Positions 1-64,000 are shown, counted from the first letter of the stretch. The stretch is DNA of 64,000 bases from Blastocladiella emersonii ATCC 22665 (GCA_025594325.1 JANHCV010000006.1:992001-1056000), one strand, 5' to 3'. Numbers and translations: made by a program. The notes: generated by a model from the sequence alone, not told the origin.

Positions 1-893
1 CGTAGCCCTTCGAGTCGTCGCCGTAGTAGCCCGACTCGTAGCCCTTCGAGTCGTCACCGTAGTACCCGGAGTCGTAGCCCTTCGAGTCGTCGCCGTAGTA
101 GCCCGAGTCGTAGCCCTTCGAGTCGTCGCCGTAGTAGCCCGAGTCGTAGCCCTTCGAGTCGTCGCCGTAGTAGCCCGAGTCGTAGCCCTTCGAGTCGTCG
201 CCGTAGTAGCCCGACTCGTAGCCCTTGGAATCGTCGCCGTAGTAGCCCGAGTCGTAGCCCTTCGAGTCGTCGCCGTAGTAGCCCGAGTCGTAGCCCTTCG
301 AGTCGTCGCCGTAGTAGCCCGAGTCGTAGCCCTTCGAGTCGTCGCCGTAGTAGCCCGAGTCGTAGCCCTTCGAGTCGTCGCCGTAGTAGCCCGAGTCGTA
401 GCCCTTCGAGTCGTCGCCGTAGTAGCCCGAGTCGTAGCCCTTCGAGTCGTCGCCGTAGTAGCCCGAGTCGTAGCCCTTCGAGTCGTCGCCGTAGTAGCCC
501 GAGTCGTAGCCCTTCGAGTCGTCGCCGTAGTAGCCCGAGTCGTAGCCCTTCGAGTCGTCGCCGTAGTAGCCCGAGTCGTAGCCCGAGTCCTTGCCGCAGT
601 CGTCGCCGTAGTAGCCCGAGTCGTAGCCCTTCGAGTCGTCGCCGTAGTAGCCCGACTCGTAGCCCTTGGAATCGTCGCCGTAGTAGCCCGAGTCGTAGCC
701 CTTCGAGTCGTCGCCGTAGTAGCCCGAGTCGTAGCCCTTCGAGTCGTCGCCGTAGTAGCCCGAGTCGTAGCCCTTCGAGTCGTCGCCGTAGTACCCGGAG
801 TCGTAGCCCTTCGAGTCGTCACCGTAGTACCCGGAGTCGTAGCTGCCGTACGAGTCGTCGCCGTAGTAACCCGAGTCGTAGCCCTTCGAGTCG
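1..893. repeat. 36-bp coding tandem repeat, about 24 copies, with one 45-bp Cys-containing variant unit near 571-615
   Basis: Unit cgtagcccttcgagtcgtcgccgtagtagcccgagt repeated head-to-tail with no spacers. Confidence 0.97.
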
Positions 894-916
894 CTGCCGT
901 AGCCGTAGCCGGTCAT
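1..916 (-). CDS. Gly/Tyr/Asp/Ser-rich tandem-repeat protein (DSGYYGDDSKGY)n, C-terminus runs off the window start
   Basis: ATG at 916 in a ccaccATG context after a C-rich leader. Reads MTGYGYGSDSKGYDSGYYGDDSYGSY(DSGYYGDDSKGY)n, open to base 1. Unit variants are mostly synonymous. No signal peptide at the apparent start. Not in the ORF track because no stop lies in the window. Confidence 0.8.
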   Translation of the reverse strand, partial: MTGYGYGSDSKGYDSGYYGDDSYGSYDSGYYGDDSKGYDSGYYGDDSKGYDSGYYGDDSKGYDSGYYGDDSKGYDSGYYGDDSKGYESGYYGDDSKGYDSGYYGDDCGKDSGYDSGYYGDDSKGYDSGYYGDDSKGYDSGYYGDDSKGYDSGYYGDDSKGYDSGYYGDDSKGYDSGYYGDDSKGYDSGYYGDDSKGYDSGYYGDDSKGYDSGYYGDDSKGYDSGYYGDDSKGYESGYYGDDSKGYDSGYYGDDSKGYDSGYYGDDSKGYDSGYYGDDSKGYDSGYYGDDSKGYESGYYGDDSKGY

Positions 917-1716
917 GGTGGTGGAGGGGGTGGGGTGGGGTGGGGGTGGGGTGTGCAAGAGTGCAAGGGAGAGAGGACTGGGAGGCGCTCGCTGTCGAAT
1001 CGAGAGGGAGGGATGCGGGGCGGCGGCCGCTATTAATCGGCCGGCGAGCGGGACGCGGGGGAGGGCGAGGGTGCAGAGCAGCGGCGACAGCAACAGCGAG
1101 GCGGGCGATGCCCACGGCGAGGCAGCAGCTGCCGAGCGAGCGATCTCTCTCAGGCCAGCGGCGTCGCTGCGCGCGAAGGAAAGCGCAGGTCCACGACGAC
1201 GACAACGGCCGCGTGTGCCTGCGCGTCTTGGCGCGACGCCAGCTGGCGTATGGAGCTAGCAGAAACGCGAGAGAGCAAGCATCGGATCGGGCCCTGCCCA
1301 TGGTGCTGCGCTAGGTCCACTTGCGGCGCGCCGAGTCGTCTTTGGACCCGGCCGCGCCAAGCCGCGAAGGCCGCCGCCGTCCTGGGTCCACTTTCGCGGA
1401 GCTACGCGTGGCCGCAGCGCGTCGCTCGTTGCATCCAGTTGCGTTCCATCTGCTTGCATCGCTCATCGGGAAGGTGCGTGGGGCCCCGGAGCTCGAGCGA
1501 GTCAGCGAGCGAGCGAGGTGTGGCGGCGGACGACGCCGCGGCGCGTGGGTCACGCCATTTCGCGTCGCGTCTCCAAGTCCCTGAGCTGAGAGACAGAGGC
1601 AGGAAGCACGGCAAGTCGAAGACAGAATACGAGATATAGTACACTAAGAAGAATACAAACGGCTTACAATGACGAAAATCAAACTCGGAGCGCAGTCATA
1701 CACGCGCTCCCCTTGC

Positions 1717-3195
1717 TCAGATGAGCGCCGCTATGGCCGCCGCGACGGCCTCGGGGGCCGGCGCGACCATGGGCATCTCGATGCGGTCGAAGAAGTCGAC
1801 CATCTTTGCCACTTCCTTGGCGTACGAGCCCTCGATCGGCGACGCCTTGGCCGTGTACAGCGACGTCAGCACCGGCGTGATCAGCGGGACCATGCGCGGC
1901 GGCGCCGTTGTGCCCTTGGCCGCCGCCGCCACCACCTTGGCCTCCATCATCTCCTTGACGCCCTTGACCTTGTCACACACGTTGTTGAGCGCCATGATGC
2001 GCTTGAGGGCGCGGCGCTCGTGCGGCGCCATCGCGTACACCTTGTGCGCGTCGATCATCTCGAGCGCCGAGCTGATCGCGTTGAAGGTGACGAAATCGGC
2101 GTTGCTGTTGAGCGCGTGCTGTTACGAGGCGGGCGAGGACGTAATGGTGAGCAACTGGTCGAGGCGGGATGATCGGCCGCAGCAAACCGTACCTCAGCAA
2201 CGCGAATCCACTTCTGGACCACGGCGTCGCAGTGCGTCTTGGTCCCGTGGATCGATCCCTTGACGATCACGTAGATCCGGTTGTAGGTAACCGGCTTGTT
2301 GACCTGGAGGATCGCGGCGACGGCGGCGCCCACGACCTCGGGGTCCTCGGACTGGGTCCCGCGGATGGCCGCGCGGATCGTCTTGACCAGGTCGCCGAGC
2401 TCCAGCGACGCCGGCGCCGCCAGAGCCGCGGCCAGGTCGCGCGACCGGTACTCGAGGATCATGCGGGCCATGTCGGCGGCGACCGAGTAGTCGCGCGGGT
2501 CGATCGTGTTGGCGCGGGTCGCGAGCCCCGTGCACTGGTTGTACACGGTGCGCGAGACACGGCGGATGACCGACTTCTTGAGGCCCTTGAGGACCTTGGC
2601 CGGCTTGACCTTCTTGGGGGTAGTCGAGGCGGCGGTCGCGGTGTCGTCGACCTTGACCTTGACCTGCAGCTGCTGGTGCTCGGGAGCGACGGGGATCTGT
2701 CGGGCGATGCGGTTCGGTGTGAGTCGCGGATCGGATCAGTGATGGGTTGAGAGCGAAGAGAAAACGTACCCCGCCGAGACTGAGCTGCGACGCGGACTTG
2801 CGGAGGCGCTTGAGCGGCGCCTTGAGCGCGCCGACGATCTTGTCGAGGAACGACGGCGACGACGGCTTGGGCGTCGACTTGGAGGCCGCCGAGGGCTCGG
2901 GCGCGGGCACGAGGTGCTCCTCGGAGCCCGAGTTGGCGACGGCGACGGCGTGGTCGGGCGCCGGCGTCTCGACCGACTCGTCGCGGGCGAGCGCGGGAGC
3001 GGGAGCCGGGCCGGCGGCGGCGACCACGGTGGTGTTGAGCTGGAGCTGAATCTGGGCAAGCGCCGGGAGCGGCGCGGCCTCGGGCAGCTTGATGGCGGCG
3101 GCGGGCGCGGACGTCGCCGAGATCGACTCGTACATGGCGCAGAGTCGGGCGACGCGGCCACGGCCGCGCAGGAGGGGCACCTCGAGTGACACCAT
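1717..3195 (-). CDS. Hypothetical protein, ~443 aa, 3 exons (3195-2770, 2696-2193, 2118-1717)
   Basis: GT-AG introns at 2697-2769 and 2119-2192 join three codon-biased frames in phase. Ala/Pro-rich N-half and predicted helical C-half. No family recognised. Confidence 0.7.
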
Positions 3196-5337
3196 GATGC
3201 GGATGGTGATGATGGTGAGCTTGAGGTCGAGGACGACTGACGGACTGGCCGGGAACGGGGCCGGTCGGGTCGGTCGGGTTGGGTCGGATGCAGGTAGCGC
3301 AGGAGCGGCGGTGCCGAGATGCTGAGCCGTTCGGGTCGAGCCGTAGACGAGCGTCGAGAAGATGAAGACGCGGTAGAAGTCGACGGCGGAGGCGAGCGTG
3401 AACGGGAGCGGGCAGGCGATGCCGATGTGCGCGGGATGCAGCCGGGGGTAGTGCAAATCCAGGATAGGACGTGCGGGGAAGCTCGGTCAAGGCGTTGCGG
3501 TGCGGGATACGGGTGGGACTGTAGCCAGCGGGGCAAAGCGATGGACGAGCAAGAGTATGGGGGAGAGCGAGCGGGGATGGCGGGGCCCCCGGCCGCCTTT
3601 ATAGTTCCAGTCCGTTGCATGAAGAAAGGTCGTCGCTGTCAAGCCGATTCAGTCACGACGGCAGACTGACTGGTTCGTCGTCGACGGGCCGTGGTGGCGG
3701 AGGCGGAGGATGAAATCAGTCGGAAAGCGCGCGCGACTGGCCACCTGACCCGACCTGACCTCGACCTGCTTTCGCTGCCCGCTGGAGGAGCGATCGCAGC
3801 GCGAGAGTGACGTCGATGGCGCGAACACGAAGAACGTGATGTCTCGCACTTTTGGGGCCTGTCGAAGCGCGGGAAGCGTTGCAGCAGCAAAAAAGGGATC
3901 GGCGGCGCAGCGCACGGAGAGCTCACCGAGGTCAACCGGACCGTCGCTCAGTGCAACGGGACCGCGACGCCGCGGCAGGCGTCTCGGGCGAGCAGCGGGT
4001 CGAGAAATTAGCGGCAATGGCGCGACCAACCCGAGGGCGAGAACCTGCGGAAAGCCGCCGCGACGCCCGAGTCGTGCAGCGACACACTCAGAAAGGAGGA
4101 GACGACGCGGTACAGCTCGAGGAAGCGCGCAAGCGCGAGTGTATACGAAATCAGCTACCGAGCGAGCGCCACCGGTGTGTTTCCGCAGCTGATCGAGTCG
4201 GCGGTGGTTGTGCGTGTCGGGGAGTGGTCGGGGAGCGGTTGCGTGTGTTGGGGAGCGCGGTGACGAGGGTGGCGGCGGGCGGAGGCGCGCGGAGGAGGTT
4301 CGTGCGGTCGACGCATCATAGTTTCAGCAAGTCGTCTCGAGCGAGATACATGAGTTTCGTGGGTCAGACGCATCGCGGGGAGTGGGAGTGCGATCAGCGA
4401 CGCGACGCACATAGGGGCCGGTGGCGTCGTGTGGCGGCGCCACGTCGTGAACGCGAGGAACGCGCACGCGGGGCGCTTCGTCGGCCGGGCCGAGACAAGA
4501 CGCGGTGCGCGTGCGAGCCCGCTGAGTCGACCACCACTCGGCGCATCTGCGGCTCGGGCTACAGGGGGCGTCGAAGCGAGCCAGTCCATCGAGGCGACAT
4601 GTCCGCCAGCGCGGACGTACCGTTACACAGCCTCGGTGCCGTCCGGTCGTGGGTGCGACCGCTCGGCGCCCAGTACCGACGGCCACCGCGAGTTCGACGT
4701 TCCAGTCTACGACAGAAGCCGGTCAGTATCACGAGGCGCACCGGCAACCGAGGTGGCAGCGATGGTGGGACGGCGGTGCGAGGCCGCGCGCCGTTCATCC
4801 CGCTCCCGATTCGGCGGGCGTCCGGCTGCAGCGGCTCACCGCGCGCGCGTCGCCGCACATCCGCCAAGTCGCGCCGAAAGACCGCGGCGGTGGCGGTGGC
4901 AGCAGGCCCGTGTGCCTGGAGCGCGGCGAGGTTTGATGTCTCGCGTGATGTTCTGCGCGATCGGCGCGCGGTCAGGAGCACCGCGGGAGCACTGTAGCGC
5001 TCACGGAGTGCTCGGAGGGCACGTTGCAGACAGTTGATAGCATGGGGGCATAGATTCCGTCGCGTGGGGTTGATATCATCGCATGTGGGGCGAGGGAGAT
5101 GCGGGAGAGCGGAGTAAGCGACGCGTCGCCCTTGACCTCGACCGAGCGCAGCTGCTCGTCCAGCACCCTCGCCGCTCGCCACTGCTGCCGTTGATCCTCA
5201 CACCCGTGCCCGCGACCATCACATACGAGAGGGAAGGAATCGAGCGAGCGAGTAGTAGAATCAATACGAATGGACCAAAACGAGTCGAGCGCGCATGCCC
5301 CAACACAACACCACCACAAACACCACCGCGCCCACGC

Positions 5338-7970
5338 CTATGCGAACGGCAGGTAGTCGACGAGACTTCCCTCTGGCTGCTTCATGCCCTTGGGGAAGAA
5401 GGACGCGAGCCGGTCGTACACGGCCGACCGCGCCGCGAAACCATCATCGTCGTCACCCTCCTGCCCCGCTCCCGCGGCGCCGCCGGCAAACAAGTGCATC
5501 GACAGCGCCGCGAGCTCGTGGACCTGGTCGGGCGCGACGGTGGCCGCGACCTGGGCCTGGAGGTAGTGCATGGCCTCGATCGGATCCGCCGAACTACGGC
5601 ACAGGTCGAGGAACCGCTGGCGGCGGAGGAGGAACGCGGCCTCGCGCACCACGTCGCCGACGGCCGGTCGGTGCAGGTGCAGCTCCCAAAAGTCGTCGAG
5701 CCGCAGGTTGCGCGGCGCCGGGTCGTCGGGGTTGCCGCCGAACAGGAGCACACGCTGCCCGCGCGCGTCGTAGATGACCTGGTGCGCGTACCGCGGCCGC
5801 GGCGCGGCCCCGCCCGTCGCCGCAGTGCTAGGCAGCGGCACGCTGTGCCACGTCCCGTCGTGCATGCGGTACACCCACAGCGTCGACGCGTTGGCCGTCG
5901 GCGCGGCGGGCGCGGACGTCGGGCGTGTGCGCAGGACGCCCGTGATCGCGTCGATCGAGGAGGTCGTCGAGGCGGGCGTCGCGGGCGAGATGGGCGACGT
6001 GACCGTGGACACCGCCGACGACACGGCCGCTGCAAGTCCACCGGCGACGGAGGCCGACCGCGGGCGCGGGACCAGGTTGGAGAAGACGAGAACCGAGTCG
6101 GACGCGGCGTCGTAGGCGGCGCGCTGCGTCAGGCTCATGTCGGGGGCGCCCGACGACGCGAGCTTGGCGACGTGGTCCTTGGTCACGTCGTAGGCGAGGA
6201 AGTGCGCAAACGGCTCGCGCGGGCTGCGCTGGCCGCCGAGGACGAGCAGCTGGCGCGTCGGCGGGTGGAACACCATGGCGTGCGACACGCGCGGCTTGAG
6301 CTCCTGCGCGGCCGAGTCATGGCTACGCGTACACGGGAGAATGTGAGTCTTGAATCGCGTACAACATGAGCGAACTAAGCGTACCGTAGCAGGACCCACC
6401 GCGCCTCGCGGACGTGGTACGCGTAGAGCCCCGAGAAGATCTGGACCGACGCGTCGCGGGTGACGACGCGGCCGCCGAACACGTAGAGGATCTGGGCGTC
6501 CGAGTCCATGGCCATCTGGTGGTCGTAGATGAGCGAGGGACCCTGGTCGTTGGCCGTGTTGGTCGAGAGGCGGGTCCAGGTGCGCGAGTCGAGGTCGAAC
6601 CGCCAAAAGTCCGAGTCGAACGCGCCCGCGCCGCCCTCGCCGATGGCGTCGCTGCCCATGGCCGCGGTCGCCGCCGCCCCCGCGTCCGAGGTGTCAATGA
6701 ACCGGCCGAGCATGTACGCGCACCGGCGCGCGGGGTCGACGCAGATCTTGTGGCACGAGCGCGGCGAGGGGCCGTGCCCAACTGCGCGGGTGTCGTGGGC
6801 GACGCAGGTCCAGGTACGCGCGGAGAGATCAAAGGCCCAGAGGTCGCCGAGGTCGCGTGCGCCGTCCCACCCGCCGTGGACGTAGAGAACGTTGGCGTCG
6901 GCGTCGAGGAACGCCTGGTGCCCGCCGCGGCCGCACGGGCGCGGCATGTGCTGCGGAACGGCGACGGGCGCCCACTTGGGCGTCCACGCGGCCTGGCTGA
7001 CGTGCTCGTCGAGCATGCCCTGCTCCGCGGCGCTCACGATGAGGCGCTCGGCGGCCTCGTAGTCGCGCTGGTGAACGACGCACGCGTGGAGCTGCGACAG
7101 GAGCGGGTCCTCGAGGGCGGCGCCCGGGTGCTGGGCGACCTCGGCGGCGAGGGCGGCAAAGGCGCGCGAGAAGTTGCGCTGGCGGAAGAACTTGAGGCAC
7201 GCGCGAACGAGCTCGTTCTCGCGGGTGGCCTCGAGGGAGGCGCGGGCGCGGTCGACGACGAGCGGGTCGGCGATGCCGTGGGCCTCGAGGTACCAGATCG
7301 AGTAGGGGAACTCGCGCTGGAAGCTGGCGAGCGGCACGATCTTGAGGAAGCGCACGGGGAACGCGGCGCCCGTCGGGGTGCGGTGGCGCAGCGCGACCGT
7401 CTCCATCTCGGGCGAGTTCTCGAGGCCGCCGTGGAACACCTCGACGAGACCGGTACCGGGCGCCGAGATGGCCGAGTTTGCTGCGGCCCCCGCGGCAGCA
7501 GCCGTCGCCGGGTCCGCAGCGGCGGCCGGCTCGTCCATGTGCATGCCGGCGAGGACGCGGAACTCCTTGAGGTTGCAGACGTGCTCCTTGTGGTACTTTC
7601 CGAAGACGAGGTGGGTGACGACGGCGGGGCGGTCGAGCACGATGGTGAGGAACTGGGCCTGGTCGCTGACGAGGGTGGTCCACCGCGACGCCTGGTCGCC
7701 CGGCCGGTTGTAGAGGATCTGGTGCGGCGGGAAAGTGGGCGCGGCCGACGAGTACGAGTGGATGGCGTACTTGAGCTTGGCCGGGCGGTGGCCCGCGAGC
7801 AAGTCCTGCGGCACTGCGTTGGCGGCGCATGCGGACGACGCGGCGGCGGCAGCGGCCCATGCGGCCTTCTTTCCGTGCGCGATGCCCTCGGAGGCCGCGA
7901 CCAGGCCGGCTGACGCGGAGGAGGACGAGGCGGTGCCTGTTGGCACAGAGTAGTTCGGGGACTCGATCAT
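5338..7970 (-). CDS. MKLN1: Muskelin (discoidin - LisH - CTLH - Kelch repeats - C-terminal helical region), 2 exons
   Basis: KYAIHSYSS...PHQILYNRPGDQASRW...FGKYHKEHVCNLKEF discoidin motif; LisH-like ELVRACLKFFRQRNF; Kelch repeats (RGGHQ, VHGGWDG, RSCHKIC, LYVFGG); C-terminal RSAVYDRLASFFPKGMKQPEGSLVD. Intron 6323-6384 joins the frames in phase. Confidence 0.9.
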
Positions 7971-8277
7971 GGCGTCGGCGTGTCGTCTGGTTCTACTGCT
8001 CGGTCGGGGCTGGAACGGGGAAAAGTCGTTGATGCGTCGTGTACGTGAACGTCAAGTGGTTGCGCTTTGCTAGCGGGTGCGAGGGGAGAGGGGGAGGGGT
8101 GCGGAGAACGAGCGAGCGGGCGGGTGGGAACGCGCGGCACCGCGTGGCCAACGGAAACGCGTCGCGTTTCGACGTCACGCGGCCCCTTCTGCTGCGAGAC
8201 ATCCGCTTTCCTCTCCCACTGCCCTGCCCACTGCCGCACACGTGCAGATGACCTGCTGCTATCTAGCGATGTATATG

Positions 8278-10589
8278 CTACCTCCGCACAATCAGCGGAA
8301 TCCTGCGCCCCGTCTTGGCCGACACGACGCGCCCGAAAGCGTCCGCTGCCGCCGCCGTTCCTCCTCCCTCGGACGTGCCCGCCGTGGCCCCGCGGTGCCG
8401 CCCGCCGTGCGCGCCGCCGTCCGCCTCGTACTGCATCTGCAGGTGCCGCGGGTACACGGCCGAGCTCATGGGCCGCGTCCCGTTGCCCGAGGACGCCACG
8501 ACCGCCGCGTACGTCGCCGGTCCCGCGGACGGCACGGGCCGCGCGGATGCCCTCGCGAGTGGCGGGTAGCTCGCGTGATACCCGTCGCCCGGTGGCGGTG
8601 GTGATGGTGGAGGTGGTGGCGGCCTTGGACTTCGTGACCGCGCGAGCGAGCCGCCACCGCCGGTTGCGCCGGGGCTCTGCGTCCGGCGGTACCCCGTCCC
8701 CGTCGCCGCCGCCACTGCTGATGGCTTGGGCGGTGTTCCGCGCGACACGGACGCAGACACGACGCCGAGCCGCGACGTGAGGACCGAGTCCGGCGCGAGG
8801 TCGTACGGCGGCGGCGCGGGCGCGTAGCCGGGCGGAGCTGCTGATGGGATGCGCGCCGACGGCCGCTGGTACGTGAGCGGCGTGAGCCGGACCGTGGCCG
8901 TGCTCGGACGCGACGCCGCGGTGAAGGAACCCGACTGCCCGCCGACCCACGCTGCAGTCCGCATCGCGCCGCCGGAACCGCGCGTCCCGTCGCCGCTCGG
9001 AACGCGCGGGCCGAACGCGCTGCTTGCCGCCGCGCGCGAGTGAGCCGAGGGCGGAGGGCCCGCGGCGCCATGAAGTAATGACGGTGGCGGCGGCGGTTGC
9101 GGGAGGGTCTGGCCCGTGCGTGGTCGCGCGGGCGGGTGCAGCGACGACGTGTGGGCCGAGAGTCGTTTGAGCGGGGACGGCGGGCGCGCGAGCGGCGGCG
9201 GCGCGATGATGGGCGCCTGCTTCGCGTGCAGCGGGGCCTGGCGCACCGTCATGAGCGCCGAGAGCGACGGGCCCTCGGGAACCACTGAGTGCGCGGCCGC
9301 GGTGCCCGGGCGCGAGCCAATGGACGGGAGCGCGGCGGACGCGCCACCGCCGCCGGTCGCCGGGTGGACGAGCGAGCGCCAGTGCGTCCCCGTGGTCGTC
9401 GGGCGCGCGCCGAACCACGACGGCTGGGCCGCGTCGATGCGCGGGACGCGGAGCGGCGCGCCGTCGTCGCCGGCCTCGTCGTCGGCGTACCAGCTCATGG
9501 TGGACGCCGTGTCGTCGAGCCCCCACCCATTCGAGTCGCACGAGCTGCCGAACGTCCAGTCGTCGCTCGAGAAGTTGGAGTTGACGGATCGTCGGCCCTG
9601 GTGGTGGTGGCCGCCGGGCTCCCCGTCCGGGATGGCGGCGACGCACGCGACCGAGCCGTGCACGAGGTCGATCTCGTGGTCGACGTTGGCCGTTAGGAGC
9701 GGCACGGCGACGGCGTCGGGACCGAGCGGTTCCTCGGGGTCCCACGACTCGAGCTCGGATAGGGCGAGCGGTGGCGGCGTCGACGGGTCCTCGAGGAACA
9801 CGAGCAGCAGGTCGTACGCCTGGCAGGTGGTGCCGGCGGCGGCGTAGAAGTAGATGTGCGTGTCACGACGCGCGATGCAGAAGGTGCCCGGGTCGAGCGA
9901 GGCGGGGAGCGCGTCGAGGGCGGTGCCCTGCGCGACGGTCGTCAGCTGCAGGGAACTCGTCGTATTCGGGAGCGGCGCGGGGTCGGTGGTCGACGGTGGT
10001 AATGGCGGCGGCCGCTGTTCCTGGACAACCATCCTGGGGATATCGAGCGAGTGGTTAGGCGGATAGGACTCGGGCGGTAGTCAGGCGCGTACCACGACGA
10101 CTCGCCCGCATCGGGATCCAAGCACCGTTGCAGCTCCTCGGCAATGTGGTCCCACGGGATAAGCGACTGGCAGCCAAAGACGACGGCGAGCTCGTCACCG
10201 CCATCGTCCTCGCTCGCTGCCGGCTGCAGCAGGGGTGGGATAGCGATGGCCTCGCCGCGGACCCTACACGCGCGCGCCGGTGAGACACGGATTCCCGCGG
10301 CGGTGCAGCGAGACCGAAACGCATACCGGAACTGCGGAAATCGGGCCTTCCACTGAGCGGCCTCGTTGGCGAGCTCGGGCGGGACCGACTTGGCGAGGGC
10401 GGGGATCTCGCCAAAGATCCAGTCGTCGACGTGCAGTAGCGTGTCGGTGAGCTCCTTGGCGCGGTTTTCATCGTATTCCTGGCATTCACCGCGGCCGTGT
10501 GAGATTACTTTGCGCAGAGTCCCGTGGGCTCAACGTAGTACATAGGAGAAGCCGTCGGTGGTGGAGCTGTTGGCGCTAAAGAGGTCCAT
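8278..10589 (-). CDS. FAM149/DUF3719-like protein with long disordered C-terminus, 4 exons (10589-10542, 10478-10327, 10263-10093, 10033-8278)
   Basis: Three 59-63 nt GT-AG introns splice in phase onto the 584-aa ORF. The spliced N-terminus EYDENRAKELTDTLLHVDDWIFGE...NEAAQWKARFPQFRVRGEAI matches the DUF3719 pattern as recalled (D/E-x-LF/IF-E ... E-x-x-x-W-x-x-x-FP-H/Q-L/F-R-V-x-G). Confidence 0.65.
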
Positions 10590-10753
10590 GGTGCTCGCGG
10601 GCACGGCGCGCGCATGCCAGTGCAGCCAGAGCGGGGCGGGCAGAGTGCATCAGCAGTCCATGGTCCATGTGTTGCGGATGCTGCCTGTCGTTGGGCGCGG
10701 TCGCCAAGGTCGGTGGCGGAGCTCCACCGCGGCCGCGAGACGCGTCGCGCTCT

Positions 10754-10772
10754 CCCCCCCCCCCCCCCCCCC
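10754..10772. repeat. C19 homopolymer in the divergent intergenic region
   Basis: Run of 19 C counted directly from the sequence. Confidence 0.9.
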
Positions 10773-11419
10773 AAGCCGTCACCTGACGATCTCTCCCTCT
10801 TCATGTTCGCGAACAGCTCTCTGCCCCCACCCGCCATGATCTCCGCTCAAACGATCACTCCACGCACTCGCTGCAACGCGACGCGCCGACGCGGCTGTGG
10901 CGACGCCGCGGCGTGCGGGGCGCGCGCCGAGGCGATGGGCGTGACGGGCGCTGGTGGTCGGGCCAATCAGCGTGTCGGGCCCCGCTGCTCTAATGAAGTA
11001 AAAAAAGGTGCCACTCGGCCGTTGTCGCCCTCGCCTCGACCGCGGCCGCGGACGTTGCTCTCCCCCACGCTGCTCTCACACACTCGCACAGGCACAGGCA
11101 CAGGCGCTGCCCTCCGATATCCTATAGACTGGTGCCTCGCCCAGCTCGCCGCCGCCAACCATCATCCATAGACCGGCTGCGGGCTCGCCTGGCTTCGCCG
11201 CAGACGCCACCCTCGTCTTCGCCTCGATAACGTACGGGTTTCCTCGGAGATCATCGTCGTGCCGCCGCCGCGCTCACCGTGCCCTCTATGTCCCGCTAGT
11301 CCTGCTAGCACGAGAGAACCCTCATCGCCGCTCGTCGCGCGACCCGCGCACCTCGTCCTCCGCCTCCCTCGCCGCGTCGTTCGGAAGAACCACACCCGAC
11401 CCCGTGTCGCGGCAACACC

Positions 11420-14400
11420 ATGGCCTCGCGCGAGGGTGGCGCCGCTGATGCTCCGTCCTCCTCTTTCCCGTCCCGCGCCGCTGGCCACGGCCGCGATGGC
11501 TCGCCGCCGCCGCCCGTGCGCGCGGGTCTCATCTCGCTCGTCGAGTTCCTGGCCACGAGCCCGCCGCACTTGCACGCGCACACGCACGCCGGCCTGAGCG
11601 GTCCCGAGCGATCGCGGTCGACGCCGCCCAACCTCGGCCGCGTCCCGTCGCCGCCGCCGCTCGAGCCGTACCGTGGTGCGGGCGGTCATGGCCCCGCGGC
11701 GGTCCCGCACCCGGTGATGCTGGCGCCGACCCCGCCGCCGTCGCAGTCGCCCGCCAAGGCCAAGCGGTCGTCGACCATGGGGTCGCGCAGCAGCAGCTTC
11801 ATGGCGCCGTGGTCCGGGTCGCGCGCCCGCAGCGCCGACGCGCCCATCAACCCGAAGCGGATCTCGGCGCCGCTGCAGGGGTCCGTGGTCCACGTCGCGA
11901 CGGGCGCCGCGCTTCATGGCGGCGGCGGGAAGCCGCGCGGGGCGTCGTTCATGGGGATCCCGGAGCTGTCGCCCGCCGCGCTCTCGTCCGATCCGGCCTA
12001 CTTTCCATCGCATCTGCCAACGCGCGGCAGCGGTGGTGGTGCAGGAGGAAGCGGCGGCGGCGGTGATGGCGACGAGCAGCTGCTGCCCCCCGTTGGCGAC
12101 ATCACAACCGCGGGCTCCGCCACCAGCGCCACCGCTCCGCGGAGCGTGCACCACGCCGCCGCCGTGTCGGCGCTCTCGTCCCGCGCCTCGTCGCACGCCG
12201 GCAGCCCGCCGCCGCCGCCCGAGGTCCTCTCTCCCCCCTCGACCCCGCCGCTGCCGCCGATCCCGTCCGCCCCGCCGGTCCCGCTCCCGCTCCCGCGCTT
12301 CCTCCGCCGCCGCTCGTCCGCCACGCCGTCGTCGGTCGGCGACACGCACCGCGCCACCTCCATGTACAGCCTCTCGTCCAACAACCAGGGTGGTGGCGGC
12401 CACGGCGCGCACTCGCTCACCATCTCGGCGCCGCTCGGCGTTGTCGCCTCGTCCAACCCGGACGTGATCCCGCTCACGCCGTCGAGCGCCACCTTTGCCG
12501 CCGCGTCGGCGTCGTACTCGGGCCGTCACCTCTCGCGGTCCGCGCCCGGCACCCCGCACACCCACCTCGCTGCGCTCGTCGAGGGCGGCCAGCACGATGA
12601 GCTGCACGCATACTACCTGCGCCAGCAGCAGCAGCAGTCCCGCCGTGATGCGGATGAGGTCGCCGACATTGATCTCGTCGCGACCCCCTGGACGCCCGAG
12701 CCCGACACGCCCGGCACGCCGTGGACGCCCACCTCGGCTACATCCACCGCCGCTGCCGCTGCCGCTGCCGCTGCCGCCAAGAAGAAGCGCGGCGGCAAGT
12801 TTTCGCTCAAGAAGCTCCTCGGCGGCTCCTCCTCGTCCTCCTCGGACCCGCCGCCGCTGAGCCGCGACCAGATCCGCGCCATGACCATCTCGCCGCCGAC
12901 GCTCGTTGCGACCTCGGCGACGCACCACCTGGGCAATGCGCCGCCGCGCACCCCGCTGTCGGCGGTCCCGAACGGCAGCCTCGCGCGCCGCCGGTCGCAG
13001 TCGCAGCCGCACCCGCCGCGGCCCAGCGACCTGATCGCGCCCGCTGCCGAGGATTCCCTCGAAGCCGATGACGATACCAGCGACCACTTTGCCCTCCCCG
13101 CGGGCGCGCCGCCCGTCCCGTCGCTCCGCCCGTCGACGAGCGACAGCCTCGGCCGCGTGTCGACGACGAGCTCGTCCAAGGGCGGCGGCGGGATGCTCAA
13201 CACGTCGGGCGCCTCGTCGCCGACGCGGTCGCGCGCGCAGAGCTTGCCGTCGGGGTCCAAGCTCGCGTCGTCGGCGCCGACGAGCGGGCCCGGCGCGCTC
13301 ACGTACATGCCGGGCATCGGCGGCGCGCTGCACGCGGCCTCGTCGTCTTCGCGCAGCAAGTCGCCCGCGCTGTCACGCAGCCGCAAGAGCAGCGACGCGG
13401 CGACCCCGAAATTCTGTCTCGACGCCGAGCACGGCGACGGCGGGGACGGCGAGGACGATGCGTGGCTGCCGCCCGACCACGTCACGAAACGCTTCTCGCT
13501 GACGCCCGCCATCGCGTCGCACGCCGCGCCCGTCGTCATCACGGCCGAGCCGCCGACGCCCTCGCTCCCCGCGTGGGCCACCACGCCGTCGTCGGCGCCG
13601 TCCGGCAGCCTGTCGGCGCTCATGGCCGCGTCGCTGACGTCGACGACGGACCTCGCCGCCGCGCTCGCCGACGGCCCGCCGTCCGCCGCCCCGCCGAGCC
13701 GCGGCCGTCCCGAGAGCACCATGTCCGCGTGGTCGTACACGGGCGGCGCGCGCACCACGTCGTCGGTGCGGTCGCGCACGCGGTCGCCGTCCCCGGTTGG
13801 CGACATTCTCTTGGCGGCGGCCCCCGCGCCGCCCAAGGGCCCCGACGCTGACCTGTTCCGGCTCGAGTCGCTCATGTCGGCGACCGTGTCGACCGAGAAG
13901 AAGGTGCTGCGGTCGCTGCGCAAGCAGAGTCTCCCCGACGGCGGCGACGAGTCCGACAACGAGGCGTCGCTGCTCGGGCTCACGGCCATCTCGTCCGAGA
14001 TCGCCATGAACGACGAGGCCATGCGCCGCCACGAGGAACTCCTGCGCCGCCAGGCAAAGGTGAGCCAGTTCGAGGCGCTGCTCCAGCAGGGCGGCACGCT
14101 GGCGAAAACGCCGACCCCGCCGCCGCCCGTCCCCGCGTCGCGCTCCGCCGACCGGTTCCCCGGCGCCACGCTCGAGGGCGACCTCGCCGCGACCGCGGCG
14201 CTGCGCCGCCAGCAGCTGGCCAAGTTCCCGATGCCGCGCGACGCCGACGGTTCTGCGGGAATGGGCGAGTCGATAACCGTGACCCCGCCGCCGTCCCCGC
14301 CGCAGCCCGCGTTCCGCGACTTTGACGAGGCCGTCCTGCAGGCGGCGGCGCACGGCGAGTCGCCGCACGCGGCCGCCACGCGCGCGCTCAAGCACCACCC

Positions 14401-15022
14401 GTCGCTGGCGTCCCTGTTCGCGCCGCTCGCGTGGTCGCCGCACGGGTCGCCGCACGCGTCGCGCTCTGGGTCGCCCGCGCAGCCGGATCCCGTCACGGTG
14501 ATCGAGGTGGTGCGCGAGGCCGCCAAGTCGGAGGACCCTGCAACGCCGCCCGGCCAGGTGCCGGGCATCTGGTCGCGCAAGGGCCGCCGGCAGGCGCTCC
14601 GCGCGCTGCGGTCGCTGCTGGTCGCGCCGACGAGCGATGACGCGCGCCGCGAGCTCGTGCGCGCTGCGCGCGATCTGCTGGTCGGGAGCGGGCTGCACCC
14701 GCACCCCGAGGCCGTCGAGATCGTCCATCTCCCGACGCCCTCGGCGCCCGTTGTTGGCGGGTCGTTGGGCGACGACGCCATGGATCTCATCAACATGTAC
14801 GCCGACGAGGTGCCCACGGAGCCGATCGCCGGGGCGACGTCGAAGCGCGGGGTCTTGGGCCGCGCGTTCGCGGCGGGGAGCGCCAGTGAGGGGATCGCTG
14901 GTGGCGCAAAGGTCGATAGCGTCGTCGAGGGCGACCCCGAGCTGTGCGCGCTCCTCGAGCAGATCGACTCGCTCGTCCTCGATCTCGGCGGCGCCGGCGA
15001 CGAGTCGCCCTCGATGCCGTGA
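11420..15022 (+). CDS. Intronless 1200-aa Ser/Pro/Ala-rich hypothetical protein with a short coiled-coil-like segment
   Basis: Long ORF with genome-typical codon usage, accATG start and AT-richer 3' flank. Three IS(A/P)P motifs. No recognised globular domain. Confidence 0.8.
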   Translation: MASREGGAADAPSSSFPSRAAGHGRDGSPPPPVRAGLISLVEFLATSPPHLHAHTHAGLSGPERSRSTPPNLGRVPSPPPLEPYRGAGGHGPAAVPHPVMLAPTPPPSQSPAKAKRSSTMGSRSSSFMAPWSGSRARSADAPINPKRISAPLQGSVVHVATGAALHGGGGKPRGASFMGIPELSPAALSSDPAYFPSHLPTRGSGGGAGGSGGGGDGDEQLLPPVGDITTAGSATSATAPRSVHHAAAVSALSSRASSHAGSPPPPPEVLSPPSTPPLPPIPSAPPVPLPLPRFLRRRSSATPSSVGDTHRATSMYSLSSNNQGGGGHGAHSLTISAPLGVVASSNPDVIPLTPSSATFAAASASYSGRHLSRSAPGTPHTHLAALVEGGQHDELHAYYLRQQQQQSRRDADEVADIDLVATPWTPEPDTPGTPWTPTSATSTAAAAAAAAAAKKKRGGKFSLKKLLGGSSSSSSDPPPLSRDQIRAMTISPPTLVATSATHHLGNAPPRTPLSAVPNGSLARRRSQSQPHPPRPSDLIAPAAEDSLEADDDTSDHFALPAGAPPVPSLRPSTSDSLGRVSTTSSSKGGGGMLNTSGASSPTRSRAQSLPSGSKLASSAPTSGPGALTYMPGIGGALHAASSSSRSKSPALSRSRKSSDAATPKFCLDAEHGDGGDGEDDAWLPPDHVTKRFSLTPAIASHAAPVVITAEPPTPSLPAWATTPSSAPSGSLSALMAASLTSTTDLAAALADGPPSAAPPSRGRPESTMSAWSYTGGARTTSSVRSRTRSPSPVGDILLAAAPAPPKGPDADLFRLESLMSATVSTEKKVLRSLRKQSLPDGGDESDNEASLLGLTAISSEIAMNDEAMRRHEELLRRQAKVSQFEALLQQGGTLAKTPTPPPPVPASRSADRFPGATLEGDLAATAALRRQQLAKFPMPRDADGSAGMGESITVTPPPSPPQPAFRDFDEAVLQAAAHGESPHAAATRALKHHPSLASLFAPLAWSPHGSPHASRSGSPAQPDPVTVIEVVREAAKSEDPATPPGQVPGIWSRKGRRQALRALRSLLVAPTSDDARRELVRAARDLLVGSGLHPHPEAVEIVHLPTPSAPVVGGSLGDDAMDLINMYADEVPTEPIAGATSKRGVLGRAFAAGSASEGIAGGAKVDSVVEGDPELCALLEQIDSLVLDLGGAGDESPSMP

Positions 15023-15358
15023 TGATGCAGTGTGACTGTGTGCTCTTTTTGACTCCCTACTACAACTCAATAGACATGATGTGCCCCCGCTGACGAAGTC
15101 GACGCGTGAGAAGGTCGCTGGTGGCGCAGCGCGCGAGGAACGCCGCGATCCCGCGTGTCGGGTCTGCGGCCGGGCCGATGGCCGAACCGTCGGATGCGAG
15201 CAGATCATGAGCGCCGAGAGGTCCCCAACGCCGATGCTCGGCATCGTGACGTGCGGTCGAGAGGCCTACGGAGTCGCGCGGTGGTGCATGGCCACCGCGA
15301 ACTCGCCGTCAATCGTCTCTCCTCCCTCACCACACCCCCAACCTGCAACGTTAAACTC

Positions 15359-16399
15359 ATGTCAACCACCGCCGCGACCGCTGCCGCTAGGACCACCGCC
15401 GACTTCGTCGTCCTCAAGGACGTGCCGTACACGGCGTCGGCCGACGACCGCCACCGCGTCGACCTGTACCTCCCCGGCGGGGGTGCGCGCGGGCGCTCGC
15501 TCATCGTACGCCGTCACCCGCAAAGCCGGTCCCGAGGACGAGACTGACGCGCTGCTGATCCTCGCCGTCGCCGCGATCGTCGCGCCGCAGGTCTTCCTCC
15601 ACGGCGGGTACGCCACACTGCTCTGTTGTTTCCGCCACCGCCACGACTGCAGCAGCAGCAAACCTAACCGTCACCGTGCGTGTACCGTAGCGCGTGGCGC
15701 TCCAACAACCGCGCCATGTTCGAGTCGCTGGCGCGCTCGCTCGCGGCGGCGTCGGGCCACGCCGTCGCGGTCCCGGGGTACCGCCTGTCGCTGCCCGCCG
15801 AGTCGGCGACGCGCCCGATGCACCCGGCGCACCAGGAAGACATCGAGCACGCGCTCGCGTTCCTGGCAGCGACCGCGCCCGTGTATGGGTGGTCGTCGGC
15901 GCAGGTGCTGGTCGGGCACAGCGCGGGCGCGCACCTCGCGCTGCTCGCGCTGCTGCACCCTCGCGTGCTGCCGCACACCGTCAAGATCGCGGGCGTCGTC
16001 GGCGTCGACGGAATCTACGACCTGACCGACCTCGTCGCCGAGTACCCGGACTACGCCGGGTTCGTCGCGCAGGCGTTTGGCCCCGCGCCGTACGGCCTCG
16101 ACACGGACACCGTCGCGCAGTCCCGCGACGCGGCGCGCGTGCGTGCGGCGTACGAGGTGGCCGGGTGCCGCCGCGTCCTCGTCGTCCACTCGCGCGACGA
16201 CGAGCTGCTCACTCTCCGCCAGTCGGACCGCGTGCTCGACGCGCTGCGCGAGGGGGTCAAGGCGGCGGGCGTTCCCGTGCACGTCAGTGTCGACTATGAC
16301 GCGGTCAAGGGCAAGCACGACGACCTGCTCAACACGGACGCGTTTGTTCAGCGTGTCGCGCGGTTCGCGGCCGAGCTCGAGGCGGAGATCAAGGAGTAG
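15359..16399 (+). CDS. Alpha/beta hydrolase, kynurenine formamidase (AFMID/Bna7)-like, 3 exons (15359-15505, 15591-15607, 15691-16399)
   Basis: Spliced motifs DVPY...VDLYLP...VFLHGGAWR, GYRLS, nucleophile GHSAGAHL, GVDGIYDL, VVHSRDDEL, and GKHD near the C-terminus. Introns 15506-15590 and 15608-15690. Confidence 0.85.
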
Positions 16400-16490
16400 A
16401 AGGGAGAGATCTATGTTCGTGTATTGTGTACTCTATGAAGTGCAGCAGCTCGCACGGCTGCAGTTTTGTCTATCGCTCTCCCAATCGCCA

Positions 16491-18404
16491 TCACCGCCGG
16501 CCGGGCGCGTACATGGCCCCGCCGAGCGCCGCGTACCCGGCCCACCCGCTTGGCGCCGCGAGCGGAACCCCCGCCGCTGACGACCCTGGCGTCGGCTCGG
16601 CCGTGGGCGGCGGGTACGGCCGGTTGGACCGCGGCAGCGGCGAAAGCGGCGGCCGCGTCTCCTCAACGTACGGCGGTGGCGGAGAAGGCGGGATCGGCGC
16701 GCACCCGCATGTACACGCCCCGTGTGCCCGCGATGGAGGCGGCGGGAGCGGGCTCGGGTACGGCTGTGCGCGGGGCGGCGACCGGCGCGTTGAGGGAGCG
16801 CGCAGGTGTCCGCTGTGGCCGTGGTGCATCGGATGCGGTTGCAAGAGCGGGAGCGGTGGGAGCTGCTGCTGGTGCGGGTGTGGGTGGTGCTGGTCGGCGA
16901 GGTACTGCGGCGGGGCGGGCGGCGGCGAGTAGCGCAGCGGCGCGAGCGTGATCGGGGCGGCGGGAGCAGTATGGTGGTGGGGCAGTGCGGGAGCAGCGTG
17001 CACGGTGCTGGACGGCGTGAAGGTGGTCGTCGCCGGCGACGGGTACGAGTGGGATGCAGCATGCTGCTCGTGGTGCGGAGCGAGAGCCGCGTGGTGATGG
17101 TAGGCGTGATGGCTGATGTGGCCCGAGGCGCCCGTTGGCTGGATCCACTCCTGCGCCGACGGCGGCGAGTGCGACAGGTGCATGCCCACCATGGCGCTCG
17201 GCGAGAGTGCAGGAACAGCTGGCACCGGCGGAGCGAGGGAGGCGTGCATCGACTGCGGCGACGCCAACTCATACACGCTGCTCCCGCCGAGCGACGACGC
17301 GGGCGATCCCGAGTGGTGATGCTGCACGCCGCCGTGCGATCCCGAGTGATGGTGCTGCACGCCGCCGTGCGCCTGCACCGCCGCGGGAACCGGCGGCTCG
17401 CCAAACACGCCGGTCGGGATCGACTCGGCGGTGCACCCGCGCGAGGCAAGCTCCGGGTCGGTGGTCGGCGAGGCGAGCGGAACCGCCGAATCGGCCGAGG
17501 TCGCGTCCTCGTTGGTGTACGTGACGAGGTGGTACACGCCGCCGTCGCGCGTGGTCACGGTGATGGTGCGCTTGTACAGGCCGCCGGGGACCAGGCAGTA
17601 CTCGCCGCGGTGGCCGCGCTTGATGGCGAGCTGCGCCAGCGGGAAGCGCGACGCGACGGGCGTGGTGTTGACGAGCGCGCTGTCGTCTTCGCCGCGAGCG
17701 AGAGCGGCGAGACGCGAGGCGAGCGCCGGGAGCTCGTCGCGCGGGATGCACTCGCGGTAGACGAGGAAGGCGCCCTGTGCGCGCGACGGCGACCAGGCTA
17801 CATGAACGACGCGTCGGCGTGGCTTGGGTCAGCAAACGGTGATCCTCGCCGTGATCGCATGCGTGCGCAAGTTTCGCCTCGCCCTCGACGAACATCACCG
17901 CAGTGTTTGCAAGCAAGAAAGGCAGCGCAAGCGCGAGGTCGACGAGAGAAAATGTTGCCATCCAGGGATGCGACGAGGCGAGCCCAATCTTGTCGCTCCC
18001 CGGTTTCAGCGAGCACCGCGGGTCGGCCGTCACAAGAACAGCGAAGACCGACGCGAGACATCAAGAGCGGACCCGGGGAGGCGACGAGGGCGAGAGACGT
18101 GAAACAAGTGCGGCTATTCGCGCAACAAGAGCGGAACACGTACTGCGGCCGTCGGTCCAACGCTTGAGGCCAGCTTCGCCGTCGAGATACACGAACGTCG
18201 AGCCGGAACGGATCCCGGCACGGTGCTTGTCGGTCGGGCGCCGCTTGACACGCGGCAGGATACCGCGGCGCGTGGCCTCGATGACGAGGTGCACGTCGAT
18301 GAGCGAGTCGACGGACCCGTGGTACTATAGTTGGGCGATCGAGCGAGTCAGCAGCGGCGACAAGGGTCGATTACAGGCAGAGTGAGCGAGCGTACGGTCT
18401 CCAT
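16491..18404 (-). CDS. WOPR-family (Gti1/Pac2, Wor1/Ryp1/Mit1-like) transcription factor, ~498 aa, 3 exons (18404-18396, 18324-18144, 17797-16491)
   Basis: Spliced MET|YHGSVDSLIDVHLVIEATRRGILPRVKRRP...IRSGSTFVY...GLKRWTDGR|TWSPSRAQGAFLVYRE, then GGLYKRTITV...YHLVTY, followed by a His/Pro-rich activation-like tail. Confidence 0.92.
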
Positions 18405-20859
18405 GGTGCCGCGGATGGCCGAGACGCCGCCGAGCGGAGAGGTCATGGTTGATCGAGGTGAGGGAGGAGGGACGACGGCGGGCGGGCGAGCAGGTTCAAA
18501 TAGGCGCAAGGGTTTGGGCGAGAGCAGGGAGCAGGGAGCAGGGGGACGCCGAAGTTGGGGGCCACCGCCCTTGTGCCGTCCACCCAAGGTTCCCACTGCT
18601 CAGCGCGCACGGTGGTCGTGGTGGTGATGGTGATGGCCGCGGGCAACGGCCGGGTGCGTGCGGCCACGTCGTTGCAAAATTTGGCCATGGGCATGTGGCG
18701 GCGGCGACGGGGGCGCGCGATGACGGAAGCAGCGTGCATGTGCAACGCGAGGCACGCCAAATTAGGTGCGGCCGGTGGGCGGGCGCCCGCGGCTACGGGC
18801 CGGGCATCACGGTGGCCATCAAGATGGTGACGGCGGGGTTTCGCGTGCCGCGCGGGGGAGACATCACGAGGCACGAAGTTCAAGTCGGTGACGGACCGAG
18901 TCTGACGTGGCACGCTCGCAACGTGGTCGGGTGAGCGAGCGAGCGAGCCTGCTGCGGAAGTGCGTCAGAGTCACGGCGGCGGCGGCGGCGCCCAGGGAGT
19001 CGCCCGAGTCGGCGCAGCTCGCGGTGCTCAGGGCTGCGGGGGTGGGGGCCTTACAAGTGAGACGTTCCGCCGGCTTCGAAGTGATCCGGTCCGGTCAGGA
19101 TAAATGTGCCTTGATCCTCAACGTGGTGCGACTCAAGCGGACATGAGCGATCGCCAAGAGGGGTGGTGGCCGGGCAAGGGAGAGCAGGGTCAGACGAAGG
19201 GCGGGATGTGGGCGTCTCCGTGGGCGATGACAACAACATGGGTGAGCGCGCGCGTGCACGTCGACGTTCACGAGCGTGGCGAATTTTTCCATTCGGAGAG
19301 CCACCACGGTGGCCGGGCGCCAGCGCGCCAGCGTGCCAGCGTGTTCTTGTCGCCCACCCGCGAGCGCGGCACGAGTGTGTCGTGGCGGCTCCCGTGCGGG
19401 AGCGTGAGACGTCGAGGCGGCACACGCGTCATAACGTCGAGCGTGAGACGCCAAGGCGCGCGCGTCAAAGGAGAGAGTGATCGGAACTTGTTACGTGATC
19501 GGGACGGGTGCGTGCGCGGACGCGCGCGTGGCGCGAGACACGTTTTTGTTGCTGGTCTGGTTCCGCGGGGGGCCGAGGAGGGAGGCATGAGAGTGCCGGT
19601 TGCAGTCTGGGAGCGCGGTGTGGCGAGGTGGAGGGCAAAGTGACGGCGGGAGGCGTGTTGTGCAGGCAGTCTGTGCGACGCGTGGCGAAAGGGGCAAAAC
19701 AGAGACGCGACGCGCCAAGGCTGGCGACCCACGTGACGCGCTGTGGCGTGGGCGGCGCGTGTGGGCACGGCGGTCCAGACCGCGCGTGGGCGGGGCGGTC
19801 AAGACCGAGTGGTCGCGGCCCCCTCTCCTGCCCACGGCGGCGCGGCCCCGCCGACGTTCAGACCCGGCGCCTCGATTGCGCGCGATGGGCCGCGGCGGAC
19901 GTTCGGCCGCCGATGCGGTGATGCGGGATCAAAAACAGCCCGGGCCCCCCGCCGCGAGGCAACACGGTTGCGGCCGCCGAACTTGGTGGTGCCGGCCCTC
20001 CTTGCGCGCGGGCGGGCCGGCGGCGGGGGGCGTGCGAGCCTGGCTGGCGATGCCGCCCGCGCTCTCTCTCTCCCGCCTTGGTGCGCTCTCTCTCTCCCGC
20101 CCACGCCCGCCCCCACGCGTGCCTGAGCGCTCTCTCTCCCGCCCAACGCGTTCTTGCGCAACCGCGCCTCGCCGCTGCCCCTCTAGTGCTGGTGCCTGGT
20201 GCGTCCGCCCACACGCGCTCCATCTTCCCATACCGCACGTGTCCGTACCTGCGCGCATGCTCGCGCTGTGCCTCGTCCCGCCCGCGGACTGCCCTGCGCA
20301 GCGTGTGCGATCAGCCCGCGCCGCCGGCCACGCATCCCATCGGCTCGTGTGCGCCGTGGGAGCGGTGGCGGCGCGCTCCCACTGGTGTCGGTCGGTGCTC
20401 GCGGGTGTGCTCGCTGAGGCCAGCCGCTGTGCGCTGCGCTGTGTCCAAGCTGACGGGCGGCCCGTTGTGCTCGCTTGCCCGCTCGCTTGGCTCCTGCCCG
20501 CCGGGTCAAGGTCGTCGCGCGCGCCCGCGGCGGCAGTTGGTGGCAATCCGGGCGGCCGCGATCGGGCCCCGTCGCCTCCCGACCGCCTCGACGCGGCTCG
20601 CCCGCCCCTGTTTCGCTCGCGCCCAGACCCGCGGCTGGGCCTGGGCCTCGCTCGCCCGTACGCCTCGCTCATCATGCCTCGCCCGTCCCGTAGACGCTGC
20701 CGCGACTGCCGCGAGGCCTTCGAATTCGACCCGGTCGCCGGCGACGAAGCTCGCGCGCTCCCACTCCCACACCGCACTCTTCATCGCTTCGCTCCCTCTC
20801 CTCCCCACTGGGCGCTGATCGGCCGCCCCGCCTCGCTCTCCTCTCGAGTACCACCACCC

Positions 20860-23306
20860 ATGGACTCGCCATTTATCACCATGGACCCATCGGCCGCCTC
20901 GCCCTCTGCTGCGGCGCAGCGCCCCGCCCACGGGATGCCTCCGGGACCGGTCCCTGCCGACGCGCAGCGCCACGCGGCGACGCGTCCGCACCACCCGCAT
21001 CACAACGCCCACGCCCACGCCCACGCCCACCTCCCCACCTCATCCTCATCACCCCACCCGTCCTACCACCCCGCCGCGCACGAGCCCTCGCCGCGCCTGC
21101 CGCCCCCGCCGCCCGACCACCTCCGCTCGGGCGCCGCCGCCTACGAGACCCCGCGTCGCGCGCCGCATCACGACGTGTCCGCCGCGGCCGCCGCGCTCGA
21201 CGACGACTACTTTTGCTACAACTACCGCTACGGCGCGCCGCACGACCACCACCGCCGCGCCGCCGGTGCCGCGTCGACGCCCTCGGCGCGTCCGCCGCTG
21301 CCCGACACCTCGGCCGACGCGCACCCCGAACCACTCGAAGCCGCGACGGCTGCCAGCTCGCTCGCTACGCCGTACCCGTCGCACAGCAGCTCGCCGCACT
21401 GCCGCCCCGACGCCGACCGGCCCACGCTTCCCGCGATCGTCTCGCGCCCCGCCTCGGCGGCCCACGCGGCCCCGGCCCGCGACCTCGGCTACGACTACGA
21501 CGGCGCGCACCGCCGCACCGACAACCACCACCACGCGCCCTACGACTACGGCTACGACCACGAGCCCGTCGCCGACCGCGCGCACCGCGACCGGCCCTAC
21601 CCGCCGTCCTCGGCGCGTGCCGACTGGCATCACGCGCCCGATCACCACGACCACCACTACCATTACGACCATCCGTCGTCGTCGCGCGCGCCGCCGCGCC
21701 ACCCGCCCGCCCAGCACTACGGCCCGCCGCCGCCACCCGCGCCCGCCGCGTGGGACCCGCCCGCGCACCGCGACTACGCGTACCCGGCCGCCGCAGAGTA
21801 CCCCGACGTGCCGCCGCTGCCCCCGCCGCGCGCGCTGCCGTCGCAGCACCACCCGCACCACCACACGTACTCGCCGACCGACGCTCACGGCCACGACGCA
21901 CCAGAGTGGTACTCGTCGCACCCGCGTCACGACGGCCCGCCGCGCCCTGCCTACGGCCCCGCTGCGCGGCCGCCGCCGCCGCACCCCGCCGCTTTCAGCT
22001 ACCCCGAGCCCGCGTGGGACAGCTACGACCACTCGCCAACGGCGCCCGCCGCGCCGTACCCGCCGCCACCGCCACCCGGCCGCGGTGCGCCCGCGTTCCA
22101 CTCGCATCACCACGACTACTCGCCCGCCCGACACGACGCGCCGCCTCCGCCGCAGTACGCCGAGTACCCCGAGCAGACGCGCCCGAGCGACGGTGCCGCG
22201 TACTACGACGCCCGGCCGCCGGCAAGACGACCGGGCTCCGCGCAGCAGCGACCGCTCTCCGGCGCTCAACCCGCCCCAGCTGCGCCACCTGTCGCGGCTC
22301 CCGTCGCGCCTGCAGCTGCTCCAGCGGGGGCGGCGGTCTGCGGCGCGCACGAGGACCTCGAGGGCGACGACGCCGAGGACGACGAAGGTAGAGCCGAGGG
22401 TGGGCCCATGGTACGCGAATCTGCCTCGCATGCACCGCACCCGGCTCGCGCTAACCTTGCGTCCATGCCCACGCCCACGTGTAGCGCCGCAACTACTTTG
22501 TATTCGACCGGACCGCGTACGCGCTCATGGTCAAGGCGATCCGGTACCACAACGAGTGTCCGGGCTCGCGGTCGCAGTGCCTGCCCGAGCTCGCCACGGC
22601 GCACACGGTGGTCGGGATCCCGCGCAAGCAGTGGACGCGGCTGCGCAGCCGGCTGCGCGTGCATCCGGACCGGCCCGCGTTCCGCAACCTGTACTGGAGC
22701 GGGTGCGACCGCATCATCGCGCCCGTTGAGGACTGGGCCGACGTGATCCGCGCCGCGCACCTCGTCGAGCGCGTCACGGCCGAGAACGAGACGGCCGTCG
22801 AGCACCGGTCGCTCAAGCAGACCTTCCTCCTCCTGCGCAACCAGTACCAGACGCGCCGCTCCCGGTGCGGGCTCCCGCTCGAGCGCGTCCAGCAGTTCTG
22901 CCGCGCGTGCTCGTGCCACCCGTACGTCGCGGTCGTCGTCGCCGCCGAGGCCGCCGCGGCCAACGCGGCCGCCGTCATGGGCAGCAACGGCGGGTCTGCC
23001 GCGTCTTCGTCGTCGTCGCTGCCGGGCGTGGCCGCGCTCGCCAACGGGCACCATCCTGCGCACCCGAACCCGCACGCGCACTCGCCGCAGTACGGCCCCG
23101 GTCCCGGTCCGAGCTCCGCGTACGCGTACACGTCGCCCATCCAGCACCACCACCAGCAGCCGCAGCACGGCGACTACCACCCGCCACCACCGCCGATGGC
23201 GCACTACGGCCCGCCGCCACCGGGCGCCGGCGGGTACAGCGGGACCAACTCGCCGTCGTCGCACCCGGGTGCGCGCCCGACGCCGCACCTGGTGCGACGC
23301 AGATAG
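20860..23306 (+). CDS. Disordered Pro/His/Tyr-rich protein with an extended integrase-type H2C2 zinc module (NOL4/Ginger-like), paralogue A, ~790 aa, 2 exons
   Basis: ATG at 20860 (cccATG). Intron 22411-22484 is in phase. Domain reads YFVFDRTAYALMV...GIPRKQWTRL...RNLYW...APVEDWADVIRAAH...HRSLKQTFLLLRNQYQTRRSRCGLPLERVQQFCRACSC. Confidence 0.75.
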
Positions 23307-24731
23307 CCCCCAAGTGGGGAAGAGTTCACCTCCAACGAGTAGAATCTATCCACGTATTTTTTTTGTGTCACGGCTGATCTGGCTCCTGAGAAGCGGTGCA
23401 GCGCACAGTCGATCCGCCAGGCACAGAGTTGGAAGGCGTCGTCGGTGGCGGGAGGGGAGAGCCCAAGGCGGGAGCAGAGACGCGTTTGTCCTGCCGCGTG
23501 AACGCGAACGCGGCGCAAACGTGAACGTGGAGGTGAAACGCGGACGCGTCGGGGCCAGCTGGCGTGCATTTCTCGTCTGTGCTCGCCCTCCCTTCCACCT
23601 TGATCTTTCGCTCAAGCGGGCCCGTCGCTGTCTCAAACTGGCTGCATTCCGTCCAGCTGGACGCGTGGGCGGTGCGGCCAGCGGTCATCCGCTGGCGGCC
23701 GTCGCGCGGCTCATCAACGCGCGCCGCTTGCGCGCCCGCCCGCCCCCCTGACGCGCTGCGCGCGGCTCGCTTCACCTTCCAACTAAGGTCCGCGTGTCCC
23801 GAGTGACGCGGCAGGGCATCATCCGCTGTGCTCGGGCCGCGTTGCAATGACGGGGGTCCGCGGTCGGGCGGTGCGACTCCGCGTCAAAGTCGACTCGGGC
23901 GACACCCGCTCGATCACGCCGCACGCCTGCCCGCTCACGCAAGGCCCTGGGCGCGAGTTCGGGCAAGGTTTGAGTTGTGTCCGCCGAGCAGCCTTCCCCA
24001 CCTCACACCGTGGACCGCCGCCGTGGATCTGCTTGCGTTCAATCGGGACTCACGACCGCAATCGCGCTTGCACTCCTGCTCCACGGCCGCCGCCGTCGCC
24101 CCCCCCCCCTCTCCCCCGACGCAGCGAACACTCGGTCTAGCTCGCCGCGCGCGATTTGCGTCACTCCCCTCCCCCTCCGCCGCGCCGTTCACGCCGCTGA
24201 CGCGCCACGCGGCTCGCGTCGGGTCTCGCATCGCATCGCCCGCGATCGACTCTGCGACGGCGGTTTCACCTCGGCATCAGCCCTCCGCCCCGCCGTGCCG
24301 AACGGTCGGGACTGCTCGGACGGACGCCATCGCCGCGCTCGCCCCGCCCGCACCCGCGCCCGCGTCGCGTCCACGCTCTCCCGGATCCCCGCCCACTTCC
24401 CTGCTGCCCCCGTGCGCCCGCTCTCCGCCGCTCCGAGCACTTGGCTGTACGCATACACTGACACGAGCTGAGCCGCCGCGCGAACGAGGAGACTGCTCGC
24501 ATGCACCACCCCCATCGCGGCCCCCACCACCACTTCGCCTCCGCCGCCCGCTGTCCGCCGCCGCACTGCGCGCGACCGAAACGAACCGAACCGAACCGCA
24601 CACACGTACTGACCCTCCCGCGCGCCGTCGCATCCGACCCTTTCTCTCCCTTTCCCCCGCTTCGCCACCCGGCATCCCACCCTCTAGCGCGCGTGCCCCG
24701 CCCGCTCGCCACGGGCCTGCGATCGCGCACC

Positions 24732-27537
24732 ATGAATCGACCACCACCGCCGCCTCCTCCACCACTGCCGCCGCAGCGCGACGGCGACGACGCGAGCAGC
24801 AGCAGCACCACCACTGCCGCCGGCCGGAAACGGCCGCGATCGCCGCGCTCGACACCACCGCCACCGTCTGCGCCTCAACCGGCGCCCGGACGGGCACCTC
24901 CTGCGCGACACGGGCACGGCGAGGAACGCGATCTTCCACGGCCGCCCGCTTCCGCTTCCGCCGATCCTCGGATTGACACCGACCCCCGTGGCCGCGCCGA
25001 ACGTGAGCTTCCACCACTTCCGCCCCGCCACACCTGCGCCCTTCCGCAGCCGCTGCCGCCCGCCACGCTGGCCGTGCCGCGACACGTCGTTGCTGCCGGT
25101 GGTGGTGGTGGCCGCGACGATCATGCGTCGCCGTCCCCGTCAACGAGTACATCTGCTGCTGCTCACCCGCACTCGCGCTCTCGCCAGTACCACGATCCAC
25201 CCGTCTCGCGCGCAGACTCGAGCGCGATGGGTGCAGACGCTGACGAGGGTGGCGAGTCGGGTGCCGTCCACGTCCGCGCGCGCGCGCCGGGCGCCGACCC
25301 CGACCCCGACCCCGACCGCGGCCAACTGATGATCGCGCCGCCGACAACAACCGACGCCCACCTGAGCCAACCCCCGGCCCGCTCCCACCCGCACCCTCCG
25401 CCTTATCCGCCGCCGCCGGCCACTCGATCGCCGCACGCCGCCCAACATCATGCACCGCCGTCGTGGCCACCGAATCACGACGACGCGTACCGCTACCCGC
25501 AGCAGCAGCACGACGCATCGTATCCCGACGGCGACCGTGATCGTGATCGCGACGATGCCTGCCGGTACTCGCCGCGCTCGCACCACTACCCGCCGCCCGC
25601 CGCGACGGCCATGGCGTACCACCACCACCACGGCGATCCGCGGCCGCGGCATCCCGATCCGCGCGCTGCCGCCGCCGGCTACGACGCGTCGTACTACGAC
25701 CCCGGGTACCCGCCGCCGACCGCGCGTCACCACGCCGGCTCGCGGCCCATGGACCCCGAATACGGCGACTATTACGCGCCCGACGAGCACGGGCCACCGC
25801 CGCCACCAGGCGCGTGGGGTTCGGGACCGCCGCCGCCGCGTGCGGGCGGGTACGAGCCGCGGTGGGACGGATACGGCCACGGCGGCCACGGCGGCCAGGG
25901 CTACGGCCATCCCGACTACCGCTACGCGCCGCCGCGGCCATACGCACACCCCCACCCCCACGCGCCGTACCCGTATCCGCACCGGCATCACCATCGTTCG
26001 GATCCGTGGCACGACGAGTACGACGGCTATGAGTACGGCTACGAGTACGACGGCCGGCCGCGGCCTCCACCGCCGCCGCCGCCGCCGCGGTCCTACGACC
26101 CGTACGCGTATCATCACCCGCATCACGCGTACCCGCCTCCGCCTCCACCTCAGCAGCCGATGCATCGAGGGCCGCCGCGTGCAGGACCGCCGCCGCCCAT
26201 GAACGGCAGCGTGGCCGGGAGCGACGGGTCCGCGCCGCAGCACCAGCACCAGCACGCGTACAACTACGACTACGCGTCGGGTCCGCCTCCGCCGCAGCTC
26301 GACCGCGAGTACGACGCGTATCCGCCGCCGCCGGTACCCGGTCAATACCCCGACACCGAGTACGGCGGCTACCCAGCACGACGACCGCCACCGCCGTCTG
26401 CGCACGCGCCGTACCACTACCCCGACCCGCACTACGACGCGTACGAGCACCCGCCCGCGCCAGTTCCACCACCTCCCCCGCCTCCGCCGCCGCCGGCGTT
26501 GGGCAACGCAGGCCCTCCGCGGTCGCGCAGCGCGAGCTCGGCGGTCCAGTCCCCGCTCGCGGCCCGGCTGCGGCCGCGGAACCCGCCGCCGCAAGCAAGC
26601 GATCGGCCGTCCGTTTCGGCTTCCTCGACGACGCCCGCTGTCGCGAACGGTGGCGATGCGACCGCGAGCACGACGACGACGACGGCGGGCGCGGGCGGAA
26701 CGCGCCGGCGCATCTATTTTGTCTTCAACCGCACGACGTACGGGCTCATGGTCATGTTCCTGCGGCCCGAGTCCGCGCCGCCCGCACCCGTGTCGGGTGC
26801 CGGCGGCTCGACGGGCGAGCTCGATCGTACGTTTCTTCGCCGTCCCCGCATCGACCCATCAACTCACTCTTCGCGCGCGATCTAGCTACCTCCCTCGCGG
26901 CCTTCCGCGCGCACCTCGCCGAGCGCCGCGAGCGCGCGACCGCGCACGTCCAGGCGGGCATCTCGCGGCGGCAGTGGACGCGGCTCGCGCGCCGGCTCGA
27001 GCTCGACCCCGACGCGCCCTCGGGCCGCAACCTCGTGTGGAAGGGTACCCAGCAGGCCGTGGTTCCCGAGGAGGACTGGCCCGCGGTCATCTGCGAGGCG
27101 CACGTCGACAACGAGGACGGCGGGCGGCATCGCGGGGCTAAGGATACCGCGGCGGTGGTACGTTTTCGTGTACGTGCGGTGTGACGACGGCGTGAAGACT
27201 GACCTCGCCGATGTAGCTCCGCCAGCGGTTCCAGACGCGCCGGTCGCGGTGCGGGATCAACCTCGACCTGGTCCCGGACATTGTCGCCGCGTGCGGGTGC
27301 GGCGCGACCAACAGCGCGAGCACCGCGAGCGCCGCGGCGTCGTCGGGCTCGGCTTCCGCTACCGCCACTGCAGCGGCCTCAGCAGCTGCGGCAGACGACG
27401 ATGAGGACGACAAGTCGGATCCCGAGGACGAGGACGACGACGACGACGACGAGGGCGACGCGGGGTCGGCCCGCACCGCAGATCGGCCGGCGACGCGTCA
27501 GGGCGGCGCGGGCAACAAGCGTAGGCGAGTCCGATGA
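24732..27537 (+). CDS. Paralogue B of the H2C2-module protein, ~895 aa, 3 exons (24732-26826, 26886-27157, 27217-27537), with acidic tail and C-terminal NLS-like KRRRVR
   Basis: Two 59-nt GT-AG introns restore the frame. Domain reads YFVFNRTTYGLMV...GISRRQWTRL...RNLVW...VPEEDWPAVICEAH...HRGAKDTAAVLRQRFQTRRSRCGINLDLVPDIVAACGC. Confidence 0.78.
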
Positions 27538-27688
27538 AGTGAGTGGCCCTCATGTAAGGCGAAGAAGTCGAGGAAACAGATGCGATTAGGATTTCATTAA
27601 GTGTGCAAAAGAGGGGGTAGGTTTACGGGAGGGGCAAGGGACGGGAAGGACAGTCAAACACACGAACACGAAACGAGCAGCAACGAAC

Positions 27689-29283
27689 TTAGTTCTCGCG
27701 GCCCATCTTCTTGTCCAACCGGCAAATGGGGTTGTTCTGGATCATCTCGAGGTCGCACTTGTGGCCGAGCAGCTCGCGGATGTTGTCGATGCCGTACTTG
27801 ATCATGGTGGGTCGCTCGAGCGAGAGACCCCACGCGATGACGCGCACGTTCTCGGGGAGGCCGAGCGGACGCAGCATCTCGGGGCGGAACATGCCCGAGT
27901 TGCCGATCTCGACCCACTTGCCGAGCCCGGCGTGGTACGAGAAGATCTCCATGGACGGCTCCGTGTACGGATTGTAGGCGGGCTTGAAGCGCACGTTGGT
28001 GACGCCCATCTTCTGGCAGAAGACGTTGATGAACCCGATCAGGTCGCCGAGCGTCATGCCGACGTCCGCGATCACGCCCTCGACCTGGTGGAACTCGGCC
28101 AGATGCGTCGCGTCGACCGTCTCGTTGCGGAACACGCGGTCGATGGAGAAGAGCTTGGCGGGCTTGAAGCCGCCCGGCTGGTTGGCCAGCTGGTACAGCA
28201 TGTGCGACGACACGGCCGTGGTGTGGGTGCGCAGCAGCAGCTTCTCGGCCTCGGCCTCCTTCCAGTCGTAGCCGTACCCGATCGACCCGAACCCGCCGTG
28301 GCTGTGCACCTGCTTGACCGCCTCCATGGTCGCGCGCGGGTACCGGTCCGAGGTCGCGGGCGACTTGAGGAAGAAGGTGTCGTGCATGTCGCGCGCCGGG
28401 TGCTGCTGCGGCTGGAACAGCGCGTCAAAGTTCCAGAACGACGACTCGACGTAGCGGTTGGCGGGCATCTCCTCGAAACTGTTGTTGTGCGGGCGGGCGA
28501 GTGTGAGTGGGAGACGAGAACCGGTGCGCAGGCAGAGGGTACGGACCCCATCTCGAAGAAGATCTGGCGGAACTCCTCGCGCACCTTCATGAGCGGGTGG
28601 AGGTGGCCGCCGGCGGGCTCCTGGCCGAGGGCGTCAAAGTTGTAGCGCTTGAAGTCGAGGTTCTTCCACGCGCCCGAGGTGATCATGTCGAGGGTGAGGT
28701 CGGTGGCCTGCTTGACGAGGTCGGTGGCGAACTTGGCGGCCTTGTCGACGGCGTAGTAGGTGACCTTGACCTTGTCGCACAGCTTGCGCTTCTTGAGCTC
28801 GGCCAGCGTCTTGGCGTTCTTGTGAGTCGCCGAGTCGCGGATCTCGACCAGGTCGGCCTGCGTCACGTCGTCGACCGACTCGACGAGGCGCACGAGGCGG
28901 CCCGACGCGCCGGCCTTGCCGATCCACTTGTTCTTGAAGGCCTTGCCCTGGCCGATCTTGGCCACGTCGGCGCCGACGGCGGCCGTCAGGTCGGCGATCG
29001 AGATGCCCTCGTCGCCCGCGGGGACCGCCGCGAACACCTTGGCCTCGTGCGACCCGTGGGCGGCAATCTCGTCGCCCTCGGCCGTCAGCACCCAGCGCTC
29101 CTCCTCGAGCGGCGTGAAGGTGATCATCTCGCGGCGCTCCAGCGATGACAGCGCGCCGTGCAGCACCTGGCCGTCGACGAGCTGGTCCTCGTACTTGAGC
29201 CCCGCCGTCGTCGCGATCCGGCCGTCCTGGTCCAGCGTCGCCAGGATGTGCAGCGCGAGTTCCTCCGAGGTCGGCGCGGTCAT
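27689..29283 (-). CDS. FARSA: Cytosolic phenylalanyl-tRNA synthetase alpha subunit, ~508 aa, 2 exons
   Basis: [22 protein letters not shown]|[67 protein letters not shown]. Intron 28479-28546. Confidence 0.97.
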
Positions 29284-29587
29284 TGCGTCGGGTGTCTGTG
29301 TTGATGCGTAGCAGGTACGTGGGAGGGTCTGCTCGCGGTCGAGGAACGGGGCGAGGCGGCGTTTAACGACGACGGCGAGGCGGTCGCCAAAAACGAGAGG
29401 GCGAGCCGTCGATCGCTCAGCATGATCCCACGTGCGCCGCAGTCACCGGCTGAAGAGCGCGTGTCGCGGGCGCGGGATCGATTCCCGCTGCTGCAGCGGC
29501 TGGCGCGTCGCATTTCGCATTTCTTCCGAACTTGCCGAGCCGCTCGCTTCTGCTCTCCCCCAACCGATAAATGAAACTGCTTCCGCG

Positions 29588-30731
29588 ATGAATTCAGCCC
29601 GCCCCGCGGTTCACAAGCTCGCCGCGCTCGCCGGCCAGTCGCACCACGGCGGCCACGTGTTCGTGGATGTGCTTGGGAAGCCGACCGAGACGCTCGTGTG
29701 GAAGGCCGCGGGCTCCGCCTTCACGGCGCGCGAGGTGCTCGTCATGGTGCCCGGGAACCCCGGCGTCGTCGAGTTTTACCGCGAGTTTCTGGACCACGGT
29801 ACGCTGTCGTCGCCAGCGTGCTCCGCGGCGATGGCCAAGTGCTGACCCACCGTCGCGCGACCAGTCCACGCCGACCACGCATCCGCCCACGGCGGCGGGC
29901 TCGACATCTACGCGGTGCAGCACCTCGGCCACTCGGCGCACGCGCACCTGACCTCGCGCGCGTGGTCGCTGAGCGACCAGGTCGCGCACAAGATGCACTT
30001 CATCGACTCGATCGTGCGGGCGTACCCGGCGGGCACCCGCGTGCACCTCGCAGGCCACAGCGTCGGCGCGTACATTGTGCTGCAGGTGCTCAAGATCCGC
30101 GGCGACCGGCTGCGCGCGACCGCGTCGCTCGGCCGCGTCCTCATGCTGTTCCCGACCGTCATGGAGATCGCCGACACGCCCAACGGCGCGTGGATGCAGT
30201 ACGCGGTCCAGTGGGCCCCGCGCACCGCCGTCGCGTACCTCGCCAGCGCGCTGCAGTGGCTCCCCGCGCCCGTCCTGCACCGCGTCATTGCGGCGTGCTC
30301 GGACGTCCCCGGCGAGTTCCTGCGGACCACGGCCGACGCGCTGATCCACCCGACCGTCGTCGATAACACGCTGCGCATGGCGGACCAGGAGATGCACGCG
30401 ATCCGCGACCTCGACGTCGCGACCGTCGACAAGTTCGTTGACCACACGCACTGGGTGTTTGGGAGCGACGACAAGTGGGCGCCGCGACGCATGCACGACG
30501 CGATCCGCGACTGGTGGCCGCAGGGTACGCGTTTTGAATGGATGATCAGGCGAGGAGAAGTGCTAACAACTCGTAACTGTAGCGGACGTGACCATGACGG
30601 ACCACGCACACGCGTTCGTGCTGCGCGAGAGCCGAGCCGTGGCCGACTACGTGCAGCAGTGGTTGTCGTCGACAAGCGCCAAGGCCGTGCCTGAGGCGAG
30701 CCGGGCCGACTCGGCGCTGGGCACCGTGTGA
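29588..30731 (+). CDS. Lipid-droplet-associated hydrolase (LDAH/DUF2305-like serine hydrolase), 3 exons
   Basis: VPGNPGVVEFYREFL, LGH...WSLSDQVAHK, nucleophile GHSVGAY, LFPTV, FGSDDKWAP, HAHAFV. Introns 29799-29864 and 30525-30582. Confidence 0.85.
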
Positions 30732-30823
30732 TTTTGAGGAGGGATAGACGGACGCGTATATAACCATGATCGAGTATATATTCAGCGAGACAATACCGAG
30801 AACGGGGGGAAACATAGGGGGAA

Positions 30824-31642
30824 TCAGTAGGCCTTCTTCTTCTCGTCGACCGAGATGCCGCCGGGGCCGAGGTTGACGAGGAGCAGGAAGCCGCCCATGA
30901 CCGAGAGGGTCTGGAAAAAGTCGTACTTGACGTAGTCGCGCTGCGGGTGGGTGTGGTGCAGCGACCACCAGTTGTTGATGGCCACGTTGAAGAAGCTGAG
31001 GAACAGGACGAGGAACAGGGCCGACCACTTTGCCTTGAAGCCGACGGCGACCATGAGGCAGGCAATGGCGCCGACAATGGAGAAGGCGGCGCGCAGCAGC
31101 GAGAACTCGCCGGCGAACATGAGCGAGATGAAGAGCAGGACCAGCAGCACGCGGCCGCCGAGCTGCATGTAGTGCGACTTGTCCGTCTCGGACAGGTCGG
31201 GCAGGCCCGGGAAGAAGGAGCGGCGCGACTTGGCGTAGGCCTCGGCGAGCAGCATGAGCAGGCCGCCGCAGACCGACAGGTTGCGGACGAAGAACGAGAA
31301 GTCGAAGAGCAGGCCGTAGCCAATGGACTGCGACACGATGACGCCGAACAGGCCGGCGACGGCGAGGTTGGTGCGCTTGCGGGCAATGGCCATGGTCGAG
31401 CACACGAGCATGACGAGCACGTTGACGGCGAGGAACGTGTGCGAGACGCCCCACGGCATGCCGCGGTGCTTCTCGAGGTACCACAGCTGGTCCGACCACT
31501 GCGACACGATGCGCAGCGAGTCCTCGAGGAAGGTCACGACCAGCAGGAACCGCGCGAACACGGGCAGGTACGGCTTGAGCGGCGTGCCGATGCGGTCGAG
31601 CGTGTCCTCGACCTGGTGCGTGAACGAGTTGAGCGACGACAT
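30824..31642 (-). CDS. SURF4: SURF4/Erv29 ER cargo receptor
   Basis: LPVFARFLLVVTFLEDSLR, FFVRNLSVCGGLL, KYDFFQTLSVMGGFLLLVNLGPGGISVDEKKKAY (di-lysine ER-retrieval tail). Multiple transmembrane segments. Confidence 0.96.
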   Translation of the reverse strand: MSSLNSFTHQVEDTLDRIGTPLKPYLPVFARFLLVVTFLEDSLRIVSQWSDQLWYLEKHRGMPWGVSHTFLAVNVLVMLVCSTMAIARKRTNLAVAGLFGVIVSQSIGYGLLFDFSFFVRNLSVCGGLLMLLAEAYAKSRRSFFPGLPDLSETDKSHYMQLGGRVLLVLLFISLMFAGEFSLLRAAFSIVGAIACLMVAVGFKAKWSALFLVLFLSFFNVAINNWWSLHHTHPQRDYVKYDFFQTLSVMGGFLLLVNLGPGGISVDEKKKAY

Positions 31643-32357
31643 CTTGGCTGGCGTCTTGGGGTAGTCTCCGTCGGTTACGTGTGCGTGCGTGTGCGCGTGA
31701 TCCGTAGCAGTAACGAGGGGGGAGGAGGGGAGGGTGCGAGTCGCCAGCGACGGGTGCGATCAGGGGTACCACGGCGGGGCGGGGAGAGAGAGCGCGAGCG
31801 GGTCGGGTCGCCGTGTCTGAGGGCAGGGCGTCGGAGAGCGCCGGCCGGTCCTGCAACGGGCGCTCGCCGGAGCGGGCGGCAGCAGGGCGGCGGCGGCGCG
31901 CGCGCGCTCGTGCATTGAGCGGCCTTGAGTGCATCACATGTGCGACGCGTGGGGCGAAAGTGGCGCCTCCTCATTGGCTGGCCCTCCCATGCGCGCTATC
32001 CGGATGGCTCATCGCGAGATCGAGTCCTATTCGACACGCGCACACGTGCCCCGGCCAAATCGTACTTTCCGCCCGTCAGCGTTTCGTCTCGCCTGAAGCC
32101 GACCAGAACGCCTCGCTTGCAGCCTCGCTTGCTCACGGTGCGCTCCTTTGGACTCTAACGAGGCACACTACGCCGCGCGCTCCCGCCAACGCGACTTGCC
32201 GCATTCCCATCGCGCCGCCGTCGTCGCCATCGCACGCGCCCGCCCTCGCTTGGAGCCAGCTGCCCGCCGACCCGCTCGCTCGTACTTGAACCACCACCCG
32301 CCCACCCCACCCCGCCCCCGCCCTCCCCTCCCCCTCTCCGCCTCGACGCGCCGCGAA

Positions 32358-35300
32358 ATGTCCGTCTCCGAACGCAAGGAGATCCACCTCAAGAACTGGC
32401 GAATCCGCAAGGTCCCTGCCGACAAGCGAGTGCGTGCCCTGTCGCGCTCGCGACTCTCCCTCTCCGCTCCCCGCTGACACCCTCCCTCTCTCCCGACGTC
32501 CAGTTTATCAAGCACAACCGATATTGGTGTGTCGTCGAGGGCTACCTCGACTCCGGAAAGATCTGGCACTCGTCGGTCGTGGCCCGCCGCATCGCGCCCG
32601 ACGCCGTCGCGACCTTCACGGGCAGCGTCTACCGCCTGCACGGCGACCTCAACGTCGACTGGATCGACCGCGCCATCTTCGGCCCCGTCGCCGACCGCTT
32701 CGCCCACGGCTTCCCCGCCGACTGGGCCGCCCTCCTCGAGACCCTCTGGGCCGACTCGCGCGTCGACCCCGACGGCACCACGCCCACCTCGTCGCCCTCA
32801 CCCACCCCCTCTGCCCCCGCGTCGCAGCTCGCCACGCCCGCCGCCGTCGTCGTCATGCCCGCCGCCGCCAAGGCGGGGACGCGTGCTGACACTGTCGCCG
32901 CGCTCGCGCTCGCGCCGGCCCCCGCTGATGCGCCCAAGACCGCCGCGCACCCCGTCGGCTCGCTCCTGTCGCCCACGACGCTCCTCGTCCCGCGCAAGCC
33001 CGTGCCCGCGCCCGTGACCGTGACCGCGCCGGTCGCCGCCGTCCCCGAGACCATGGCCGTCGACGCGCACGACGACGAGGAGGACGAGCTCATGGAGCTG
33101 GACCCGTCGTCCGACGACGAGGACGCCGACGCCGACGCCGACGCCGAAGAGATGGGCGTGGAGGATGCCGCCAAGACCGCGGCTCACGTAGTGCTGGATG
33201 ACGAGGCGGACGAGCTCGCGCCGTGCTCCCCGACCTCCGCGGCCGCCGCCATGGTGGCCGTGGTGGACGCGGGTAAGACCACGACGCCGACGGCTCGTCC
33301 GACTGAGGACTCACCCCACGCCGTGGCCGCGTCGACGGCCCCCGACGATCCCGGCCGACCCGATAATCGCGCCCGAGGTCTCGCCTCTGAGCCGGCCCCC
33401 GCCCGGGCCGGCTCGTCCGCCGCCCTCGTGAGGCCAAGCCCGTCGTGTCGATCGTGGGCCCAGCCGGAGTCGGTCGTCCCTTCCCCCTTCACCCTCTGCC
33501 ACCAGCAGCAGTCGCAGCAGCTGCCGCACCCGCAGCAGCAGCAGCAGCACGCTGGCGCGTCGTCGGTGGTGCCGGTGGTTGGCGCCCAGCTCCAGCAGCA
33601 GCCGCAGCCGCAGCCGCAGCAGCTCCTCGCCCACCACCCCGCTGGCCCGCGACAGTCGAGCCGATGGCAGCCGCCGTGTGCACGGCATGGCACCGACCCC
33701 GACACTACCCTCCCCGACGCGGGCGCCGCTGATGCGCGTGCGTCGCTTCTCCCTCCACCTCTGGTCCTCGCGCCGCTCTCCCCGCCCCGCCAGCCCGGCC
33801 ACGACGGCGACGGCGACGGCCCTGCTGCCGACGGCGTTCCTCCCGTCCGCGCTGCCGCCGCGGGCCCGCCCCGCCCTGTCCCTCCTCCGCACGGCAAACA
33901 CCCGTCGTGGGTTCATCCGGGCTCGCATCCTGCGCGACACCCGCACTCACAACCGCAACGACCGCCGACCGCGACCGCGACCGCGACCGCGACCGCGACC
34001 GCGACATCGACACCGACCGTGGGAGGTGGTGGTGTGGCCGCGGCCCGCTCGCCGCCGGTGTTGCGTCAAACTGCAGCACCGACGACGACGACGAGCACGC
34101 CGGCGCACGCTACCTCCGCCTCGCCGACGACGACCTTGGTCGCGCCGTCGGGTAAGCTCCTCGTCCCGGTGCCGGCACCGCACCGCCGGAGCCCGACCAT
34201 CGTCATCGGTGCCACCCCGCGCGCGGCCGCGAACAACAAGGTCGCGCGCCCCGTCACGGTCTCGGTCGTCGTCGGCAAGGCCATCACGGCCACCCCGCCG
34301 ACCCGCGTCGTCACGTCCACCCCGTCGACGGGCAACTCGGTCCGCAGCGGCGCCTCGTCGTCGGTTGCGCCCACGCCGACACGGATCGTCACCCAGCGCG
34401 TCGTCCGGCCCTCGCCCGCGAGCTCAACGGCTTCGGTCTCGGGCGCCGCGACGAAGCGGTCGCCACTCGCGGCGGTCGCGTTCACCGTGCCCGCGCCCGA
34501 CCCCACTCCGCAGCCCATGCACGTCGAGAAGGCCGCTGAGCTGGCCCCGGCGCCGGCTCCAGCTCGCGTCGCGCCCTCGCCGGCCCGTGCATCTGCACCT
34601 CGCACTGCTCCGACGTCCCCGCCACGTGATACCCCGACGTCCTCGCCGTGCGTGATCGCCGTGTCCGCGCCGCGCACCGGCGCCCCGGTCCAGGTCCGCG
34701 TCGTGGTCCCGGCATCCCGCGCACGCGCGCCGCCCGCTGTCTCGTCGGTCGGCAAGCCGCCCCCGCCCGTCGTGGGCATGGTTCCCGCGCGTGTCGTGGT
34801 GCCCGCGCTGCCGCCGCCGCCGGTCGCGCCCGTGTTCGCGCCGGCGATTGAGCAGGAGTCGGAGGACGACGAGGATGCGATGATGGAGTCGGACGATGAG
34901 GAGGAGGAGGACGACACGATGGTCGCGCACGGCGCCGCGAGCTGTGCGTCCAGCGACGACGAGGAGGTGGTCGAGACCATGGACCTCGACGTGGCCCCCG
35001 CGCCCGCGCCCGCGTCCGCCGAGTCGTCGCCGTCGCGCAAGCGTAAGCGCACTGAGGTCGACGAGACCGTGCGCCCGTCATGCAAGCTCGCCGCCGCCAT
35101 GGACGTGGTCGCGGTCCCACCCGCGCTCGTGTCGGATGAGCCGCTCCCGCCGCCCCCGTCGTCGGCCTCGCCGCTCGGCCGCGCGTCCTCGCTGTCGCCC
35201 GCCACCCGCACTCGCCGCTGGGTCCAGGACGTGGTCGATATCCCCGCCTACGACATGCACGCCGACCGCGCTGCCGATGACGACCAGGCGAGTACCGCGA

Positions 35301-36043
35301 GCTCGGCCGCGCCTGAGTCCTCCGCCGCCGTGCCCGAGGTCATGGCCCTCGAGGCCGAGGTCGAGGAGGACGACGACGAGCTCCCGCCGTCGGCCCTCTC
35401 GCCGCCGCCCGCCAAGCGCGTGCGCGTGTCGAGCCCCGTCGTCGCCATCGAGCCGGCCGTCGCTCCCGTCGCTGCCGCCGACGAGCCCGCGACGCCGACC
35501 ACGATCGGATCGCCCACCGTCCCCGCTGTGGCGGGCAGCGTCGCCGGCGAGTCGGTCGCGTCCAGCGTCGCGCCGTTCGGGTTCACCATGACGCCAACGC
35601 CGCCGCCGTCCGACGGGCCCGTCAGCGAGACGGGAAGCGTGCACGACGTCGATGTCGGCGCTGCGCGCACCGAGACGAGCGCTGCCGTTGCTGCTGCTGC
35701 CGCGGCGGCTGTCGTGGCCGCGGCTGCGACGCAGGTCGCCGCCCAGGTCGAGCCCGTCAAGGAGTCGGCGCCCGCGGCGGTCCCGCCACCGACGGCGGTC
35801 CCGGTCGTCGCCGCGCAGCTGCCGCCCAACTTCGTCATGCCGATCCTCATCAACCCGGTGTTCATCCTCGGCGCGTCGGCTGACACGGTGGCCGCGGTCA
35901 CGGCCGCGACGCAGCAGAAGGCGAGCGCCGCCGAGACGGCCAACGAGGTGGCGCGCGAGGTCGCGCAGGTCCTTGGCCGGTTGTTTGGCAGCGGGCCAGG
36001 AGGGATCCCGGCGTTGACCGGGCAGGTGCCGCGGCAAGAGTAG
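32358..36043 (+). CDS. SANTA-domain protein (KNL2/MIS18BP1-like) with a long disordered tail, intron 32430-32503
   Basis: Spliced N-terminus IHLKNWRIRK...YWCVVEGYLDSGKIWHSSVVARRIAPDAVATFTGSVYRLHG...FAHGFPADWAALL follows the SANTA signature (L-x-x-W ... VEG ... WHSS ... T-x-S/T-GS-x-Y-x-L-x-G ... F-x-x-GFP-x-x-W). Further introns in the low-complexity part cannot be excluded. Confidence 0.8.
33968..34003 (+). repeat. (ACCGCG)6 coding microsatellite encoding (Thr-Ala)6
   Basis: Seen directly, in frame within the SANTA-protein ORF. Confidence 0.9.
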
Positions 36044-36688
36044 GTGCGGAGGGAGGCGAGGTGACGGTTTGCGTATATCAGAAAACACTTTTATTGACGT
36101 CGAGCGTGGTCCACGCACTGTTTGAGGTGAGCAGCGAGGACCTGAGCGGAGGGAGGCCTGAGCGGACGCTGGAACGTGAGCTCCTCGCTCTCTTTCCAGG
36201 CGCTTCACTCCCTCGCCGAACAACTCGGCACATGTTTCCGAACCGCCATCACCGCTGCTGCAGAGGGCGCGCCAGCACGTTGCGCGGCCAACAGGTCGCG
36301 GCGGTGCCTTGCAAGACCAGTCGTTTCGCTGTCCCACGGCAGGGGTTCTGCCCACGGGAACCGAGCAGCCGATGTCACCAATGAATCCGCGAAACCTGAT
36401 TTATGCAGCAAGAACAATTGAGCGGTGTCACTCGAATGTGTCATGGATGGCAGCCGACATATTCTACTATCGCACGCAAGCGGGGGTTTGGGTATTGATG
36501 GCAGGCATGATGCTGCAGCCTGAGACAGTTGCAAGCGTCCGCGTTTGAGTCCGGATTCACCTGGAAAGCCAGCTCGCGGGCAAGCAGCCAGTTAACGATG
36601 GAGACACGCCTCTGAAAGAAGAACAAGTTGGTCCCCCTGTTGGCGACTTGACTTCATGCCACCTTGCAAAACGTGAGACTGCTGCGAG

Positions 36689-36737
36689 ACGCGTCGCGAT
36701 ATCACGTGAGCATCTTGAGACGCGTTTCGCGACGCGT
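36689..36737. promoter_or_regulatory. Cluster of three ACGCGT (MCB-like) sites plus CACGTG upstream of the kinase gene
   Basis: ACGCGT at 36689, 36720 and 36732, CACGTG at 36703, and an E2F-like TTTCGCG overlapping. Lies in an AT-richer intergenic stretch ~350 bp upstream of the ATG at 37082. Confidence 0.3.
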
Positions 36738-37081
36738 TTCGGGGCCGCTCGTGAGCGGATAATCAGTTTTGAGTCATGGTTGCATATTATTCACCTTAAA
36801 ATGAGAAGTGCTCGCGGGCGGGTCGTCGGCCCTGGTCAACTGGGTGCCGCTCAAGTGCACGTCCACTCTCGCGACGTCTCCCTCCTCGCACGGCGTGTCC
36901 CGCGTCTCGCACCCAGCACCACGGCCAAGTCGGAAGCGCGAGGGAGCCAGTCAGTTTGTTTTGCAATCGGAGCGCGCTTCAGATCCCCGCTCGAACCAGT
37001 TCACGATCAAATGCGAATGAAGTCCGCCTGAGCACAACTTGCTCCGCACCGACTGCAACGCTACCAACCGCCCTTGCTGAT

Positions 37082-39502
37082 ATGAGCCACCAATCACTCC
37101 TCGTCCCGGGCGCGGGTGATCCCGGCGGTGGAGGCGAGAAGCGGAGATCGCGCAAGTCGAGCTTCACGCAGTTCTTCTCAGGCGGCGGCAGCGGGAGCCC
37201 GACCTCGCGCGATGCGCCGTCTCCACCCGCCATCCACCCACCTGCGCATCACGAAAAGACGCCCGGATCATTCACGCTGTCGCCCATCACCATCTCGTCG
37301 GCGCTCACGTCCATGGGCGGCAGTGGCGGGACCGAGTCGATAGCGGCCACGTCGATGCCGATGCTCGCCCACCCGAGCGAGACCGAGGACAAGAGCCCGC
37401 GGCCCCGGTTTGCGACTGCCGCGGCCAACAGTGCCAAAGGCGAGAAGAAGCACCTGAGCCTGTTCGGCGGTGTCAAGAAGAAGAAGCTCATGGGGACCAG
37501 CAGCGGCGGCATGTCGCCTCCACCCTCAACGGCGTCTGGAGCTGGCGCGGCCGACGAGAAGCGCAAGAAGATGATCGGGACGCCGTTCAACTTTGAGCGC
37601 AAGGTGCACGTCGATGGCCAGCTCAACTGGTTCGGCGACTCGGAGGATCCGGCGGACCTGTTCACGCTCGAGGAGAAGCTCGGGGAGGGGTACGCTAACG
37701 ACTTTCAACGCTCGCCCATACCGCTCGAACTGACAAATCTGTCCGTGTAGCGCGTTCGGCTGCGTGTACCGCGGCATCCTCAAGCAGACCGGCTTCGTGC
37801 TCGCCGTCAAGGAGATCACGCTGCACGAGGTGCGCGGGCGGCCGGGCGCGACCGAGCAGCTGGCCATGATCGAAAAGGAGATCTCGGTGCTCAAAAAGTG
37901 CGTGCACCGGAACACGGTCCAGTACTACGGCTGCTGCCGCCGCGCCGCTAACCGGATCTGGATCCTGACCGACTTTTGCGGCGGCGGGTCCATGTCCGAC
38001 ATCCTCGCCCTGCTCGCGGCGCAACCACCCGTCGACTCGCCCGCCTCACCGTCGAACGCATCGCCTGGCGGGTTCCCGTCGACGGTCGTCCTGCAGCGCC
38101 AGCAACTCGCGGGCGCGAGGGCCGCGTTCCGCGCGTGTCCGAGCGGGCTCACCGAGTCCGAGGTGGCTGCCGTCGCGGGCGGTGCGCTCGAGGGATTGGC
38201 GTTCCTGCACGGCAAGGGCATCATTCACCGGTACGCCGTCGTGACACCATGTCCCCGCGCCTCAGTTTCTAACGCGCCTCACGAACGTGTAGCGATCTCA
38301 AGGCCGCCAACATCCTGCTCACGTCGACGGGCGAGGTCAAGATCGCCGACTTTGGCGTGTCGGAGCAGCTCACGACGACGGCCAAGAACCGCAACACGGT
38401 GGTCGGCACGCCGCTGTGGATGTCGCCCGAGGTGATCCAGGGCGCCGACTACTCGCTCGCCGCGGACGTATGGTCGTTCGGGATCACGGTCATCGAGGCG
38501 ACGGACGGCGCGCCGCCGCACTTTGACGAGCACCCGATGCGCGTCCTGTTCAAGATCCCGCACCTGCCCGAGCCCACGGTCGCGCACCCCGAGGCGTGCT
38601 CGCCCGTCCTCGTCGACTTCATCGCGCGCTGCCTGCGTAAGATCCCCGCGGACCGCGCGACGGCGACGGAGCTCCTCGCGCACGCGTTCGTCGCGCCGTT
38701 CGTCGGTCAGCACGGCGCGGCCGCGCGGAGCGTCGTGCTCGGGACCCGCGCGCCGCAGTGGGCCGCTGCGCTCCGTGCCGCTCGGACGGCTACGGCTGCG
38801 GTCGGCGCGCCGTCGCCGCACGATGATATCGCGGCCGAGTTCAATGCGCAAGGTGCGGCGGGTGGTGACGCGGACGGCAGCTGGGAGGCCGTTGGCGAGC
38901 GCTCGACGGCTGACGAGGAGCAGAACGACGATGCGGCGGGTGGCATGGTCGAGTCGCAGACGGTCATCTTCCACGGTCAGGACGACGACGAAGCGGTGCC
39001 GGCCGAGTCACCGGCAGCAGCGGCTGACGCGGTGGTCGATGCCTCGGCGACCGTCGTCGTGTACCCGACGGTCATCGAGATCCAGGCCGCCAAGGCGGCG
39101 ACGTTGCCGCGCGCCTTCTCCAAGGAGGCCTCGCCACCGCCACAACCGGCCGCGTCAGCACCAGCACCGGTTGCTGATCCAACACTAGTACCAGAGCCGG
39201 TTCCTCAAGCCGAGGTCGTCACCGCAACAGACTCGCCGTCGCCGCCGCCAAGGCCGCCGTCGTGGGCGGCGCGGATCCACCCGGTGCTCAGCCAGCTGCA
39301 CGAGCGCGTGGAGCGCGTGTGCGCTCCGTTGATCCAGCAGTACGTGGTCCCGCTCCGCGCCGCCCTGGGCCCGACGCTGCAGCACGCGCCGAGCGGCGTC
39401 GGCGTGCACGTCCTGTACGTCTCGGTGATCCTCGGGATGCACTTCTACTACTCGCACCAACTTCAAGCCGTGCGGCTCCAGGTGGCCCCAAGCGTGTCGT
39501 AG
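37082..39502 (+). CDS. STE20-group kinase with an MST/GCK-II-like catalytic domain, N-terminal CRIB-like motif and C-terminal hydrophobic segment, 3 exons
   Basis: LFTLEEKLGEG|AFGCVY, LAVKEI, NTVQYYG, HR|DLKAANILL, KIADFGVSEQL, RNTVVGTPLWMSPEVI, HPMRVLFKIP. Introns ~37690-37750 and ~38231-38292. Confidence 0.9.
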
Positions 39503-39680
39503 GCGGTGTTGCATGGAGACAATATCATTCGATTTACATGGAAAGGGCACTGAGCAACGGGCCACGTGAGGGCGACGCAAATCGACGCGCCACGCGACTG
39601 GCGGGCCGGGTGCATCGCTCAGCGATCGCGGTCTGTGCATCGGGACCTACAACACCCTCACTCATTGCAACGTAACTCAA

Positions 39681-40920
39681 ATGTCAAGCAATTGGAAGAA
39701 GCTGCAGGCGAAGCTCAAGACCGAGGCACCTACCGTGTCGGCTGAGAAGACGGCCAAGCAGCAGGCCGAGGCCGCCGCGGCTGCCGAGGCGGTCGCCCGC
39801 GCTGTGGCTGCCGTTGCCGCATCCTCGGCTGCTGAGACGGCCGAATCCGAGGAGCCCGCTGCCGACGGTGTGGACCCGGATCGCCATGGTGGGAGCGACG
39901 ACGACGACCGGTCCGACGGCGACGACGAGGGCGAGGACCTCTTCGACGCGCTCGCCAAGGGCAAGGCTGGCGACCTGCCAACGCACTCCATGACGACCGC
40001 GGCGACGCGCATTCCGGTCTCGTTCCGCCCCGCCGAGGGCGAGGTGATCCCGACGACGATTGCGGGATGGTTCGACTACCTCGACGCCAAGGAGGGCAGT
40101 CTGGGCGACAAGACCAAGGCGGGCAAGTACGTGGCGCTCGACTGCGAGATGGTGGGCGTCGGGCCCGAGGGCGCCGAGTCGGCGCTCGCGCGCGTGTCGG
40201 TGGTCAACTACCACGGGCACGTTCTGCTGGACACGTTCGTGCAGCCGGGCGAGACGGTGACCGACTACCGCACGGCGTTCTCGGGGATCACGCCGCAGCT
40301 GCTGGTCGGCGCGCCGTCGTTCAAGTCGGTGGTCAAGAAGGTGGCCGAGATCCTCAAGGACAACCGGATCCTGGTCGGGCACTCGCTGCGCAACGACTTT
40401 GACGCGCTGCTGTTCGAGCACCCGAAGCACCTCGTCCGCGACACGGCGCGGTACACGCCGATCCAGACAGACCTGCGCACCAACTCGCCGTCGCTGCGCC
40501 GCCTCGCCGAGCACTACCTCGGGCTCACGATCCAGTCCGGGTCGCACGACTCGGTCGAGGACGCGCGCACCACCATGCTCGTGTTCCGCGTCCACAAGGA
40601 CGAGTGGGAGCAGTACCTGACCAAGCTCAACAAGTACGTCGTGTCGCCCGTGTTGCGCACACTCGTCCAAGAAACTGACCACCGATGACTGCGTGTGTAG
40701 GGGCGAGATCAAGCTGGCCATGAACTCGAAGCGGAAAAAGTCGGCCGCCCACTGGGACCGCGTGCGCACCGGCGGTGCCAAGCGCCGGCGCACGGGCGAG
40801 GACGGCCAGGGCGAGGGCGCCGCCAACTCTGGAGCATCCTCCGCAGCGCCGAAGCGGCAACATCGCGGCGGCCGCGGTGGCCGCGGCGGCAACAACCGGA
40901 AGCCGATCGGCGGCAAGTAG
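39681..40920 (+). CDS. REX4: RNA exonuclease 4 (DEDDh 3'-5' exonuclease), 2 exons
   Basis: MSSNWKKL N-terminus, YVALDCEMVGVG, LARVSVVNYHG, ILVGHSLRNDF, RDTARY, PSLRRLA, IQSGSHDSVEDAR. Intron 40634-40700. Basic C-terminal tail. Confidence 0.93.
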
Positions 40921-41448
40921 ACGCCCGCCCGGTGGCCAAGCGTGTGTGTACCATGTAGCCCTGTAATAACACTCCCTCCCTTTTGCCTCACCCTCGTCGA
41001 GCAGAGCTCGCTGAGCCACCCATGGTGGCGGCCACGCGTCGTGTTTGAGAGGAGGCGACCTAGCTCGGAAGCTCGGGGACAGAATTTGCCCGCCAGGCCG
41101 AGCGCGTCCCCAAAAACCCAAGTTTCCGTCACGTTTCCGCATTTCCGCGACCTGACCCGGCCGAGCGGCTGGCCGAGCGGCGCCACGGCAGAGGCGCGTC
41201 TCGCGACGTGCGGCTGCCGATCCGCCTGCTGCCTTCCCCCTTGCCCGCCCTGCTCCCACGGACCCTCGCACTCGCCCTTCCTCTCTCTCCCGCCCGGCCC
41301 CAACAGCAGTTGCGGCAGCAGCGTCCCTGCACTCATTCCCCTCACGCATTGCACATGTATGTCCGCCTGCTCTCGGCTCGCCCGACGACGATGAATGCTC
41401 GCTTACGATGACCCCGGCGAGCCTAGCCCCCACCAACCAGCAGCTACA

Positions 41449-42384
41449 ATGCAACCGGACGCCCACGCCTCGGCCACGGATGCGGCGCTGAACCCCACCA
41501 AGCTGTGGACGCCGTCGCCGGCGCTGCTGGCGACCTCGCAGATGACGCAGTTTGCCGATTTCGTGGCGACGAAGCGCGCGCTGCCCGAGGTCCGGTTCGC
41601 CGGCAAGGCGGGCAAGGGCGGCAAGGGGTACCCGGCGCTGTACGAGTACTCGGTGTCGCGCGTGTCCGACTTCTGGATCGACGTGGCCGAGTTCACGGGC
41701 CTGCGGTGGGCAACCAAGCCGGCCAAGAACGCGGCCGCCGTCGACGAGGGCGCGCCCATGGACGCGTTCCCCGACTGGTTCCCGACGGGGCGCCTCAACT
41801 TTGCCGAGAACATCCTGCGCGGCAGCGTGCACCCGGACCGCGCCGCGCCCGCCGACGCGACCGCCATCATCGCCACCACCGAGGAGCTGCACCTCGAGAA
41901 GGTGACGCGCGCCGAGCTCACCGAGAAGGTGCGCGCCATGGCCGCGGCGTTCGCGGCCGCCGGCGTCACGGTCGGCGACCGCATCGGCGGGTACATTGCC
42001 AACTGCACCGAGGCCATCGTCGCCATGCTCGCCGCCGCGTCACTCGGCGCCATCTGGTCGTCCACGTCGCCCGACTTCGGCGTCACGGGCGTGCTCGACC
42101 GCTTCTCGCAGATCAAGCCCAAGATCCTCTTCTCGATCAACGCCGTCTACTACAACGGTAAGGTGCACGACCACCTCGGCAAGCTCGCACAGGTCGCGGC
42201 GGGGCTCGGCGACTCGGTCGAGCGCATCGTCGTGATCCCCTTCATTGCCGGCCACACCATGGACCTGAGCAAGGTCGGCGCCAAGGCCGTGTCGCTCAAC
42301 GCGTTCCTCGCGTCGGGCCGCGCCGGGTACGAGCTGTCGTTTGTGCCGCTGCCCTTCAAGCACCCGCTGTACATTCTCTTTTCG

Positions 42385-42416
<32 letters not shown>

Positions 42417-43524
42417 GCACTCGGCCGGCGGTACCCTGCTGCAGCACCTCAAGGAGCACGTCATCCACGGCAACCTCGGCCGCAACGACGTGTTCCTGCA
42501 GTACACGACCACGGGCTGGATGATGTGGAACTGGCTGGTCGGCGCCCTCTCCGTCGGCGCCACGATCGTGCTGTACGACGGGTCGCCGTTCAAGCCCGCC
42601 AACGACGTGCTGTTCCAGCTCGCCGAGCGCACGGGCGTCACGGCGTTCGGCACCTCGGCCAAGTACATCCAGTCGCTGCAGGACCTCAAGGTCGACACGT
42701 CCAAGTTCGACCTGTCCAAGCTGCACAGCATCTACTCGACGGGCTCGCCGCTCAAGCCCGAGTCGTACGATTTCGTGTACGCGAGCATCAAGAAGGACCT
42801 GCTGCTCGGCAGCATCACGGGCGGCACCGACATCATCTCGCTGTTCGCCGGGCACAACACCAACCTGCCCGTGTACCGCGGCGAGCTGCAGTGCGCGAGC
42901 CTCGGGATGCAGATCGAGGCGTGGAACGACAAGGGCAAGCCCGTGTGGGGCGCGGCGGGCGACCTCGTGTGCGTCAAGGTGTTCCCGTGCATGCCCGTCT
43001 TCTTCTGGGCCGACCCGGACATGGCCAAGTACCGCAAGGCGTACTTTGAGGACTTCAAGCACATTTGGTCGCACGGCGACTTCGTCTTCTTCAACCCCAA
43101 CACCCAGGGCGTGGTGATGCTCGGGCGGTCCGACGGCACGCTCAACCCGTCGGGCGTCCGGTTCGGGTCGGCGGAGCTGTACAACATCATCGACCAGTTT
43201 CCGCAGGTGGCCGACTCGCTGGTCGTGGGCCAGAAGGTGGGCGACGACGAGCGCGTCATCATGTTCCTGCAGATGCCCGACGGCAAGAAGCTCGAGGCCG
43301 AGCTCGTCAACGCCATCAAGGCCAAGATCCGCACCCAGCTGTCGCCGCGCCACGTCCCCGCCGTCATCGTGCAGGTCCCCGACATCCCTTACACCATCAA
43401 CGGCAAGAAGGTAGAGGTCGCCGTCAAGCGCATCATCTCGGGCGAAACGGTCATCCCCTCGGGCACCCTGCGCAACCCCGAGTCGCTCGACATCTACTAC
43501 AAGATCCCCGAGATCAAGCTGTAA
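41449..43524 (+). CDS. AACS: Acetoacetyl-CoA synthetase (AMP-forming), intronless
   Basis: [103 protein letters not shown]. The start could alternatively be 41395. Confidence 0.95.
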
Positions 43525-43826
43525 TGTGATCGCCGGGAAGAGAGAGAGGTGGGCGCGTTGGGTGCCCGCGGAGTCGCGTTGCTGCTGAGGCTGTTGTTAC
43601 TAGTCGGCCAGGTCCGTCCCCTTGTTTATACTGTGATACATTTGTTTTCGTCCTCGAAAATTAGTTGACACGGTCACGTGGCGGTCAGGAGAACACGCGT
43701 CGATCAAGTGGCGCGACGCGACGCTTTTCCCAGCCGGCCCTTTCGCTGCCCGCCGTCCCGGCCTCCCTCTCTCTCCACTTCCTCTCAAGCAACGGCCCAT
43801 GTAACTTACACTCGCCGCACTCTACG

Positions 43827-46800
43827 ATGCCACCACCACCGCCACCACCACCGCCCCCTCCGGCGCCATCCGGCAACGGCGGCGCGCGCGGCCTCGGCGG
43901 CGACCCCCGCCGCCCCTCGATGCGCGCAGTCCCCGACCGGCCGCCACAACTGCCACACGCGGGCTCCTCGGCGTCATCCAGCGCAACCGGCTCCGAAGAT
44001 TCACTCAACGGCAGCACGCGCCCGGGCGGCCGCCAGCACCTCACCATCAACCCGGCGTGGGACACGGGTCCGGGCGCGACGCTCGCGCCCGCCTCGCTCG
44101 TGGGGCCGGGGCTTTCCTCGCTCTCGCGCAACGGCAGCCTCAACTCGCTCGTCATCACCCCCAAGGCCGTGGGACCAACGCGCGAGGCCGCGCGCCGCAA
44201 CTCGGTCTTCAACATGTCGGCCGCGCCATCGCGCGCGGGCAGTCTGACGAACGTCGGACCCGCCGCGGCCGCGTCGCCGTCGGACGGCCCGTCGCCGTTC
44301 ACCTCGAACTCGGCGCTCCCGCCGATCGCGGGCACACGGCCAGCGGATCGCTCGCGCGCTCGCGCATTATGGGAGCTCATTCGGACGTTTGTGGTGCGCT
44401 TTCTGGGCACTCGTCTTCATAGTAAGGTGGCCGCTAACGAGCCTCGTATCGTAGTCCCGTCGCTTCTTCACCACGTTCATGACGGGCACCGCCGTCAACG
44501 ACGGCAACGCCTACTACACGCAAATGCAGACGACGTGGGCCGCCCTGCGCGAGCAGCAGCGGCGCGTCCTGTCCCGCATCGACTCGGCGCGCGGCAGCAG
44601 CAGCAGCAGCAGCGACGACGATTCGCCGCTCTTTGACTCGTTCGGCTTCGGCGACGAGAGCGGCAGCGACTACGACGAAGAAGACAACGGACCTGGACAC
44701 GATCTCCGCCCATCGACGAGTACCGGGTGGGACCGGTCCAGCAACGCGCTCGCGGGCGGACCGCGCGCCGCGACGTCGTCCGGCAGCAGTTCCGGCGGGC
44801 TCTCGTCGACCGCGTCCGATCTCCTCGCCGGCATGAGCCTTGACCGGCTCCGCGACCCGGCGCCGTTCGACCTCGCCAACACGCTCGCCCTCATCATCCA
44901 GGGCCTCCAGCCGCACGCGCAGGCGTCGACCAACGGCAACGACTGGGAGGGCGGCCGCGGGCCCGCGACCGACGCCAACGGGAACCCCGTCCCCGCTGCC
45001 AACGACGCGTCCGGCGGCCCACCCGGTGCGGCCAGCGCCGCATCCTCGCGCACGTCCGAGCTCTACTTTGCCCAGCAGCACCACCTGACCGCGTGGCGGA
45101 TCATGGTCCTGTCGCTGCGCATGAGCGAATCGGCGCATCGCCGCCTTGGCCTCGCCGCGCTCGCGGCCGTGGCCCCCGCGCTGCAGCAGACGTGCATCGA
45201 CAACGACACGCGCGACATGCTCGCCGAGGCGCTGCTCGCCGTCACGGTCGGCGACGAGCGGCTGACCAACCGCCTGCACGCGATCCACGTCCTCGGCGAC
45301 CTGTACGGCCTGTACCTGCGCACGTCCGAGGACGACGCGGCCGCGGTGCTCGCGTCCGCGACCCACGGCGCCACGGGCGGCGGCGGGAGTATCTCGGCGC
45401 GCGTGTTCCAGGCGCTCATCAAGATGCTCCATGAGATCCAGTGCCGCGAGCGACGCATGCTCGAGGCCGATCTCGGCGCTGAGCTTGCTTCGCCGGCCGC
45501 GGGTGCGCGGCCGAGTACCGTAGCGGCGACCGCGGCGGCCGCGGCCAAGCTCAACCGCGAGCAGCTCGTCGTAAAAATGTACCTCTTCTCGGCGCTCGGA
45601 AAGTTCCTCAAGTCCGAGATCGAGCCCGAGTGGATCAAGGCCACGGTCCTCTACATGATCTGGGCCGAGCTCGAGTACATCTTCCCCACGTTCCGCCACC
45701 TCGACGAGTATCTCGGCATGATGGAGGTGATCATGCGCATCTTGACCTCGGTACAATCTCTCGCTTGTGGCGCGAGTGGATCGGCGTGCTGACACTGGCC
45801 ACGGCAATACTTGTAGATCCAGGGCAACGAGACCAACCGGACCTTCATGGGCGCCATGTTCAAGTCGCGCATCCAGCCGCTCATGATCATCAACCGCAAG
45901 AAGCCGTCGGCGACCGACCCGCCGCCCGCCCTCGCCGAGGCCCTGCAGCGGCTCGCCGTCCAGTTCACGGCACTCTGGCTGCCCATCACGCGCGACGGCG
46001 CCAACGCGTCGGCGTGGACCATGCTCCTCGAGGGCATGCGGTACCTCCCCGACCCGACCGACTCGACTGTCGCTACCGACCGGTCCCTCCTCAACGCGCG
46101 CCTCCGCGACGAGGCCTCGCGCAGCGTCACCCGCACCCGCGTCCTCTGGCAGCTCTTGCAGATGCCCAGCCTGACGTGCCGCCTCCAGCGCGTCCCCGGC
46201 GCGCCGCGCGGCTGGTTCGCGACTCCCGACGAGTCAGTCGAGATGGACCAGTCGGACTTGGGTGGCGCGGGCGACGTTGCGGCCGCGGCGTCAACGGGTG
46301 ATTCGGCCGCACGCGCGACGCGGACCGTCAGCACCTGTAACATGCCGCTCACGTCGGGCATCGCCGTGTACCTTCCCGACGGCGGCACGCCGACCTCGGG
46401 CACCGCGGCGCGCCACGCGCTGCACTCGGACACCATCGTCTACATCACGCGCCCGCTGCCGCCGCTGCCGGGCGTCCCGACCAACGCCACGACGCAGCCG
46501 CCCATCTTCATGGACCCGAGCTGGGCATCCAAGGTCGCCACGTCGGCCGCCGGACAGTACGAGGCCGCCGAGCGCACCGGCCGCGTGCCGTGCCTCCCGG
46601 CCGGCTACACGTACTCGCCGGCGCCGCTCCCGGCTGCCACGGCGGGCTCGGCCGCGGTCGCGGTCCCGCAGGGCAAGGTGCTCGCGTCGCCGCGCCCGAC
46701 CGAGGGCCGCGCGGGGATCCGCATAGGCGTCGGCATGAACGAGCTCCCGCCCCCGCGCAAGGTCCCGTTCGGGTTCGTCACGCGCCCGATCAACGTCGAC

Positions 46801-49800
46801 GTCAGCGCGGTCCCCGCCGACGGCTCGACCGGCGACGGCAGCGTCGGCGGCGCGCCCGGCGTCATCCGCCGCCCGAGCATGGCCATCACGCTGTCCAAGG
46901 CCAACCTCGCCCTGCAGCGCACGCGGTCGCGCGTGCAGACGGTCGAGGAAGAGGACGAGGATTCGGGGAACCACGGCAGCGGCGGAGATGATGACGACGA
47001 GGACCACGCCGCCGAGTACGGCGAGGGGTACACGGCCGAACGCATCCCCGCCGTGTTCCCTGTCGCGTCCGGCACGCTCATGTCGCAGACCCCCGACACC
47101 GAGTTTCTCCTGCACGCGCCCGTGATCCTCGACATCGTCGAGCCGTCCCGCGCGCGCCGCGTCGCCGCCCGCATCGTCTCCATCAACAAGTGCTTCGAGC
47201 CCGTCGCCGTCAACAACGCCGGGTACCTCAGCCCCGGCGCGCGATTCAACCTCCATATCCGCCCGCGCAAGGCCAACCGCGGCGTGTCCAGCGAGTCGCG
47301 CCGTGCGAGCGTCATGCCCCCGGAAGCGGCGCTCTCGCGCGGTGCCAGCGCCACGTCGCTCGCCGGATCGCGCGGCAACCTCGCCGCGAGCCGTGGGTCG
47401 CTCTCGTCGGCCGCCGCCGCGCAGGCCATGTTCGGGACCGCTGTCGCCGCGAGCGACCCGCCGTCGCTCGGCGCGTCCTTCTCGAGCCGCGGCGGTGGCG
47501 GCGGTGGCGGGAACGTGCTCGACGTCAGCTCGCGGCTGTCGCTCGCGCAGGACCTCGACGCCATGGGCGAGGACGAGGAGGAGTGGATCACGGTGCAGCT
47601 GCAGGTCGAGGAGGACACGAGCGGGTCCGTCGAGGTGCTCCGCAGCTCGCAGTCGTCGCTCGTCCCGCCGCCCGTCGTCTCGTGCGGCCTGACGCAGGAC
47701 GGGACCGCCTTCTTCACGCCGCCGTGCAACCTGTCGCCGCTGCCCGTCGGGTACACGCGCCACGGCGAGGCGTTCTACGCCATGCCGCCGCCGCTCCGCC
47801 CGATCCCGGCCGGGCTGCTCGCCGACGGGAAGCGGTACTTCCACGCGGGCGCGGGCGCCGGCGTCGCGTGGGACTCGACGGCGGCCACGCCGCACGGGCT
47901 CGCCGGGTTCGACTACCGCGGGCAGCCCTACTTTGTGCCCAAGGGGTGCAAGATCCCGGCGCCGTCGGGGTACACGGCGTACGGCGTGCCGTACTACGAC
48001 ATCTCGACGATCCTGCTCGAGCGCGGGATTCTCATGGAGAACCGCGAGTACGCGCCGTCGGCCACGCTCAACTGGTCGCACCCGCTCAAGATGATCCAGA
48101 ACCAGACCACGGTCGCCGACTCGGACGCGGTGTGGCAGCCTGAGCCCGGCCACGAGTTTGCCGAGCCGCGCGGGATCCAGTTCATCCGCGAGCTCGAGGA
48201 CCTCGCGTACCTCCACCCGCCGGGCATCAAGACGGCGCTCGAGCCGGGCAGCCTCCACTTCCAGTCCGTGACGGGCGTCGTGACGCGGCCGTGCATCCTC
48301 AAGTTCCGCGCACTCCGCGGCGACCACAGCGAGCGCGACTACTTCTTCACCGTCGAGCCCATGGACGTGTTCTCGGTCGACGTGTTCCACGTCCGCCTGC
48401 AGGGCGAGGGTATGGTCCAGGTCAAGGTCTCGTGCCACTCGTCGCGCATCAAGTTCCAGCACGTCGAGGGCAGCCTGTCACTCATCGACGAGACGGGCCG
48501 CCGCCTCGTGTCGTGCAAGCTGACCGGCACGCGCAAGTCGTTTGTCCGTGTCTACCCGCTCTCGGTCCACTGCGGCTGGGTCATGCCCAACGCGTCGTCG
48601 ACGTTCAGCGTGACGTGCGAGAACATCAGCAACTCGCTCATCCACCTCGGGTTTCGCCGCCCGTCCAACTCGTTCTACATGGCCGAGGACACGCTCAAGC
48701 TGCAGAGCAAGGAGGCCAAGTCCATCAACGTCACGTTCGAGCCGCAGGTCGTCGGCGCGTACGACTCGATGATCCAGGTCGAGGCGCCCGGCGGCGAGAC
48801 CATCACGGTCCACGTCGCGGGCGTGTGCGGCGTCCCGCTCGCGCTGCACACGGAGAGCCCGCACGACTCGGCGCTCGGCCCCGACGTGCTCGCCCGCGAG
48901 CGGTCCTCGTTCGTCTCGCGCGTCTTCAAGCTGCTCGAGAGCGGCGAGTCGGTGCTCGCCGTCACGGAGCGGTTCCTGCACGGCAAGGACGAGCAGGACC
49001 TGTTCTCGTCGCTGCTGTACGCCATGGACCCCGTCGGCCGCCGCCGCAATAACCTGTGCATCGATTTCGGCCTGCTCGAGCTGCCCAAGTCGGACGGATC
49101 CGGCGGCGTGCTTCCCTCGGCCTCGCTCTGCCTCACGCTCTTCAACGTCTCGACCGAGCCGCTCACTTGCTCGCTCTTCTCGACGTCGACCGAGCTCGAG
49201 TTCGACCACCTCGTCCGCATCGCCCCGCACAAGGCCAACTCGGTGCGCATCGAGGTGCGCCCGCGGGTCACCGGCGAGTTCTGCGCCGTCATTGCCCTGA
49301 CGTGCCCAGGATTCGCGACCATCCCGTGTCTCGTCCGCGGATACGTCGGCTGCCCGGTCTTCATCGCCGCGCTCCCCTCAGTGTGGATGCCGCCGGCAGA
49401 GCCCAAGGGCATCGCCAGCGTCTCGCTGCCCGTCATCAACATGTCCAACGCGCCGGTCGAGGCGACCATCGAGATCACGAGCGCGTGCGGCCGCTTCCGC
49501 GTCGCCGGCGTGCCCATGCTCCCGGCCGGGATCGCGTCTACGCCGCTGCCCGCCATCACGAGCTCGTCCTCGACTGGAGCCGAGAGTGGGTCGACGGTCG
49601 TCGCCACGGTCCGCGTCGCGTCGTACAGCGTGCAGAACGTCGAGTTCGAGTGCACCGACATTGGCGAGTCGCTCGAGCGCGCGTTCGTGAACCTGTCCGT
49701 CGGCGCGCTGCGGTCCACGTCCATCACGCTGCTCTGCATGCCCATGTGGTTGGGACTCGTCAAGCAGGATCTCGAGTCGCTCGTGCACTGGATGCACCAA

Positions 49801-52800
49801 TCGACCCAGGCGGCGCCGCAGCCCCCGCACCACGCGCCTCCGCCGCTGATCAATAACGTGATGCGCGAAGCGCCACCCGCGGGTGCTGCGCCACGGCTCC
49901 GCCTACCGTGCGCCAAAATGGTCTCGCAGCAGCTCGTGTCGCTGTCCAACCCGGGCCCGCAGCCGATCCAGGCCCACCTCGTCCTGTCGCCCGGGTTCGC
50001 GATCGCGAAGCAGTCGAGCAGCGTTGTGCGCGTCAACCCGAGCGACTCGGTCCACCTCCAGTGCGCGTTCAAGACGGAATACGTGCTCGCGAACCACGGG
50101 TTCCTGCTCGCGTACGCCGAAAAGTACCTGCCGATCATGATCCCGCTCGTGTCGAGCCCGCTCCTCACCGTGTGCCCGCTGCCGACGGGCTCGACCAACG
50201 ACCTCGTGCTCGATTTCGGGACCATCGAGTCGGGCACCGCGCGGACCTCGCCGTGGTGCATCCGGTCCGCGCTCCTCGCCAATACGCGCGAATCGAGCGT
50301 CATGTGGACGTGCCGCATCATCACCAACCGCAGCCGTCACATCCCGTTCGACGTGCTGACGCCCGTCGGCGACCTGCGGCCGATGCAGTGCGAGCTGATC
50401 AAGTTCGACGTGAACGCGACGGTCCAGGGCACCTTCGACGCGACGTGCGAGCTCGTGGCAAAGGAGCACATGACGGCGCCCCCCGTCGTCGTCTGCTCCA
50501 TCATCCTGCGCGTCCACGTCGTGCTCACGCAGGTGCTCGGGATCCCGGACTCGTACGACTTTGGATCCTGCGTCGTCGGCAGCAACCAGTCTCACAGCTT
50601 CATCCTCGAGAACATCGGCAACGTCACGGCCAACGTCGCGCTGCTGCCCAAGAGCCCGTTCGACATCTCGCCGTCGTCCTTCGAGCTGCCGACCGGCGGC
50701 CAGCAGAGCGTCACGCTGACGTACTCGCCGACCGAGAGTTCCAAGGACTCGGTCAACCGCATCGCCTGCTTCATCAACCACAAGGTCGCGACCATCCGCG
50801 TCCTCGGCAAGTCGGGCTTCGTCGAGCTCGCCTCCAACAACCACCACAACCTGCTCGACTTCGGCTCGGTCTCGTCGACGTGCATCTCGTGGATGAACGT
50901 CTACGTGACGAACCGCGGCACGCTGCCGCTGCGCCTCGACCACATTGTCTCGCCGCGCCCCGAGATCCTGTCGCTCGAGCTCATCGGCCGCCAGCTCATG
51001 GTGCGCCCGTCGACGTACCGCGTCAAGCGCGACGGGTGGTCCATCCTCAAGAGCAAGATCAAGGCGCTCGCGCTCATCGGCCACTTTCTGCGACACAAGC
51101 TCAAGACGGTCGTCGCCCACGGCGCGTCGCCCGAGGCGTCCGTCAACCGCGCCACGGCCATGGCCGCGGCCTCGCGTGCGCGCCGCCAGCGGTTCCCGAT
51201 CGCCAAGGGCCCCGGCGTCAACCTGGCCGACCTCCTGGGCGGCGACGACGACCTGATCCTCGAGCCCATGAACAGCTTCCTGTTCCGCATCGGCTTCAGC
51301 ACCGTGCACCAGACGCGGCAGACGACCGAGCTCAGCTTCTACTACACGCCCGTCGTCTCCAACAAGGCCACGGCGACGAGCAAGAAGCTCACGTTCACGG
51401 TGACAGGGTTTATCTACCGCGTCCTCGACTTCCACCCGCACTCGATCGATTTTGGCCTCGTCCCTGTCGCGTTCGCGGCCACGTCGCTGCGCCAGGTGCT
51501 GGCCTCGTCCGGGTCCGAGTCGTCGGCGCAGCGGAACCGCAACGACGACAACATCCAGACGCTGCGCATCAGCAACATGAGCATCGAGACGCAGAGCATC
51601 TCGCTGCTCCTGTCCACGTCCAGCGGCAGCGCCAAGGTCATGGTCGGGAGCAACCACAACCTAAACGGCGGCAGCGGCGCCATCGCCCACCACACGCCGT
51701 CCACGGGCAGCAGCTCCAGCGCCAGTGGAAGCAGCAACAGCGGCGCAGGCACCATGCTCTCCGCGTTCCGGCTCGAGGGCCGTACGTGGACACTCGGTCC
51801 CGGCGAGTCGGTCCGCGTGCCAGTCAAGTTCCTCCCCGCGAAACCGCAGACGCAGTACCGCGGTGAGGCGCTGCTGCAGCACAGCCACGGCATCACGATC
51901 GTGCGCTTCAGCGGGACGGGCGCGAGTGCCGAGATCGTGCACGGCACGCGTGTGAACTTTGGCGCCGTGTCCATGAACCAACAGGGCCGCGCCAAGCTCG
52001 TCGTGTACAACAAGGGCCTGCTGCCCGCCGTCGTGCACTGCCAGATGATGGAGGCCGGCGTGTTCCGCTTCGACAGCTCGGACCCGTTCGACCTGGAGCG
52101 CGTGCTTGAGGCCGGCAGCGCCATGGACGTGAACCTCGTGTGTATGTGTACGCAGCAGATCCCGTCCATCGTCTCGACCATGCGCGTCAACTGGCGTCGC
52201 TCGCCACACGAGCCCACCGAGTCGACCGAGGTCGTGCTGTCCGTCGACGTCGGGTACCCCATGTTCGCCGTCGACCAGATGGAGCTCGATTTCGGCGTCA
52301 CGTACACCAAGAACGTGCAGGAGCTGCGGATCCGCAACGACGGCAACGCGGCGTGCAACTGGTCCATTGCGCCCAACATGTACCTGCGATTCAACCACCA
52401 GATGGGCGTCCTGCTGCCACAGTCGGCCGAGACCATCGAGGTCGTGTTCCAGCCGACGTGCTTCGACCCGCTCGAGGCCAACGTCGAGTTCATCACGGAC
52501 GCCGGCACCAAGGTCGTGCTCGCGTACGGCATCGTCGGAATCCCGTACCTCAAGATCCCCGAGGAGTACATGCTCGTTGACTTTGGAATCATCGAGATTG
52601 ACGAGGACCACGTCCTCGAGGTGCCGTTCGCCAACACGGGCGCCAAGCAGATCGAGTACTCGCTCGAGCTCCACCACCACGCGTCCAGCGATGAGGCGCC
52701 CGTGTTCAGCATCTCGCCCGACCGCGGGTACATTGACGGCAACTCGACGGTGACCATCACCATCACGGCGCGGCCGTCTGTGTTTGCGCGCGTCTCCTCG

Positions 52801-55800
52801 TGCACGTGGATCGTGCGCACCACGGACGGCGAGCGTTATGACGGCGGCATCTCGTGCGTCGGCGGCCAGGCCATTGTAATCATGAGCAAGCTCTTTGACT
52901 CCGACAGCCGGCCCAGCACGGGCCTGCCCATCGACGATCCGTCCGCGCCGCCGCAGGAGCCGGCCGAGGACCCGGCGTCGCGCGCCCGCACGGCCACCGA
53001 GCGCTTCGTCTCGCAGGCCAGCGTCGCCATGAAGGAGCACGTCTCGACACTCAAGGACATCACCATCAACCTGTCGTCGGACGACGCCAAGGAGCTCGAG
53101 GCGCAGGTCCGCGCGCTTGACCAGCTGCGCCAGACCAAGGCCAAGCAGAGCCTGACCACGCTCGGCACGCCGCCTTCGCGGCCCGGCAGCAACCAGCGGC
53201 CGGGGTCCACGCGCACGCCGCCGCAGCGACTCTATACGCCCGCGTCCGGCACGACCACGCCCAACGGCGGACCTCGCGCGCCACCTCGCTCGCGCTCGCC
53301 GCTGCAGAACATGGTTTCGCGCGGCGACGACCTCGGCGGCAGCCCGACCTCGCCGCTTCCGCCAATCGGCGGACCCAACGGCTCGCGGCCGGGAACCTCG
53401 TCGCGACCAGGCACGCAGCAGTCGATGGCGCGGCAGCGGTGGATGGAGGGCACCCTGTTCAACCTGCGCGACGTGCAGAAGCCCATCGACGAGCTGTACA
53501 CTAAGGGCGAGGAGCTGTTCCGCCGCCTGTCGGCGCAGTTCCGCCAGCTCACCGGGCAGGGCTCGGCCGATGGCGCCGCGCAAGACGGCGGCCACGATGC
53601 GGACTCGCACACGGCCGCAGCCGCGAGCCGAGACCGGTTTGGCAGCAGCTCCATGGCGTCCATGTCGTCCATGATGGACGGCGCCTCGAGCAACGCGGCA
53701 TCGACGGACGAGCTGCACCTGCGCAATCGGACGCCGCACAGCCGCCTACACACGCGCGGCGACCCGTCGCACCGTCCAGTGACGCCGCTCGAGCTCCAGC
53801 AGCACATCGAGGAGACGAAGCGCGCGACCGAGCTGCTCCAGCAGCACATTCCGCACGTCACCGAGAGCAAGCACGTCCACATCCTCGCGGACGCCGTCGA
53901 CCACATTGTCTCGTCAACGCGCCGCCTCGAGCAGGCGCTGTACGTGCCCGACGAGCCGGCTCAGTCGGCCGCGCCGTCCGCCGCGTCGAGAAACCGCATC
54001 AAGAAGACGTTCGACCTCGGTCTGCTCAAGGGCGGCGACCACCTCGAGGACTACGCGCTCTTCGACCTCCCGAACATGGGCAACATGCCGTTCCCGTTCA
54101 CGACCACGGTGACGCCGGCCAGCATGCGGCCGTACTTCTCGGTCAAGCCCGTGTCGCACGTCGTGCAGCCCGGCACACGCGTCCCGATCACGCTCACATT
54201 CCAGGCCATGGACGAGGGCGACTACGCCGTCGAGATCGCGATCGTGAGCAAGGAGCAGACCATCATCGCGGTCGCGGCCAAGGCCAAGGTCGGCATCCCG
54301 AAGATCGAGGTGCAGCAGGGCCCGCTCAAGTTTGGGCTAGTGCTGCGCGGTACCTCGGCCGTGCTCCCTTTCACGATCCGCAACGTCGGCTCGTACCGCG
54401 ACTCGGTCGATCTGGTCCTCGACTCGCCGTCGTTTGCACTCGAGTGGACCGGTCGCGCGGCTCGGCTTCAGCCGGGCACCGAGATCCAGGTCCCCATCAA
54501 GTTCACGCCGCGCACCGCCGAGGCGTTCACGGCCAAGTGGATGATCTTCCCGCTCTCGCAGGCGCCGTTCCCCGTCATCCTCGAGGGCGAGGGCGCCGCG
54601 CCCGAGATCAAGGCCACGCCGACGCGCTTGTCGTTTGGCAGCGTGTTTGTCGGCGTCGCCAAGCGCATGTCCGTCCAGCTCGCCAACAACGGCAACTGGG
54701 AGGCGATCCTGCTTCCGCGTCTCACGAACCCGCTGTTCAGCCTGCATGTCGGCGACAAGGCGCTGCTCCCCGGCGACATGTTCACGATTGCAGCTCGCTC
54801 AACGGCTGCACTCGACGTCACAATGCAGGCCGCGGAACGCGCCGACGTGACCGCGAACCTGGTCATCGAGGAGACGCTGACAAAGGAGCGCGCCACGGTG
54901 CAGCTGACCGGGTTCACGGGCAAGTTTGACGCGCTGGTCGAGGGCGAGCTCAACTTTGGCAACCTGCGCGTCGAGGAACTCGCGTCGCGCCCGCTCGTGG
55001 TCAAGAACGCGGGCGACTTTGCCGCCGTCGTCCGGTGCACGCTCGAGCCCGCCGAGCTCGCCGACGCCTTCACCGTCACGCGCAACGACAAGCTCATGGC
55101 CATCAATGCCAAGGGCGCGAGCGGCGCTGACGAGGAGATTGCCGCGGGCGCGGAGCTCACGCTCACCGTCAACACGTGCCCCAAGTCGTCGCGCACCATC
55201 ACGGGCGCGCTCACGGTCCTGGTCAGCTGCACCGTCGACGGCACCGTGCAAGAGCGGTCGTTCGAGTACCCGTTCTCGTTCTACGCATTCGACAACCCCG
55301 TCGTTGTCGACAACCACGAGGCGAGCATCGATATCGGCGTGTGGGCCGTCGGCAAGGCCACCGAGTGGTCGCTTAGCTCGACCAACTTTGACAACCAGCC
55401 TGTCGTCGTGCGCGCGCGCATCGAGCCGCTCCCGCCGCCCGCGCCTGCACCAGCTCCCGGCGCAGCCGCTGCTGCTCCTGCCCCCGAAGCACCCGCTGCC
55501 AAGGGCAAGGAGAAGGCGGGCGGTAAGAAGCCAGCGGGCAAGAAGAAGAAGGACGCGGCCGCGGACGCCAAGGCCGCGGAAAAGGAGGTCGAGAAGGCGC
55601 CCGTGTACCAGTCGTGCTGGACGCTGCCGATGCCGCAGATGACGCTCGAGACGGGCCAGTCGGGCATGATCAAGGCCGTATTCGCCGCGTCGGACGCACC
55701 CGAGATGACGCAGGACGCGATCTTGTGGGTCGAGTTCACCAACGACGGCGGCAAGACGTACGTCCCGCTGCATCGGTACCTGCTCAAGGGCAAGAGCGGC

Positions 55801-58619
55801 CGGCCCAAGGTCGAGATCAGCACGCCGAGCATCGACTTTGGCTTCGTCCCGTGCGGCTGCTCCGAGGTCCGCGACGTGGTGCTCACCAACACGGGCACGG
55901 CGAGCACCGAATGGGAGGTCGAGAAGGGCTGGTCCAACGACGACATTTTCACTCTCGTCGAATGTCCGAGCGAGGGCGTGATCCACCCGGGCGACGCGAT
56001 CACGCTGCGCGTCCAGTTCAACGCCAGCGTCACGTTCGAGTTCTCGTCCGAGATTACGGTGGCCGTCAGCGGTGCCGAGGAGAAGCTCAAGCTCGCGCTC
56101 CACGGCCAGGGTTGCGTGTACCGCATCTACGCGCCGGGCTTGCCTAAGGACGTGCAGCTCGCTGGCCAGATCCACGGCCGTGAGGCCGCGCAATTCTCGT
56201 TCCCGATCGCCAACGACTGCGTGTTCAACGTGCCGCTCGAGTTCTCGATCGAGTGCGCCGAGCACCCGGACATGGTTAACTACCTGACCATCAGCCCGCC
56301 GCAGATGACGCTGCTTGGTAACATGGCGGCCGAGGTGTCGGCAGGTGCGCGGCAGACTCTGACCGCGACGCTGTCCATGGCGCCGGTCCTCACCACGTCC
56401 ATCGACCAGGTCGCGCAGCTCGCTACGTCCGGCCTGCGGTACCTCGTCTTTGTGCGCAGCACTAGCCTCTCGGACGTTTACACGATTCCGGTCCGCGTCG
56501 AGTTCCTCGCCAATACCCTGTCCGTGGACACGGGTACCGTCGCGCTTGGCGACGTGCCGTTCGATGCGCAGCACGTGGACGCACCCGTTGCGATCCACAA
56601 CCCGAACCCGTTCCCGCTGCCCGTCACCATCGCGTCATCGCACCCCATGGTTCTCACCAACATGACCAGCGTCGAGATTGGCCCCGAGTCGTCGGTGGAC
56701 CTCGTCCTCACGCTGATCCCCAAGGAGTACGCCAACGAGGCCGAGATCCCAGCGGCGCTCACGGTCGCGGCGACGATCACGGTGACGTGCACGCAGCTCG
56801 GCCAGTCGGACACGGTCGAGTTCACGGCGCGCATGGTCGACGTGAACGAGCCGCCCGAGTTCCCGGACATTGACTTTGGTCCCGTCTTCATTGCGACGGC
56901 CAAGGAGAAGCCGCTGTCGTTCAAGAACTGGGGCCGGCGGCCGCTTGACTACCAGATCATGCTGCCAAGTGGGGACCTCACCTCGACTGGCTTTGAGCCA
57001 CCGCAGCAGTCGCTGCTCAAGGGCACCGTCGCGTCGCGGTCGAACATCGAGATCCCGTTCGTGTTCCGGCCGACGCGCGCGGCGGCGGCGCAAATGGCCA
57101 TCACGCTGGTCACGTCGCTCGGCGCCTTCTCGTTCTCGATTCTCGCAACGGGTATCTCGCCGACGGTCGCCATGTCGCCTGCTGTCCTCGATTTCGGGCT
57201 GATCGGTGTCGGGTTCCCCGAGACCCGCCCGATCACGGTCAAGAACGAGTCGCCGTTGCCCGTCTACCTGGCCCTCAAGCTCACGACGGTCGGTTCGCGG
57301 CCATCATCCGCCTCGGGCGGACCCAGCAGCAACACTCTCGCCCCGCCATCCAGCGCTGGCGGTGAGATGTCGTCGCGGCCGTTCACGCCGTCGCCGACGA
57401 CGGTGTTCCGGTTCCCGCCAACGCTGCACCTCGAGGCCGGGCAGACCGAGACTATCGATGTCGAGTTCCACCCGCTCGCGCCGGACCTGATCATGGAGAC
57501 CAAGATCGTGGTCACGACACTTGGCTCGACCGTCGCGACGAGCGATGTGCGCGGGCGCACGGGCCGGTTCGGGCTCAAGACGACCACGGACCCGCCAATC
57601 CTCACGTTTGCGCCTGTCGAGGTCATGGAGCTCGCGACCACGGCCGTCGAGTTTGTCAACACGGGCGAGATCCCGGTGCTCGTCGCGTTCGCCGACGACA
57701 ACGGCGAGCCCATGAAGCCCGGTAAGGAGCTCGTGGGCAAGAACAACATTGCGTCGTTCGGGTGCAAACCCGCGTCGCACTCGCTCGATCCCGGCCAGTC
57801 GGCCAAGTTCACGCTCAGCGTCACGGGCATGCGCGACGGCGCCGACGAGCGCGCCATCAAGTTTGTGACGCCCAATCTCGTCAACCCGGTGACGTTTGAG
57901 TTTGCGGCAACGGCCACCGTCAACCGCGCGGTGGATATCCGCAACCTGCAGTCGTTCTCCAAGGTGCGCCGCCTCGCTCTCGGTTCACACAGATGCGGCA
58001 ACTAACACTTGCGATGTAGGCGGACTCATCCATTGACGAGAAGCTGTCCATGGACGTGATCGAGCGGCCCAAGTTCAAGTCGGATGAGGGCATCTGGCGC
58101 GTCCTGCTGCCCATGGTCAAGATCAACGCCAAGACGCCAGGTCTGGACGGCGAACCGCTCCCCATCATCCCCGCCATCGAGGTACGCTCATGGCTGAGTA
58201 TGCCTCCGCTGTCCCGCTCGCTCACACACCTTCAACTGTAGCCGCATCTTGGATTCGGGTCCATTGTTCACCAGCTCGTGCGCCCGCCAGCAATTCCATC
58301 TGCACAGCTCCCTGCCGACACGCTAACCCTGTCGGGCGGCCTGGTCAGCAAGCAGGCGGGTGCGTCCCGGACCTCGCTCATGCAGCAGCGCACGATGGGC
58401 GGCGGCGGACTCAAGCGCGGGCAGATGCGCACGGCGACGCAGGGATCCGACACAGCGGCTCCGAACACTACCACCGTCGATCCGACCGCGTCCATTGTCC
58501 CAGCGGTTCTCGCACGCATGCAGAGCCAGCGCGAAGCGCTCGCGGCACTCGCACCGCTTGAGCGCAGCGTGTTCGGCAAGCACGGCGGGGATCGGCGGCA
58601 AGCGAACCGGTACAAGTGA
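43827..58619 (+). CDS. Giant (~4,850 aa) protein with a helical N-terminal region and many ASH/PapD-like Ig domains (Hydin/CFAP47/CFAP65-like superfamily), 5 exons (43827-44393, 44455-45750, 45817-57963, 58020-58181, 58242-58619)
   Basis: Four 56-66 nt GT-AG introns join all frames in phase. Recurrent (L/I/Y)(D/N/S/K)FG-x-V/I...(L/I)-x-N-x-G...F/W...P-x-x-G-x-(L/I)-x-PG...(V/I)-x-F-x-P motifs, e.g. LDFGTI, YDFGSC, LDFGSV, VNFGAV, LDFGVT, VDFGII, LKFGLV, LSFGSV, LNFGNL, IDFGFV, IDFGPV, LDFGLI. Confidence 0.88.
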
Positions 58620-59029
58620 GGAAAGGGCGGAGCGCTGACGGAACTTCCCAAATTTTGTAAAACATACAAGTCAAGGACTTTGCGCGATTATTCGCGGGTT
58701 CAGACGTTCGGTTGGATCGAAGAGAGTGTACCAGGCCGACGTGAGAGTGTTGTCGCTTCCGCGCGACCAAGTGGCGGCCGCTTGAGTGAGCAAGCAATCT
58801 CTCGTTCATTGTTTCGCACAATTGTCTATGCAAAGATCAGGTGAAGCTGCCACCGTACAAGATGTTGGGAAGCGGGCAGGAGCGAGCCAGCAAGCATAGT
58901 GATCCGACGCGTGCTTAGCGGTCACGCGGACGTGAACGTCACGTCGCTGGCTATGACTCGAAGCTCGCCCACGTGACTCGACTTAGCTGCTTGATTTCAA
59001 GGTGCATCGGAAACATTTCTCTGAGGGCA

Positions 59030-59290
59030 GATCCGTGATTAGCGACCTTCAGAGGCCCGGAATACGTGAAAATATCCGAGTCGAGGTGTCGGGGTACCGA
59101 GAACTCGTCCGACCGTGCAAAGTTGAAAAAAACTTTCAGTTTGGTCGCTCGGACGAAAAAGGCACTTAAAGCTTAGCTTCTTGAATTGAGTCACATATCC
59201 GACCCGGCTCAAATTGCACATACGGCTCTGATATGTCGGACGAGCAATTTTAGTGGTGCTCCCGCAATTATTAGATTTAATTTGCGGGGC
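59030..59290. repeat. AT-rich island with nested inverted repeats (possible MITE-like relic or structured RNA)
   Basis: tcgtccga (59105-59112) / tcggacga (59149-59156) enclose aaagtt / aacttt. ctcgtccgac (59104) / gtcggacgag (59235), aaattgc / gcaattt and cccgcaa / ttgcggg are also inverted pairs. Confidence 0.35.
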
Positions 59291-60205
59291 GTGGGAGGGG
59301 TTGGCGACTTAGCCTTCTAAATCGGCCGTCAGCCGACGGCTGTGTCATGCTGAAACGCGACGCGCGGTGGCGCCGGTTCGCCGGTTCGTTCGTCATCCCG
59401 CTCGTTCTCCGCCATGACGGTCGCATACCATGTATCTTATGCAAATGACTCGCTGCAATGTAACTGCGCACCACTTGCCGCGACGCCGGTCATCATCAGG
59501 CGGGGTCTTGCCGCACCTGTCCCTACCCGGCCCCGGCCGTACAGGTCGCCGATCGGTACCAGTATGTTACGCGGCCCCTTCTACGCTGCGATGTGCGTGA
59601 TGACGGGAACCTCAACCACGATGCATCGAGTAGCCGCACGAGCGATGGGGCTCAAACGCGACCAAGGCAGCGAGGCGTCGATGCCATGCTCAATGCGCGT
59701 CTGCTGGGCTTCGTGTGTGCCGCCGAAGCGACGCTTGCCCGCCGTCAACGCCGACGGCAAGCCCCTGCTCGGGTCCGCGCACGGCCTGCTTTTCCGCGCG
59801 CATCGTGGCTCATCTCGACGCGACCACCAGCTGCTGTCTGAGCCCCGCGGATCGCGCGAAACCGCTGCTTCCACGAATCCGCCGCGTGCAACGTCTAGCC
59901 GTTTGTGTCTTCCTCTTCCGTCATTGGGCGCACGTACACGTCCAACGAGCTTCTCCACCACCGGCGCGCCGTCGCTCGTGCGCACGCCCATCATTGACCA
60001 CCTCAACGTGTGGCCGGTTCAACGGCGAGAGCGGGTTTCTGTCTCATCATACCGCCAACTTCACGCCACCCACGACTCGAAGCCGGCTGCGCGATCCTCG
60101 TCCTTGTCACTGCCGCTCTACATCGCTACGCCGCTGCATTCGCCGCGTCGACCGGGCCTGCTTGGCCATGGAACCGACACGGCTGCGCGCCGCCATCAAC
60201 GCCGC

Positions 60206-61250
60206 TTAATCGATGTGCGTCGACTCGCGCGGCTTGTCGCGGTCGGAGTCCGCGACCAGCCTCATGGCGTCCCCGCTCGCGGGCCTGCCCACCTGCCCGA
60301 CCACGCCCGGCATGGGTGCCGCTGCCACTGCCGTACTCGTGCGCACCGGGTCCGAGTCGTTTATGAACCTGCGGATCGCGGCGCCGGCCATGGGTGAGAT
60401 GCCGTCGCGGTAGTCGCGGCTCCAGGAAACCGCCCTCCAGCACTGGCACGGCGCCCAGGAGTTCCGCGCGACCACGACAACGACTGCCGCGATGGCATCT
60501 TACTCGCCGCTGTCCTCGAGTCCGGGTCCGCGCCGACCATACCCGCCCTCACGGCATCGGGTCTGCCGCGCGAGCAAGCGCCTGGCGTCGTCGAGGCCAT
60601 GCACTGCAACCTGTCGCTGTCGTGGCACTTGGCGCACCTGGGCGGCGACGGCACCGTGTTCGGGATCGAGCTCTCGAGTCGCCGCGCGTGGCCGATGCGG
60701 CGGACACGGCGCCGCCCATCGTGCACACGGTCCAGTGCATCGGGCTCTCGTTCATGTTCGGGCTCGGGTGCCAGCCGACAAACGGCATCTCGGGCGTCCA
60801 CTTCAACGATGACACGGCCATGGTCACGGCGCGCGACACCCGACCACGTCGAGTACCTCGACGTGGAGTAGGTGACGTGTAGGGCCGCGACGGCTGCGGC
60901 GTCGTCCTCATCAACAACAGCCGTGCTCGCCACACAGTACAGCTCACCGACCTCGCCCATGTCCGCCTCCAGCACCTTGAGCAGATCTTTGTCGGGTCTC
61001 TCTTCCTCGCGCGAGCTCACCACCGACCGGATTCATGCACCGAATCAACATTGCCCGCGAGACGGTCGAGGAGCTGCGCCCACGGCGTGCGCGTACCGCG
61101 CGGCGACCATACGCCGGACCGTCGTCGTCATCCGCGGCCGCTTCCACGACGCATCGTCCTTGTCGTCATCCGCGGCCGCTTCCCCGACGCCCTCGTCGTC
61201 ATCGCGCTCGGGCACCCTCGTCCAGTCCCCGTAGTCCCCGCTGTTCGCGT
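60206..61250 (+). pseudogene. Decayed Polo-like-kinase C-terminal (polo-box) fragment
   Basis: QCIGLSFMFGLGCQPTNGISGVHFNDDTAMVTARDT, then a frameshift at ~60840 to PDHVEYLDVE-stop. Aligns without gaps to the polo-box 1 pattern KWVDYSNKYGLGYQLxxGxxGVxFNDxTxMV...EY. In-frame stops nearby; no intact kinase ORF upstream. Boundaries are approximate. Confidence 0.5.
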
Positions 61251-63891
61251 ACCGCGGCGGCGCGAGAAGTGGCAACAACAGCAGCAGCGCGGCGGCGGCG
61301 GCGGGGCGGGCGTGGCCGCTCGCTGCATTCGCGCCAGCCGCCACGGCGCAGCGCGGTCCCGGACACGCCGGCGGCAAGCGGTGCAAGGTGGAGGACGGAT
61401 TGGCAGTGCCATTGAATACACGCAGCATAGTTTATGAGTGGGCGAGGGTGGTCGAGCGAGCATAGGGATGCCGGTGTGGTGTGGTGGCAGCAGCAAACGG
61501 GTCGCGTCACTCGACGCGTCGGTCATTTTCGCTGCCGCTCTCCCTTCTCCCTTCATCGCTCCCCCTTTCTCCAGCACCGGCCGCCACACACCCACAAATC
61601 GCAATGTATCTTCATGCAACCCACCGCAGGCACCATGGCCATGCTTGCCGAGCCCTTGCGGGCCTTGTCGCGTGTCGAGCCGCTCGAGTCCATCACGATC
61701 GCGATCAGTGCGCGCCTCGCACAAGCACCCCGCTCGTCGGCGACGAGTGCGGACGGTTTTCGAGCGCAATGATGGGCCGCGCGTGCGGCATTGAGCTTCT
61801 CTTCGAGATCCCCGTCACACGGCGCGCATCACGGGCCTCGATGGAGCCATCCTGCCGCGGCGACTCGCGCGGGTGCGTCGGCGCCGTCAACGAGCACTGC
61901 TCCATCTTCTCTGTGTCAGTACGGCACTGGTACTCCATCAGCCTGTCCGGTATGTACACTCTGGCGCATCACTCAAGTGTGCCCTCGCGCGGCCTCCGCG
62001 TCAGAAGCGTTCGAGGTCCGCCGTGGGCCGCCGTTCGGGCACATCCTCACCGCCTCATCTCGCCCGCCACCCGGATCACCGATATCTATACCGCTTAGTT
62101 GCAGGGAGTCGCCAGTACTCACGCCGACGCGCGGCCGTGCGGGTGCGATCGCCGTCGCGGTCAGCCCGCCACCGGCGGGTGCCCGGGGACGTGTTAGCCG
62201 CCGCCGTTGCGCCTGCTGCGACAGCCGCACTCACCATGGATCGCACGAATGTGGCCCATCTCGACGAGCTGCAGTGGAGTCGGGTTGCCAGCCAGCAGGG
62301 AACCCCTGCTGGCCAGCGGCCCAACGCGCGGGAACGGGCGCGCGGCGTCGATCGTGGCGGCGCCACGCGGTCCCACGCGCACGCGGCCATGAGCAACGCG
62401 TCGACGCGTTGCTGTGCTCGGAACCATCGACACGCACTCGCTCGCTCCTCAGCCACTAATCCGCTGTCCCGCCGCCATGTAGCCCGAATCGACTTGATGG
62501 AATCACCACGGATCGACAGCGGTAGCGTGTTTCCCGATCCTCCCCTGCCTCGTCACCGTCCCCGACCTCGTACTCCGCTCTACCCACAATCTCGCCCAGC
62601 CTCCTTCACTGCTCCCTCCACTCTGCACGTCCTCCCGAGTCCCTCCCAACCCCACTCGCGACCGCGCACCCACTGGATCCTGTACCTCCGCCTCGTCGCC
62701 GCGACCCACGCTCACACCGTGCTCCGCGCGAGCTCTACTGCTCTTGTAACGCGTCCGATTCCATTCTACGGTTCTCCTCCCTCGAGTCTCCCCCGCGGCC
62801 TCCCCGATGCTCCACCTATACATTCGCTCGCAACCGTGCGCTTCCTTCCGCCGCCTCGACCCCGTCGAACGTCACTCAAACGTCAGGAGCGCTTTCGATC
62901 TGCTTGCTCAGCACTCGGAGCAACACCGCGTGAGCAACACGCTGATCCGCTCGTATGTTCCAATCGTGAGCGCGTCCGGGTTCGGAGCGGACTGATGCCC
63001 GCTCGACGACCCAGCAGGTCGGTCACCTCAGATCGCCACGGCCTACTGAAGGGGACTCAGCCGGGCTTTCGACCACTCCACTGACGACGCCGTTGCCAGC
63101 CGTGTCTGACAGTACACGTTGCAGCTTGTTCAACGCCGTCTAGGCCATCACGTCGTGATATATTCCGTGATCCGTCGCCGCGATCAGTTCGGTCCTTGGC
63201 GACGGGTCATGTGTCTTGTGCGAGACACGCGACGAACACTGACCCTTCGCGCTCCGTTCGCTTCAAACCATGGGCGTTTGCCAACCCGTCAGTCAGTTCG
63301 CCGCCTCCCACGCTAACCTGATGCCAGCCCATGCCCATGCAACGGTCTCGCACGCCGCGGGGCTGGGCCCTCATGTGCCCGCCCGCCCTCCCCCTCCCCC
63401 ACCATCGCTCACTCGACCCTTCTCTTTCGGATCAAACTCGTAACAGTATCATATCCGACGGACCTCCGCAACGACGACCGGCTTCACGATCGTCTTCCGC
63501 ACCCGTAAGCAGACCTCGGCATCCGCACCACCGCTCACCAGCTGTGCTCCCCGTATCGACGACTCGGCCTTCCCCGCACCCCCTCGAGAGCCACCCGCAC
63601 ACGCATCCTGTGCCGTCGCCCTCGTCCCTGCTGCTAGCTGCCGACCACTTCGATCCAGCACGGCTCGACCTGATCGGATCCGCGCCTGGACCCCATCGTC
63701 ACTGCCGACCCTGCCTCCCTCTGCTTCGCCACCACCACCAAGTTTGACCGGCCTTGTTCGCGGCCAGTCTACTACCTCCGTACGCTCTCCTGCCGTGTCG
63801 CCGTGACGCGCGGCCATGCTCACCGAGTTCCTCGCGTAGACTTTGACTCGACCCACGCGCACCGCCAACCATCGCGTCCCGCATCGCCACC

Positions 63892-64000
63892 ATGACCATC
63901 CACGAGATCCCCGTCGCTGACCGCGTCACCAGCAAGATCTCGCTGTTCGAGTCGCTTTCGGCTGCTGCCGGCTCCTCGGCCAGCCTCACCTCGTCGTCGT
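63892..64000 (+). CDS. 5' end of a gene truncated by the window end (MTIHEIPVADRVTSKISLFESLSAAAGSSASLTSSS...)
   Basis: gccaccATG context, typical codon usage, open to the window end. N-terminal motif resembles that of the 1717-3195 gene. Confidence 0.55.
   Translation, partial: MTIHEIPVADRVTSKISLFESLSAAAGSSASLTSSS

What the first reader, a model, noticed from the sequence alone, without database searches (positions are those of the whole stretch)
20860..27537. Tandem pair of spliced paralogues carrying an extended integrase-type H2C2 zinc module with no catalytic core: candidate domesticated-transposon regulator family
Seen: after manual splicing, two adjacent same-strand genes share a ~150-aa block: YFVF(D/N)RT(A/T)Y(A/G)LMV ... 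ATAH..xGI(P/S)R(K/R)QWTRLxxRL ... RNLxWxG ... PxEDWxxVIxxAH-x(9-14)-HRxxKxTxxxLRxx(Y/F)QTRRSRCGxxLxxVxxxxxACxC. The rest of each protein is an unalignable Pro/His/Tyr-rich disordered region of 500-650 aa. B also has an acidic tail and KRRRVR. Intron positions differ (A before the domain, B two inside it), implying an old duplication under selection. No DDE core, reverse transcriptase, LTR or TIR is visible. Established: H-x-H...C-x(1-2)-C is the zinc-binding N-terminal domain of retroviral/gypsy/Ginger-type integrases, and the animal nuclear protein NOL4 keeps a similar extended module alone (recalled layout: KY..IV..L - W - LY - VEDF.DII..MH - H.GQK.T - LPRE.V..F...C..C). Inference: these are catalytically dead, integrase-derived nuclear regulators in an early-diverging fungus, with a family-specific QTRRSRCG insertion. 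The B half of the domain is invisible in the ORF track.
Basis: partly seen in the sequence, partly recalled or inferred. Interest (0 to 1): 0.8.

Follow-up and report, generated by a model that had tools for sequence, protein, structure and literature searches.

The report
Tandem fungal zinc-module gene pair
Two neighbouring genes of the zoosporic fungus Blastocladiella emersonii encode long disordered proteins that share one compact, probably zinc-binding 147-residue module; the module belongs to an undescribed family found across that fungal phylum and at the front of Mutator-like transposases in ferns, while its proposed kinship to retroviral-type integrases has only weak support.

Summary
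Two same-strand genes (A about 20860-23306, B about 24732-27537) share a collinear module of about 147 aa. It is uninterrupted in A and split by two introns in B (BLASTP E 3e-22, 6e-8, 1e-7). The window is Blastocladiella emersonii ATCC 22665.

An exhaustive search found 40 representative relatives. Of 30 traced, 28 are Blastocladiomycota "hypothetical proteins" and 2 are fern proteins. In ferns the module is fused to a FAR1-like DNA-binding domain and a MULE transposase core, and it is multicopy there. Allomyces and Catenaria also carry tandem copies.

Two His and two Cys, three Trp and an RRSR-G loop are nearly invariant. AlphaFold gives a confident fold (pLDDT 94).

The integrase link is only suggestive:
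- Pfam Integrase_H2C2 is the only recurrent hit, in 2 of 40 members, and below threshold.
- The best-probability Foldseek hits are Ty3 and foamy-virus integrase N-termini, at non-significant E-values.
- The His/Cys half searched alone finds no integrase.
- No NOL4 link appeared.

I see no mobile-element features around A or B, and purifying selection is strong in Allomyces. Best reading: host regulators built on a new zinc module shared with transposases. The direction of exchange is unresolved.

The parts
20860..23306 (+). Gene A. Start is at 20860 or the next ATG at 20881. The ORF's own stop is at 23304-23306. The GenBank gene range is 20881-23342.
   Evidence: GenBank range and 790-aa product.
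20860..22410 (+). A exon 1: 517-aa Pro/Ala/His/Tyr-rich low-complexity region with no Pfam match.
22411..22484 (+). A intron: 74 nt, phase 0, GTACGC...GCTAAC...GTAG.
   Evidence: Consistent with the GenBank product length (inference).
22485..22925 (+). A module: 147 aa in one exon. Putative zinc ligands are H92 (22758-22760), H107 (22803-22805), C142 (22908-22910) and C144 (22914-22916). The RRSR-G loop is residues 124-129.
   Evidence: AlphaFold pLDDT 94.3.
22926..23306 (+). A C-terminal tail: 126 aa, disordered, rich in Pro, Ala, Gly, Ser and His; ends at the stop codon.
24732..27537 (+). Gene B. Start is at 24732 or the upstream ATG at 24501. Stop is TGA at 27535-27537. Three exons.
24732..26826 (+). 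B exon 1: Pro-rich low-complexity region. Its last ~40 codons (26706-26826) hold the first helix of the module.
26827..26885 (+). B intron 1: 59 nt, phase 1, GTACGT...CTAG. Seen only in B.
   Evidence: Collinearity with A.
26886..27157 (+). B exon 2: the middle of the module, with codons starting at 26888. Putative ligands are His at 27101-27103 and His at 27128-27130. This exon is not in the ORF list.
27158..27216 (+). B intron 2: 59 nt, phase 0, GTACGT...CTGAC...GTAG. Its position is shared with Allomyces gene 1 and both Catenaria copies.
27217..27537 (+). B exon 3: the end of the module (27217-27300, with the RRSR-G loop and Cys at 27292-27294 and 27298-27300), then an Ala/Asp-rich acidic tail and a C-terminal basic cluster.

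Best explanation
A and B are two adjacent members of a multigene family confined, among fungi seen here, to Blastocladiomycota, with at least six members in B. emersonii.

Each protein joins a long Pro/His/Tyr-rich disordered region to one compact module of about 147 aa, made of helices and beta-hairpins. The module is most likely held together by one zinc ion bound by two invariant His and two invariant Cys. It has an Arg/Trp-rich surface and an invariant RRSR-G loop.

The same module forms the N-terminus of multicopy Mutator-like transposases in ferns, ahead of their FAR1-type DNA-binding domain and MULE core. I therefore read it as an accessory nucleic-acid-binding or assembly domain shared between transposases and host genes.

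In the fungus the transposase part is absent and the genes behave as conserved host genes. Their most likely role is as nuclear DNA- or chromatin-binding regulators: the module would target the protein and the low-complexity regions would recruit partners.

Shown: the paralogy, the family and its distribution, the residue conservation, the confident fold, the fern fusion, and the absence of a catalytic core.

Inferred: zinc binding, nucleic-acid binding, nuclear regulatory function, and a transposon origin of the fungal genes.
For: - Paralogy and splice models.
- Source genome: 23,603 nt identical to B. emersonii ATCC 22665, GCA_025594325.1.
- Family size: 40 representatives at E<=1e-3 out of 1.84 billion proteins. 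Of 30 traced, 28 come from Allomyces, Catenaria, Blastocladiella, Sorochytrium and Coelomomyces, and 2 from the fern Adiantum.
- Conservation: H92 in 39/39 rows, H107 in 38/39, C142 in 40/40, C144 in 38/38; W50, W71, W84, RRSR and G129 are nearly invariant. The set also holds with fern rows included.
- Fold: AlphaFold2 mean pLDDT 94.3, pTM 0.85.
- Fern fusion: P0034 has the module, a FAR1/AFT-like region and PF10551 MULE at E 6.9e-9. hhalign of the fungal against the fern module gives probability 98.5%, E 3.8e-15 over 131 columns.
- Fern copy number: at least 17 clusters at 76-99% identity on different Adiantum contigs.
- More ferns: further copies turned up, including one from Christella dentata reads. 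In two copies fetched from other sources (P0063, P0064) the module and the FAR1-like part lie in one uninterrupted ORF.
- Host-gene behaviour: tandem same-strand copies also occur in Allomyces arbusculus (three), A. macrogynus and Catenaria (two).
- Selection: the module is 103/103 aa identical with 27 of 309 nt changed between two Allomyces species, dN/dS about 0.03.
- Context: no long repeats, TIR or LTR around A and B. The neighbours are ordinary genes: PheRS alpha, a HYDIN-like gene, an acetyl-CoA synthetase-like gene and a Gti1/Pac2 gene.
Against: - No function has been tested for any member.
- Zinc binding is inferred from conservation only. I could not read the model's coordinates, so ligand geometry is unchecked.
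- No significant match to any known DNA-binding fold or Pfam family.
- The flanks of the tandem clusters are not syntenic between genera.
- Expression and splicing are unconfirmed by RNA data.
- The fern link could equally mean that a transposon captured a host-type domain.
Confidence: 0.6

Rival explanations
1. One reading: the module is the N-terminal extension plus His2Cys2 zinc domain of a gypsy- or retroviral-type integrase that lost its catalytic core and was domesticated as a nuclear regulator.
For: - Integrase_H2C2 (PF17921) is the only Pfam family hit by more than one of 40 members, with best E 0.028.
- In P0026 the match covers residues 54-89 against profile positions 2-34 of 59. That is the stretch with both His.
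- The full-module Foldseek hits with the highest probabilities are Ty3 integrase 7q5b (0.54-0.69, TMq 0.38-0.44) and the prototype foamy virus intasome integrase (0.35-0.51, 80 columns, 20-22% identity).
- In BFVD the best hits are foamy-virus Pol fragments, with probabilities of 0.51-0.72, plus one unnamed 104-aa entry at 0.93.
- The module's two halves (about 77 and 70 aa) match the sizes reported for the extension domain and zinc region of Ty3-type integrases (PMC6101501).
- His2Cys2 zinc-dependent folding of integrase N-terminal domains is established (PMC11054761).
Against: - No hit reaches significance. The best Pfam score is 14.8 bits against a 25.5-bit cut-off, and Foldseek E-values run from 0.07 to about 2.
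- No window piece hits Pfam at all.
- Sequence and profile searches of the PDB find no integrase.
- The His/Cys half modelled alone (pLDDT 82) retrieves no integrase, and all probabilities are below 0.16.
- The two His are separated by a beta-hairpin of 8-14 residues, and by more than 100 in one Catenaria member.
- Most members have Cys-x-Cys, not Cys-x2-Cys.
- The only proven transposase partner is a MULE core, not an rve/DDE integrase core.
Confidence: 0.3
2. Reverse direction: the module is an old host domain of zoosporic fungi or their relatives, and a fern Mutator-like element captured it. On this view A and B were never transposon genes.
For: - The fungal family is deep and diverse, at 30-55% identity between paralogues across five genera. 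The fern copies found form a much tighter group.
- MULEs are known to capture host gene fragments; Pack-MULEs are cited in PMC10799480.
- No blastoclad member carries a transposase core.
Against: - In ferns the module is in frame, conserved at all key residues, and kept in diverged copies from at least two fern families. That is typical of a working transposase domain rather than a passenger fragment.
- A route from a fungal phylum to ferns would need horizontal transfer.
- The weak integrase resemblance also points to a mobile-element ancestry.
Confidence: 0.25
3. The module is chiefly a protein-protein or RNA-binding and oligomerisation unit. It would then act as a scaffold for condensates formed by the low-complexity regions, rather than as a DNA-targeting domain.
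For: - Integrase N-terminal domains also drive multimerisation (established knowledge; review PMC11054761).
- The Pro/His/Tyr-rich regions make up most of each protein.
- The invariant RRSR loop could serve RNA contact or phosphorylation (inference).
Against: - In ferns the module sits at the N-terminus of a transposase, next to a DNA-binding domain.
- The module is 15% Arg and has conserved Trp residues.
- None of this is direct evidence either way.
Confidence: 0.2
4. A and B are parts of an active or decayed mobile element, or are spurious ORFs in GC-rich DNA.
For: - The window is about 70% GC and full of long chance ORFs on both strands.
- The module occurs in a transposase in ferns.
Against: - Only two copies in 64 kb, at 47% identity.
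- No terminal or long repeats.
- No transposase, integrase or reverse-transcriptase domain.
- Conserved relatives in five genera, canonical introns with one shared position, and dN/dS about 0.03.
- Gene A is annotated in GenBank.
Confidence: 0.03

Closest known systems
N-terminal region of retroelement integrases: extension domain plus His2Cys2 zinc domain (Pfam PF17921 Integrase_H2C2; Ty3 integrase in PDB 7q5b; prototype foamy virus integrase)
   Same: - The order of four conserved ligands: His, His, Cys, Cys.
- A helical zinc region of about 70 aa preceded by an extension of about 75 aa.
- These are the best-probability structural neighbours and the only recurrent Pfam hit.
   Different: - Scores are below every significance threshold.
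- A beta-hairpin lies between the two His.
- Most members have Cys-x-Cys.
- A family-specific RRSR-G loop lies between the last two helices.
- No rve/DDE core follows.
- The zinc half searched alone finds no integrase.
Mutator-like (MULE) transposases with a FAR1-type DNA-binding domain, and their domesticated plant derivatives FHY3/FAR1 (the latter from established knowledge)
   Same: The module is demonstrably homologous to the N-terminal domain of multicopy fern MULE transposases. As with FHY3/FAR1, the fungal genes would be host regulators sharing a transposase domain.
   Different: - A and B lack both the FAR1 domain and the MULE core.
- What they share is an extra N-terminal domain that is not in any Pfam MULE-related model.
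- The host lineage is a fungal phylum, not plants.
Integrase-derived host genes of animals (GIN1, KRBA2, NYNRIN; named from my own knowledge) and NOL4
   Same: The concept only: a host gene that keeps a mobile-element domain.
   Different: None of these came back as a hit in any search with the window's protein or the family profile. No paper in the library links NOL4 to integrase. I wrote out no letters for them.

Membership tests
Integrase zinc-binding domain (Pfam PF17921 Integrase_H2C2 / integrase N-terminal His2Cys2 domain) | Scores above the Pfam gathering threshold (25.5 bits) | tested here: not met
   No hit at E<=10 for any A or B piece. 2 of 40 relatives hit it, best 14.8 bits, E 0.028-0.031.
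Integrase zinc-binding domain (Pfam PF17921 Integrase_H2C2 / integrase N-terminal His2Cys2 domain) | Four conserved zinc ligands in the order His, His, Cys, Cys | tested here: met
   H92 39/39, H107 38/39, C142 40/40, C144 38/38. Also kept in the fern copies.
Integrase zinc-binding domain (Pfam PF17921 Integrase_H2C2 / integrase N-terminal His2Cys2 domain) | Canonical ligand spacing: a short His-His spacer and Cys-x2-Cys. The canonical values are from my own knowledge and were not checked here. | tested here: not met
   - The His-His spacer is 14 residues in A and 8 in B, with an insertion of more than 100 columns in one Catenaria member.
- His to Cys is 34 residues.
- Most members have Cys-x-Cys.
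Integrase zinc-binding domain (Pfam PF17921 Integrase_H2C2 / integrase N-terminal His2Cys2 domain) | Fold superposable on solved integrase N-terminal domains | tested here: inconclusive
   Full module: Ty3 and PFV integrases have the best probabilities (0.35-0.69) but E-values of 0.25-2 and TMq of 0.26-0.44. The His/Cys half alone finds no integrase among its hits.
Integrase zinc-binding domain (Pfam PF17921 Integrase_H2C2 / integrase N-terminal His2Cys2 domain) | Followed by an rve/DDE catalytic core (full integrases) | tested here: not met
   No rve or other catalytic domain in A, B or the 40 relatives.
Integrase zinc-binding domain (Pfam PF17921 Integrase_H2C2 / integrase N-terminal His2Cys2 domain) | Binds one zinc ion through the four residues | not testable with these tools
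   Model coordinates are not readable here, and there are no metal data.
NOL4 / NOL4L | Detectable sequence or profile similarity, so that it comes back as a named hit | tested here: not met
   All 30 traced hits of the exhaustive search are blastoclad or fern proteins. The profile word search adds only fern-type proteins. No paper links NOL4 with integrase.
Mutator-like (MULE) transposase | MULE catalytic domain (PF10551) | tested here: not met
   Absent from A, B and all fungal relatives. Present in fern P0034 at E 6.9e-9.
Mutator-like (MULE) transposase | FAR1/WRKY-type DNA-binding domain | tested here: not met
   Absent in the fungal proteins. Weakly detected in the fern proteins.
Mutator-like (MULE) transposase | Shares the N-terminal module of the fern MULE subfamily | tested here: met
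   hhalign probability 98.5%, E 3.8e-15, 131 columns.
Domesticated transposase-derived host gene | Homology to a domain of a mobile-element protein | tested here: met
Domesticated transposase-derived host gene | No terminal repeats, no catalytic core, low copy number | tested here: met
   within the 64-kb window only. The whole genome was not surveyed.
Domesticated transposase-derived host gene | Orthologues kept across species under purifying selection | tested here: met
   Relatives in five genera. Tandem clusters in three genera. dN/dS about 0.03 between two Allomyces species. The flanks are not syntenic.
Domesticated transposase-derived host gene | Direction of descent from element to host | tested here: inconclusive
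   No blastoclad transposon with the module was found, and fern elements could have captured it. No rooted phylogeny is possible with the present sample.

The most novel reading that the evidence does not exclude
The module is a previously unrecognised zinc-dependent DNA-end or DNA-target-binding domain of eukaryotic transposases. It would be distantly related to the extension-plus-zinc region of retroelement integrases, would be used today by fern Mutator-like elements, and would have been domesticated once, early in Blastocladiomycota, into a radiating family of lineage-specific regulators. That would tie together the N-termini of two transposase superfamilies, and would show a fungal phylum and ferns sharing one domain.
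Probability: 0.3. Interest if true: 0.7.

Novelty: new variant of a known kind. Interest (0 to 1): 0.55.

Why it matters
- It defines a new, confidently folded protein domain with no Pfam model. That gives a handle on dozens of "hypothetical proteins" in Blastocladiomycota.
- It points to candidate lineage-specific regulators in B. emersonii, a classical model for zoospore development.
- It shows a domain shared between host genes of a fungal phylum and active-looking Mutator-like transposons of ferns. This is a concrete case for studying how transposase accessory domains move between elements and hosts.
- If the weak integrase resemblance is confirmed, it would extend the known range of the integrase N-terminal fold.

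Tried and rejected
**Searches that found nothing useful**
- Pfam scan of every A and B piece: nothing at E<=10 except low-complexity noise on B's acidic tail.
- PDB sequence searches with A's module, with two family profiles and with P0026: only low-complexity or chance hits.
- Word search with A exon 2: no hits within its length range.
- tRNA and Rfam scans of the window: nothing.
- Repeat search: only the paralogous block and GC-rich low-complexity matches.
- Synteny of the flanks between the window and Allomyces: none beyond the module genes. A first unfiltered tblastx run was mostly noise.
- Guessing which members hit Integrase_H2C2 cost one wasted Pfam call.
- DNA of the Adiantum element could not be fetched because the file is too large. 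Its terminal repeats are therefore undescribed.
- An exact look-up of the 709-aa ORF at 41395 found nothing.

B's module was analysed as three exon pieces, so there is no structure model of B and no full-length query of either protein.

2. The script (neighbour-joining tree) kept only alignment columns matched to A's residues 35-113. For relatives with insertions this joined non-adjacent stretches.
3. The A-versus-B codon statistic joined the aligned blocks on either side of a gap.

The finding likens the module to retroviral-type integrases, so slips 2 and 3 should not have been done. No joined sequence was printed and nothing was deleted. I rely on neither result. The Allomyces dN/dS used contiguous stretches and stands.

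Full report
**1. What is in the sequence**

The window is about 70% GC. On the + strand a long frame-1 ORF carries a 517-aa Pro/Ala/His/Tyr-rich region (20860-22410). After a 74-nt GT...AG interval, a frame-3 exon (22485-23306) follows. Its first 147 residues are not low-complexity.

A second long ORF, from 24501 or 24732 to 26826, ends with a short match to the start of that block. Two further pieces, 26886-27157 (codons starting at 26888) and 27217-27537, continue it.

BLASTP of A's block against the three B pieces gives collinear matches:
- E 1e-7 for the end of B exon 1.
- E 3e-22 for B exon 2.
- E 6e-8 for B exon 3.

A tblastn of the block against the whole window finds only these two copies. 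The disordered regions of A and B do not align (E 1.7). B ends in an Ala/Asp-rich acidic tail and a basic cluster.

**2. Splice models**

All three introns begin with GTACG, end in YAG and contain CTNAC-like branch sites.

B intron 2 is a phase-0 intron between module residues 116 and 117. Introns lie at exactly this position in Allomyces arbusculus gene 1 and in both Catenaria copies. It is therefore an intron that relatives share.

B intron 1 is unique to B. It rests on its splice signals and on collinearity with A.

For A, the GenBank record gives a 790-aa product over window 20881-23342. By arithmetic this fits the same 74-nt intron plus a 15-nt GT...AG gap over the natural stop. This is my inference; I could not see the annotated exons.

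B was handled exon by exon, so B has no structure model and neither protein was queried at full length.

**3. Source and context**

A 1200-aa ORF of the window is an exact product in Blastocladiella emersonii ATCC 22665 (GCA_025594325.1, contig JANHCV010000006.1). 23,603 nt of that record are identical to the window.

The neighbours are ordinary host genes:
- A Gti1/Pac2 gene.
- An alpha/beta-hydrolase gene.
- A Kelch/muskelin gene.
- PheRS alpha, convergent with B.
- An acetyl-CoA-synthetase-like gene.
- A HYDIN-like flagellar ORF of 4052 aa.

There are no tRNAs, no Rfam matches and no terminal or long repeats.

**4. Relatives**

The word search with A exon 2 was blank, and Pfam was blank. 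I therefore ran the exhaustive search. It found 40 representatives at E<=1e-3, with best identity 47-54%.

Of 30 traced, 28 are "hypothetical proteins" of Blastocladiomycota: Allomyces arbusculus, A. macrogynus, A. javanicus, Catenaria anguillulae, Blastocladiella emersonii, B. britannica, Sorochytrium milnesiophthora and Coelomomyces lativittatus. Two are from the fern Adiantum nelumboides. Ten were not traced.

Most fungal members have the same build: a long low-complexity region and then the module near the C-terminus. B. emersonii has at least six members: A, B, P0006, P0008, P0012 and P0020.

Same-strand tandem copies also occur elsewhere:
- Allomyces arbusculus has three.
- A. macrogynus has them too, with fragmented gene models.
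- Catenaria has two.

P0008 in B. emersonii is solitary. The flanks are not syntenic.

Between two Allomyces species, 103 of 103 module residues are identical while 27 of 309 nt differ, giving dN/dS of about 0.03.

**5. The module**

Across 40 rows the following are invariant or nearly so: H92, H107, C142, C144, W50, W71, W84, P80, R124-R127 and G129. The Cys at position 128 is not conserved (29 of 38 rows).

AlphaFold2 with this alignment gives mean pLDDT 94.3 and pTM 0.85. The model has six helices of at least four residues and two beta-hairpins. One hairpin lies between the two His, and the Cys pair lies just after the last helix. I could not read the coordinates, so convergence of the four residues is untested.

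**6. The transposon link**

Fern protein P0034 carries the module at residues 55-183, then a FAR1/AFT-like region, then a MULE transposase domain (PF10551, E 6.9e-9).

hhalign of the fungal module alignment against the fern alignment gives probability 98.5%, E 3.8e-15 over 131 columns, with all key residues kept.

In Adiantum the protein is multicopy: at least 17 clusters at 76-99% identity on different contigs.

A profile word search added more copies. One comes from sequencing run SRR17418362, which is the fern Christella dentata (PMC9879191). Another comes from an ENA assembly. In both, the module and the FAR1-like part lie in one uninterrupted ORF.

So the module is a genuine N-terminal domain of a fern Mutator-like transposase lineage.

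**7. The integrase hypothesis**

Evidence for it is concordant but weak:
- Integrase_H2C2 is the only Pfam family hit by more than one member: 2 of 40, best E 0.028, 14.8 bits against a 25.5-bit cut-off. The match covers the stretch with both His.
- The full-module Foldseek hits with the best probabilities are Ty3 integrase (7q5b; probability 0.54-0.69, TMq 0.38-0.44) and prototype foamy virus integrase (0.35-0.51). In BFVD the best are foamy-virus Pol fragments (0.51-0.72), plus one unnamed 104-aa entry at 0.93. All of these have E-values between 0.07 and about 2.
- The sizes of the two halves match the extension domain and zinc region described for Ty3-type integrases (PMC6101501).

Evidence against it:
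- Nothing reaches significance.
- Sequence and profile searches of the PDB find no integrase.
- The His/Cys half modelled alone (pLDDT 82) retrieves no integrase.
- The ligand spacing is atypical.

I rate this reading at about 0.3. It is compatible with, but not required by, the best explanation.

NOL4 never came back as a hit, and no paper in the library links it to integrase. I wrote out no letters for it.

**8. Mechanism proposed**

- Shown: a conserved, compact, Arg/Trp-rich module with four invariant metal-ligand-type residues. It is joined to long low-complexity regions in the fungal proteins, and to a DNA-binding domain plus a transposase core in ferns.
- Inferred: one structural zinc ion; nucleic-acid binding or assembly on DNA; a nuclear regulatory role in the fungus, with the disordered regions as interaction or activation parts; and exchange of the module between a transposase and host genes, in an unresolved direction.

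**9. Novelty**

The family has no Pfam model and no names. A fungal screen for transposon co-option did not include Blastocladiomycota in its tree and relied on Pfam domains (PMC10799480). I file this as a new variant of a known kind, namely a host gene family sharing a transposase accessory domain. The integrase affinity remains open.

**10. Declared slips and limits**

These are listed under Tried and rejected: one motif recalled from memory in my reasoning, and two script statistics that joined non-adjacent stretches. I rely on none of them. The age of the A/B duplication is therefore left open. A lacks the shared intron that B keeps, and A is about as similar to the Allomyces tandem genes (45-54%) as it is to B (47%).

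Unexplained: the exhaustive search returned no self-hit for the annotated 790-aa product of A.

Noticed in passing
window 23292-23342: The GenBank gene range for A (20881-23342, 790 aa) fits only if a 15-nt GT...AG gap removes the ORF's natural stop at 23304-23306 and adds 11 codons. This is probably an annotation artefact. It is inferred from arithmetic; the exon table was not seen.
   Followed up: partly
window 45847-58005 (+): A single uninterrupted ORF of 4052 aa with HYDIN/CFAP65/Cep192/ASH Ig-like domains. It is a flagellar central-pair type protein, which fits a zoosporic fungus.
   Followed up: partly
window 27689-29283 (-): The PheRS alpha gene (tRNA-synt_2d, E 9e-80) has at least one intron and converges on gene B. 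Only about 150 nt separate the two stop codons.
   Followed up: partly
window 16491-18446 (-): An annotated Gti1/Pac2-family gene lies about 2.4 kb upstream of A. This family includes fungal developmental switch regulators.
   Followed up: no
L001 10001-18226 (Allomyces arbusculus) and L006 (A. macrogynus): Allomyces has three consecutive same-strand module genes. The third was found only by tblastn; its 637-aa product has no Pfam hit on record. In A. macrogynus the models are fragmented, and P0004 (154 aa) is only the C-terminal piece of one gene.
   Followed up: partly
P0005 (Catenaria anguillulae), L002 10001-12182: An insertion of more than 100 residues, acidic and Ala/Gly-rich, sits between the two conserved His (113 alignment columns). 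The hairpin between the ligands therefore tolerates very large insertions.
   Followed up: no
P0006 and P0008 (B. emersonii, different contigs): These two have nearly identical modules. P0006 is only 284 aa, so it is a recent duplicate or a truncated gene model.
   Followed up: no
window 21049-22440 (-), 24277-26598 (-), 25140-26594 (-): Very long antisense ORFs of 463-773 aa overlie the low-complexity exons of A and B. They have Arg/Val/Gly-rich translations and look like by-products of GC-rich repetitive coding sequence.
   Followed up: no
(whole-library search): No self-hit was returned, although gene A is annotated in GenBank as a 790-aa product. Either the library lacks it or it withholds the window's own proteins.
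   Followed up: no
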